From IMG/VR virus record IMGVR_UViG_3300031992_002320: DNA of 34,722 nucleotides; one strand, written 5' to 3'. Position 1 is the first letter of the stretch, and the number at the start of each line of letters is the position of its first letter. The DNA is from an uncultured virus (IMG/VR IMGVR_UViG_3300031992_002320) (taxonomy: Duplodnaviria > Heunggongvirae > Uroviricota > Caudoviricetes). The translations under genes and the position numbers were made by a program. The notes under the pieces were generated by a model, which worked only from the letters and a program-made list of their open reading frames with translations, did not search any database and was not told where the DNA came from. Positions 1-34,722 of the stretch are shown here, one piece after another.

Positions 1-2
1 GA

Positions 3-929
3 GGGCTTACGAGTATGCAGAAGGGTAGCTTTGGGGTACGTGGGCTCTATACATGTATTGACTCATCGTTCTATGGGGAATGGATGTTGTTGGCCAAGGG
101 ATGTTATCTGCCGGTTCGCCCCGGTGCGGTTCGTTTTGTAGATACATCGGGTGCTGTTGTGGATTGTCAGTTGTCGTTGTGTGAAGGTTTGGCAGTGGGA
201 GATGATCTCCGTGGGCATCTGTCATCCCTTTTGGATAGTTATACAGGTGTTGGTCAGATTCATGTTCCGATGGTTGATCATGTTCCCGATGTTCTGTATT
301 TGGATACTCTCCGAGGCAAGTTGGATGCTGGTAAGCTATTACTTGGTCAATATTTGGAGGGTGGTAGCTTGATGTATTATAGAGATGGGGCATTGGGAGG
401 AGTATTGTGCCTTGTCGGTGCGCCGGTGGCATTTGTGGCCGCCCTTGTTCAGCAGATGTCTGGTATGAGGGATGCGCATATGTATCTTGCAACTGATGTT
501 TTGTCCGAGTGTGGTGCTTTGTTGGGTGGTCTTGGTGACCGTCTGCACAGTGAGGATCCTCTATCGCCGGGTAAGGCTGCGGTGGTGGATGATTTCATCT
601 CGGATGATTTGTCGGGTGCCCGTGTATGTTTGTTGGATAAGTCGGTGCTTGCATCGTTTGAGGATTTGAAGGGGCTTGAGAAGGCTGTCAAGGCTGGTGG
701 GATGCTCATCTTGTTGTCGAATGACACGAGGCCGAGTGGTGGAGTTTCCACATTTTTGCGTGCCGTGGGTGATAGTGTATTTTATATATCATTTGCGGAT
801 CCTTATCGTCAGTTGTTTATTCAGGGATTCACGCCTCGCAAGGTTGGATTTGTTGCTGGTGATTGTTTCGCTTGGTATGACGGTTGCTTTGACTTGTTGA
901 GATGTGTATCGTTGGACGTAGCAGGATAG
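3..929 (+). CDS. C-terminal part of a probable FtsK/EssC(EccC)-like ATPase with a degenerate P-loop domain; frame is open to the window start, so likely 5'-truncated
   Basis: No stop in frame upstream of ATG 15. KAGGMLILLSNDTRPSGGVSTFLRA resembles the FtsK-family segment GIHLILATQRPSGVVS. VLCLVGAP and RVCLLD sit where eroded Walker A/B strands would be. It directly precedes WXG100-like genes. Confidence 0.5.
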   Translation, partial: GLTSMQKGSFGVRGLYTCIDSSFYGEWMLLAKGCYLPVRPGAVRFVDTSGAVVDCQLSLCEGLAVGDDLRGHLSSLLDSYTGVGQIHVPMVDHVPDVLYLDTLRGKLDAGKLLLGQYLEGGSLMYYRDGALGGVLCLVGAPVAFVAALVQQMSGMRDAHMYLATDVLSECGALLGGLGDRLHSEDPLSPGKAAVVDDFISDDLSGARVCLLDKSVLASFEDLKGLEKAVKAGGMLILLSNDTRPSGGVSTFLRAVGDSVFYISFADPYRQLFIQGFTPRKVGFVAGDCFAWYDGCFDLLRCVSLDVAG

Positions 930-941
930 GAGGTTTGTTAT

Positions 942-1235
942 ATGCTGAATACGAATGAGATTGCAGCGGCCTTCACCGCCATCTACGATTTTGTGCAGTA
1001 TCAGATGTCCATTGTCAATACATTATCTGCGGATTGTAAGTTTCTCGATGGTAATGCTTGGCTTGGAGATGCTGCGAATGTAGGGTGTGGTGTTATGGAG
1101 AGTTATGTAACCACTGGTTTACAGCTCGCCAATGATGTTGAGGAGTTTTATAATGAGTTGCAGGATGATTATGCGGCTTATCAGGAGAAGGATGATGAGA
1201 TTGCGCAGGCGTTTTCGAGTGAGGAGGGTGGCTGA
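942..1235 (+). CDS. WXG100/Esx-like protein (97 aa)
   Basis: ~100 aa and helical, with central W-L-G (NAWLGDAA) and C-terminal YQEKD (YxxxD-type T7SS export motif); GGAGG RBS. Confidence 0.75.
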   Translation: MLNTNEIAAAFTAIYDFVQYQMSIVNTLSADCKFLDGNAWLGDAANVGCGVMESYVTTGLQLANDVEEFYNELQDDYAAYQEKDDEIAQAFSSEEGG

Positions 1236-1237
1236 TT

Positions 1238-1681
1238 ATGACGAGTGGTGAGTGGTATGCTAAAGCCCGTGCCTTGCGTGCGGAGGCTGCCGAGCATGAT
1301 GCCTTGGCCGCCAAGTATGGGGCTGCTGCGGATGCTTTTGGTGTTGCGGCGAATGCGCTGGATGATTGTCATTGGAATGTGGAGCCGATGACTCATAGTG
1401 AGTATATTGAGGTGGCGTTGCCGGAGCAGCATCGTGAGGCTTTTACGGATGCGGTTGGTTCTCTGTTGACCTCAATTGATACTTCGCAGACGAATTTAAA
1501 TTCTGCCAAGACGCAGGCGCTTGCTTCTAAAAAGTCACATGAGGATACGGCGGCTGATTTGCGTAGGCAGGCGGATGATGCTGACCGTGAGGGTGATGCA
1601 GAGGCAGAGCGTGAGCGTGAGCGTGAACGCGAGCGTGAGAGGGAGCGTGAGGCTGCGGCATCTTCTGGTTCAGGTAGTTGA
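1238..1681 (+). CDS. Small Ala-rich coiled-coil protein, candidate T7SS effector partner, with an (RE)n tail
   Basis: 147-aa all-helical composition; lies between a WXG100-like gene and an effector-like gene; GAGCGT-type hexamer repeats at ~1607-1651 encode ERERER. Confidence 0.55.
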   Translation: MTSGEWYAKARALRAEAAEHDALAAKYGAAADAFGVAANALDDCHWNVEPMTHSEYIEVALPEQHREAFTDAVGSLLTSIDTSQTNLNSAKTQALASKKSHEDTAADLRRQADDADREGDAEAEREREREREREREREAAASSGSGS

Positions 1682-1699
1682 TAAGGAGGACAGGGTTCA

Positions 1700-3142
1700 A
1701 TGGCAAAGTGGCGTTGTTTTGAATATAGTTTCGATTCCCTATCTTCGGATAACGATATCTTTCGTAACACGGTTGTAGGGGATTTGTCCACGGCTGTTTC
1801 ACAGCAGTTTGATAATCCGAGTGAGTTTGCTGATGTCTGGAATGAGTTCTTGAACACTTATGGTAAGTGTGATAGGTTCTCATCCAACTTTCAATTTTAT
1901 TGTTCGGAGGTAGCTACTACACAGCAGGAGGACGAGACCGTGATCATGGCCAAGTTCACGGATCTTATGAATAACATGGAGGCCATTGTTGGGTTTACCA
2001 TTAGTGGGTATCAGCAGGACATGGATGCCTACACCAACAAGATGGTTTTCAAGGAGATGTGGCTTTATGAGGATGGTCGTGAGATTGCTTATATTGCCGC
2101 TGCCTTGGTTGTTGCCGTTGTGGTAGTCGTTGTGGCTTGGCCTGCTGCTGTTACTGCGCTTGGTGCGTGTGGTGCGGGTTGTGCGGCGAGTGCGGTTTTC
2201 AGTGCCATTTCGGCGGTCAGTACAGCATTGGCGGCGACGTGTACTTTGGGTTATACAGGTATCAAGTATGTTGCGATGTTGGAGCGTTCCGAGGTATGTT
2301 CAGATCCGTTGAAGGATGCTCTTACCCCGGATGAGAGAAATGCGGAGCTTATGATTTCCGTGGAGCTTGGTGAGGGTTGGGCGAGAACCTATCAGGGGTT
2401 GTCCATTGCGTCTCTTGGTCTCTCTGTGCTCGCGGCTGGTACTGGTTTGGCCGCATTGGGTTGCAAGATTACGGAGCTCGGTTTTGAGTCTGGGTTGCAT
2501 TTCTCTACGAGGGGTGAGGCTTTCCGTAATGGTTTATCCAATTTGTGGAAGTCTGGTATTAAGTGGGAGTGGAAGATTCCAACAGATCCTCTTAAGAGAT
2601 TGGATCTTGTGGTTAATGTAGCGCAGTCCGGCAATACGATGATTGCCCGTGGACGTGAGATTTACACTGATTTCAAGGCGGGTGGCATCAGTGCGGTGAG
2701 TGCTTCTGATGTGTGTCAGTTCCTTACTGCTGGGATTACTCTTGGTACCAAGTTCGGTGGTTTCTCCAATGCCAATCTTTGTGCTAATGCGCGTTATAAT
2801 CCAAATTCTTCACGTGGGCGTTATGAGCTTGGTGAGATTGTGGTTGGTGGTTCTTATGAGGATCAGGTTGCCGCGTTTACCAATACCGAGGTCTTTAAGG
2901 AGCTTAATATTACCAAGATTATCAACCCGGTTAAGTTGACCAATTTTGGCATTAACTCGGTTGGTGATGGTCTGTCGGGAGATCTCTCCTTTGGTGGTAT
3001 TCTTAAGGGACTTAGTGGTACGAGTGGTACGGGAAGTGGTGGTACATACAAGTCTTTTGTTGCTTTAACTGATGGTCTTAGTAATTATCAGGTTGACTTG
3101 TCGGTACCGTCATATCTTAACTATGAGTTGGGATACAACTAA
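1700..3142 (+). CDS. Putative T7SS effector / membrane-active toxin-like protein (480 aa)
   Basis: AGGAGG RBS; helical N-terminus; long Ala/Val/Gly hydrophobic segments (IAYIAAALVVAVVVVVVAWPAAV..., GLSIASLGLSVLAAGTGLAALG); Gly/Ser-rich C-terminus; position matches LXG-type cassettes. Confidence 0.5.
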   Translation: MAKWRCFEYSFDSLSSDNDIFRNTVVGDLSTAVSQQFDNPSEFADVWNEFLNTYGKCDRFSSNFQFYCSEVATTQQEDETVIMAKFTDLMNNMEAIVGFTISGYQQDMDAYTNKMVFKEMWLYEDGREIAYIAAALVVAVVVVVVAWPAAVTALGACGAGCAASAVFSAISAVSTALAATCTLGYTGIKYVAMLERSEVCSDPLKDALTPDERNAELMISVELGEGWARTYQGLSIASLGLSVLAAGTGLAALGCKITELGFESGLHFSTRGEAFRNGLSNLWKSGIKWEWKIPTDPLKRLDLVVNVAQSGNTMIARGREIYTDFKAGGISAVSASDVCQFLTAGITLGTKFGGFSNANLCANARYNPNSSRGRYELGEIVVGGSYEDQVAAFTNTEVFKELNITKIINPVKLTNFGINSVGDGLSGDLSFGGILKGLSGTSGTGSGGTYKSFVALTDGLSNYQVDLSVPSYLNYELGYN

Positions 3143-3160
3143 TATTGGTGGAGGTGTTTT

Positions 3161-4672
3161 ATGGCAGATTTGGAGGGACTTGATATTAAGAGTCTTGTGG
3201 GGGTTGACCTTACGGGGGCTGATTGTAGTGATGAGTTAGAGGAGTGTTTTGGTTCGCTTAAGATGCTGTTCCAATCTCATACCTCTGCCGTGGAGGTTCT
3301 GGATGCCTTTGATAAGGCTTATGGTGAGGAGTTCCGTGCGGGGCTTTCAGCTTCTGATCGTTGTTTGTTTGATTATGTTCGTATTAGGCTCGCTGTAGCG
3401 GCTGGTAAGGTTGTTGAGCCGGCTGTGATTGAGGGTGTGGCTGAAGGGTTATCCAACTCCGATGCCTTGCTCTCCTACGGTGAGTTTTTGGTTGAGCACG
3501 GAGCCTTTGCGAAGGCGGATGCCGTGTTTGAGCGTGCCTATAATGTGGGTTGTTGCATGTGGCGTTTATTCCTTGGTAGGGGTATGCTCTGCAGAGCCAG
3601 AGGTGACTTAGGTTCTGCAATGAGGTATTTCGATAAATCTCGCCGTTCCGGTGGTGGTTATCGTGCCTTGGTTGAGGGTGCCACAATTCTTCTCATGATG
3701 CAGAACTTTGAGCTTTGTGGTAAGTGGCTCGATGAGATTGAGAAGATTAACAAGGGTTCTCTCATCGGTATTGATCTCCGTGTGAATTGGTTCATTGCGA
3801 CCAATGATATCAACGGTGGTCGTGCCTATATCGAGGAGCTCAAGCGCACTTTTGGGGAGACTAATTTGGAGCTCAGTTCGTATGAGATTGTTCTCGATAT
3901 GATGGATCACAATGTTGATGGGCTCATCGAGTTGTGGAAGTCCGAGACATTCCCCAAGGCGGTTAGACCGATGCTCGGTTGTTGCCTTGCTGGCCTGTTG
4001 TTAGACAAGGCAGAGAGTGGTGATGGTTCGGTTATCTATATCCCGGAGGGTGTTGATGCTAATGAGCTTAAGACTGCGGTTCAGGTTCTTGTTGAGGATG
4101 GTGAGGCCGTGTCAGCTCCGATGTTTTCTATGATACTTACGGAGAACTATCTCAACTATCTTGGTTGGGGTGCCGAGGAGGTTTATCATTTCATCAAGTT
4201 GGTTGGTTCTTCCGCGGGAATGGGTTATCAGCAGGTCTATTGGCCTACGGTTGTGGGTGTTGCTGCTGGGTATATTGTTTCTGTGGAGGATGTCAACAGT
4301 GATCTTGCGAGGGAGTTTAAGCAGCTCATTCGTGAGGGGCATAGATATTTCCGTGAGGGATATATGCAGGATGGTGGTGTAGTTTCTTGCATAGGTTATG
4401 TTGAGTGTGAGCTTGCTCTTGGGTATGGTTTGGAGCGTCTTGATAGGGTGCTTCTTACTCTTAAGAGTTCTTTGCCACAGCTTGATAGTTTCTGTGATCT
4501 TGTTCATTGTGTTGCGGATGGTGATGATAGTCGTATTGCCGAGCTTGAGAGTGCTGTTAAGACCTCTTTTGAGGGTATCGGTTCTTCTTATCAGGTTGAT
4601 GGTTTGGCGGCTGTTCTTAAGTCATTCAAGGCGTGTGGTGACAAGCTTAAGTCAGGAGGTGATGTATCATGA
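3161..4672 (+). CDS. TPR-repeat protein (503 aa), candidate immunity protein or chaperone
   Basis: TPR-like helices (ALLSYGEFLVEHGAFAKADAVFERA; LFLGRGMLCRARGDLGSAMRYFDKS); immediately downstream of the effector-like gene. Confidence 0.6.
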   Translation: MADLEGLDIKSLVGVDLTGADCSDELEECFGSLKMLFQSHTSAVEVLDAFDKAYGEEFRAGLSASDRCLFDYVRIRLAVAAGKVVEPAVIEGVAEGLSNSDALLSYGEFLVEHGAFAKADAVFERAYNVGCCMWRLFLGRGMLCRARGDLGSAMRYFDKSRRSGGGYRALVEGATILLMMQNFELCGKWLDEIEKINKGSLIGIDLRVNWFIATNDINGGRAYIEELKRTFGETNLELSSYEIVLDMMDHNVDGLIELWKSETFPKAVRPMLGCCLAGLLLDKAESGDGSVIYIPEGVDANELKTAVQVLVEDGEAVSAPMFSMILTENYLNYLGWGAEEVYHFIKLVGSSAGMGYQQVYWPTVVGVAAGYIVSVEDVNSDLAREFKQLIREGHRYFREGYMQDGGVVSCIGYVECELALGYGLERLDRVLLTLKSSLPQLDSFCDLVHCVADGDDSRIAELESAVKTSFEGIGSSYQVDGLAAVLKSFKACGDKLKSGGDVS

Positions 4673-4989
4673 TGGGTGGTGATGGTATGACCAATGGAGA
4701 GTTCTTTGCATATCCGGCGGCGATGACCACTATTGCGAATGATTTGGATACTGTGGCGGCGGAGTATGAGTCTCGATATAATGCGATGCTCGCTGCATTT
4801 GAATCTCTTGTTAATGAGAGCTGGACGACTCCCGGAGGTCAGGCGGTGCTTGCGAAGTATCAATCTACTTGGCAGCAGGAGTTTACGAAGCTTCATCTTG
4901 GGTTGGCGGAGATTGCCAAGACATTGCGTGAGAGTGCGGATCAGTATGATCAGGGTATTCTTACGGTCAACTTACCCGATTTGAGCTAA
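4669..4989 (+). CDS. WXG100/Esx-like protein (106 aa), variant W-T-T turn
   Basis: Helix-turn-helix pattern, central ESWTTPGGQA, C-terminal LRESADQYDQ; ATGA overlap with the TPR gene. Confidence 0.7.
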   Translation: MMGGDGMTNGEFFAYPAAMTTIANDLDTVAAEYESRYNAMLAAFESLVNESWTTPGGQAVLAKYQSTWQQEFTKLHLGLAEIAKTLRESADQYDQGILTVNLPDLS

Positions 4990-5093
4990 TTTTTGGGATT
5001 CCACGCTTATTGCGTATTATCCATGTGATGTTTTGTAGTTGTAGTTTGGGGTTTACCCCATAGTAAATCTTAATTTATAGGAGGACTTTAGTT

Positions 5094-5390
5094 ATGGCAG
5101 GTGGAGTAATGGTAACAACCTTTGAGGATCTCGAGCAGATTGGTAATGACCTCATTACCTATTCACAGGATCTCGATGAGCTCAAGGGTAAGATTCAGAC
5201 AGCGAGAGACACTATGGAGTCTACTTGGGAATCGCAGGGTGCTACTGCGGAGCTCACCAATGTAGATAATTTCCTTACTTCCGTTGATAACTGTGTTGAG
5301 GCTCTTAACGCTCTTGGTGATATCACCGTTAAGGCCGCTCAGGGTTACAAGGAAGTGGATGATGCCATCGCTTCTGCAAATCAGGGCTAA
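5094..5390 (+). CDS. EsxA-like WXG100 protein (98 aa)
   Basis: N-terminus VTTFEDLEQIG, central TWESQGA, C-terminal AAQGYKEVDDAIA closely follow the EsxA/YukE pattern; AGGAGG RBS. Confidence 0.8.
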   Translation: MAGGVMVTTFEDLEQIGNDLITYSQDLDELKGKIQTARDTMESTWESQGATAELTNVDNFLTSVDNCVEALNALGDITVKAAQGYKEVDDAIASANQG

Positions 5391-5403
5391 TGTGATCGGG
5401 CGT

Positions 5404-5430
5404 GGTGCATCTTACGGGGTGCACCACCTT
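5404..5430 (+). terminator. Hairpin after the esxA-like gene
   Basis: GGTGCATCT-TACG-GGGTGCACC stem-loop. Confidence 0.6.
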
Positions 5431-5452
5431 ATCTTGATTGGAGGTGGAAGAT

Positions 5453-5833
5453 ATGGGTGTTTCAATGGCGCCTTTGAATAAGTTAACAGTGTACAATCCG
5501 GGTATTTCTGCCTCTTGTCTGGGATCTCGTTTGGGTATCAGCTTATGCAAGGCGGAGGATATCGAATCTGGTGCGGCAAGAGGTTATTTCTTGGTTTTGA
5601 ATGCGGTCGTTAATCGTTCCGCTGTGACATTACTGAGATTTGGCTGGGTGCCCACTTATGGAGAGCTTTGTGATTATATGCGCAAGCTTGGTTACGGTAG
5701 TCTCCCGGCGTTCAAGGACTTTGCTACGGTGGGGGATCCGCAGGACATGCCCGAGGATGGTGTAAGGCTTCGTTATTATCTCTTGGATAACTATGGGGTT
5801 CTTATGTCGGATGGTGTACATGTTAACAAGTGA
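5453..5833 (+). CDS. Hypothetical protein
   Basis: GGAGG RBS before ATG 5453; codon style matches neighbours. Confidence 0.6.
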   Translation: MGVSMAPLNKLTVYNPGISASCLGSRLGISLCKAEDIESGAARGYFLVLNAVVNRSAVTLLRFGWVPTYGELCDYMRKLGYGSLPAFKDFATVGDPQDMPEDGVRLRYYLLDNYGVLMSDGVHVNK

Positions 5834-5874
5834 TACTCTGTTGAGTATAGTTGTTCATACTTAATTCCCTATAT

Positions 5875-5904
5875 AGAGGCTGTGGGTTGTGACTCATAGC
5901 CTCT
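5875..5904 (+). terminator. Hairpin upstream of tmRNA
   Basis: AGAGGCTGTGGGT-TGTG-ACTCATAGCCTCT, 13-bp stem with G-U pairs. Confidence 0.55.
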
Positions 5905-5933
5905 TATATTGAGGGTGTTGATTTTTATGCTAT

Positions 5934-6328
5934 GGGCTCGTTTTTGGTTTCGACAGGGATGAGAAAGTGCATACTGCAGCAGTCGGAGAACTTTACTCCC
6001 ACCCTAAAGTAGACGCTAACAACGACTACGCAATGGTTGCCTGATCCTTTGGGGTTTGAGCATCCATTCTGATCGCAAGATCAGTTCCGTGTAAGATGGT
6101 TACGGATATGCCTCAACTTACCGGTGACTTAAGTAATCATCCGTGAAGTCCCAAGCCTATCCGCTGGGTGCTGTCGATTGGGTGCAACAGCAACGGTGTG
6201 AGCACTGATTAAATGTTTGTCTGTTCAATGGTGAGCAGTGTTACAAAAATTCGCCTTAAACAGGACTAAGCTGTAGATGTGTGTATGAGTATCATTTTTG
6301 GACACGGGTTCGAATCCCGTCGAGTCCA
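5934..6328 (+). ncRNA. ssrA: tmRNA; tag peptide (A)ANNDYAMVA at 6015-6044
   Basis: 5' GGGCTCG..GGTTTCGAC and 3' GACACGGGTTCGAATCCCGTCGAGTCC-A; acceptor stem with G3:U alanine identity pair; resume context TAGAC-GCT AAC AAC GAC TAC GCA ATG GTT GCC TGA; CCA not encoded. Confidence 0.93.
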
Positions 6329-6352
6329 CTTTTTGACTGTTGGAGGTTTTTT

Positions 6353-6523
6353 ATGGTATCGTATATTTTGCTGGGTATTATGTACTTAGTGGGATTCATC
6401 TTGGTGGAGTTTTGTACCGGGGACTGGGCGTATGTAGGTTTTGGGCTTTTGCTTGGGGCTTTTGTTGCGTTTAGTCTGAAGGTTATCAGGATGGATTCGG
6501 ATCAGTTTAGTTCTGGAGGGTAG
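6353..6523 (+). CDS. Small membrane protein with two TM segments (56 aa)
   Basis: GGAGG RBS, ATG 6353, two hydrophobic stretches. Confidence 0.65.
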   Translation: MVSYILLGIMYLVGFILVEFCTGDWAYVGFGLLLGAFVAFSLKVIRMDSDQFSSGG

Positions 6524-6529
6524 TGGTAT

Positions 6530-7144
6530 ATGGTGAGATATGGAGAGCCTCGTTGTGCGTTGGTGAGGTTGATGACCGATTCGCGGGTATCAGAGCTCAT
6601 GCGGCAGTTGTGTGATTACTGTTATGAGACCTTCGAGCATTCGGTTAATGTGGCCTACCTGACGGCGGAGATTTGTCTTACGCCTTTGTGGGATGATTTC
6701 CGTGAGAACATTGGTATCCGTAGGGATGAGTTTAATGTGGATGATCTGGTGCTTGGTGCATTATTGCACGACATAGGTAAGTTGGATATTCCGAAGAAGA
6801 TCTTGGATAAGCCGGGGAAGCTTACGAAGCGTGAGCTTGAGATTATACATCAGCATCCGCTGCTCGGTTATAATCGTTTGACGCAGTTGGGAGGTTTCTC
6901 CGATTTGACCTTGGATGTGGTGCTGCACCATCATGAGAAGATTGATGGTTCTGGTTATCCCGATGGTATTACGAATTGTGATGAGTTGGTGCAGCTCGTG
7001 GCGTTTTGTGATATGTACGATGCGCTTACGGCGAGTAGGTGTTATCGTGAGAGCATGACAATGTTGTCTGCATATCGGATTCTGCGGGATGAGCATTTGG
7101 ATCCGGATTTGTTTCTGATGTTGGTCAGTTGTGATGATAGATGA
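6530..7144 (+). CDS. HD-GYP domain protein (cyclic dinucleotide phosphodiesterase family)
   Basis: HSVNVA, LLHDIGK, HHHEKIDGSGYPDG and DMYDALTASRCY motifs. Confidence 0.9.
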   Translation: MVRYGEPRCALVRLMTDSRVSELMRQLCDYCYETFEHSVNVAYLTAEICLTPLWDDFRENIGIRRDEFNVDDLVLGALLHDIGKLDIPKKILDKPGKLTKRELEIIHQHPLLGYNRLTQLGGFSDLTLDVVLHHHEKIDGSGYPDGITNCDELVQLVAFCDMYDALTASRCYRESMTMLSAYRILRDEHLDPDLFLMLVSCDDR

Positions 7145-7164
7145 TGTGTTTATGGAATTGGGTT

Positions 7165-7192
7165 AAGAGGTGCCTTTAGGGGTGCCTTTTTT
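7165..7192 (+). terminator. Rho-independent terminator
   Basis: AAGAGGTGCCT-TTAG-GGGTGCCTTTT followed by a T run. Confidence 0.75.
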
Positions 7193-7230
7193 CTTTGTGA
7201 ATATTTTTATTGATTTTTTCATCAATAGTA

Positions 7231-7259
7231 TTGACATAAAAATCAATGTGTGGTAGTAT
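7231..7259 (+). promoter_or_regulatory. sigmaA-type promoter with extended -10
   Basis: TTGACA-17 bp-TAGTAT, preceded by TG; inverted repeat ATTGATTTTT (7209) / AAAAATCAAT (7238) flanks the -35. Confidence 0.75.
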
Positions 7260-7311
7260 GACCATAGTTGGTAGAGGCGTGTAGGTTATCACAGGGTAAG
7301 GAGGCCGCTAT

Positions 7312-8031
7312 ATGGATAACAAGTTTTGGAGTATGTTCGACTCGTTGGTAGTGTTCGATGTTGAGACCACGGGGCTCAATCCGAAGGTGGATCACATCAC
7401 GGAGCTTTCCGCTGTATGTGTTCGTCAGGAGGATTCTGGTGTGGTTGAGCAGTTCACTGGTTATGTGAAGTTGCCGGAGGGTGTTCATCTTGATCCCAAG
7501 GTTTCGGAGCTTACGGGTATCACCGAGGAGAAGTTGGCTGCCGAGGGTTCGGACATCGTGGTGGTGTTGGAGAGGTTCTTCGATTTCTTCAAGGGGAGTA
7601 CCTTGGTGGTGGCTCACAATGCGGCGTTTGACCTTAGTTTCATCCGTGAGACTTGTCTCCGTCTGAATCGTGAGGATCTGCTTGAGATTATCGATGGGGC
7701 CGATTACCTTGATACTTTGACTGTGGCGAAGGACAGGGTTGTACCTCCGCACAAGCTTGGTAATCTGATGGAGCTGTTTGGGGTTACGGTAAGTGGTAAT
7801 CTCCACGATGCGGCGGTTGATGTTCTTGGTTGTCTTGGGGTTCTTTATAAGCTGGCCGAGCAGAAGGATGATGTCATGAAGTATGTGGATGTGTTCGGAT
7901 ATTTCCCTTGGGCATCTCATCCACAGCTCAATGGGGTGACATTCATTCCGCAGGGCAAGAACGGCAATGATATTCCGTTGTATGAGCTTGTGGGTATCGA
8001 GGGTACCGAGGTTTCTGGTACGGGTGTCTGA
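7312..8031 (+). CDS. DnaQ-like DEDDh 3'-5' exonuclease
   Basis: ExoI VFDVETTG, ExoII VAHNAAFD, ExoIII HDAAVDV. Confidence 0.92.
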   Translation: MDNKFWSMFDSLVVFDVETTGLNPKVDHITELSAVCVRQEDSGVVEQFTGYVKLPEGVHLDPKVSELTGITEEKLAAEGSDIVVVLERFFDFFKGSTLVVAHNAAFDLSFIRETCLRLNREDLLEIIDGADYLDTLTVAKDRVVPPHKLGNLMELFGVTVSGNLHDAAVDVLGCLGVLYKLAEQKDDVMKYVDVFGYFPWASHPQLNGVTFIPQGKNGNDIPLYELVGIEGTEVSGTGV

Positions 8032-8048
8032 AAATAAAAGGAGGAATT

Positions 8049-8270
8049 ATGATCCCAAGAAGAATAAAATCGGATGACTTAATTGGTCGTAAGTGTAAGC
8101 CGGTGAGAGATATACAGAATGGTGCAGGTCACGGTATTACGCCCGGTACAATATGCACGATTGTAGCAGCCCATTATGGGGTAGAGGTTAAAACTGATCC
8201 GTGTCCGTGTTGTGGTCAGTATGCGGTGATATCAAGAATTGATCGAAAAGATCTGGACCTTGTGGACTAA
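8049..8270 (+). CDS. Small hypothetical protein with CPCCG motif
   Basis: AGGAGG RBS; 73 aa; more A-rich than neighbours. Confidence 0.7.
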   Translation: MIPRRIKSDDLIGRKCKPVRDIQNGAGHGITPGTICTIVAAHYGVEVKTDPCPCCGQYAVISRIDRKDLDLVD

Positions 8271-8296
8271 ATAGTGTTTTGTAGGAGGGTGTTGAT

Positions 8297-8530
8297 ATGA
8301 GCAAACTTGAGTGGATTTATCTTACCAAGCCTTATGTGGATCCGGAGGATGGTCTTTCTGATGAGGTGGTTCTGCTTGATACCGAGGACCATATTCACAC
8401 TGGTGTTTGGGATGATAATGAGCATTGTTGGAAGAGTGTGAAGGGTGAGGTTCTCACCGAGAAGTTTGTAGCATGGGCGAGTTCGGGGCGTCTGCCGGAG
8501 AATCAGCCTCCGATGCGGTGGTGCAATTAG
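8297..8530 (+). CDS. Small phage-type protein (DUF551-like)
   Basis: Pattern EWI..P, EVVLL, GVWD...W, VAW; AGGAGG RBS. Confidence 0.55.
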   Translation: MSKLEWIYLTKPYVDPEDGLSDEVVLLDTEDHIHTGVWDDNEHCWKSVKGEVLTEKFVAWASSGRLPENQPPMRWCN

Positions 8531-8593
8531 GGTGTGTTTTAGGTTGGATAGTGATTTTGATTATAAGGGTGTTTAGAAAGTAGGGAGGAATTA

Positions 8594-10156
8594 ATGATGA
8601 GCAATTTCCATGATTTACTGGTTCGTGCGAAGGGTAGTCGTTCACAGGCACAGTTTGCGAAGGAGTGTGGTTTCAGTGCGGAGTATCTCTGCAGGCTTAT
8701 GTCGGGTAAGGAGGTTTCTCCGAGGCTTGACACTCTTGAGTCGATAGCGTGTCATTCGCATGGTGGTGTTTGTTTGAAGGATCTGGTTGAGGCGCTTGGG
8801 TATTCTCTCAATGATGTGAATAACGGAGCCAATGCCGAGGCCGTGCAGGAGTTTTCCGAGGCGGATTTCGAGACTGAGCTTGAGGGTGAGGTCAACCTTT
8901 TCCGTGATACCATTCTGGGTTTTGTGGGTAAGACTCTTGCCTATACGGATGTGTTCAATTCTCTTTCGGAGGCGGTTGAGTCCCTTGGGGAGAAGTATCT
9001 GGGGGTTGAGGTTCGTGATGTTGGTGGGTACTATGGCAAGGACATCGTGGTTGAGGGCGTTGGTGATGATCAGCTCGGTTACATGACTTTTGTTCTTACC
9101 GATACCCGTGATAATATCAGCAAGGTTGGTACGGCCTATGGTTATATCATCTTTACCACCTCGACTGTGGATGGTGAGATAATGTGTACCGTGGTGGATG
9201 GTGGTACTGATGTTATTGGTCTTGAGCGCATCTATGGTGTGCGTGGTGATATTCTTGGTTTCCTTGAGAGGGGTGGTCATGAGTCATCGGATCGTTTGGT
9301 TGTCATCAAGCCTTATGCGATGCACAGGGCTTCTGCGGCGGTGCTCAGCCGTCGTGTATCTGGTGAGGATGTTCAGACCATCACTACTGATATTGGTAGG
9401 GGGTTCTTTGTTGGGGAGCTTAGCATGAATAATGTGGCGTTCTTCATGATTGACCATCGTAGATCACTCTTTGCTTGTCTTAAGTCCTTTGAGGCCGGTT
9501 TTGTCAGCAAGGCCTCGGATGTGTTGGATAAGTATTTCGCGGATTGTTCTCATAACAGAGGTGATGTGATGGAGTTCCTTACGAGCCTCGGTATGATTTA
9601 TGTTGATGGTCTTGGGGAGGATTTCATTCCTTGTGATGTTTATGATGACTGGCTTGTGGGTATTGTCAATCTCATCTCTCTGATCATGGAGTATGAGACT
9701 CACATCCGTTTCGATGTGTATACCCCGGATATGGTTAAGGGTGATCTTAAGGAGTATTTCACGAAGGATGTGGCTATTATGGCCGGCTGCTGTGGTGACT
9801 TCGAGCCTCTCACGATTATGGATGTGATTGGTCGTTATGCGAAGAGTCTTGGGGTTGAGTCCTTTGGTGATATCTATTTCACTCATTTCGTGATGGAGTT
9901 TGCGCCGATGAGATTCAGACCTAAGTTCACGGTTGCCAAGGAGGATTTTATGAACTGGCATTGGCTTGATGCTGGTGATACTCTCCCTACGGTGACGGGT
10001 ATATATGATTGTGTGTTCAAGGATGGTCGTCGAGTGAAGTGTCTGTACCTTGCTGATAAGGGGCATTTCGTGGCTGCCCATAAGGAGTGGTCGGATTGGA
10101 TTAGTGGTTTTAATCCGGAGGCGCTTGCTCTTGGTGATACTGTAGTTGCCAAGTAG
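8594..10156 (+). CDS. XRE-family HTH protein with a large unknown C-terminal region (520 aa)
   Basis: N-terminal RSQAQFAKECGFSAEYLCRLMSGKEVSPRLDTLESIA; C-terminal WHWL..LP..G.Y segment is DUF551-like. Confidence 0.75.
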   Translation: MMSNFHDLLVRAKGSRSQAQFAKECGFSAEYLCRLMSGKEVSPRLDTLESIACHSHGGVCLKDLVEALGYSLNDVNNGANAEAVQEFSEADFETELEGEVNLFRDTILGFVGKTLAYTDVFNSLSEAVESLGEKYLGVEVRDVGGYYGKDIVVEGVGDDQLGYMTFVLTDTRDNISKVGTAYGYIIFTTSTVDGEIMCTVVDGGTDVIGLERIYGVRGDILGFLERGGHESSDRLVVIKPYAMHRASAAVLSRRVSGEDVQTITTDIGRGFFVGELSMNNVAFFMIDHRRSLFACLKSFEAGFVSKASDVLDKYFADCSHNRGDVMEFLTSLGMIYVDGLGEDFIPCDVYDDWLVGIVNLISLIMEYETHIRFDVYTPDMVKGDLKEYFTKDVAIMAGCCGDFEPLTIMDVIGRYAKSLGVESFGDIYFTHFVMEFAPMRFRPKFTVAKEDFMNWHWLDAGDTLPTVTGIYDCVFKDGRRVKCLYLADKGHFVAAHKEWSDWISGFNPEALALGDTVVAK

Positions 10157-10170
10157 TCTCAATGTGGTTT

Positions 10171-10209
10171 GACGATGAGGTCATGCCGGATGAGTGTGGC
10201 CTCATCGTT
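10171..10209 (+). terminator. Hairpin between protein genes and the RNA array
   Basis: GACGATGAGGTCAT / GTGGCCTCATCGTT, 14-bp stem. Confidence 0.55.
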
Positions 10210-10270
10210 ACACAGGTTTGATGAGTTTTGTTTTGTTTTTTGATACGTTTATCTTAGGTATTACATTTGT

Positions 10271-10341
10271 GCCTACGTAGTATAGTGGTAGTACATCTGC
10301 TTCCCAAGCAGGTAGCGCGGGTTCGATCCTCGTCGTGGGCT
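10271..10341 (+). tRNA. tRNA-Gly(CCC)
   Basis: Acceptor GCCTACG/CGTGGGC, anticodon loop TTCCCAA, T-loop TTCGATC, U discriminator. Confidence 0.9.
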
Positions 10342-10345
10342 TTAT

Positions 10346-10468
10346 CAATGGGGTGGTTGCAACAAGTATCTGTGGTGCATCACAGTGCTTGCCAAGTGGT
10401 AGCCACATTACAAGCATAGACCGATGCACTGGTCGAAGCCGTAGAGAGTTCGAATCTCTCCCCATTGT
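10346..10468 (+). ncRNA. tRNA-like RNA with expanded D region and no canonical anticodon arm
   Basis: Perfect CAATGGG/CCCATTG acceptor and GAGAG-TTCGAAT-CTCTC T-arm; helix GTGGTTGC/GTAGCCAC encloses a further hairpin. Confidence 0.5.
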
Positions 10469-10719
10469 CGCCGACTTGTCAATGTCGTAAAACTTGGTGA
10501 GTGATACTTGCTCGAAGGCCTTGGATATGTGGTTGGGGTGGAAGTTAAAGGTGATACTCCCCATTTAGAAAGACTATTAAGTTTCGCCAACAGCCAAGGA
10601 CAAAAAGGAGACCCCACATCGGCTACTCGCACAATGTAGTATCGGAGATGGGAAGGGAAAGCGGGATGGTAGAAACCAAGTGCGACCTGTGAGTACCACG
10701 CCACGTTGGGGATCGTGGC
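10467..10719 (+). ncRNA. Candidate ~250-nt structured ncRNA
   Basis: Long-range GTCGC+ACTTGGT / ACCAAGTGCGAC pairing, CCTTGG/CCAAGG, crossing TACTCGCA/TGTGAGTA helix; purine-rich; no credible ORF. Confidence 0.45.
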
Positions 10720-10723
10720 ATCT

Positions 10724-10795
10724 GCCTTCGTAGCACAATGGTAGTGCGGATGCATCGTAAGCATCAGGTTATAGGTTCGAATCCTATCGGGGGCT
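10724..10795 (+). tRNA. tRNA-Thr(CGT)
   Basis: Acceptor GCCTTCG/CGGGGGC; GATGC-ATCGTAA-GCATC; ATAGG-TTCGAAT-CCTAT. Confidence 0.9.
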
Positions 10796-10974
10796 TTGTG
10801 TCGGGTGTAGGGCCTATACAGTTTTGCAAGACTGGGTGTGGCCAAGGTAGGTCGTCGGTTTAATCAACCGATTAAAGCGGATGAAGCTGATTACTTATTC
10901 GTATCCTATCGGTGGGTTCAATTCCCCAAGTGTTAGCCATACACGATTCCGGGTGGGTGCATGCGGCACATTGT

Positions 10975-11097
10975 AGGGATGTAGCTCAGATGGGAGAGCT
11001 TTACCGTATACTGTTCTTAAGCCATTCATAATCGCGAGTGTGGGTGGTGGTTTGGAACTGGACGAAGTGGTCATGGGTTCGAGTCCTATCATCCCTT
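10975..11097 (+). ncRNA. tRNA-like RNA with a ~65-nt extended anticodon arm
   Basis: Perfect AGGGATG/CATCCCT acceptor, canonical D-arm GCTC/GAGC and T-arm; anticodon arm replaced by a long imperfect hairpin. Confidence 0.7.
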
Positions 11098-11190
11098 GAT
11101 GTTGGGGTAGCTACCCAACTATGTGAGCGTGGCGGAGTCCTCACAGAAAATGACAATGCTACGGTGTTGATGCATCGTAGAATCGCACAT

Positions 11191-11263
11191 GGGGGTATAG
11201 CTCAGTTGGGAGAGCGCCTGCCTTGCAAGCAGGATGTCAGGGGTTCAAGTCCCCTTACTTCCA
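11191..11263 (+). tRNA. tRNA-Ala(TGC)
   Basis: Acceptor GGGGGTA/TACTTCC with G3:U70; CCTGC-CTTGCAA-GCAGG. Confidence 0.95.
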
Positions 11264-11266
11264 CTT

Positions 11267-11368
11267 AGGCATGGTTGGTGGGCGCCCGGTTAGCTCAATC
11301 GGTAGAGCGCTCTGGAAACGGAGAGATGTGGTTCGAGTCCAATACTGGGAGGAAATCAACCTAAACCT
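11267..11368 (+). ncRNA. tRNA mimic with GAAA tetraloop in place of the anticodon, copy 1
   Basis: D-arm GCTC/GAGC; CTCTG-GAAA-CGGAG; T-loop TTCGAGT; acceptor CCCGGT/ACTGGG extended by GGTTGGT/ATCAACC and AGG/CCT. Confidence 0.7.
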
Positions 11369-11373
11369 AATAT

Positions 11374-11447
11374 GGCTCGGTAGTTCAGATGGTGAGAACG
11401 CCTGCCTGTCACGCAGGAGGTCATGGGTTCAAGTCCCATTCGAGTCG
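11374..11447 (+). tRNA. tRNA-Asp(GTC)
   Basis: Acceptor GGCTCGG/TCGAGTC; CCTGC-CTGTCAC-GCAGG; G discriminator. Confidence 0.93.
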
Positions 11448-11449
11448 TT

Positions 11450-11537
11450 GGCCTAATAGTTTAATGGAAGATATTTTAAGCGCGTAGAACGGCATTAAGT
11501 CATAAAGCTGGTAGAGGTTCGATTCCTCTTTAGGTCG
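11450..11537 (+). pseudogene. tRNA-like element with intact acceptor and T-arm but no recognisable anticodon arm
   Basis: GGCCTAA/TTAGGTC; AGAGG-TTCGATT-CCTCT. Confidence 0.55.
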
Positions 11538-11661
11538 CTTAAAAAACACGATGACAAGATAATTTGCTGGAGTTAACTGCAAGGGTAGGATATTGGGTAA
11601 TCAGCAAAACCTTAGTCCGAGAGTAGCAGCGGGGGTTTTTGAGGCCGTGTTTCCCCCATAT

Positions 11662-11733
11662 GGGGCTGTGGTGCTGTTGGGAGCACAGGTGTTTTGCAAG
11701 CATAAAGTTGGGGTTCAAGTCCCATCGGTCACC
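11662..11733 (+). pseudogene. Degenerate tRNA-Ala(TGC)-like element
   Basis: GGGGCTG 5' end, GTGC/GCAC D-stem, TTTGCAA loop; mismatches in acceptor and T stems. Confidence 0.5.
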
Positions 11734-11736
11734 TTT

Positions 11737-11842
11737 GGAGCACGGGTGATGGCAGTCCGGCAAAGTGAAGCGGAGTTCGAGTCTCTAAACCAAAACCGTT
11801 CGAATCGGTTGGTGCATGGTGCAAAACTTTGCATAACGCTCC
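11737..11842 (+). ncRNA. Candidate ncRNA with two tandem T-loop hairpins
   Basis: GGAGC/GCTCC and GCAAAGT/ACTTTGC enclose GGAG-TTCGAGT-CTCT and AACCG-TTCGAAT-CGGTT. Confidence 0.5.
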
Positions 11843-11911
11843 TATAGTACAACTGGTGAGCGTGGGTGCTTTGCAGGCACGAGGTTATGGGTTCAAGTCC
11901 CATCAGTTCCA
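11843..11911 (+). pseudogene. tRNA-Ala(TGC)-like 3' portion lacking its own 5' acceptor strand
   Basis: GTGC-TTTGCAG-GCAC; ATGGG-TTCAAGT-CCCAT; CAGTTCC-A. Confidence 0.5.
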
Positions 11912-11914
11912 TTT

Positions 11915-12014
11915 GGGCATGGTTAGTGAGTATCCCGGCTGGTCCTGTGGTGGGACGCTTGGGAAACCAAGAGACCGGTTCGACTCCGAGCTGGGAGAAA
12001 GCTAACCTAAACCC
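11915..12014 (+). ncRNA. tRNA mimic with GAAA tetraloop in place of the anticodon, copy 2
   Basis: D-arm GTCC/GGAC; CTTGG-GAAA-CCAAG; T-loop TTCGACT; acceptor TCCCGGC/GCTGGGA extended by GGTTAGT/GCTAACC and GGG/CCC. Confidence 0.7.
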
Positions 12015-12018
12015 TTAT

Positions 12019-12090
12019 ACCGATATAACTCAATTGGTAGAGTGCTATCCTACAAGATAGAAGTTGGGAGTTCGAGTCTCTCTGTTGGTA
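12019..12090 (+). tRNA. tRNA-Val(TAC)-like with a 6-nt anticodon loop
   Basis: Acceptor ACCGATA/TGTTGGT; ACTC/GAGT D-stem; CTATC-CTACAA-GATAG; GGGAG-TTCGAGT-CTCTC. Confidence 0.65.
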
Positions 12091-12094
12091 CGAA

Positions 12095-12162
12095 CCCGTG
12101 AAGAGATCGTTTAGGCGTTTAACGGATCAATTTACGGGGCGCGGAGCGCAAAATAACGCCTA
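12095..12162 (+). ncRNA. Candidate pseudoknotted RNA
   Basis: CCCGTGAA/TTTACGGG hairpin whose loop TAGGCGTT pairs with downstream AACGCCTA; GCGC-GGA-GCGC hairpin in between. Confidence 0.5.
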
Positions 12163-12207
12163 TGGGATTGAGAGTATCTTATTCAGACAAGAATTAAAAA
12201 TCTGGAT

Positions 12208-12329
12208 ACCATGATGGTGAAATTGGAAGCCGCTGGGAGCCGGGGTGCTCCCGATTCTTAAGAGCTGGAGAGCCCGTCGAGGGTTGGACGGCACACTGAG
12301 GAATACAGGTTCGAGTCCTGTTCATGGTC
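12208..12329 (+). ncRNA. tRNA-like RNA (Leu-type D-loop) with a ~50-nt branched variable arm
   Basis: Perfect ACCATGA/TCATGGT and ACAGG-TTCGAGT-CCTGT; GGGAGC-CGGGGT-GCTCCC at the anticodon position; ATTCTT/AGGAAT encloses CCGTC/GACGG. Confidence 0.65.
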
Positions 12330-12466
12330 GGCGGTGTGGTGGCGGCACAGTGGAGTTTAACTCACGGCCATAGAGTGCGGGAGGGCTTAGACGCATAAGG
12401 CATCATTGGGGGCCGCGGATCGAGTGGTGCTTGTCCTCATTGGTTATGTTGAGGAAGGAGGCTTGT

Positions 12467-12832
12467 ATGCACGGGAATATAGTGGATCTCAGAGGTCAGC
12501 GGTTTGGTAATCTCACGGTGTTGGAGTTGACCAATCTTAAGACGGAACGCAAGAGGGGTACGGTCTGGCTTTGTAAGTGTGATTGTGGCAACCTCTGTTA
12601 TAAGACTGGTGCGGATCTGAGGGATACGAGGCGTAAGACTTGTTCTTGTGGTTGTATGAACCGTGGGCATCGTCAGTTTCCGAATCGGTTTGTTCAGAAG
12701 CCGGAGTTTACTGGTCATGAGAGGGTTCGTGCAGAGTTTGCTGATGCTCTTATGAAATATTATGCGGGTTCTCCGTATGAGAGTGTAATGAGGCAGGGTA
12801 TATCTGCTGTGTTGGCATCGTATGCTAAGTAG
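12467..12832 (+). CDS. Homing-endonuclease-associated Cys-rich domain protein (no nuclease motif seen)
   Basis: DLRGQRFGNLTV...WLCKCDCGN...SCGC motif, typical of the N-termini of phage HNH/AP2 proteins; AGGAGG RBS. Confidence 0.7.
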   Translation: MHGNIVDLRGQRFGNLTVLELTNLKTERKRGTVWLCKCDCGNLCYKTGADLRDTRRKTCSCGCMNRGHRQFPNRFVQKPEFTGHERVRAEFADALMKYYAGSPYESVMRQGISAVLASYAK

Positions 12833-12844
12833 TTTTTGTTCTGT

Positions 12845-12917
12845 CGGGATGTAGCGCAGATGGTAGCGTGCTTCATTAGGGATGAAGAGGTCGTGGGTTC
12901 AAATCCCGCCATTCCGA
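12845..12917 (+). tRNA. tRNA-Pro(AGG)
   Basis: Acceptor CGGGATG/CATTCCG; CTTCA-TTAGGGA-TGAAG; GTGGG-TTCAAAT-CCCGC; A discriminator. Confidence 0.92.
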
Positions 12918-12920
12918 CTT

Positions 12921-13050
12921 GTGTCGAAGGAGAGTGACTACTCCGTAGATACTGGATAAACCAAGGTGTAATGGTTGGCACACCCGCCCCGACGGCAGAT
13001 TAGTCACTGTGCGAGGGCGAGAGGGTAAGGTTCGAATCCTTTGTGGTTTG
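12921..13050 (+). ncRNA. tRNA-like RNA with extended anticodon arm complementary to an upstream hairpin loop
   Basis: TAAACCA/TGGTTTG; GTGT/GCAC D-stem; AAGG-TTCGAAT-CCTT; loop AGTGACTA (12933-40) is complementary to TAGTCACT (13001-08). Confidence 0.6.
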
Positions 13051-13101
13051 CTCAGGCACGGTTGTGTGAGTAGCCTCAGTAGTTTAGAGGTAGAACAATC
13101 C

Positions 13102-13172
13102 GCCCACATCGTATATTGGTATTACGGCTGTTTTGTAAGCAGTTTAGCTTGGTTCGAATCCAAGTGTGGGCT
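13102..13172 (+). tRNA. tRNA-Thr(TGT)
   Basis: Acceptor GCCCACA/TGTGGGC; GCTGT-TTTGTAA-GCAGT; CTTGG-TTCGAAT-CCAAG. Confidence 0.88.
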
Positions 13173-13174
13173 AT

Positions 13175-13250
13175 TGCAGGTGGGTGGAACGGAATGACCA
13201 TACAAGGCTCATAACCTTTGTGATAGTGGGTTCGACTCCCACGCCTGCTA
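13175..13250 (+). tRNA. tRNA-Met(CAT), possibly initiator-like (1:72 mismatch)
   Basis: GCAGGT/GCCTGC; AAGG-CTCATAA-CCTT; GTGGG-TTCGACT-CCCAC. Confidence 0.78.
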
Positions 13251-13254
13251 TTTT

Positions 13255-13329
13255 GCCCTCGTAGCTCAATGGATAGAGCACGTGGCTACGGACCACGGTT
13301 TTGTGCATGTTCGATTCGTGTCGGGGGCG
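13255..13329 (+). tRNA. tRNA-Arg(ACG)
   Basis: Acceptor GCCCTCG/CGGGGGC; CGTGG-CTACGGA-CCACG. Confidence 0.92.
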
Positions 13330-13350
13330 TTTGGTGTCATGTATTATATT

Positions 13351-13585
13351 GCAATATTACTAAGTTAAGACTCATGGCTGTCGAATTTGGGTTGAAAGAA
13401 ATGATGGAGTGGCATGCGTAGATTAAACGTGAGGCAGGAAGCACACTATGCACCCGTACTTCAAGGAACCAATCAAAACGATGAGAATTTGAAGTGAATG
13501 CCTTGACTAAAAACATACGGCTCATTGTGATGTCACAGGAATAAAGCAGGGAATATTGTGATAAATCTTAACTTAATGATATTGT
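13351..13585 (+). ncRNA. Candidate ~235-nt ncRNA closed by a 20-bp terminal stem
   Basis: GCAATATTACTAAGTTAAGA pairs with TCTTAACTTAATGATATTGT (2 G-U, 1 mismatch); A-rich interior. Confidence 0.45.
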
Positions 13586-13609
13586 TTGTGGTGGATGTTT
13601 TCTTTTTTG

Positions 13610-13683
13610 TGGGATATGGCGCAGTTTGGTAGCGTGCTACACTGGGGGTGTAGAGGTCGTGGGTTCAAGTCCCATTATTCCAA
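13610..13683 (+). tRNA. tRNA-Pro(GGG)
   Basis: Acceptor TGGGATA/TATTCCA; CTACA-CTGGGGG-TGTAG. Confidence 0.9.
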
Positions 13684-13686
13684 TAT

Positions 13687-13788
13687 GTCGGTGATGAAGT
13701 TCGCAAAATGGAGTCATCGGCTGAGTGTCGAATACAAAAGTGTGAACAAAGTCGACACGGTTGCGGTTAGCTTCACACGCGCCGCAAC
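13687..13788 (+). ncRNA. Candidate three-hairpin RNA with kissing loops
   Basis: GTCGGTGAT/GTCATCGGC, GTGTCGA/TCGACAC, GTTGCGGT/GCCGCAAC; loops GTGTGAA and TTCACAC are complementary. Confidence 0.55.
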
Positions 13789-13792
13789 TTTA

Positions 13793-13865
13793 CGGGGTGT
13801 GGCTCAGGTGGTAGAGCGCGTGCTTCGGGAGCACGAGGTCGTGGGTTCGAGTCCCGTCACTCCGA
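13793..13865 (+). tRNA. tRNA-Pro(CGG)
   Basis: Acceptor CGGGGTG/CACTCCG; CGTGC-TTCGGGA-GCACG. Confidence 0.93.
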
Positions 13866-13898
13866 TTGGTGTTGTTTGTGTTAGGTTTGGAGGTGCAA

Positions 13899-14063
13899 AT
13901 GGAGCCTTTAATCATTCTCTTGGTGATTCAGATTTGGGTTATACTCTTATACAGGCCTAAGGAGGAGTCGATGTATGAGAATTGGCGTTCCGATTATGGC
14001 TGGAGGTCATCATCCAAGTGTGGTAAGCACGGGAGTCGGATGAGGCATCATAGGTATCATTAG
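13899..14063 (+). CDS. Small membrane-anchored basic peptide (54 aa; internal start at 13971 possible)
   Basis: GGAGGT RBS before ATG 13899; second GGAGG before in-frame ATG 13971. Confidence 0.4.
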   Translation: MEPLIILLVIQIWVILLYRPKEESMYENWRSDYGWRSSSKCGKHGSRMRHHRYH

Positions 14064-14147
14064 TTTTGATTTGGAGCCCTCTGGAGTCTGCGGACTGGCA
14101 GTGAAGTAACCTCTGTTTTCGGACATGTTAAGAAAGGCATTGATTGT

Positions 14148-14222
14148 GGGGATGCTCAGACGTGGGCGTGGCAAAAGCCGGGGAGGCACCTTTGGCGAGG
14201 TGGTTCGAATCCGCCGATCCCC
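14148..14222 (+). ncRNA. Degenerate tRNA-like element
   Basis: GGGGAT/ATCCCC and GGTGG-TTCGAAT-CCGCC; short internal hairpins; no 7-nt anticodon loop. Confidence 0.4.
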
Positions 14223-14253
14223 CTTTTCTATTTTTGGTGTAAAGGAGAGTTAT

Positions 14254-15357
14254 ATGGCTCTTACAAATAATAATCTTGAGTTGATCAAGGCAATAGCGAA
14301 AAACGATATACACGGAGCGAGATTGGCGGCTTTGGCATCTCTCGCGGAAGATACGTCAAAGAAAAATGCCGACATGGTGAAGTATTATCGTAAGCTTCTT
14401 GTTGGTAATGCGAGTATTCTTATGTCTAATCTGCCGAGCGATATGCAGACATTCCTTGTTGGAAGTTCTCCCGGTGGATTCAAGGCGGATCGCTATTATG
14501 TCAGAGAGAGTGAATCTGCGATTGTTGATGACATTGTGAAAATGAAGTGTGTTGCTGATGAGATGTCGCTTCGTGGTATTCCGTATAAGAATACCACGCT
14601 TTTATACGGAGGATCTGGAACGGGTAAAACAGAGTTGGGTAAGTATATAGCCTACAGGCTCAACTTGCCGTTCTTTTATATATCGTTTTCGTCTATGATC
14701 GATTCGTATATGGGGGGCACTGCAAAGAATATTCATAAGGTGTTTGAGTTTTGCAATGCCATTCCGTGTGTGCTGATGCTCGATGAGGTTGATTGTGTGG
14801 CCACAAAGCGAAGCTCTGGTGGTGGTAAGGGAGCGGATGGTGAGTTGGAGAGGACAACGATCTCTATTATGCAGGAACTCGATAGGTTGCCTAATCATGT
14901 GGTGTTGATTGCGGCCACGAACCGTCTTGATATCGTGGATGAGGCTCTTATGAGGAGGCTCTCGATAAAGCATGAAGTTAAGGATATGACCACGGTAGAG
15001 CTTGATGCTATGATACGGCAGTATATCAAGGCGACTGATACAGAAAAGTACGTGGATGAGAATACCATCGCTGAGCTTACTACGACATATTCGAATCCGG
15101 GGCAGGTGATGCCGGAACTTATCAAGGTTATAGGTAAGGCCATCTTCGAGGAGAAGAAAGATGCAATAATGTCTGATGATGATATGGGTGAGACTACTGG
15201 TGTGTGGGAAGTGACGTATACTTGGAAATCCAATGTGGCTGCCGAGACAGAGGAAGATGCAATATCAATAGCAAGGCATGATCGGAGTAGTTACATGACA
15301 AAGGGTTTTACGGAAGAGTATTCGGCTAAAAAAGCAGACTTCTTGTATCCGGGTTGA
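14254..15357 (+). CDS. AAA+ ATPase (classical AAA clade)
   Basis: Walker A GGSGTGKT, Walker B LMLDEVD, SRH IAATNRLDIVDEALMRR; AAGGAG RBS before ATG 14254. Confidence 0.9.
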   Translation: MALTNNNLELIKAIAKNDIHGARLAALASLAEDTSKKNADMVKYYRKLLVGNASILMSNLPSDMQTFLVGSSPGGFKADRYYVRESESAIVDDIVKMKCVADEMSLRGIPYKNTTLLYGGSGTGKTELGKYIAYRLNLPFFYISFSSMIDSYMGGTAKNIHKVFEFCNAIPCVLMLDEVDCVATKRSSGGGKGADGELERTTISIMQELDRLPNHVVLIAATNRLDIVDEALMRRLSIKHEVKDMTTVELDAMIRQYIKATDTEKYVDENTIAELTTTYSNPGQVMPELIKVIGKAIFEEKKDAIMSDDDMGETTGVWEVTYTWKSNVAAETEEDAISIARHDRSSYMTKGFTEEYSAKKADFLYPG

Positions 15358-15377
15358 GTTCCATCCATTGTGTTGTT

Positions 15378-15449
15378 ATCCGCTTGGTGTAACTGGCAGC
15401 ACGGCGGTCTCCAAAACCGCAGGTAGAGGTTCGAGTCCTTTAGTGGGTG
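15378..15449 (+). tRNA. tRNA-Trp(CCA)
   Basis: Acceptor ATCCGCT/AGTGGGT; GCGGT-CTCCAAA-ACCGC. Confidence 0.92.
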
Positions 15450-15453
15450 TTAG

Positions 15454-15542
15454 GGCGGTGTAAGCCTAATGGTAAGGCAGCGGTTTGCTAAACCGTGAGT
15501 AGGCGTTTGGTCGCTGTGGTGGTTCAAGTCCACTCGCCGTCG
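15454..15542 (+). tRNA. tRNA-Ser(GCT)
   Basis: Acceptor GGCGGTG/CGCCGTC; GCGGT-TTGCTAA-ACCGT; long variable arm; G discriminator. Confidence 0.9.
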
Positions 15543-15672
15543 TTTTTATTGGGAGTCCAAGGAGGTGAATGATTCTGGTTCGGCTTGGTTTGGGCTCTTT
15601 TATATTTTTGGATGTGTTAACTTATCGGTGTCCTTTGGTATCGGTACCTTTCAGTTCAGTGAGGTGATTTTA

Positions 15673-16734
15673 GTGTTTAGTAGAAACATTGACTTGAAGA
15701 GGGTTATGTTGTATGGGGGCTTGAGTGATTCAGAATATACGGAGGTTCTGCCCGATATTGAGGAGCAGAATAGGCAGATTCTCTTGATGGCATCTTTGCT
15801 CGCGGTAGTTCTTATCGGGTGTATGTTTGTGATCTCGCTCTTTGTGGGTGAGTTTACTGGGGCTACGGTTGTGTATGGTTTTGGCTGCTTGGTATCGGTG
15901 TTGGTGTGGCTTCTGACGTGTTTTGTGGTGCCACGGCGTTTGGGGTTAACACATTTACTCACGGCGGTATGTGTTGAGGTATATCTCGTTTATGGAATTT
16001 TTGTGAGTGGTGTTGTGAATACGGATTTCCCGGCGGTCACCTTCGTGGTCATGGTGGTGTTCATGTCCTTGTTGTTTATTAAGCGGCCGGTGTTTCTAAT
16101 TCTTCAGGTTTTCTTGAGTTGTGCTTTCTACTCTGTTTTGATTTGTTACACGAAGTCTGATTCCACGATTCGTTTGGATCTGGTTAATGTTTTGATATTT
16201 TGGTTGTTGGCATGTGTATGGGGCAGTGTTAGTACCTGTCAGCGTATGCGTGCTGCGTATGTGCATAAAAAGTTATTTGAGTTTAATGAGGTGGATCAGT
16301 TAACTCGGTTGAAGAATCGGAACTGTTATGAGTTGAATCTCGGTGGTTATGCATCTATGTATCACAAGCGGATTTGTTGTGTTTATGTTGATGTGAATGG
16401 TTTGCATCAGCTTAATAATTCCAAGGGGCATGAGGCTGGTGATGAGATGCTTAAGTTCACGGCGGATAGGGTTATTCGTTATTTTGGTTTTGAGCATGCC
16501 TATCGTGTTGGTGGGGATGAGTATATAGTGTTTGTCTTGGACACTGCAACGGAGACCGTGTCTGGTTATGTGGCTGATATGATTGCGGAGGTTGAGGAGG
16601 CTGGTTATTCCTTGTCTGTTGGAATTAGTCATACAGATGGTGTGTGCAAGATCAAGGATTTGGTTCGTGAGGCGGAATCTAAGATGTTTCGGGCCAAGGA
16701 TGCGTATTACAAGAGGGTTGGTACTACGCGATAG
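15673..16734 (+). CDS. Membrane-bound GGDEF-domain diguanylate cyclase-like protein (GGDEY variant)
   Basis: About 6 TM helices, then DQLTRLKNR, DVNGLHQLNNSKGHEAGD, YRVGGDEY; GAGGTG RBS before GTG 15673. Confidence 0.9.
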   Translation: MFSRNIDLKRVMLYGGLSDSEYTEVLPDIEEQNRQILLMASLLAVVLIGCMFVISLFVGEFTGATVVYGFGCLVSVLVWLLTCFVVPRRLGLTHLLTAVCVEVYLVYGIFVSGVVNTDFPAVTFVVMVVFMSLLFIKRPVFLILQVFLSCAFYSVLICYTKSDSTIRLDLVNVLIFWLLACVWGSVSTCQRMRAAYVHKKLFEFNEVDQLTRLKNRNCYELNLGGYASMYHKRICCVYVDVNGLHQLNNSKGHEAGDEMLKFTADRVIRYFGFEHAYRVGGDEYIVFVLDTATETVSGYVADMIAEVEEAGYSLSVGISHTDGVCKIKDLVREAESKMFRAKDAYYKRVGTTR

Positions 16735-16767
16735 TTTGGTATATTTTATGTCTTTAGGAGTTTTGTG

Positions 16768-18015
16768 ATGGAAAAGAGAATGGTTGAGTTGTTTGCTGGT
16801 GTTGGTGGCTTCCGTCTTGGCCTTGACAGGCTTAAGTCTGGTTGGGATACTGTGTGGTTTTCGCAGTGGGAGCCGGGAGCGAAGAAGCAGTGGGCTCATG
16901 ATTGTTATGTAAGTCACTTTGGTGATTGCAAGGATTTGAAGGGTGAGTATCATACTGGGGAGGATATCTCCACGGTTGATAAGAATTCGATACCCGACCA
17001 TACCTTGCTTGTGGGTGGTTTCCCATGTCAAGACTATTCGATCATGAATCGTGGTCGAGAGGGTATGGTGGGCAAGAAGGGTGTTCTTTGGTGGCAGATT
17101 TATGCCATTCTCGAAGCCAAGAAGCCTGCCTTTTGTATGTTTGAGAATGTTGGGCCATTGCTTTCCATGCCCGTGAATCAGAAGGGGCGTGATTTCGCGA
17201 CTCTTTTGTGGTGTTTAAATAATCTTGGTTACTCTGCAGAGTGGAGACTTATCAATGCTGCGGAGTATGGTGGTTGTCAGAAGCGTCGCCGTGTGTTTAT
17301 CTTTGTGTGGCGTAATGATACCAACTATGGTGGTTCTGTTAAGCCGGTTGTATTTACGGATGCCTTTGGATTACTTACACAGGATTGTCTTATGCAGAAG
17401 GCGTTCCCCGGAGATTTGTCTGGTATGATTTATACTGGTGAGTTGCCGGCGGATGTCAATGACTTGCAGGACAGTTTTTCTTTTGATTTTCGTTCTTCAG
17501 GTGTCATGGTTGATGGGCTTTTCCATACTGTTGATGTGGACTGTTTTGGTGATATTCCTTGTGGTACGCTTGGCAGTGTTCTTGAGACTGGTGTGGCGGA
17601 GGAGTTCTTCATTGATGATCCTTTGAAGATTGATAAGTTGCGTTATTTCAAGTCTGCGAAGACTGTGGAGCGTAAGGCTAAGTATGGGCCTAATGATACC
17701 TATCTTTTCTCGGAGGGGAACATTCCGTTCCCGGATAGGTTGGATGCTCCATCTCGTACAATGATTACCTCCGAGGGTACATTCTCTCGCGAGAGTCATA
17801 TCGTTCTTGATCCCGAGAATTCTCGTTATCGTTTCATCACTCCTATTGAGGCTGAGAGGCTTCAGGGATTTGATGATGATTGGACTCATTATGCTGTGGG
17901 TGGTGTTGAGGTGCCCAAGCGTATGCGTTATTTCTTCATGGGTAATTCGTTGGTTGTTCCGATGATTACTCGTATGGGCAAGGTGCTGGATGAGATTATT
18001 TCTCATGAGGCTTGA
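16768..18015 (+). CDS. DNA (cytosine-5)-methyltransferase
   Basis: LFAGVGG, GGFPCQDYS, ENV, QKRRRVF and GNSLVVP motifs. Confidence 0.95.
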   Translation: MEKRMVELFAGVGGFRLGLDRLKSGWDTVWFSQWEPGAKKQWAHDCYVSHFGDCKDLKGEYHTGEDISTVDKNSIPDHTLLVGGFPCQDYSIMNRGREGMVGKKGVLWWQIYAILEAKKPAFCMFENVGPLLSMPVNQKGRDFATLLWCLNNLGYSAEWRLINAAEYGGCQKRRRVFIFVWRNDTNYGGSVKPVVFTDAFGLLTQDCLMQKAFPGDLSGMIYTGELPADVNDLQDSFSFDFRSSGVMVDGLFHTVDVDCFGDIPCGTLGSVLETGVAEEFFIDDPLKIDKLRYFKSAKTVERKAKYGPNDTYLFSEGNIPFPDRLDAPSRTMITSEGTFSRESHIVLDPENSRYRFITPIEAERLQGFDDDWTHYAVGGVEVPKRMRYFFMGNSLVVPMITRMGKVLDEIISHEA

Positions 18016-18033
18016 TTGTGGTGAGGTATATTT

Positions 18034-19083
18034 ATGGCTGACAGTAGCATTAAGGAGTGGGTGTCACAGGAGTGTCCTCAGTGTGGGGCGAGGCTCAAGG
18101 TAGCGCCGGGTGCCACTCATGCGAGGTGTGCTTATTGTGGTAATGAGATACACCTTGATAACAGTATCGTTGATTATCCCGGTTGTGTGGATTATGAGGG
18201 AGATCCCGATAGTGGTGTGGAGAAAACTGTAGTTGATAAGACATTTGGCAGGCGTGTGTTAATGCCTGTCATTGTTATCATCTTATCTATTTTCGGGGCT
18301 CTGTATGGCTTTGTGTTTGTTCTGCGGAGTGCCATCGAGGTTGTGGATGGTTCGGCATCACATTCTGTGGATACCTCTGTGGAGGTTGCGGAGGTTGTGG
18401 ATCCCTTTGAGCATATTGAGATGACCGTTACGGGTGTGTCGGGGTTTGGTTATGTTCAATTTGTGAATGATTGCCCCCATGATTGGGGTGTGAGCCTTGT
18501 TTCTTCGAGTTATGGTAGTGTTTCTAATGGTGATACCATAGTGGTAAAACTTACGCAGTCATCTTCTGGGGCCGAGAAATATGTCCTTACAACCAAGGAG
18601 CATGAGTATTTAATTGAGGGGTTGCCGGAGTATAGCAACGACTTGTCATCCTTGGATGATGAGGCTTTTGCAAATATTGTGGCGGTAGCTGCTGGGGAGA
18701 TTACCAACAGTAATTTAGCCTTTTATGGTTTCAGTGATTTCACTATGAGTGAGCCTCGTTATATTGGGTATATCGGTTTGGTCAAGTCAGATAAGTCTGA
18801 TAGCCGATTGATCATGGTGTTCGAGGTTGACACGGAGTGCAAGGGTGTCAGCAAGACTTTATATGTGCCGGTGTGTTTCAATGATTTCGTGTGTACCGAG
18901 GATGGTTATTATAGTCTTAGTTGGACTCCGTTGTTGTCATTCACGGGTAGTGCTACTTGTAAGTTGAATGATGATGTGTGGGATTCATGTGTGTATGGTT
19001 TTGAGAGTGCGGAGAGGCTTAGGGGTGCATTGATTATGAATATGCAGCTTGAGTGGGATGTGAATGATGCTCTGACATTTTAG
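18034..19083 (+). CDS. Zn-ribbon, single-TM membrane protein
   Basis: CPQCGA...CAYCG; one TM helix (VLMPVIVIILSIFGALYGFVFVL); large distal domain. Confidence 0.75.
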   Translation: MADSSIKEWVSQECPQCGARLKVAPGATHARCAYCGNEIHLDNSIVDYPGCVDYEGDPDSGVEKTVVDKTFGRRVLMPVIVIILSIFGALYGFVFVLRSAIEVVDGSASHSVDTSVEVAEVVDPFEHIEMTVTGVSGFGYVQFVNDCPHDWGVSLVSSSYGSVSNGDTIVVKLTQSSSGAEKYVLTTKEHEYLIEGLPEYSNDLSSLDDEAFANIVAVAAGEITNSNLAFYGFSDFTMSEPRYIGYIGLVKSDKSDSRLIMVFEVDTECKGVSKTLYVPVCFNDFVCTEDGYYSLSWTPLLSFTGSATCKLNDDVWDSCVYGFESAERLRGALIMNMQLEWDVNDALTF

Positions 19084-19096
19084 TGAGGTTGAGGAG

Positions 19097-20122
19097 TTGT
19101 ACAGGTTGCGTTGTATAGATTTATTTGCGGGCATAGGTGGAATACGGCTGGGTTTTGATCAGGCTTTTGATCATGAGTTGGATACGGTCTTTGTGTGCGA
19201 GAATAATGCCAAGGCTGTGAAGACCTATACTGCAAATTTCCATGATTCATTTGAGGTGGCTGGTGATATCCGTAAGGTTGATGAGAAGGATATTCCCCCT
19301 TTTGATATTTGTCTGGCGGGTTTCCCTTGTGTTGCGTTCTCGGCGTTGGGACATCGTTTAGGTTTCAAGGATCTTTATCATGGTGATAATCGTGGTATCC
19401 TTTTTATGGATGTAGTGCGCATCTGTGATTATCATAAGCCCAAGGTTATCTTCTGTGAGAATGTGAAGGCATTGCTCACGCATGATGATGGTCATACCTT
19501 TGCTGTTATACAAGAGGCTTTCGAGGCCTTGGGGTATAGGATGTTCTATCAGGTTCTTGATAGTGTTCATTATGGAGTTCCGCAGACGCGTTCGAGGGTG
19601 TATATGGTGTGTTTCAGAAATGACATTGCCCCGGATATGTTTGTTTTCCCGTCTGCGTTCGGTAAGCGCAAGTGTTTGAATGATATTCTTGAGGATGCTC
19701 CGATTTCATCCAAGTATTTCTTGTCACAGACCTATGTGGATTGTCTGAAGAGGCGCAAGGCTGAGCATGTAGCCAAGGGTAATGGTTTTGGTTATATTGT
19801 GAGGGACTTGAATAGTAATGCTGGTGCGCTGCTGTGTGGTGGCAACGGGCATGAGCATAATCTGATCGTAGATAAGCGTGGGATATCAGATGAGGGTGGT
19901 GTGGCATATAAGGGAGAGATGAACAGTGAATACTTACGCAAGATGACTCCGAGGGAGTGGATGCGTTTGCAAGGTTTCCCCGATGATTATAAAATCGTTG
20001 TTTCGGATACGGATATCTATAGGCAGTTAGGTAATTCCGTGACCGTACCCGTCATCCGTGCTATTGCGGAGTACATTAGAGATGTGTTGGTTACCCCATC
20101 TGGGGATTTTAATAATTTTTAG
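19097..20122 (+). CDS. DNA (cytosine-5)-methyltransferase
   Basis: LFAGIGG, AGFPC, ENV, PQTRSRVY and GNSVTVP motifs; TTG start. Confidence 0.95.
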   Translation: MYRLRCIDLFAGIGGIRLGFDQAFDHELDTVFVCENNAKAVKTYTANFHDSFEVAGDIRKVDEKDIPPFDICLAGFPCVAFSALGHRLGFKDLYHGDNRGILFMDVVRICDYHKPKVIFCENVKALLTHDDGHTFAVIQEAFEALGYRMFYQVLDSVHYGVPQTRSRVYMVCFRNDIAPDMFVFPSAFGKRKCLNDILEDAPISSKYFLSQTYVDCLKRRKAEHVAKGNGFGYIVRDLNSNAGALLCGGNGHEHNLIVDKRGISDEGGVAYKGEMNSEYLRKMTPREWMRLQGFPDDYKIVVSDTDIYRQLGNSVTVPVIRAIAEYIRDVLVTPSGDFNNF

Positions 20123-20133
20123 GAGGTTGATGT

Positions 20134-21327
20134 ATGTTAGACAATCGTATTTTTACTTCAGAATCAGTTACAGAGGGCCATCCGGATAAGGTGTGTGATA
20201 TTATCTCGGACACCATTCTTGATGCTTGTTTGGAGCAGGATCCTATGAGCCGTGTGGCGTGTGAGACTATGGCTTGTACAGGTTTCGTGGTAGTTACTGG
20301 TGAGATTACCACCAAGGCACAGCTCGATGTGCCGCAGCTTGTGCGTGATGCTGTCAAGGAGATTGGGTATGATGATTCTGCCCTTGGTTTTGATGGCAAC
20401 ACTTGTGCTGTGATGGTTGCTCTTGATAAGCAGTCCCCCGATATCGCTATGGGTGTTGATATGGCGTATGAGCACCGTCTGGGTGATAAGTTTGGTGATG
20501 ATCTCGACAGAGGTGCTGGTGATCAGGGCATGATGTTCGGTTATGCCACCAATGAGACTGAGGAGTATATGCCGCTTCCCATTTCCCTTGCCCATCGTTT
20601 GACGAGACGTCTTGCGGAGTTACGCAAGGAGGATATCCTTTGTTACCTTGGTCCTGATGGTAAGAGTCAGGTGTCCGTTGAGTATGATGAGAGTGGCAAG
20701 CCTAAGCGTATTGAGGCGGTTGTCATCTCTACACAGCATGCCGCTGGTGTTGATTATGATCTGCTTCGTGCTGACATCAGAGAGAAGGTCATCAATGCTG
20801 TTATTCCGGCGGAGATGATGGATAAGAACACCAAGATTTTCATCAACCCTACTGGTCGTTTTGTTATCGGTGGGCCACAGGGTGATGCTGGTCTTACTGG
20901 TCGTAAGATAATCGTTGATACTTATGGTGGTATGGCTCGTCACGGTGGTGGAGCTTTCTCTGGTAAGGACTGTACCAAGGTTGATCGTTCTGCGGCGTAT
21001 GCGGCGAGATATGTTGCGAAGAACATCGTAGCTGCTGGTCTTGCTGATAGATGTGAGATTCAGCTCTCTTATGCTATCGGTGTTGCGAATCCCACATCCA
21101 TCATGGTGGATACATTCGGTACTGGTGTTGTGGATGATCAGGTTCTTGTTAATGCCATTGGTAAGGTGTTTGATTTACGCCCCGGTGGAATCATCAAGAT
21201 GCTCGACCTCAGAAGACCTATCTATAAGCAGACTGCTGCCTATGGTCACTTTGGAAGAACTGATATTGATCTTCCTTGGGAGAGATGTGATAAGGTTGAT
21301 GAGTTACGCAAGGAGGTTGGTTGTTAA
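20134..21327 (+). CDS. metK: S-adenosylmethionine synthetase
   Basis: [43 protein letters not shown]. Confidence 0.98.
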
Positions 21328-22037
21328 TGAACTGTGCGAAGTGTATTTATTGGAATCCCGATGATGACTGTTGTGATGCCTTCGAGTGCAATGGCACGGA
21401 GTGTGCGTCGCTACCGTGTGAGCAGCCGGATGGTTCTGTGATACCTGTGACCTCTTACATGATTACCATTCTTTGTGGTAAGTCTGCGAGTGGTAAGGAT
21501 ACGCTTCTGCGTGAGCTGGTTAAGCGAGGGGACTTTGTTCCCCTTGTGTCAACCACCACAAGGCCTCCGCGTGAGGGTGAGGTTGATGGTAAGGATTATT
21601 TCTTTGTCAGCCGTGAGGAGTTCGAGAAGCGTAAGGCCGAGGACAAGTTTGTAGAGGTGCGTTCTTACAACACTCTTGTTGGAGGGAAGAAGGATGTGTG
21701 GTTCTATGGGCTGGAGAAGCAGGAGCTTGAGGGGTGCAAGGACTATGTGGTCATCTTGGATCTGGGAGGTGCCGAGGAGTGTAGGCGTCACTACGGCAGG
21801 TCCAATACTCTCATCTTTTATGTGGATGCCCCGGATGCATTGAGAAGGGATCGTGCGGAGTCACGAGGATCATTTGATGCTACGGAGTGGAGTCGTAGGC
21901 TTCTCGACGATGATGTGGTTTTCTCGGATGAGCGTGTTATGGAGGTCTGTGATATGACTATCAATAATGTGGGTTCTGTGGAGACCTTGTTGAGTGGTTT
22001 TGATGATGCTTTCGAGCATTTCACTAATCGTAAGTGA
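21327..22037 (+). CDS. Guanylate kinase-like protein with an N-terminal Cys-rich extension
   Basis: GKSASGKD P-loop, TTTRPPREGEVDGKDYFFVS; TAATG overlap with metK. Confidence 0.85.
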   Translation: MNCAKCIYWNPDDDCCDAFECNGTECASLPCEQPDGSVIPVTSYMITILCGKSASGKDTLLRELVKRGDFVPLVSTTTRPPREGEVDGKDYFFVSREEFEKRKAEDKFVEVRSYNTLVGGKKDVWFYGLEKQELEGCKDYVVILDLGGAEECRRHYGRSNTLIFYVDAPDALRRDRAESRGSFDATEWSRRLLDDDVVFSDERVMEVCDMTINNVGSVETLLSGFDDAFEHFTNRK

Positions 22038-22065
22038 TGTGGATACAGGTCATGGAGAGGAGAGT

Positions 22066-22578
22066 ATGTTGTCAGTAATATTTGCAATACTTATATACTC
22101 GTTCATTCTGACCGTAGTAACGTTGTATAAGGATTCTTCAAGTTATTATTGTGTAGATGTTATTGACGTTGTTACAGCGGGTCCGGTATGTTGGGTGGTT
22201 GCTTTAATCTTTGCGGTATTAAAGCCGTTCCTTAAGAGCAGAACAGGTAAGGAAAAAGAGTATACGATAAAGTCATCTAAGTATATACAGAAAACGGTAA
22301 AGAAGATTGTTACCGTATACCGAAAGACCTTGCAAAGACGAGGATGGAAACCTGATTATATTGATTTCTCAATGTATCGTGGGGAATTTAATGTCAATGA
22401 TGTTGAAGGTTGGGATGTGCTTATGGTTAAAAGAGCCAGATATGAATTTCTGAATAACCGTTTTGAGAGCCTCATGTGGCATCAAAAAGAGGAGACCGTA
22501 GAGGAGTTAAAGAAATATTTTAGCGAAGCTACGGATTATGATGGATATCATAAGTCTCCGGTTTATGTGGTTAATTAG
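22066..22578 (+). CDS. Hypothetical membrane protein
   Basis: GAGGAG RBS; two N-terminal hydrophobic segments; A-rich. Confidence 0.65.
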   Translation: MLSVIFAILIYSFILTVVTLYKDSSSYYCVDVIDVVTAGPVCWVVALIFAVLKPFLKSRTGKEKEYTIKSSKYIQKTVKKIVTVYRKTLQRRGWKPDYIDFSMYRGEFNVNDVEGWDVLMVKRARYEFLNNRFESLMWHQKEETVEELKKYFSEATDYDGYHKSPVYVVN

Positions 22579-22603
22579 TCAAGGTTTATCATGGAGTAAT
22601 GGA

Positions 22604-22921
22604 ATGCTGATACTGCCGATCAAGAAAAAGTGGTTTGATATGATACTTTCCGGTGAGAAAAAGGAAGAATACCGGGAGATAAAGCCTTATTATCAGACAA
22701 GGTTTAAGAATGTGTTCGAGATGCATCCGTACTCATATATCCCTACAGGACTGGATACCCATGAAATCATGTTCCGCAATGGCTACAGTGCTGGTTCACC
22801 ATCCTTTATAGCAACCTGTAGCCTTGATATAAAGCAGGGCAGACCTGAATGGGGTGCTGAAATCGGTGTTGATTACTATGTGCTTACCATAGTGGGTATA
22901 AAGTCGACAGGAAATCATTGA
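22604..22921 (+). CDS. ASCH domain protein
   Basis: LPIKKKWFDMILSGEKKEEYRE (GxKxxExR) and FRNGY. Confidence 0.85.
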   Translation: MLILPIKKKWFDMILSGEKKEEYREIKPYYQTRFKNVFEMHPYSYIPTGLDTHEIMFRNGYSAGSPSFIATCSLDIKQGRPEWGAEIGVDYYVLTIVGIKSTGNH

Positions 22922-23029
22922 TGTATTCTTGCCTTTGGATTTAACTTAATGACATTGGGATTCCAATGGTGTGGTATTAGGGGGAGGCTTTGTGTGAGTG
23001 ATTGGGTTGAATACAGTCCCCTATATTTT

Positions 23030-23066
23030 AGGCTCTGTCTTGGGGGGTTCAAGGCGGGGCCTTTTT
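23030..23066 (+). terminator. Rho-independent terminator
   Basis: AGGCTCTGTCTTG/CAAGGCGGGGCCT stem followed by a T run. Confidence 0.7.
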
Positions 23067-23132
23067 GTATTTTTTGAGTTATGTAACTGTTGTGTATTTA
23101 TGTAAAGCGTGATTATTTGAGGAGGAATGGTT

Positions 23133-23237
23133 ATGCGTAAAGTTTGGCTTGTTCTTGCTGGTGTTACGATCCTTGGTTTGATTGGTGGTCTTGTTGGTTA
23201 TCTGCGGTCGGGTGACTATGCAAGGGTTGATATCTGA
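23133..23237 (+). CDS. 34-aa single-TM peptide (MRKVWLVLAGVTILGLIGGLVGYLRSGDYARVDI), not in the ORF track
   Basis: GAGGAGG RBS; basic N-terminus followed by a hydrophobic helix. Confidence 0.6.
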   Translation: MRKVWLVLAGVTILGLIGGLVGYLRSGDYARVDI

Positions 23238-23253
23238 TGTGGAGGTGTTGGTG

Positions 23254-23544
23254 ATGAAGAAGTCAGTTATGGTTGCAACTGTTGGGGTGGCATTGATGCT
23301 TTCTCTTACTGGTTGTCATGTGGGTGTTGAGGAGGCGGACACAGCGGCACAGTATGGTGTAGAGACCGTTGGTGTTGGTGTTGATGCCCTTAAGGATGGC
23401 GTTGAGGATGTGAAGAATGGTGTTGAGACCATTAAGGACGGTGTGGATACCATCCGTGATGGTGTTAATACTGTTCGTGATGGTGTTCAGGATGTGAAGG
23501 AAAGTGTTCAGGATACGAGGGACACTGTGGGTGGTTCTAATTAG
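23254..23544 (+). CDS. Small lipoprotein with heptad repeats
   Basis: MKK...LSLTG-C lipobox; repeats DGVEDVK/NGVETIK/DGVDTIR/DGVNTVR/DGVQDVK. Confidence 0.8.
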   Translation: MKKSVMVATVGVALMLSLTGCHVGVEEADTAAQYGVETVGVGVDALKDGVEDVKNGVETIKDGVDTIRDGVNTVRDGVQDVKESVQDTRDTVGGSN

Positions 23545-23564
23545 TTGGATAGTGAGGTGTTGGT

Positions 23565-26500
23565 ATGATTAAGGTTTCGGATGTGTTCAAGGGGATACCT
23601 AATGAGTCGGGTAGTGATGCCTCTGGGTTTACTTCGTGTGGCTGTTTTGGTGCCTTTGTGTGTGTTAAGAATGCTGGTGGGGCCTTGTGGGAGACGCGTG
23701 TCATCTTCCATGGGCGTTTTTCGGATGGTAACAAGCGCACTTGGGCGTGTGCCAAGTGTGATGTTCCCTTTGAGGGTGTTGAGCCGGAATCTTACATAGC
23801 CACAGTTGGTAAGGTTTTGAGGGGTGAAAGCGTTTGGCATTTCACCAACTTAAGGTTCGTTTCTTTTGTGTGTGACTCGGATGAGACGGCCAGAATGGTG
23901 CAGGGATATGCTCAGGCAAATCCTTGTTTTGCCGGTTATGGCACTTATTGGATTGCCGTTGTGGATCCGATGTCACAGCGTTGGTTCTCAAATATCTTTG
24001 TTAATGATGCGGAGGGTGAGAAGTTACTCAGCCTCCGTGATTACAGAGGTGGTTGGGGTTCTGGTTATGGTGCTCTGCAGGGTGTTGAGGGTGCTGTGGT
24101 TAAGCAGATGAGTGAGTGTGGTGGACCTTTGGAGTTCGGTAAGGTTTCCGAGCTTTTCCCGGAGTTCAAGAGTTTGAGTGTGGAGGCTGCCGAGGCATTG
24201 AAGGCGCATCCGTCTGTGAAGATGTCCAATCATCCCACAACTCTTTCGAAGGACCATCCTTTGGCGTTTTTGTGTTTGAAGATTGGTAACTACTATGCTG
24301 AGGATTCTAATCTTCTTGCATGGGCGAAGTCCAATGCGATTATCCTTGATACGGATTTTACGGATGATACCATTAAGGCTTTCGGTGAGTGTCTTGCGGC
24401 TAAGCCGGCGGAGGAGTTAGGCAACTTGCTTGAGGATGCTATGAAGCCTACGGAGCCGAAGAAGGTTGAGGATGATTTGTCAAATGATCCAAGTGTTATT
24501 GATGGTGTGACTGGTATCAAGCAGGTGTGGGAGAGGTTATATCGTGATAAGCGTGTGGGTGTTGTTTGCCACGAGGGAATTCTTACGATTTCAAATCGTG
24601 AGGTATCTCTTATCAGTGATGCGGTGTACCATCCGTTTGCCGAGGTATTCAGTGGGCGTTTGAGTTGGTATGCTGACGGTGGTTATAGCATGGAGGCTTT
24701 GGATCTTTTTGGTTCTGATGGTTCATTGCTTGTTAGTTGGGTACCGATGCTTCATGCGATGCTCTCGCGTTGGACACTTACTGCACCTCTTGTTGATGAG
24801 ACTCATGCCTTTCAGACATTTTCCAATATGTGGAAAGGTGGTTTGGAGAAGTGGGTTAAGGGTGTTGTTATACAGGGTTATAAGTTAGGTGTGCAGATTT
24901 CTGATATTGTGGATTTGTTCTGTCGTACCTCTTTAGTATATAATTATGGTTATGGTCAGTTGTTCTTGCAGGGTTATGATACCGTGAAGGATAGTTCCGT
25001 GGATGTCAATGCTCTTAAGGTGGAGATTATGGATGATACTGAGAGCTGTAGAGCCTTGCAGGTTGCTTTTCCCGACTGGAGTGTGAAGCGTAAGGATTCG
25101 GTTGTTGTTACATCTTCTGTGGGCAGTTCTTCTACTGATAGATTCATCAATGTAATTTCTGATAAGGCTAAGTATGGTGCAAGACCTGTGTTTGCGTATC
25201 AGTTGTTAATGGATGATATTATGCGTGCCAAGGCTTCGGGTGAGCAGTATAAGTTCGATCCGGATTCCGTACCGATTGGTGTGGGTATGGATGGTATTCC
25301 GTTCCGTCTGGTTTTAAAGGACTTGATCACGGACCTTATTATTCGAGCTGGTTCTCGAAGTGGTAAGGGTGTTCTTACACAGTATGTTCTCACATGTATC
25401 ATGTTGTATGGTGGCGAGCCCGTTTATATCGATGGTAAGCCGGATACTATCTTCAGTTTGGTTTCCTTGTTTGATTCTTGTGGTATTCCCTTTGTTGGTG
25501 GTGATACTACTAAGACTGGACCGGGTGTGCTTGGGCATAAGTTGTGGGAAGGTGGAACTGTAGAGGCTGATCTCGAGAGTGAGTATGATGCTTTCTTTGA
25601 TGAGTTGTGGGCGCCGGCGTGGGGGTTGACTGGTTTCGTTAATCCTATGGAGGTTCGTCGTTGTTTGTCTGCTATCAAGGCTATGTCATTGTTCCATCAG
25701 GCTTTCAGTCGTAGTAATGGTTTGACGGGTACACTTATTTGTGATGAGTGTACCGAGCAGTTTTTCAAGAACATAGGCGATTTCGCTGGTAGGGTTCATA
25801 CTGCGACCAAGGAGGTTGGTTTGAATCTTGAGTCTCTCAAGAAGAAGGGTGAGGATGTCAGTGCTTGGCAGCGTCTGTATGATTGGTTGTCCTCAATTGA
25901 TTTTGCATTGAGTGATGTTGTTCGTCTGCCAGCGGGTATTCATAACACCTTTAATATGTATGGTGCTACGGTTATCATGATTGGTCAGGAGAAAAAAGCT
26001 GAGAAGGGTGATGTTGAGGTTGGTGGTAGGGATATGTTTGACATGCCTACTCGTCACACTCTGATTGGTCGTGAGATGGTTGGTACCGACGCACAGAGGA
26101 CGTTTACGACTACGAATGATTTGCACGTGCCGGGGCGTTTGCCTTATGCCCATGTTATTGATACTGGTGTGTTCTGTTGGGCCGAGAAGGATCTTACACT
26201 TGAGAGTGCGAAGGGTACCGTGTTTAGGTCGGGTTTATTGCTTACGAAGAACGATGTACCACCGACGAGAGATGCGTTGTATGAGAAGATTAAGTCTCGT
26301 GATTTAATTGAGGGTAAGGGAAGTTTTGCTGAGCCTATTGTTGCGAGGGCAACTCTTGGTGCATCTGAGGAGGATATACAGGAGTTGTTGGATCAGCTTT
26401 ATGTTACCGAGGAGTTGGCACAGCATTTGAATGAGTTTGGTATTACAGTTGCTGTTGGTCAGCCTAATCCTTTGGTTGAATTCAAGGGCTTTACCGAATA

Positions 26501-27827
26501 CTGTTTGGCTGTTACTGGCCAGACTTTGGAGAGTAAGCATGCAATAGCGGATTGGTGTATCGATTATCTTGCCTCTCTTGGTTTCACAGGTGATCTGGTT
26601 CGTGGTTATCTTTTTGATGATCGTGTGCCGGTTCTTACCAAGCATTGTAACTGGGTTTCTCGTCTTGGGGGTGCTACAGCCGGGCCTGCAACGCCCGTGA
26701 GTGTGGGTAAGATAAATTTCGAGTCTGCGGATGGTAAGGTTGTAGAGACGCCTGCTGCCGGACCTGTCAAACCCGTGGTTCAGCCGGAGTCTATGGCACA
26801 GCCCGTGGCCCCGGATATTCCGATTAAGTTCGAGGAGCCTACGACCAAGCTCAAGCCGGTTGAGAGTATGCCGCCCGTAGTGGATGATGGTGGTATAGCT
26901 TTTGAGACGGTGAACAGGGATGGTGGTGTGCCTAATGCGAGTGTTCCGAATGCATCTGCGGGGGCTGTATTTGAAGATGTAGGGGCTGGAGCAGGTGGTG
27001 AGCCTCCTATTGTGGATGTTCCGGTGTCTGATTCGGCTTCTGTTGGTGCCGCAGGTGGTGGGGTTAATCCTACCGTGGGTGGTGCTGGTCCTGTTGTTAA
27101 TTCCGCTGATGTAGGTGGTGGTAATATGTTCGGAGCCGCTGTTGGATCTGTAGATGCGGGTATGCCCGTAGTGGGTATTTCATATTCTGATGGTGTATTT
27201 ACCTCAAGGCGTTATCAGAAGCTGATGCGTGATACGAGTCCTGCGGGGCGTCATAAGGCCTTGGAGTATGTTTGTGGCTGTACGGTTGATGCTTTGGTGA
27301 GCAGCCTTGGTGATGATTATGCCGTGGTGCGTGGTTTGAAGTTCCATAATAACGGTGTTGAGATTGGTGGCAAGTTCTATGGTATGGCTGGTTTCTATGA
27401 TCGTTTGGAGCTTTATCAGATGGCGCAGCGTTTTGGCAATATCACTTGGTTGATGTTCAGTGAGGGTGCCTATAGGAGTCTTGTAGCATTGCGTGGTTTG
27501 ATTTGCAGTGATCTGTTCGAGATGTTCCCGGCGCTCAACTCGGTTCAGGTGGTTGATAAGGTCTACAGCAGGGAGATGTGTACCGAGGATGCCAAGGATG
27601 CATCTGAACGTCGAGGATTTGGCAGACGTCTTGAGGGTGCGAAGCTTCGTTTTGGTGGGCGTAGGCGTAGGACCACTGCAAAGGAGGGTATGAAGAATCC
27701 GGCGAAGGTTGCTTGGAGAGAGTCTCTGAATTCGGGCCTCACTGACCACATGAAGAAGCTGTTCTCTGATGGTCATACTTTCCGTGGTGTTGCCTTCAGT
27801 ATCATCGGTGGGTTGTTTGTAAGATAA
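23565..27827 (+). CDS. 1420-aa multidomain protein with an FtsK/HerA/VirD4-superfamily-like P-loop ATPase domain
   Basis: LIIRAGSRSGKG (Walker A-like), VYIDGKPD, TLICDE (Walker B-like), VIMIGQ; Pro/Gly/Val-rich linker; basic C-terminus. Confidence 0.65.
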   Translation: MIKVSDVFKGIPNESGSDASGFTSCGCFGAFVCVKNAGGALWETRVIFHGRFSDGNKRTWACAKCDVPFEGVEPESYIATVGKVLRGESVWHFTNLRFVSFVCDSDETARMVQGYAQANPCFAGYGTYWIAVVDPMSQRWFSNIFVNDAEGEKLLSLRDYRGGWGSGYGALQGVEGAVVKQMSECGGPLEFGKVSELFPEFKSLSVEAAEALKAHPSVKMSNHPTTLSKDHPLAFLCLKIGNYYAEDSNLLAWAKSNAIILDTDFTDDTIKAFGECLAAKPAEELGNLLEDAMKPTEPKKVEDDLSNDPSVIDGVTGIKQVWERLYRDKRVGVVCHEGILTISNREVSLISDAVYHPFAEVFSGRLSWYADGGYSMEALDLFGSDGSLLVSWVPMLHAMLSRWTLTAPLVDETHAFQTFSNMWKGGLEKWVKGVVIQGYKLGVQISDIVDLFCRTSLVYNYGYGQLFLQGYDTVKDSSVDVNALKVEIMDDTESCRALQVAFPDWSVKRKDSVVVTSSVGSSSTDRFINVISDKAKYGARPVFAYQLLMDDIMRAKASGEQYKFDPDSVPIGVGMDGIPFRLVLKDLITDLIIRAGSRSGKGVLTQYVLTCIMLYGGEPVYIDGKPDTIFSLVSLFDSCGIPFVGGDTTKTGPGVLGHKLWEGGTVEADLESEYDAFFDELWAPAWGLTGFVNPMEVRRCLSAIKAMSLFHQAFSRSNGLTGTLICDECTEQFFKNIGDFAGRVHTATKEVGLNLESLKKKGEDVSAWQRLYDWLSSIDFALSDVVRLPAGIHNTFNMYGATVIMIGQEKKAEKGDVEVGGRDMFDMPTRHTLIGREMVGTDAQRTFTTTNDLHVPGRLPYAHVIDTGVFCWAEKDLTLESAKGTVFRSGLLLTKNDVPPTRDALYEKIKSRDLIEGKGSFAEPIVARATLGASEEDIQELLDQLYVTEELAQHLNEFGITVAVGQPNPLVEFKGFTEYCLAVTGQTLESKHAIADWCIDYLASLGFTGDLVRGYLFDDRVPVLTKHCNWVSRLGGATAGPATPVSVGKINFESADGKVVETPAAGPVKPVVQPESMAQPVAPDIPIKFEEPTTKLKPVESMPPVVDDGGIAFETVNRDGGVPNASVPNASAGAVFEDVGAGAGGEPPIVDVPVSDSASVGAAGGGVNPTVGGAGPVVNSADVGGGNMFGAAVGSVDAGMPVVGISYSDGVFTSRRYQKLMRDTSPAGRHKALEYVCGCTVDALVSSLGDDYAVVRGLKFHNNGVEIGGKFYGMAGFYDRLELYQMAQRFGNITWLMFSEGAYRSLVALRGLICSDLFEMFPALNSVQVVDKVYSREMCTEDAKDASERRGFGRRLEGAKLRFGGRRRRTTAKEGMKNPAKVAWRESLNSGLTDHMKKLFSDGHTFRGVAFSIIGGLFVR

Positions 27828-27855
27828 TGTTATATCGAATTTGGGTATATTTTGG

Positions 27856-27904
27856 TTGACAAGAGCCTCTTTATGTGCTATATTAAGCATGTAGAGAGGC
27901 TTTT
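27856..27904 (+). promoter_or_regulatory. sigmaA-type promoter overlapping a 19-bp terminator-like hairpin
   Basis: TTGACA(27856)-17-TATATT(27879), preceded by TG; stem AAGAGCCTCTTTATGTGCT/AGCATGTAGAGAGGCTTTT. Confidence 0.75.
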
Positions 27905-27924
27905 ATTTAAGTTAGGAGGTTTAT

Positions 27925-28278
27925 ATGGGTATCAATTTCATTGATGGTTGTGGGTATGAGTATTCCGAGTTCGAGGGAATTACAGAGGAGAGATTATCGG
28001 TGTTAAGGGATTATTCCTTTATCAATGGTTGTGATGATTTTTATGACTTCAAGTTTTATATGGATATGAATACGCCGGATGATGATGAGGTTGGTACAGT
28101 CACATCGGTGTGGATGGATAGAACTGGGAGATTTCCGTTGGATAATGTTGGTGCCATCAAACATTGGGGTTTATCAAATGTCATTCGATTTATTATCGGT
28201 TTTGATGAATATCTCCGAGTAGGAGGGATGGAGAGTGTGTTTAAGGATTATGCCGAGAAACATCCCAAGGTAGGTTGA
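27925..28278 (+). CDS. Hypothetical acidic protein
   Basis: AGGAGG RBS; 117 aa; first gene after the promoter. Confidence 0.75.
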   Translation: MGINFIDGCGYEYSEFEGITEERLSVLRDYSFINGCDDFYDFKFYMDMNTPDDDEVGTVTSVWMDRTGRFPLDNVGAIKHWGLSNVIRFIIGFDEYLRVGGMESVFKDYAEKHPKVG

Positions 28279-28331
28279 TGTGTGTGTTGGTTGGATTTTT
28301 ATTCAAGGTTTTTTGATCGGAGGGAGAAAAT

Positions 28332-29375
28332 ATGGCTAAGCTGCGTGTGAATGAAACTCTCAATAGTGTGCGTGATGCGGGGCTCTATATGAGTGAGCAG
28401 GATTACAAGGACCTCTTGGAGGCCACGATGTGTGTTGCCCACTTACATAAGGATTCTATGGATGATTTCAAGAAGCTGAGTGAAAGGGCAAGGAGGATTC
28501 TTAATAGGCTCGGTGAGATCATGTTTGATGGTATGAATGATGATCCTGAGGCGTTTATTGGGAGCGTGAGGGTTCATCTGCTTAGTCAGTTGTTTGCGTA
28601 TCGTTGGTCGCATTCCAATCGTGTGTTTATGCTGGATAAGGATTTTGCGGAGGCTCTGTTGGCTACGGATGGTATCAGCATGAGTCGTTATTCATATGAG
28701 CATCTTCCTTGGGATACTTTCGTTCTGCAGTTCGAGGGTACTCCGTTGGAAGGTCAGTTTGATGATATTGAGTGGGTGGCTTGCTATGCGGCGCCTACCA
28801 ATCAGTTGTTCTTTAATCTCTGTAGTCGCCGTGGTATCGAGTGCGTTATGATCCCTATTAAGGGTGGGAACGAGCCCGAGGATATCGTGGTGGATAATTT
28901 GGATAGCATGTATGGTGCGGATTGTGCCGGTGTGGTGTTTGGGGAGGCCGAGGATGGTTCTCTGCGAGAGTCCTTGCATACTACGAAGTTCCCGGATGGC
29001 AGTGTGAATGCCATCATGATCATGCTTCAGCTTATGAATTACTTTACCTCCGAGGATAAGGATATAGTTGCACGGGTTCAGACCGCGAAATCTCGTTCTG
29101 TAGATAAAAAAGGCCAAGTGAGAACAACTCGTGTTGAGGAGTGTATTTGTAAGGTAGGTTATACTGTGGGGGCATCCATTCGAGCCTTTAACACTGTTCA
29201 GGCTGGTACTGTGGATCCTAATTCTAAAGGATCCAAGAAGAGACCTCATATGCGTCGTGCCCATTGGCATCATTTTTGGACTGGCAAGGGGAGAACGATT
29301 TACAGTGTGCGTTGGGTTTCGCCCATGTTAATTCATGGGGATGAGAAGGGTGCCATCACGGTTCATAAATCTTAA
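28332..29375 (+). CDS. AcrVA2-like protein (347 aa)
   Basis: C-terminal RPHMRRAHWHHFWTG...VRWVSP resembles the AcrVA2-family motif as recalled; upstream W.....VF.LD......L segment; similar size. Confidence 0.55.
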   Translation: MAKLRVNETLNSVRDAGLYMSEQDYKDLLEATMCVAHLHKDSMDDFKKLSERARRILNRLGEIMFDGMNDDPEAFIGSVRVHLLSQLFAYRWSHSNRVFMLDKDFAEALLATDGISMSRYSYEHLPWDTFVLQFEGTPLEGQFDDIEWVACYAAPTNQLFFNLCSRRGIECVMIPIKGGNEPEDIVVDNLDSMYGADCAGVVFGEAEDGSLRESLHTTKFPDGSVNAIMIMLQLMNYFTSEDKDIVARVQTAKSRSVDKKGQVRTTRVEECICKVGYTVGASIRAFNTVQAGTVDPNSKGSKKRPHMRRAHWHHFWTGKGRTIYSVRWVSPMLIHGDEKGAITVHKS

Positions 29376-29397
29376 TCATTTAAGAGGAGGTGTGCGT

Positions 29398-29565
29398 ATG
29401 GCTAAGGATTGGTTCATATCATCGGATAACACTCATGTGGTTTTCATCTTCGAGGAGGGTGAAGTCACGGTGCCTAAGGAGGATTTTGATCGTGCCTTTG
29501 GTACGTTGGTCAACATGGACTATGAGCAGATGAAGGCGGAGTACGGCAAAAAGGGAACTAAATAA
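29398..29565 (+). CDS. Small hypothetical protein (55 aa)
   Basis: GAGGAGG RBS before ATG 29398. Confidence 0.7.
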   Translation: MAKDWFISSDNTHVVFIFEEGEVTVPKEDFDRAFGTLVNMDYEQMKAEYGKKGTK

Positions 29566-29582
29566 GATTGGAGGGTAGTTTA

Positions 29583-30038
29583 ATGCTTTATTTGTCAGGG
29601 CCTATGACGGGCAAGGAGAATTGGAACAGTGCGGCTTTTAATGAGGTTGCTGGGATTTTGGAGAGTGAGGGTGAGAAGGTGTACTCACCGGTGTCATCCA
29701 TAGGTGTGGGTGTCACGCTTGGTTATAATGCGGCACTGCTCATTGACTTTCTCGCCATTGGTCAGGCGGATGCAATTGTACTTCTGCCGGGTTATGAGAG
29801 TAGTGTTGGTTGTGCGGCGGAGATTGCGGCTGCAATCGACATGGGTAAGGAGATTTATGTCTGGAGTGAGAATAGGCGTGTGAAGATGTCACACAGTGAG
29901 ATGGAGCAGCATGCTCGTTTCCGTAGGGGTACCAAGGATGTGTATCGTGCCTATAAGAACTTGGACAGGGTAGCCAAGGGAGCCTTTGCGCCTGTGAAGG
30001 AGTTTGGGGAAGCTTTGGATGCCGTTTCGGGGGAGTAG
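29583..30038 (+). CDS. DUF4406-like (nucleoside deoxyribosyltransferase-like fold) protein
   Basis: LYLSGPMTG..NWN..AF; ADAIVLLPGYESSVGCAAE. Confidence 0.8.
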   Translation: MLYLSGPMTGKENWNSAAFNEVAGILESEGEKVYSPVSSIGVGVTLGYNAALLIDFLAIGQADAIVLLPGYESSVGCAAEIAAAIDMGKEIYVWSENRRVKMSHSEMEQHARFRRGTKDVYRAYKNLDRVAKGAFAPVKEFGEALDAVSGE

Positions 30039-30041
30039 TCT

Positions 30042-30341
30042 ATGGGTAGTGTTGTTAAGCAGATTCGGTCTGGTACCAAGGAGAAGAGTAAGCTTCTTTT
30101 CTATGTGCTGGATGATGGTCGGTGGGTGACCTCACACGAGTTAATGGATATGATGCGTAACGGGGAGGAGTTTGATAATGCAAGGATCAGGCAGTCTCCC
30201 GGACATCCGGCGCAGGTTTATGCCAATATTCCGAGTTCTGTTGAGCCACAGTATCTTGCGGGTAATATCACGGCCTCTTGGGTGCGTCGTGTGGCAGAGT
30301 TACGCCAGCTTTGGGATGCCGAGGTTAGACTGATTTCGTGA
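30042..30341 (+). CDS. Hypothetical protein (weakly DUF3892-like)
   Basis: 99-aa ORF with GGAG RBS; YVLDDG..VT..E....M..G pattern. Confidence 0.6.
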   Translation: MGSVVKQIRSGTKEKSKLLFYVLDDGRWVTSHELMDMMRNGEEFDNARIRQSPGHPAQVYANIPSSVEPQYLAGNITASWVRRVAELRQLWDAEVRLIS

Positions 30342-30392
30342 TTTTTAGCAAAATCGTGCTTTTGTGATTTTTTATATTTTTGATTTGTATTT

Positions 30393-30425
30393 AGTGCATG
30401 ACGCGAGTGCGTTGTGCACTTTTTT
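30393..30425 (+). terminator. Rho-independent terminator-like hairpin
   Basis: AGTGCATGACGC-GAGT-GCGTTGTGCACT followed by a T run. Confidence 0.7.
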
Positions 30426-30464
30426 GTCGCAAATCTATTTTTCTTTCATAGGAGGTAAATTGAG

Positions 30465-30788
30465 ATGATTAGTTTTACAGATGAAGAGATCAAGTATGCA
30501 AGAGCTATCGTAGCCGCTGTTGATGCTGTTGAGGCACATGAGGCACAGATCGCCGCAGACAAGGAAGCTGCTGCCAAGGCAAAGGCTAAGGCAAAGGCTA
30601 AAGCTGCACAGGCTAAGAAGGCTCCGGTTAAGAAGGCAGCACCTAAGGTTGCTAAGAAGGAGGCGCCTAAGAAGGTTAGTCTCAAGAAGCCCGAGGTTAA
30701 GAAGGCAGCACCTAAGAAGGTTGATCTCAAGAAGCCTGAGGTTAAGAAGGCTGAAGTTAAGACTGAGGCACCCGCTGAAGCAAAATAA
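30465..30788 (+). CDS. Histone H1-like Lys/Ala/Pro-rich protein
   Basis: KKAAPKK and LKKPEVKK repeats; AGGAGG RBS. Confidence 0.75.
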   Translation: MISFTDEEIKYARAIVAAVDAVEAHEAQIAADKEAAAKAKAKAKAKAAQAKKAPVKKAAPKVAKKEAPKKVSLKKPEVKKAAPKKVDLKKPEVKKAEVKTEAPAEAK

Positions 30789-30879
30789 GGAATTCTTGCA
30801 GGGGTGTAGTTATGTATTGTGAGGTGGGTAATCCGTGACCGGGTACCCACCTTGCAGACCGAATAGGAGGTAAATAGTT

Positions 30880-31071
30880 ATGCAGGTTAATACTACAGGA
30901 ACTAATAACAATGGAGCAGCTAACAATGGTCAGCCCAATGCTGGAGCCGGTGCTGTGAATGGCCAGAATGCGAATGGCCTTGGTGGAGTCAATGTCAGCG
31001 CGGACGATGAGAAGCGTCTTGACAATATGCCCGTGTGGAAGGGTGACGATTCTGGGAATGTAACCTTTTAA
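30880..31071 (+). CDS. Small Asn/Gly-rich low-complexity protein (63 aa)
   Basis: GGAGG RBS. Confidence 0.65.
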   Translation: MQVNTTGTNNNGAANNGQPNAGAGAVNGQNANGLGGVNVSADDEKRLDNMPVWKGDDSGNVTF

Positions 31072-31088
31072 GTGATCGGAGGGTTTGT

Positions 31089-32180
31089 ATGAAATTGAGG
31101 TTTTGTGCGGTTGGTGTTTGCCTTGCTCTTTGTATGACGGCACTTGCCGGTTGTTCTAATCCGAATGATGCCGAGGCCACGGCTGAGGTGCTGCCGTATG
31201 AGGAGTCTACCGAGGCTTCGGTATCAGAGGATATTGTGGATTATGAGTCGGAGTTTATGCAGGGTTACTTGGCGTCGGAGGATCCGTTGCTTAGGGCGGC
31301 TGGTTTTGTTGAGTTCGATGGGGGAGCCACTCTTGGGGCCATCGTCATTCGTTCTGATGAGGTGAATGACGACCTTATTGAGGGGGATTTCACCACGAGG
31401 TTCTCACAGGCGTTCAGTACCATCTATGAGGTGTTCTGTTCCGAGACTGCTCTTGGTTTTGTTGATGAGAAGGCTGGGGTGGTTATGATCATACCGATTG
31501 GGTATGGTGATGATGGAAAGATGTCCTTGGTTACGGAGCGTGGGGTACCCACGGATTCCCTTTGGGGTACCGAGTCTACCGAGGAGACCGATTGTATGCG
31601 AATTGTTTGTATCGACCTTTTTGGTGGTACTGCAATTGAGGGTACGGATTTAGGTTTCAACTATCCGATGTATAAGCTCAATGTTGCGGCTGCCGAGGTG
31701 GATAGGATTGTTTGTACATGTGATCCATTCCACACTCTCCATCAGGTTGCGGATGGCAATCGTGTGAGGTGGTATGTGGATGGTAGTACAGACCTTCAGA
31801 CGTTCTCAATCTATTACATGGCCTCCGATTTTGATGGTGTTGTGACACATACGGTTGATTCGGTTGATAGTAATACACTTTTTGGTGTTGAGGGCTATGG
31901 TGTGGCTGGTACTTTCCCGGCGGATCTCATTCTTGAGGAGCTTTGCCTTACTGATGCCTCTGCGGAGGTTTCGGAGGAGGGCGCAGATGAGTTCAATGCT
32001 GGTGAGGGAGAGTCAGCGGTACCCGATGGAGACCTTGTGAAGCGTAATGGGGTGCTCAGAGTAGTGACCGTAAGGTGCTTTAGTCAGGGTTTTGATTGGG
32101 TTGATCCGGATTCGGGTGAAGGTGTGGATTCCATGCTGGATAGTCTCGGAGTTCTGGAGTCGGCCATAGCGAATAAATAG
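31089..32180 (+). CDS. Acidic lipoprotein (363 aa)
   Basis: Signal peptide with LAG-C lipobox. Confidence 0.75.
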   Translation: MKLRFCAVGVCLALCMTALAGCSNPNDAEATAEVLPYEESTEASVSEDIVDYESEFMQGYLASEDPLLRAAGFVEFDGGATLGAIVIRSDEVNDDLIEGDFTTRFSQAFSTIYEVFCSETALGFVDEKAGVVMIIPIGYGDDGKMSLVTERGVPTDSLWGTESTEETDCMRIVCIDLFGGTAIEGTDLGFNYPMYKLNVAAAEVDRIVCTCDPFHTLHQVADGNRVRWYVDGSTDLQTFSIYYMASDFDGVVTHTVDSVDSNTLFGVEGYGVAGTFPADLILEELCLTDASAEVSEEGADEFNAGEGESAVPDGDLVKRNGVLRVVTVRCFSQGFDWVDPDSGEGVDSMLDSLGVLESAIANK

Positions 32181-32430
32181 TGGTATATGTCATTACTCCG
32201 AAAGGGTACTGGTATATCGAGATGGGTAAAATCGGGGTTAATGGTATCTTTTCAGGGTAGAATCGGGGATTATGGTATATCCGTAAGGACTTGATTCATG
32301 GCATTTGGTATTTGTACAAGTTATTTTCGGGGGTTTTGGTATTTCTCGCATGGGTAGTCACAGGGTTTATCGTATTTTTCGTATGGGTAGACCAAGTGGG
32401 TTCACAGCAGGGGTTCACCACAGGGTTTCA
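32181..32430. repeat. Degenerate tandem repeat with ~32-bp period
   Basis: TGGTAT at 32181, 32210, 32242, 32273, 32306, 32337 and TCGTAT at 32370; GGGTA(A/G)AATCGGGG twice; short GGGTT(T)CAC repeats follow. Confidence 0.65.
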
Positions 32431-32461
32431 CCGTAGGGTTAGACAGAGGAGGTTCTCGCAT

Positions 32462-32767
32462 ATGATCTTTTATCATGCTACGCCGCTTTCCAATTTGAAT
32501 TCGATATGTACGAGTGGGCTGAAGCTCAGTTGTGATGGTGTGGTGTACATGTGCAAGAAGCCGGAGGATTGCCTCAAGTTCGCCATGATGCACGGTGTTA
32601 TGTCGGTTTTGGTTTGTAAGGTTGATATTCCGAAGGAATGGGTGATTGAGACCTTTGATCACAGTGAAGCGTTCTTCAAGTGTCGGTGCTTTGGTTCGAC
32701 GAAGCCCATCCCGGTGAGCAAGATTAAGGACTATGTCCAATATGATCTGAGTTCTTGTTTCAGGTGA
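32462..32767 (+). CDS. Small ADP-ribosyltransferase-fold protein (KptA/Tpt1 NAD-binding domain- or DarT-like)
   Basis: FYHATPLSNLNSICTSGLK...GVVYM...A..., ending in IP...I; GAGGAGG RBS before ATG 32462. Confidence 0.65.
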   Translation: MIFYHATPLSNLNSICTSGLKLSCDGVVYMCKKPEDCLKFAMMHGVMSVLVCKVDIPKEWVIETFDHSEAFFKCRCFGSTKPIPVSKIKDYVQYDLSSCFR

Positions 32768-32795
32768 TGGTATATTCCTTTTGGGGTTTTGATTG

Positions 32796-32826
32796 GGAGA
32801 TGTGATGGAAAATCACATCTCTTTTT
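32796..32826 (+). terminator. Rho-independent terminator
   Basis: GGAGATGTGAT-GGAAA-ATCACATCTCT followed by a T run. Confidence 0.75.
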
Positions 32827-32860
32827 GTTTGTAGGGTTATTTTGCCTTTAGGGGATTTTT

Positions 32861-32918
32861 GGGGCCTCTATTTCGCTGCCGGTGGAGTGTTTGGATCCGG
32901 TGGTGGAATAGGGGCCTT
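32861..32918 (+). other. Long intergenic hairpin (~22 bp)
   Basis: GGGGCCTCTATTTCGCTGCCGG / CCGGTGGTGGAATAGGGGCCTT with several G-U pairs. Confidence 0.55.
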
Positions 32919-32980
32919 GTTTGATTGTGTTGGACTGTTTCTGTTTTACCAACTTTATTTTTGATTCTTTTTTGTTTTTC

Positions 32981-33034
32981 TTGACATTAGGAGTGAAAAG
33001 TGTTACATTTTTATGTGTAGAGTGTCACACTTTT
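32981..33034 (+). promoter_or_regulatory. sigmaA-type promoter with overlapping inverted repeat
   Basis: TTGACA-17-TACATT, preceded by TG; AAAAGTGTTACATT / AGTGTCACACTTTT inverted repeat (12 of 14 match). Confidence 0.7.
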
Positions 33035-33167
33035 AGGGTGTTTAAGTATATTTTTTCCCGGAGAAACTCTTGGACACTGGGTTTTGGGGTTGTACGGGTG
33101 CAAATTTTTTAGAATAAGTTGTTAGAATGTATTATTTATTTTTTGGATCTGTTAGGAGGGACTGTTT

Positions 33168-34202
33168 ATGGGTTTTTGTGCTGGTTTGAGGGCCAATTTA
33201 GGGCGCTTTATGGTGGATGGGACACTTTCCGTTGGTTGCATCCGAAGTGCCTTTAACGCGGCAGGAAGCGGTGGAGGGGTGGATACCTATTCCGTGCTGG
33301 AGAGGCTCTTGGTGGTCTCTTGGGATTTCATCTGCAAGGATGAGGAGCTCAAGTGTTATTTCTTGAATCCGGATCTCAATATGTCGAAGCTCCATAAGAT
33401 GCTTCTCGATAAGTATGGATCCGCGATGGGGTACAGTGCAATGAGGCAGTTGATTTATCGAAGATGTGCATATCTCGATAGTGTTGTGCCGTCTTTGGGT
33501 GAGTTTACTGTGTTTGATTTGTTTTTCACCGAAAATGATGAGAATGATCTCGGTTTGCCGAGTGCGGTTGAGAGAGGTCATTGGGTTCAGGGTTCATTGC
33601 GTTTCGGGGTGGAGGCTTTGGAGCTGGCCGTTCATCGTAGGACTCTTTCGGGTGGTATCAGTGATATGTTTTGTCTGGAGGGCCGGTTGTTCCCAAGACC
33701 GAGCTATTGTAAGGTCGACATTGATAGGGTTAGAGAGTGTTTGGGTATTTTAGCCCCTTATGTGCGTGTAACTGTTGAAAATAAGCAGGATATTCTCCGT
33801 GGGTATGGTGATGTCCTCGCTTATTTGGGTTATCTGTTCAAGGCGGCACCTACGGAGCTTAGTCTTGAGGATGAGCGTATGCAGAAGGAGCTTTTGGATA
33901 TTCTCGCGGGCCGTGGTGTTGAGGACGAGGGAGACTATGTGATGTCGGGAGATGGTAAAGTGGTTTTGGCTTCTTCTCCGTCAATGCAGACTCAAAGTGC
34001 CAATACTGGGGTTCGTTTATCCCTTGGTGATGATGCCGAGGGTGGTGAGTCTGATGTGAGTGTCGCATCAGATGATATTTCCGATGCTGCGGGTGCTGAT
34101 GCGGTCGTAGCAGATGTTTCTGTAGTTCCGGGTGATGCTGAGGAATCGACTACCGAGCCATCCGATGTTTTCATGCCGAAGCGTAAGTTGTCTTTGGATT
34201 GA
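33168..34202 (+). CDS. Hypothetical protein with an acidic disordered C-terminus
   Basis: AGGAGG RBS; 344 aa. Confidence 0.75.
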   Translation: MGFCAGLRANLGRFMVDGTLSVGCIRSAFNAAGSGGGVDTYSVLERLLVVSWDFICKDEELKCYFLNPDLNMSKLHKMLLDKYGSAMGYSAMRQLIYRRCAYLDSVVPSLGEFTVFDLFFTENDENDLGLPSAVERGHWVQGSLRFGVEALELAVHRRTLSGGISDMFCLEGRLFPRPSYCKVDIDRVRECLGILAPYVRVTVENKQDILRGYGDVLAYLGYLFKAAPTELSLEDERMQKELLDILAGRGVEDEGDYVMSGDGKVVLASSPSMQTQSANTGVRLSLGDDAEGGESDVSVASDDISDAAGADAVVADVSVVPGDAEESTTEPSDVFMPKRKLSLD

Positions 34203-34214
34203 TGGAGGTGTTTT

Positions 34215-34722
34215 ATGATTATTGAGCGTGGATGCTTTTGTACGGATTTTGATTGGGAGAGCCTTTATTACAAAGTCAGCGGTTCGGATGACTTCGATGG
34301 GGTTTTGGATCTTTCGGCATGTTTCATTGATAGTGCCGGAGGGGCCTTGTGGTTTTGGAGGCTCTGCAGTCTGGAGAGTGTTGTTGAGGTCAGGTTGCCG
34401 GTTACCGAGGATCAGTTCGTAGTTCTCTGTTGTGTGGGAGGTACGATTGGGTTCAAGGATGTTGTTGAGAAGTTCGTTCCGTCATTTGTTCTTACGGATA
34501 TTCCCGGACAGGTGCTTGATGGGGCGTTCCATGTGGATGTTGTACGACTTTTGGGTGGAAATGTCATAGATTCGCAGGGTTCTTTGTTTTCCTTGTGGTG
34601 TATCTTGAATCATTGGCACTCATTGCATGGTGGAATGAAGGCCGTGGTGGATTTGAGGGAGATCATCTTCTATGAGATCCGCCGTCTTGAGTGGTGCTGG
34701 TTCGATGCCGATTGGCTGAGCG
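34215..34722 (+). CDS. Hypothetical protein, 3'-truncated by the window end (MIIERGCFCTDFDWES...)
   Basis: GGAGGTG RBS, ATG 34215, no stop before the window end. Confidence 0.7.
   Translation, partial: MIIERGCFCTDFDWESLYYKVSGSDDFDGVLDLSACFIDSAGGALWFWRLCSLESVVEVRLPVTEDQFVVLCCVGGTIGFKDVVEKFVPSFVLTDIPGQVLDGAFHVDVVRLLGGNVIDSQGSLFSLWCILNHWHSLHGGMKAVVDLREIIFYEIRRLEWCWFDADWLS

Follow-up and report, generated by a model that had tools for sequence, protein, structure and literature searches.

The type VII secretion systems (T7SSs) that most resemble the locus described here are the T7SSe/f/j systems of Clostridia, defined in the available text of Garrett, Higginson & Palmer 2024 (PMC11217815) by a DUF6382+FHA protein (TsxJ) and a ParA/TadZ-like ATPase (TsfV-like). 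ESX loci also occur on mycobacterial plasmids (Dumas 2016, Newton-Foot 2016, as cited in that text, PMC11217815), and Mycobacterium prophages carry phage-encoded ESX-secreted toxins (PEST), whose export is thought, in the available text of PMC10654092, to use a T7SS.

We analyzed a 34,722-nucleotide stretch of DNA (the window) together with its upstream flank. A sequence-only reading had proposed that seven ORFs at the start of the window form a type VII secretion-like locus on something other than a chromosome. All seven were present, on the + strand, and the proposal stood on both counts: the locus combines an EssC-type ATPase with WXG100 proteins, and the 48 kb that we read do not look like a chromosome. 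Profile comparisons showed homology of EssC and of three WXG100-type proteins to those of cellular T7SSs, as well as colinearity with a cellular block.

The EssC motor, a YukD-like ORF and the WXG100 proteins

The first ORF (3-929, + strand) is open at its 5′ end and is 100% identical to the EssC C-terminal 308 residues, which cover ATPase domain D3 and the end of D2. The complete gene begins at L001 10001, 3.5 kb before the window, and encodes a 1489-aa protein (P0001) of full-length EssC architecture: an N-region of the FHA type, then a TM anchor, and P-loop domains D1 to D3. P0001 scored 94.1 bits against Pfam FtsK_SpoIIIE and matched the NCBIfam EssC model TIGR03928 with an E of 4.4e-140 and 468.5 bits, short of the curated cut-off of 778.4. 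Its best solved-structure match was YukB of B. subtilis (9qks; E 2.6e-69), and family profile A1 aligned to the EssC D2-D3 structures 4lya and 5fv0, reaching its C-terminus. D1 is the only canonical domain of the three, with canonical Walker A and B motifs. In D2, the Walker A lysine is replaced by asparagine where all 13 aligned relatives have GK[TS], a substitution that could impair the motor; the D3 P-loop is degenerate.

This EssC is strongly diverged. It is about 26-35% identical to the closest cellular EssCs, and at most ~30% over near-full-length matches, and its D3 had no BLAST-level similarity to any of 74 cellular EssCs. Its branch was the longest in the tree, at 2.44 substitutions/site against a median of 0.44, and lay basal to the whole clostridial clade with a support of 0.957, a position that may be a long-branch artifact.

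The stop codon of an 85-aa ORF lies 17 nt upstream of essC. In cellular loci, 43 of the 44 aligned small ORFs at this position were Pfam YukD, and among the 211 small ORFs in the 48 kb read, the 85-aa ORF was the best match to a YukD HMM (E 0.098). It aligned with the C-terminal 27 columns of the cellular YukD profile (E 0.0017, probability 15%) and had no Pfam match. Its AlphaFold2 model had a pLDDT of 50.7, and a Foldseek search returned nothing meaningful. The ORF is probably a YukD/EsaB-like ubiquitin-fold protein, a YukD call that we graded as weak.

Downstream of EssC, ORF942 (942-1235, + strand, 97 aa) occupies the first-WXG-after-EssC position. The motifs quoted for it, WLG and YQEKD, were confirmed in the translation, the latter being a YxxxD sequence near the C-terminus. 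It aligned with cellular WXG cluster c2, a WXG100 profile made from cellular T7SS loci, with the WxG and Y..D columns in register (hhalign, 91.7%, E 8e-7), and ranked third of the 211 small ORFs against a local WXG HMM (E 1.6e-6); it had no Pfam match, and TIGR03930 gave an E of 0.027. ORF4669 (4669-4989, + strand, 106 aa), with the WTT motif likewise confirmed, scored 38.1 bits against Pfam WXG100 (cut-off, 27.3). Its best cluster was c10 (“WXGb”; hhalign, 93.5%, E 2.3e-7), which in cellular loci also comes after a TPR gene, as ORF4669 does, its start overlapping the TPR gene ORF3161 by 4 nt. ORF5094 (5094-5390, + strand, 98 aa) has the WES and YKEVD motifs as read, the latter again YxxxD; it scored 31.2 bits against Pfam WXG100 (cut-off, 27.3), matched c2 (hhalign, 96.7%, E 4.1e-10) and gave an E of 0.036 with Geobacillus EsxA (3zbh). 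ORF4669 and ORF5094 thus cleared the Pfam cut-off, and ORF942, which did not, matched our custom WXG100 profile.

Between ORF942 and the membrane protein lies ORF1238 (1238-1681, + strand, 147 aa), which is acidic, with an (ER)n tail, and probably helical. It is the counterpart, by position only, of a 104-165-aa cellular gene that separates WXG from the membrane-protein gene; similarity to 14 positional equivalents was not detectable (hhalign, 1%, E 0.053).

Gene order, selection and RNA evidence

We took the 80 genome loci (L007-L086) in which the closest cellular EssCs lie and clustered their 1075 ORFs; 74 of these loci have an EssC-cluster ORF. The recurrent cellular order begins with a TsxJ-like (DUF6382+FHA) protein, a ParA-like protein, YukD, EssC, WXG and a ~135-aa protein, and continues with c6 (~477 aa, TM), a ~200-aa 2-TM protein, a TPR protein (~435 aa), WXGb and WXG. 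Sixteen of the 74 loci had c6 and 15 had the TPR gene; both were found in 13 and the whole order in 11. Each element ORF matched the cluster of its own position (ORF942, WXG; ORF1700, c6; ORF3161, TPR; ORF4669, WXGb; ORF5094, WXG). The six ORFs, the YukD-like ORF and EssC thus make up an eight-gene block colinear with the gut-Clostridia T7SS block. The six had been read as small helical partners, an effector (ORF1700) and its immunity protein (ORF3161). They instead keep the conserved Clostridia order, which argues that they are not a free-standing effector/immunity cassette.

The cellular loci nearest this EssC carry TsxJ and the ParA/TadZ-like ATPase; TsxJ-like and ParA-like genes lie alongside essC in 43 and 47 of the 74 loci, respectively. 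In the 48 kb read, we did not find EssA, EssB or EsaA, nor the DUF6382-FHA protein, the ParA-like ATPase or the Ig-rich giant protein. The suggestion that the element encodes its own divergent T7SS consequently survives for EssC and the probable YukD-like protein, but not for EssB, EsaA, EssA or a TsxJ/TsxV-type partner. The upstream contig, which had been proposed for inspection, yielded the rest of essC and the probable YukD-like ORF, but no EssB or EsaA in the 10 kb read there.

In the membrane protein ORF1700 (1700-3142, + strand, 480 aa), the N-domain (~1-120) is helical, a TM hairpin spans residues 125-183, and another hydrophobic segment covers 234-255; the protein also carries a W-x-Y-x-x-G-R motif, and its Gly/Ser-rich C-terminal part is variable. 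It is a sequence orphan, with one match, its own fragment, among 1.84 billion representatives. Against c6, which has the same gene-order position, hhalign gave 83.5% and an E of 8.4e-6, a value reached by 0 of 60 block-shuffled versions that kept the TM placement (best shuffle, E 5.8e-5). Identity to c6 was 12-18%, W121 was the sole invariant column of the 18-sequence alignment A3, and the model from the 18-sequence alignment had a pLDDT of 34.2. These comparisons suggest that ORF1700 is probably the counterpart of the cellular c6 family, a link that we graded as weak. Pfam found no LXG domain in it. The N-domain of c6 is WXG100-like (92.9%, E 3.7e-7, 107 columns), which argues that c6 is a T7SS-targeted protein.

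ORF3161 (3161-4672, + strand, 503 aa) scored 22.5 against Pfam TPR_14 (cut-off, 23.5) and matched c7 (hhalign, E 2.1e-4), with 0 of 40 shuffles better than 0.075. Its ESM Atlas model (pLDDT 0.77) fell with TPR clusters at 0.96 and had a TM of 0.59 to a TPR protein. It has no TM segment. We conclude that it is a cytoplasmic TPR/alpha-solenoid protein and that its equivalent in the cellular block is the ~435-aa TPR protein. Those cellular counterparts matched SycD/LcrH chaperone TPR families with E values of 2e-17 to 3e-19, below the cut-off.

The intergenic spacings from ORF 3-929 to ORF5094 are 12, 2, 18, 18, −4 and 104 nt, and a Shine-Dalgarno sequence of the GGAGG type lies directly 5′ of the start codon of all eight genes, EssC and the 85-aa ORF included. 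Hairpins lie on both sides of the block, and the window holds the downstream two-thirds of the ~10-kb operon. A terminator-like hairpin of 11 pairs (5402..5427, + strand; L001 18943-18968), 12 nt 3′ of the ORF5094 stop, is the probable operon 3′ end; since the scanned stretch had 14 terminator-like sites against 13.8 in shuffles, it is the position of this hairpin that argues for a terminator.

A second variant, from another assembly (L002), has all eight block genes intact. The pN/pS values were 0.00 for the YukD-like gene, 0.05 for EssC, 0.07 for ORF942, 0.05 for ORF1238, 0.17 for ORF1700, 0.05 for ORF3161, 0.03 for ORF4669 and 0.06 for ORF5094, against 0.05-0.17 for the adjoining replication/repair genes. 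ORF1700 was the fastest evolving in the block, with 91% identity between variants. In both variants, the block remains intact and evolves under purifying selection. It is also present in RNA libraries, which may include DNA and whose contigs show neither strand nor level: metatranscriptome runs X3 and X4 gave contigs identical to the window over parts of ORF942 to ORF5094, and X21 and X23, from two further studies, gave variant contigs over ORF1700, ORF4669 and ORF5094. ORF5094 was covered in four runs from three studies.

The replicon carrying the block

The element was found in ruminant gut samples, and its contigs from three assemblies measured 175,375, 178,235 and 181,887 bp. The tmRNA (110.3 bits) and tRNA array noted earlier were confirmed with Rfam and ARAGORN (14 tRNA matches), and an HNH gene lies inside the array of about 14 tRNAs. 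Neighboring genes encode primase, an SbcCD-like protein, RecJ, an exonuclease and two Dcm methylases, together with MetK, Gmk and nucleoside deoxyribosyltransferase. PHROG matches were found for 15 of the 31 proteins, many genes are orphans, all accepted genes are on the + strand, and the GC skew is +0.21 to +0.41 throughout. In the 48 kb read, we recognized no gene for a capsid, portal, terminase or tail protein and none for a relaxase, a T4SS, partitioning or plasmid replication, and a related phage was not found in INPHARED or IMG/VR. With no virion gene in this stretch and no relative in those two collections, we infer that the element is a phage; in appearance, the 48 kb fit a large phage or other extrachromosomal replicon, not a chromosome.

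Another reading makes the element a megaplasmid or a secondary replicon from a rumen member of the Clostridia, with a T7SS module that would then be plasmid-borne; we think this rather doubtful. In its favor, PLSDB has Bacillota plasmids with annotated essC genes, from Agathobacter rectalis (251,725 bp), Bacillus mycoides (334-435 kb) and L. fermentum, the A. rectalis locus comprising EsaB/YukD, a separate FHA protein, EssC, WXG100 and Imm59. Some large putative plasmids bear similar suites of translation genes (Al-Shayeb et al. 2020), and the absence of virion genes from the 48 kb fits as well. The plasmid functions missing from the same 48 kb speak against it, and the PHROG matches and the tmRNA and tRNA array with HNH fit, with single-strand coding and many orphan genes, the huge-phage pattern (Al-Shayeb et al. 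2020); the long EssC branch fits fast viral evolution. That the contig is bacterial and the locus simply a chromosomal T7SSb is highly improbable. The EssC architecture is standard, and some EssC-bearing “phage” records are host loci by prophage ends: the S. suis record ends in a complete EsxA-to-EssC locus, and IMG/VR locus L003 runs from holin and endolysin into WXG100-YukC-EssC. Here, however, YukC/EssB, EsaA and EssA were not found in the 48 kb, the flanks hold primase, SbcCD, RecJ, tmRNA, tRNAs, methylases and orphans, no close relative turned up in 185,579 species genomes, and the nearest cellular EssC is only about 30% identical.

Possible mode of action and comparison with known systems

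We favor, as reasonably probable, a strongly diverged, partial clostridial T7SS operon of the T7SSe/f/j kind on a ~175-182-kb phage-like replicon, serving as a plug-in to a host T7SS. Since the other membrane and regulatory parts were not found nearby, a plug-in to the T7SS of a Clostridia host is the most likely mode. The element's EssC hexamer, aided by the YukD-like protein, would export the element's own WXG100 proteins and ORF1700. By analogy with the TPR class II chaperones that serve type III secretion translocators, ORF3161 might keep the hydrophobic ORF1700 in the cytoplasm, and the small WXG-type proteins may be co-secretion partners. The module would join the host T7SS and redirect the host machine to the element's cargo, in the manner of Staphylococcus, where EssC C-terminal variants accompany different substrate sets. 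Candidate payoffs would be bystander killing, exclusion of rival phages or alteration of the host envelope. Dependence on host T7SS parts is purely what we infer; the partner genes could sit on the remaining ~127 kb.

Those 127 kb also weigh against a self-sufficient minimal T7SS, in which the YukD-like protein and EssC, with their own TM anchors, would export WXG100 proteins without host parts. We consider this unlikely: no minimal module is known to work, and the cellular essC genes counted above have TsxJ-like and ParA-like company in 43 and 47 of 74 loci. Its attractions are that host independence would benefit a mobile element, that no partner genes were found within 48 kb, and that self-sufficiency has likewise been put forward for the “solo WXG + three-domain FtsK-like ATPase” modules of other phyla, minimal sets that are apparently mobile T7SSs in the available text of Zhang et al. 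2012 (PMC3482391). Somewhat doubtful, too, is an effector/immunity cassette, with ORF1700 as a membrane-damaging toxin, ORF3161 as its immunity protein and ORF942 and ORF1238 as Lap-like targeting partners. The WXG100-like targeting domain of c6, its TM hairpin and its length-variable C-terminus (393-575 aa) recall polymorphic toxins, the rapid evolution of ORF1700 fits, and small WXG100-related genes adjoin candidate substrates in the available text of Garrett et al. 2024 (PMC11217815). There are also two weak leads to pore-forming or pre-toxin proteins, a match of a c6 representative to alpha-xenorhabdolysin A (E 0.0088) and one ESM Atlas row with PT-TG in 27% of its members. Yet no toxin domain was detected by Pfam, NCBIfam or PHROGs, and the TPR protein is soluble, is conserved alongside c6, always in the same order, in 13 loci of different genera, and has SycD/LcrH-type TPR scores that fit a chaperone better than immunity against a membrane toxin. 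A 2-TM protein (~190-260 aa) encoded directly 3′ of c6 in 12 of the 16 cellular loci looks more like an immunity candidate, and the element lacks that gene.

The partial operon that we favor shares with T7SSe/f/j, in the available text of PMC11217815, an EssC (TsxC) with an FHA-type N-region, a YukD-like TsxB directly upstream, a WXG100 TsxA directly downstream of TsxC and extra WXG100-related genes beside candidate substrates. It differs in that TsxJ, TsxV, PPM phosphatase, kinase and Ig-rich TsxI were not detected in the 48 kb, and in the lost D2 P-loop lysine, the long basal branch and the phage-like replicon setting. With T7SSb (Bacillus YukE/D/C/B-YueB/C; Staphylococcus EsxA-EsaA-EssA-EsaB-EssB-EssC) it shares an EssC nearest YukB among solved structures, YxxxD WXG100 substrates and a ubiquitin-like partner gene directly upstream of the ATPase; EssB/YukC, EsaA/YueB and EssA/YueC were not detected, and ORF1700 lacks an LXG domain. 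Plasmid-borne T7SSs (mycobacterial ESX, Bacillota essC) likewise place T7SS ATPase and WXG100 genes on an extrachromosomal replicon, but their loci are fuller and none has the element's tmRNA/tRNA/phage-like context. The earlier remark that such a location would be unusual accordingly has to be narrowed where extrachromosomal elements at large are concerned; if the element is a phage, a T7SS motor with cargo genes on it would be new, with no earlier description known. Closest among phage-carried genes are the PEST cassettes, which in the available text of PMC10654092 likewise join WXG100 partner(s) to a larger protein with a WXG100-like N-domain. They have three or four genes, with a defined immunity gene, on ~40-80-kb temperate phages of T7SSa hosts, and the words EccC and FtsK are absent from that text; the element, by comparison, has no evident immunity gene and carries the motor itself, together with a YukD-like gene.

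An EssC-type ATPase that runs into the window

The ORF at window positions 3-929 proved to be the last 308 residues of a 1489-aa EssC-type ATPase, P0001, with 100% identity over the shared C terminus; the longest contig on record for P0001 is 181,887 bp. Taken by itself, ORF 3-929 had no family match in Pfam, and a phmmer search against PDB sequences was uninformative. The FtsK-like C terminus seen in the sequence-only reading is thus the end of a protein whose first ATPase domain, D1, is a Pfam FtsK_SpoIIIE domain (residues 666-857, 94.1 bits). Against the NCBIfam EssC equivalog TIGR03928, P0001 scored 468.5 bits (E 4.4e-140), under the curated cutoff of 778.4. Judged by sequence, it is clearly homologous to EssC, with a divergence too great for equivalog assignment. 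When solved structures were ranked, Bacillus subtilis YukB came first (E 2.6e-69) and T. curvata EccC second. A profile of P0001 and 13 relatives (A1) aligned the EssC D2-D3 crystal structures 4lya and 5fv0 as far as its C terminus, so that the three tandem FtsK/SpoIIIE-type P-loop domains of an EssC ATPase are all present, D1 via Pfam and D2 and D3 via A1.

Canonical Walker A and B motifs are found only in D1 of P0001; D2 reads GCGNT, and D3 is degenerate, as it is in most relatives. The D2 Walker A lysine is replaced by asparagine (GPAGCGNT, residues 1040-1047), a site that lies upstream of the window at ~13118-13141 of L001, a metagenome locus of the same element. At this site GK[TS] is kept in 13 of 13 aligned relatives. 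For the two-helix membrane anchor of EssC proteins, one hydrophobic segment (residues 264-289) is clear, and inspection of the sequence suggested another immediately behind it. Pfam matched no FHA domain in P0001; A1 positions 84-258 match FHA structures, including that of Staphylococcus aureus EssC (1wv3).

Beyond its own cluster P0001 has no close relative, the nearest proteins being ~29% identical, and a search of species genomes with P0001 also found no close relative. A profile scan of species genomes yielded 80 loci, nearly all from Clostridia (Lachnospiraceae, Oscillospiraceae, Pseudobutyrivibrio, Clostridium, and others), with 26 to 35% identity to the element EssC. In a FastTree phylogeny of 75 EssC/EccC proteins, the element EssC was sister to the entire clostridial clade (support 0.957), with a terminal branch of 2.44 substitutions/site versus a median of 0.44; its basal position may be caused by long-branch attraction. 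The last 290 residues (D3), compared by BLAST with 74 cellular EssCs, gave nothing under E 1.6. The lineage of the element is old or fast-evolving, not recently captured.

Gene order shared with clostridial type VII loci

We clustered the 1075 ORFs of the 80 cellular loci and named the clusters via Pfam and NCBIfam. The recurrent order begins with a DUF6382+FHA protein, a ParA/MinD-like ATPase, YukD, EssC, a WXG100 protein, and a ~135-aa protein. It continues with c6 (a ~477-aa membrane protein with a TM hairpin), a ~200-aa 2-TM protein, a TPR protein (~435 aa), a WXG100 "b" protein, and a WXG100 protein. Among the 74 loci with an EssC-cluster ORF, c6 is present in 16, the TPR protein in 15, both in 13, and the whole order in 11. 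One cellular example of the second half is L007 12902-16572, with c6, the 2-TM gene, the TPR gene, and then the WXG100 pair. This c6/2-TM/TPR/WXG-pair block is apparently so far undescribed: the Results of Garrett et al. 2024 (PMC11217815) do not mention a c6/TPR block, which the supplements of that paper may list. Several genes of the cellular loci have names in the T7SSe/f/j subtypes of the same paper, where the DUF6382+FHA protein is TsxJ, the TadZ-like ATPase is TsfV, and YukD is TsxB.

Each of five element ORFs, named here by their start in the window, matches the cluster sitting at the same position. In hhalign comparisons, ORF942 matched the WXG cluster c2 (probability 91.7%, E 8e-7), ORF1700 matched c6 (83.5%, E 8.4e-6), ORF3161 matched the TPR cluster c7 (46%, E 2.1e-4), ORF4669 matched the WXGb cluster c10 (93.5%, E 2.3e-7), and ORF5094 again matched c2 (96.7%, E 4.1e-10). 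ORF1238 showed no similarity to its positional equivalents and agrees with them in position and size only. The motor (one catalytic domain), three WXG100-type proteins, membrane protein, and TPR protein of the element stand in the conserved order. In the EssC tree the loci with the c6-type block are dispersed, and the element EssC falls outside the c6-bearing groups, so no donor of the module can be named. When cellular EssC loci were ranked by BLAST score, c6 was present in 7 of the top 15 versus 16 of 74 overall, an enrichment that is suggestive only.

The sequence-only reading had proposed three Esx-like proteins. Two of these, ORF4669 (38.1 bits) and ORF5094 (31.2 bits), pass the Pfam WXG100 (PF06013) cutoff of 27.3; ORF942 fails it and is WXG100-like by hhalign and a local HMM (E 1.6e-6) alone. 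Elsewhere in the window, the ORF at 23182-23544 (120 aa, N-terminal TM segment) shows a weak resemblance to WXG100 proteins (local HMM E 0.0043; hhalign 31.6%). It is directly followed by a 1420-aa orphan (23565-27827) whose sole relatives are proteins 93% and 75% identical to it, and the two genes could form a second T7SS cargo pair.

Our assignment of the 85-aa ORF that ends 17 nt 5' of essC as YukD-like is tentative. It has no Pfam YukD match, and phmmer against PDB sequences was uninformative. Against a profile of 44 cellular neighbors it reached hhalign E 0.0017 and a probability of 15% over 27 C-terminal columns, which include the E-x-P and N-G positions, and a YukD HMM placed it first among the region's 211 small ORFs. 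Its size also agrees, and 43 of the 44 aligned cellular small ORFs in this slot are Pfam YukD proteins. An AlphaFold2 model had the order strand-strand-helix-strand-strand with a pLDDT of only 50.7, and its Foldseek matches were meaningless.

ORF1700 belongs to no Pfam, NCBIfam, or PHROG family and has no LXG N-domain (PF04740) joined to a C-terminal toxin domain; among 1.84 billion representatives its only relative was its own fragment. A model from an 18-sequence alignment had low confidence (pLDDT 34.2). The match of ORF1700 to c6 was reached in 0 of 60 block-shuffles; the best shuffle gave 5.8e-5, indicating that much of the score reflects the placement of TM segments. For the match of ORF3161 to the TPR cluster, none of 40 shuffles was better than 0.075. 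In the c6 family the N-domain resembles WXG100 and not LXG (92.9%, E 3.7e-7), which marks c6, and by extension ORF1700, as T7SS-targeted rather than part of a channel. The cellular TPR counterparts of ORF3161 score against SycD/LcrH-type secretion chaperones, below the cutoff.

The region 5' of essC was read through L001, a 175,375-bp contig with 1 difference from the window in 10,926 overlapping bases. The scan of metagenome contigs that gave L001 yielded one other locus, L002 (a 178,235-bp contig), a variant of the element with an EssC that is 98% identical. The 10 kb upstream of essC contain a Toprim primase fragment, SbcC/SbcD-like proteins, RecJ (458.5 bits), a YdjM-type membrane hydrolase, and the 85-aa ORF. 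The ydjM product is a membrane-bound metal hydrolase by Pfam (PF04307, 41.9 bits). Its gene (L001 8992-9729) shares 4 nt with the start of the YukD-like ORF and has no counterpart among the named clusters of the cellular loci. A strong hairpin and T-run precede ydjM, which may be where the operon begins. This hairpin, of 14 pairs, lies between recJ and ydjM, and one of 11 pairs follows ORF5094; as the total of such sites does not exceed that in shuffled sequences, the hairpins count here by position only. GGAGG-type ribosome-binding sites precede all eight T7SS-type genes, from the YukD-like ORF and essC to ORF5094.

All eight genes are intact in both L001 and L002, and synonymous changes far exceed nonsynonymous ones (179 versus 27 in EssC and 10 versus 0 in the YukD-like ORF). 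The block pN/pS of 0.00 to 0.17 is in the range of the neighboring replication and repair genes. Parts of the block are covered by contigs from four metatranscriptome runs in three studies, and two of these runs, X3 and X4, gave contigs that match the window without a difference. RNA libraries may contain DNA and the contigs show neither strand nor level, so this coverage fits transcription of the block, short of proof. Window bins 1-800 were uncovered in the four runs and were not counted as evidence. The RNA-library runs containing the element are labeled sheep and bovine gut; DNA runs from other studies, with 0.33 to 0.41 of the sampled words, are labeled bovine or goat gut and were not counted as habitat evidence.

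Phage or plasmid

The window has a GC content of ~0.47 and a GC skew of +0.21 to +0.41, with all ORFs treated as genes on the + strand. Phage-like features are this single-strand coding, a tmRNA with a tRNA array, the element's own replication, repair, methylation, and nucleotide genes, and many orphans. PHROG matches were obtained for 15 of 31 proteins, and three assemblies of the element are nearly equal in length. The 48 kb read of the ~180-kb element contain no terminase, portal, major capsid, or tail gene, and thus none of the genes that mark a tailed phage. Huge phages carry tmRNAs and tRNAs, and large putative plasmids can hold similar translation genes (Al-Shayeb et al. 2020); essC is also present on Bacillota plasmids in PLSDB. 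On balance, we regard the element as probably a phage.

The tmRNA (window 5934-6331, Rfam 110.3 bits, tag ANNDYAMVA) lies directly 3' of the T7SS block, and RNA-library contigs extend over it. An HNH endonuclease gene (12431-12832) lies within the array of about 14 tRNA genes (10271-15542); two of the ARAGORN tRNAs have odd two-base anticodons, and there is a weak Rfam tRNA at 11284-11351. Between 15565 and 22037 are, in a row, a multi-TM GGDEF diguanylate cyclase, two C-5 cytosine methylases, an S-adenosylmethionine synthetase, and a guanylate kinase, which look like a self-supplied methylation block with c-di-GMP signaling.

No related phage was found in INPHARED or IMG/VR. An exact 52-nt window pattern was absent from IMG/VR, blastn of window 1-6000 found no match in INPHARED, and IMG/VR queried with P0001, the 1420-aa ORF, and the AAA ATPase gave no relative. 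A tblastn search of phages with the 1420-aa ORF had no match, the AAA ATPase and ORF28332 had distant uninformative matches only, and phmmer with the 1420-aa ORF and ORF33168 against PDB sequences gave nothing informative. With P0001, tblastn matched 295 INPHARED records, none covering at least 80%, the best being unannotated fragments and a Streptococcus suis record. Profile A1 retrieved four IMG/VR loci, two of them annotated. As candidate phage T7SSs, we rejected the S. suis record (MN270261.1 56639-77200), which ends in a host-type T7SSb locus from EsxA to EssC plus downstream genes; L003, in which a prophage lysis cassette (holin, endolysin) abuts a host WXG100-YukC-EssC locus; and L004, an unclear 16.5-kb contig.

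Missing partners and possible function

Pfam and NCBIfam searches of 8 + 23 window ORFs and 12 upstream ORFs found no EssB/YukC, EsaA/YueB, or EssA, so the defining T7SSb set is absent from the 48 kb read. In the same 48 kb there was no Pfam match to TsxJ (DUF6382+FHA), a TsfV-like ATPase, a PPM phosphatase, a kinase, or the Ig-rich TsxI, and the gene set of T7SSe/f/j is likewise not found there. Cellular clusters c3, c4, c5, c12, c14, and c16 had no hhalign match among 24 ORFs tested, a comparison that excluded four window ORFs (23565, 32291, 33168, and 34215). Of the genes that the earlier reading proposed to look for upstream (the remainder of essC, essB, esaA, and yukD), we recovered essC and, as a weak match, a YukD-like ORF. 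The proposal that the element encodes its own divergent T7SS holds in part, for EssC and the WXG100 proteins; the TsxJ/TsxV-type partners and EssA, EssB, and EsaA were not found in the 48 kb read.

Most cellular relatives have TsxJ/TsxV-type partners beside essC, and none turned up in the 48 kb of the element read. This favors a module that would use a host T7SS scaffold, a reading we hold tentatively, at somewhat short of even chances, over a self-sufficient minimal system, which we consider unlikely. In the proposed mechanism, EssC, with the YukD-like protein, would export the WXG100 proteins and ORF1700, and the TPR protein would serve as cytoplasmic chaperone of the hydrophobic ORF1700. 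The ~200-aa 2-TM gene, the usual next gene after c6, is absent from the element; if this is an immunity gene, the element would leave its own host unprotected while exporting a membrane-active protein.

The full picture, of a ~180-kb phage of rumen Clostridia with its own T7SS motor, ubiquitin-like assembly factor, and private cargo that makes its host export a membrane-inserting protein and WXG100 proteins during infection or carriage, is one we hold to be less likely than not. If true, such a phage would provide the first type VII secretion apparatus encoded by a virus, and it could turn its host into a weapon against neighboring bacteria or rival phages, or remodel the envelope via a secretion ATPase. 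Should the element be a phage, it shows that the part of a secretion system that determines specificity, its motor and cargo, can be carried by viruses, and it would offer a natural test of the interchangeability of T7SS parts.

T7SSs are known as chromosomal machines, in few cases plasmid-borne. Full-text searches, with some hits judged by title or abstract, turned up no EssC/EccC motor described on a phage, and Al-Shayeb et al. 2020 use none of the words "secretion," "ESX," and "WXG" in their main text. The closest known cases to the element include plasmid-borne T7SSs and the clostridial T7SSe/f/j subtypes (PMC11217815). Phages were previously known to carry T7SS cargo only, as PEST cassettes in Mycobacterium prophages; these cassettes have no ATPase (PMC10654092), whereas the element carries the motor too.

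What the first reader, a model, noticed from the sequence alone, without database searches (positions are those of the whole stretch)
10271..14222. RNA array where canonical tRNAs alternate with many remodelled tRNA-like RNAs
About a dozen elements retain a T-arm and most retain an acceptor stem, but the anticodon, D or variable arm is replaced: long hairpin, tetraloop, 6-nt loop or branched insert. Changes concentrate away from the elbow/acceptor face that RNase P, RNase Z and the CCA-adding enzyme recognise. Most spacers also fold. Inference: tRNA scaffolds act as processing signals or carriers releasing a panel of ncRNAs, or as decoys against anticodon nucleases (PrrC, RloC, VapC, AriB types). 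GOLLD and ROOL RNAs are known precedents for large ncRNAs near phage tRNA clusters.
Basis: partly seen in the sequence, partly recalled or inferred. Interest (0 to 1): 0.8.

Follow-up and report, generated by a model that had tools for sequence, protein, structure and literature searches.

The report
Phage tRNA array rich in tRNA mimics
A huge phage from the ruminant gut keeps, between its ordinary tRNA genes, a set of conserved tRNA-shaped RNAs that cannot read codons, plus other small RNAs, one of them very abundant, so the array looks like a factory for non-coding RNAs whose job is still unknown.

Summary
Window 10271-14222 (+ strand) carries 10 ordinary tRNA genes and about 14 further elements with a T-arm/T-loop.

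Most are not pseudogenes. Against the closest relative (L039), neutral 4-fold sites are 68-78% identical and one spacer 74%. Eight tRNA-like elements are 73-97% identical, six of them 95-97%. Of 33 predicted pairs hit by substitutions, 28 stay paired, as in real tRNAs (22 of 26) and unlike the neutral spacer (3 of 10).

Two families recur in distant 330-394 kb phages with strong covariation:
- A tRNA shape with a GAAA tetraloop in place of the anticodon loop, clasped by a covarying leader-trailer helix.
- A 122-nt form with two complementary 6-nt loops.

Scaffolds (acceptor plus T-arm) are shared between phages while the inserts differ. Two Ala-like copies and one truncated unit are decay products of tandem duplication.

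A spacer RNA (10487-10615/10622) is over 100 times more abundant than neighbouring mRNA in two metatranscriptome runs of one sample.

Processing and function are inferred. The decoy idea is untested. Earlier notes of this scan describe sealed-anticodon tRNA mimics in other phages.

The parts
10271..10341 (+). tRNA-Gly(CCC), canonical
   Evidence: ARAGORN; Rfam 59.5 bits; 94.4% identical to L039.
10346..10467 (+). E1: 122-nt tRNA-like RNA. It has a 7-bp acceptor, a 5-bp T-arm and a D-stem-like helix. A long hairpin is inserted in the D-loop (loop GUGCAU). The anticodon-position hairpin has the complementary loop AUGCAC, a putative kissing pair.
   Evidence: Scan. Fold z -3.36, 0 of 200 shuffles as stable. 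95.9% identical to L039. Members in G001, G002 and L042 share the same architecture. 99.1% of cells paired and 11 of 27 pairs changed on both sides. The kissing pairs never vary, so they are inferred only.
10487..10622 (+). Abundant discrete small RNA ('RNA136'), not tRNA-like. Its true right end may be 10615.
   Evidence: a 168-nt RNA contig of depth 2240 lies on 10487-10622, with adapter-like letters on both sides (X4; left side also in X3). Flanking genes have depth 5-21 and DNA depth is flat at about 24-34. Two helices keep pairing through 7 changed pairs versus L039, two of them changed on both sides. No Rfam match. No homologue in G001, G002 or the other loci.
10623..10723 (+). Fast-evolving spacer, used as the internal neutral control
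   Evidence: 74.3% identical to L039. 7 of 10 hit pairs broken. Fold z +0.07.
10724..10795 (+). tRNA-Thr(CGU), canonical
   Evidence: 94.4% identical to L039.
10796..10950 (+). E2: conserved multi-helix RNA of about 150 nt. It has a T-loop-like GGGUUCAAUUCCC and a loop GUUUUGCAA, but no acceptor stem.
   Evidence: 93% identical to L039. Homologues in G001 and G002, mean column identity 82%, with stems that differ on both sides by my reading of alignment A7. An RNA contig of depth 67 lies on 10821-10952.
10975..11097 (+). E3: 123-nt tRNA-like RNA. Acceptor, D-arm and T-arm are canonical. The anticodon arm is replaced by 63 nt that include a 10-bp hairpin.
   Evidence: Rfam 37 bits with a 63-nt insert. 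All 6 differences from L039 fall on 5 predicted pairs and all 5 stay paired, 1 compensatory. The first 9 and last 25 nt are 7/9 and 20/25 identical to 123-nt elements of G001 and G002, whose interiors are unrelated.
11098..11190 (+). Conserved three-hairpin spacer
   Evidence: 96.8% identical to L039; 3 differences, all in pairs and all kept. Fold z -1.57.
11191..11264 (+). tRNA-Ala(UGC), canonical
   Evidence: 70.8 bits.
11268..11367 (+). GAAA-tetraloop tRNA-like unit, copy 1. The tRNA-like part is 11284-11351. The flanks GGCAUGGUUG and CAACCUAAACC form a leader-trailer helix.
   Evidence: Rfam 30.7 bits. Family alignment A9 and pair counts.
11373..11448 (+). tRNA-Asp(GUC), canonical
11450..11537 (+). 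E5: 88-nt tRNA-like RNA with an extended anticodon arm and no anticodon. It starts 1 nt after tRNA-Asp.
   Evidence: ARAGORN '???'. Rfam 39 bits with a 26-nt replacement. 96.6% identical to L039 and 98.9% to G002. Scaffold ends are 7/9 and 21/25 identical to a 124-nt G001 element with a different insert.
11539..11661 (+). cons120: very conserved non-tRNA element. In relatives it sits between tRNA-Asp and tRNA-Ala.
   Evidence: 88-95% identical in 8 relative loci, which stand for 7 distinct contigs since L035 and L038 repeat G001. A 37-nt run is invariant in the 9 aligned sequences. Only the terminal hairpin shows covariation, 2 pairs. Fold z +0.76.
11662..11733 (+). E6: degraded tRNA-Ala(UGC) copy
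   Evidence: Rfam 28.9 bits with mismatched pairs. The orthologues in G001 and L039 are intact tRNA-Ala. 83% identical to L039.
11735..11837 (+). E7-8: two T-arm-like hairpins without an acceptor stem; unresolved
   Evidence: Partial 80% match in L040. Fold z +0.06.
11838..11911 (+). E9: degraded tRNA-Ala(UGC) copy with a broken acceptor stem
   Evidence: Rfam 26.5 bits with 4 unpaired acceptor positions. Its 3' half matches the L039 tRNA-Ala.
11916..12013 (+). GAAA-tetraloop tRNA-like unit, copy 2. The tRNA-like part is 11932-11997. Flank helix GGUUAG/CUAACC.
   Evidence: 94% identical to L039. A9: 92% of cells paired, 11 of 23 pairs changed on both sides, 0 of 500 shuffles as high.
12019..12091 (+). 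E11: tRNA-Val(UAC)-derived cloverleaf with a 6-nt loop CUACAA
   Evidence: ARAGORN '???'. Rfam 53 bits with one loop position deleted. 90% identical to tRNA-Val of L040. Versus L039 (72.6% identical), 9 pairs are hit: 4 compensatory, 4 one-sided kept, 1 broken.
12092..12207 (+). Conserved structured spacer
   Evidence: 92% identical to L039. 4 pairs hit and all kept. Fold z -2.02.
12208..12328 (+). E12: 121-nt tRNA-like RNA with a branched interior
   Evidence: All-Watson-Crick 7-bp acceptor plus 5-bp T-arm. The interior, about 12230-12305, is identical in L039. Three compensatory changes sit in the acceptor and T stems.
12467..12832 (+). HNH-endonuclease-like gene inside the array. The segment 12330-13324 has no counterpart in the L039 array.
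   Evidence: PHROG 374, E 1.6e-16.
12845..12918 (+). tRNA-Pro(AGG), canonical
12958..13049 (+). E13a: 92-nt tRNA-like element with a 6/7 acceptor, D-arm, long central arm and T-arm. No comparative support.
   Evidence: z -0.64.
13055..13096 (+). Truncated 5' half of a third GAAA-unit, cut off by tRNA-Thr(UGU)
   Evidence: BLAST of 13028-13097 to the G001 and G002 units; sequence read.
13102..13330 (+). tRNA-Thr(UGU), tRNA-Met/Ile(CAU) with an odd D-arm, and tRNA-Arg(ACG)
13331..13609 (+). Conserved block F. In L039 it lies upstream of the 520-aa HTH gene, not in the array.
   Evidence: 90-91% identical.
13610..13865 (+). tRNA-Pro(GGG), conserved three-hairpin spacer 13684-13792, and tRNA-Pro(CGG)
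   Evidence: Spacer 91.7% identical, fold z -2.55.
14148..14222 (+). E14: 75-nt element with a T-arm, a 6-bp acceptor and three short hairpins
   Evidence: 97.3% identical to L039. 2 pairs hit, both kept. Only a chance-level tRNA-Sec hit, 17.9 bits.

Best explanation
The region is the tRNA/non-coding-RNA island of a huge phage of ruminant-gut bacteria. It is probably read as long + strand precursors. Beside about 10 decoding tRNAs it encodes several families of tRNA-derived RNAs that no longer decode. Each keeps the acceptor/T-arm minihelix, and usually the D-arm or elbow. These are the parts that RNase P, RNase Z and the CCA-adding enzyme recognise (established knowledge; not shown here).

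The anticodon arm is replaced by another module. Examples are a sealed GAAA tetraloop, a pair of complementary loops, or long or branched hairpins.

Inferred mechanism: the tRNA part serves as a built-in handle for excision and stability. It lets host tRNA-maturation enzymes cut each unit out and leave a stable 65-125-nt RNA. The replaced arm is the working part, which binds a protein or RNA partner still unknown. The same cuts free the conserved non-tRNA RNAs that lie between units, such as the very abundant RNA at 10487-10615/22.

Shown here: the elements exist, they are under purifying and structure-preserving selection, families recur in distant relatives, scaffolds are shared while inserts differ, and one spacer RNA is abundant and discrete.

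Inferred: processing by tRNA enzymes, stability, and any effector role. A minority of elements (11662-11733, 11838-11911, 13055-13096) are decaying by-products of tandem duplication.
For: Conservation above neutral. 4-fold sites are 68-78% identical to L039 and one spacer 74%. E1, E3, E5, E10 and E14 are 94-97%, E2 and E12 are 93%, and canonical tRNAs are 77-94%. Differences are 60 of 823 nt in 8 tRNA-like elements against 96 of 374 4-fold sites (P 6e-17).

Structure-preserving change, scored on window-only MFE structures:
- tRNA-like elements: 33 pairs hit, 10 compensatory, 18 one-sided kept, 5 broken.
- Canonical tRNAs: 8, 14 and 4.
- Neutral spacer: 1, 2 and 7 (Fisher P 0.002).

GAAA unit, 6 copies from 5 phage contigs: 92% of cells paired, 11 of 23 pairs changed on both sides, 0 of 500 shuffles as high, slid controls 31-55%.

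E1 family, 4 aligned members: 99.1% paired, 11 of 27 pairs changed on both sides, slid controls 32-48%. All 5 members found fold alike with exact 6-nt loops GUGCAU and AUGCAC.

E5 is 98.9% identical in G002, where the adjoining tRNA-Asp is about 86%.

Scaffold ends are shared while interiors are unrelated, for E3 and E5 against G001 and G002. Four G001 and four G002 long tRNA-like elements with different acceptors share one hairpin module.

The units abut tRNAs by 1-5 nt. Like the real tRNAs, they do not encode CCA (sequence).

RNA: a contig of depth 2240 on 10487-10622 with adapter-like ends, against 5-21 on neighbouring genes and flat DNA depth.
Against: No read-level evidence that any tRNA-like element is cut out, CCA-tailed or stable.

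The RNA data are assembled contigs from one sample. The only strong RNA signal is on a non-tRNA spacer, whose ends (10487 and 10615/22) lie 19 nt and about 100 nt from the nearest tRNA-type borders.

Most comparative power comes from one close relative plus two distant genomes, so the independent substitution events are few. For E1 there are effectively two lineages.

The kissing-loop pairs and much of E12, E5 and cons120 never vary, so their structures are unproven.

Folding energies of most elements are within the range of shuffles.

The leader-trailer helix around the GAAA unit could hinder RNase P rather than help it. No partner or phenotype is known.
Confidence: 0.6

Rival explanations
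1. Pure punctuation. The tRNA-like elements have no function of their own. They survive only as cleavage signals, like plant-mitochondrial t-elements, that free neighbouring RNAs or separate tRNAs.
For: They sit in tRNA-like spacing next to conserved non-tRNA RNAs: E1 before the abundant RNA, E5 before cons120. The acceptor and T stems of E12 tolerate compensatory change, as a pure shape signal would. Earlier notes of this scan reached this reading for sealed-anticodon mimics in other phages (unchecked).
Against: Interiors that a cutting signal does not need are the most conserved parts. The E12 interior is identical to L039. E5 is 98.9% identical in G002. The GAAA loop and the E1 loops are invariant across 5 contigs. 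The GAAA units lie between two real tRNAs, which need no extra signal. The ends of the abundant RNA do not match tRNA-type borders.
Confidence: 0.17
2. Decoys or sponges against host tRNA-targeting defences, or other tRNA-binding factors. The mimics bind such proteins through the acceptor/elbow face but cannot be inactivated at an anticodon loop.
For: Phage tRNA arrays are linked to escape from tRNA-cleaving defences (PMC10264068 abstract; PMC13096335 abstract; both seen only in the search listings). The face kept here is the one shared by all tRNAs. Sealed or replaced loops would resist anticodon nucleases (inference).
Against: Known anticodon nucleases read the anticodon loop, which these elements lack (recalled knowledge). 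No defence or counter-defence gene was tied to the array. Nothing was tested.
Confidence: 0.13
3. Decaying tRNA pseudogenes left by duplication and relaxed selection in a lineage that shrank a larger ancestral array.
For: Relatives carry 33-48 mostly canonical tRNAs, whereas this lineage shows about 12-13. The unit [Ala-like tRNA - GAAA unit - tRNA] is repeated 2.5 times, with two degraded Ala copies and one truncated unit. E11 is a Val tRNA that lost one loop base.
Against: Eight elements are conserved well above neutral and keep pairing in 28 of 33 hit pairs. Three families are present, with their non-decoding features, in distant genomes.
Confidence: 0.07
4. Unusual but decoding tRNAs: intron-bearing genes that are spliced, or frameshift or suppressor tRNAs.
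For: Inserts sit at the anticodon-arm position. The L039 homologue of E11 is called tRNA-Stop(UUA) by ARAGORN.
Against: No canonical anticodon stem-loop can be rebuilt from E1, E3, E5 or E12 by removing a block (sequence reading). Rfam finds no intron family. The GAAA loop has 4 nt. ORFs are long under code 11.
Confidence: 0.03

Closest known systems
Phage T4 RNAC and RNAD (species 1 and 2 RNAs) in the T4 tRNA gene cluster
   Same: Small stable phage RNAs of unknown function that accompany the tRNA genes. 'RNAs of yet unknown functions', detected by Northern blot, is a passage read in PMC9697503. That they lie in the tRNA cluster and are cut by tRNA-processing enzymes is recalled.
   Different: No sequence or model was available to compare. 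Here there are many elements in several families, with clear tRNA scaffolds and replaced anticodon arms, in 175-394 kb phages of the rumen.
t-elements of plant mitochondria, mitochondrial tRNA punctuation, and herpesvirus MHV68 tRNA-like units
   Same: tRNA-shaped, non-decoding structures that tRNA-processing enzymes use to define the ends of neighbouring RNAs. The abstract of PMC1920247 was seen in the listing. The MHV68 case is recalled.
   Different: Those are eukaryotic organelle or virus systems. Here the interiors are themselves conserved, and the ends of the one mapped RNA do not coincide with the tRNA-like borders.
Engineered 'tRNA scaffold' for recombinant RNA (recalled, not read)
   Same: An RNA of interest replaces the anticodon arm, and the tRNA body gives processing and nuclease resistance. 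This is the same architecture as E3, E5 and E12.
   Different: It is man-made. A natural use of this principle by phages has not been shown.
Canonical tRNA (Rfam RF00005), including phage tRNAs with altered anticodon loops that evade nucleases (PMC10264068, abstract in listing)
   Same: Acceptor, T-arm and often the D-arm. Same operon, same lack of encoded CCA. Some score above the Rfam threshold (E3, E4, E5, E11).
   Different: No 7-nt anticodon loop. E1, E10, E12 and E14 are not found by RF00005 at E<=10.
GOLLD and ROOL RNAs; bacterial Y RNA-like YrlA
   Same: Large or tRNA-like non-coding RNAs associated with phage tRNA clusters. GOLLD (198 bits) sits in the tRNA array of related contig L042.
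   Different: No GOLLD or ROOL hit in the window. YrlA hits reach 16-20 bits against a threshold of 69. As recalled, YrlA has the opposite topology, with its ends at the anticodon side.

Membership tests
tRNA (RF00005), decoding | Acceptor stem plus T-arm with a T-loop | tested here: met
   E1, E3, E4, E5, E10, E11, E12, E13a and E14 have both. E2 and E7-8 have a T-loop-like hairpin only.
tRNA (RF00005), decoding | 5-bp anticodon stem with a 7-nt loop carrying an anticodon | tested here: not met
   GAAA tetraloop in E4 and E10. 6-nt loop in E11. Arm replaced in E1, E3, E5, E12 and E14.
tRNA (RF00005), decoding | Score at or above the Rfam gathering score (29 bits) | tested here: inconclusive
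   Met by E3 (37), E4 (30.7), E5 (39) and E11 (53.2). Not met by E6 (28.9) or E9 (26.5). E1, E10, E12 and E14 have no hit at E<=10.
tRNA pseudogenes | Neutral, non-compensatory divergence between relatives | tested here: not met
   28 of 33 hit pairs kept and identity 93-97% for most, against a neutral 68-78%. The feature is met for E6 and E9, which have mismatched stems while intact orthologues exist in relatives.
tmRNA | tRNA-like domain plus tag reading frame and pseudoknots | tested here: not met
   The only tmRNA is at 5934-6331. There is none in 10271-14222.
YrlA / Y RNA-like (RF02553) | Rfam gathering score of 69 bits | tested here: not met
   Best hits 20.1 and 16.6 bits, E 1.2-4.4.
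GOLLD / ROOL | Rfam model match | tested here: not met
   No hit in the window at the gathering score or at E<=10. GOLLD is present in relative L042.
t-element-type processing signals | RNase P / RNase Z cleavage at the mimic defines the ends of the neighbouring RNA | tested here: inconclusive
   The abundant RNA starts 19 nt after E1 and ends about 100 nt before tRNA-Thr. Contigs cannot show primary cleavage sites.
T4 RNAC/RNAD-type stable RNAs | Sequence or structure likeness to T4 RNAC or RNAD | not testable with these tools
   No model came up in the Rfam searches, and no T4 sequence was fetched.
Intron-containing tRNA | Group I intron or another intron whose removal restores an anticodon arm | tested here: not met
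   No intron family at E<=10. No restorable anticodon stem-loop.

The most novel reading that the evidence does not exclude
Huge phages use the tRNA body as a natural, modular display scaffold. Orthologous acceptor/T-arm scaffolds carry swappable RNA modules: a sealed GAAA loop, kissing loops, protein-binding hairpins. Host tRNA enzymes excise and stabilise them. The resulting RNAs act as a panel of anti-host or anti-defence effectors, for example by titrating tRNA-recognising immune nucleases, modification enzymes or synthetases. The GAAA family may derive from tRNA-Phe(GAA) and could even remain chargeable without decoding.
Probability: 0.3. Interest if true: 0.88.

Novelty: new variant of a known kind. 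Interest (0 to 1): 0.72.

Why it matters
Phage tRNA arrays are usually explained by codon supply or, more recently, by escape from tRNA-cleaving defences. Here about half of an array is made of selected RNAs that cannot decode.

That points to a third use of the tRNA fold in phages: a self-processing, stable carrier or mimic. It also yields several concrete, testable RNA families:
- the GAAA unit with its clasp helix;
- the kissing-loop form;
- E5;
- cons120;
- the abundant 130-nt RNA.

It warns annotators that 'pseudo' or 'undetermined' tRNA calls in large phages may be functional non-coding RNAs. It gives a natural counterpart to engineered tRNA scaffolds.

Tried and rejected
- **Whole genome or record.** None is held for the window. 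The metagenome records behind L037 and L039 could not be searched whole, so tRNAs elsewhere on the phage are unknown.
- **More relatives.** The 520-aa neighbour found none. Exact-word scans from cons120 (41-mer), RNA136, E12 and E3 found nothing in viral contigs. The cons120 22-mer, the RNA136 21-mer and the GAAA-unit pattern found nothing in genome contigs. The gapped GAAA-unit pattern found only G001 and G002 in viral contigs.
- **Covariance model of RNA136.** Only the two seed sequences matched. The tool itself says an empty answer shows nothing.
- **Known RNA families.** No Rfam family other than tRNA or tmRNA explains any element.
- **Folding energy as evidence.** RNA136 (z +0.33; minus strand +1.30), cons120 (+0.76) and several tRNA-like elements are no more stable than shuffles. 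This argument was dropped.
- **Promoter and terminator scan.** Fewer promoter-like sites than in shuffles (4 against 7.9), so no start site is claimed.
- **RNA cover.** Stretches without RNA contigs (for example 10121-10327, 10949-11155, 13433-13639) and the lack of a peak over E1 are not used as evidence. High depth at 11156-11569 is matched by high DNA depth, so it is cross-mapping of other organisms' tRNAs.
- **Intron reading of the long elements.** Rejected, because no anticodon arm can be restored.
- **Coding reading.** No conserved ORF apart from the HNH-like gene and a 54-codon ORF at 13899-14063. Indels of 1-2 nt versus L039 fall inside RNA136.
- **Kissing loops.** Complementary and invariant, so covariation cannot test them.
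- **MAFFT columns.** They misplace the D-stem and hairpin 1 of E1, and parts of the GAAA-unit acceptor. Those pairs were left out or counted as aligned.
- **Neighbouring proteins.** These are an HD-type phosphohydrolase, a DnaQ-like exonuclease, an AAA ATPase and a GGDEF protein. They give no link to tRNA processing.
- **Literature.** Four full-text searches found no paper describing arrays of remodelled tRNA-like RNAs in phages. Subscription journals and the older T4 and T5 papers are not in that library.

Full report
**Context.** All long ORFs of the window lie on the + strand, which has an extreme GC skew of about +0.3. The proteins are phage-like: DNA methylases, SAM synthetase, a DnaQ-like exonuclease, WXG100 proteins and an HNH-like endonuclease. 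A tmRNA gene lies at 5934-6331.

The AAA ATPase just downstream of the region is 90% identical to one in a 394-kb IMG/VR phage with terminal repeats, G001. A second complete relative, G002 (332 kb), and eight metagenome loci share a conserved element of the array. L037 is the window's own contig. L039 is a close relative, 85-91% identical and largely syntenic across the array. Runs that hold the sequence are sheep, goat and bovine gut metagenomes.

G001 and G002 carry 47 and 48 RF00005 matches in 20-30 kb islands that also hold a tmRNA. Related contig L042 has 33 tRNAs and a GOLLD RNA (198 bits) inside its array.

- ARAGORN genes in 10271-14222, 10 with normal anticodons and two '???'.
- Rfam adds weak or long tRNA matches at 10975-11097, 11284-11351, 11662-11733 and 11838-11911.
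- GTTCRA occurs 24 times in these 4.1 kb, against 29 times in the remaining 30.6 kb and once on the minus strand.
- Twelve of the 24 lie outside ARAGORN genes, where about 3 are expected.
- A scan for T-arm plus adjacent 7-nt acceptor complement finds all-Watson-Crick acceptors for 10346-10467 and 12208-12328, 7/7 for 10975-11096, and 6/7 for 14148-14222.

The Infernal alignments show what is altered:
- a 63-nt replacement of the anticodon arm (E3);
- a 26-nt replacement (E5);
- a GAAA tetraloop on a 5-bp stem (E4, and by sequence E10);
- a 6-nt loop CUACAA (E11).

Three spacers have z of -1.6 to -2.6. Five stretches are no better than dinucleotide shuffles, and real tRNAs here score only -1.0 to -2.2.

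- Neutral divergence is high. 4-fold sites of the two flanking genes are 78% and 68% identical, and spacer 10623-10723 is 74% identical.
- Identity of the tRNA-like elements: E1 95.9%, E2 93.1%, E3 95.1%, E5 95.5%, E12 92.6%; E10 94% and E14 97%.
- Identity of the conserved spacers: 11098-11190 is 96.8%, 12092-12207 is 92.2%, 13684-13792 is 91.7%.
- Canonical tRNAs range from 77 to 94%.

I then scored the L039 differences on structures predicted from the window alone. In eight tRNA-like elements they hit 33 pairs: 10 compensatory, 18 one-sided but still paired, 5 broken. Five canonical tRNAs gave 8, 14 and 4. The neutral spacer gave 1, 2 and 7 (Fisher P 0.002).

E11 is instructive. It is only 72.6% identical to its L039 homologue, yet 8 of 9 hit pairs stay paired. 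Neither copy has a normal anticodon loop, while in L040, L042 and L043 the homologue is a normal tRNA-Val(UAC).

**Families that reach distant phages.**

(i) The GAAA unit. Six copies exist: two in the window and one each in L039, G001, G002 and L042. All share G-GAAA-C on a 5-bp stem that covaries. All share conserved flanks, GGCAUGGU upstream and ACCUAAACC downstream. A leader-trailer helix changes on both sides: GGUUG/CAACC, GGUUAG/CUAACC, GGUUGG/CCGACC, GGUAAG/CUUACC. On alignment A9, 92% of cells pair, 11 of 23 pairs change on both sides, 0 of 500 shuffles reach the score, and slid controls give 31-55%. Each unit sits 3-6 nt from a tRNA on either side.

(ii) The E1 family. Five members exist: window, L039, G001, G002, and a longer form in L042. 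All fold into an acceptor, a T-arm, a D-stem-like helix with a long hairpin inserted in the D-loop, a conserved AAGUGG, and a hairpin at the anticodon position. The two hairpin loops are exactly GUGCAU and AUGCAC, which are complementary. On four aligned members 99.1% of cells pair and 11 of 27 pairs changed on both sides. The loop-loop pairs never vary, so the kissing contact is an inference.

(iii) E2 is conserved in four genomes, with several stems that differ on both sides by my reading of alignment A7. It has no acceptor stem.

(iv) E5 directly follows tRNA-Asp in the window, L039 and G002. It is 98.9% identical in G002, where the tRNA is about 86%.

(v) Scaffolds outlive their inserts. 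E3 and E5 share 7/9 of their first and 20-21/25 of their last bases with 123-124-nt elements of G001 and G002, whose interiors are unrelated. In G001 and G002, four long tRNA-like elements each, with different acceptor stems, carry the same small hairpin followed by GACAGC.

**What is decay.** The window holds three Ala(UGC)-type genes.
- The copy at 11191 is canonical.
- 11662-11733 has mismatched acceptor, anticodon and T stems.
- 11838-11911 has four unpaired acceptor positions.
- L039 has three intact tRNA-Ala genes, and G001 has an intact one at the orthologous place after cons120.

The block [Ala-type tRNA - GAAA unit - tRNA] is repeated. A third unit (13055-13096) stops after its D-arm, where tRNA-Thr(UGU) begins. 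The segment 12330-13324 holds the HNH-like gene and four tRNAs, and has no counterpart in the L039 array. So duplication, insertion and loss are ongoing, and a few elements are by-products.

**Non-tRNA RNAs in the array.** cons120 (11539-11661) is 88-95% identical in eight relative loci, which stand for seven distinct contigs. It is more conserved than the tRNAs beside it, and in relatives it fills the gap between tRNA-Asp and tRNA-Ala almost to the base. Only its terminal hairpin covaries.

The strongest single datum is from RNA. Two metatranscriptome runs of one sample were laid as assembled contigs. The bins covering 10328-10741 have depth 427-1507, against 8-21 on the upstream gene and 5-7 on the ATPase gene. 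DNA depth is flat. One 168-nt contig of depth 2240 lies on 10487-10622, with letters that I recognise (from recall) as Illumina adapter on both sides.

Because the adapter's first bases resemble 10616-10622, the true end may be 10615. The adapter arrangement would fit a + strand RNA if the library is stranded, which is a weak inference.

This RNA has two helices whose seven variable pairs all stay paired in L039, two of them changed on both sides. Conservation drops right after its end. It matches no Rfam family and has no homologue in G001 or G002. The 21-mer taken from it is absent from 185,579 species genomes, so a host origin is unlikely.

**How it most likely works.** The parts that are kept are the acceptor/T-arm minihelix and usually the elbow. 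By established knowledge of tRNA maturation, these are what RNase P, RNase Z and the CCA-adding enzyme need. The units are spaced like tRNAs and, like the real tRNAs here, encode no CCA.

I therefore read them as RNAs that ride the host tRNA-maturation pathway. They would be cut out of long precursors, capped with CCA and protected by the tRNA fold. The replaced arm would do the work. The same cuts would liberate the intervening conserved RNAs, which are then trimmed to their stable cores. This trimming would explain why the abundant RNA's ends lie inside the spacer.

All processing steps are inferred. Pure punctuation is less likely, because the interiors are the most conserved parts and the GAAA units lie between two real tRNAs. 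The decoy idea remains open. It fits factors that read the acceptor/elbow face better than it fits anticodon nucleases.

**Comparison with what is known.** The closest precedents are:
- the T4 RNAC and RNAD RNAs, still of unknown function (PMC9697503, passage read);
- tRNA-like t-elements (PMC1920247, abstract in listing);
- GOLLD and ROOL near phage tRNAs;
- engineered tRNA scaffolds (recalled).

A survey of candidate structured RNAs in viruses mentions putative tRNA-like structures only in general terms (PMC10690425, passages read). A jumbo-phage review mentions only the Ro/Y-RNA partner (PMC7824862, passages read). Four full-text searches found no description of such arrays. The older T4 and T5 literature is outside that library.

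Earlier notes of this scan report single sealed-anticodon tRNA mimics in other phages (unchecked). This window adds several families in one array, a clasp helix, distant conservation and RNA-level evidence.

**Limits.**
- One close and two distant relatives carry most of the comparison.
- The RNA data are contigs from one sample.
- Alignment columns were imperfect for some helices.
- The rest of this phage genome was not available.

Noticed in passing
window 5934-6331: Phage-encoded tmRNA (110 bits; tag ANNDYAMVA*), 4 kb upstream of the array. G001 and G002 carry theirs inside the tRNA island.
   Followed up: partly
L042 7457-7887: GOLLD RNA (RF02032, 198 bits) inside the tRNA array of a related contig, with a tRNA-Lys embedded at 7526-7597.
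   Followed up: no
G001 (L032, minus strand) and G002 (L034, L045): Four long tRNA-like elements per genome, with different acceptor stems, share one internal module: a 5-bp hairpin RAUCA-6 nt-UGAUU followed by GACAGC-like letters. It looks like a common binding site displayed on several tRNA scaffolds.
   Followed up: partly
window 12467-12832: HNH-endonuclease-like gene (PHROG 374) inside the array. The 1-kb segment around it, with four tRNAs, is absent from the L039 array, as expected of a homing-type insertion.
   Followed up: partly
L039 6496-6567 (minus strand): ARAGORN calls the homologue of E11 'tRNA-Stop (tta)'. By my reading the loop can close to 5 nt and position 37 is a pyrimidine, so a true suppressor is doubtful.
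   Followed up: partly
window 13331-13609 and L039 9974-10258: A 280-nt block, 90% conserved, sits inside the array in the window but upstream of the 520-aa HTH gene in L039. It may be a movable regulatory region.
   Followed up: no
window 1-34722: Very strong strand asymmetry: GC skew +0.2 to +0.4 and negative AT skew throughout, with all long ORFs on the + strand.
   Followed up: no
window 6530-7144, 15565-16734, 4669-5390: An HD/HD-GYP-like phosphohydrolase and a GGDEF-domain protein, which suggest cyclic-di-GMP signalling, plus two WXG100 proteins. The latter hint at a Firmicutes or Actinobacteria host.
   Followed up: no
window 13899-14063: A 54-codon ORF with a good ribosome-binding site and a hydrophobic N-terminus, between tRNA-Pro(CGG) and E14. 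The stretch is 93% identical to L039.
   Followed up: no
window 11540-11653 (joints): A co-occurring related strain joins cons120 directly to a different tRNA. The joint 11653>13813 carries 35 other letters and is seen in DNA and RNA contigs, which shows that the array is reshuffled within one community.
   Followed up: no
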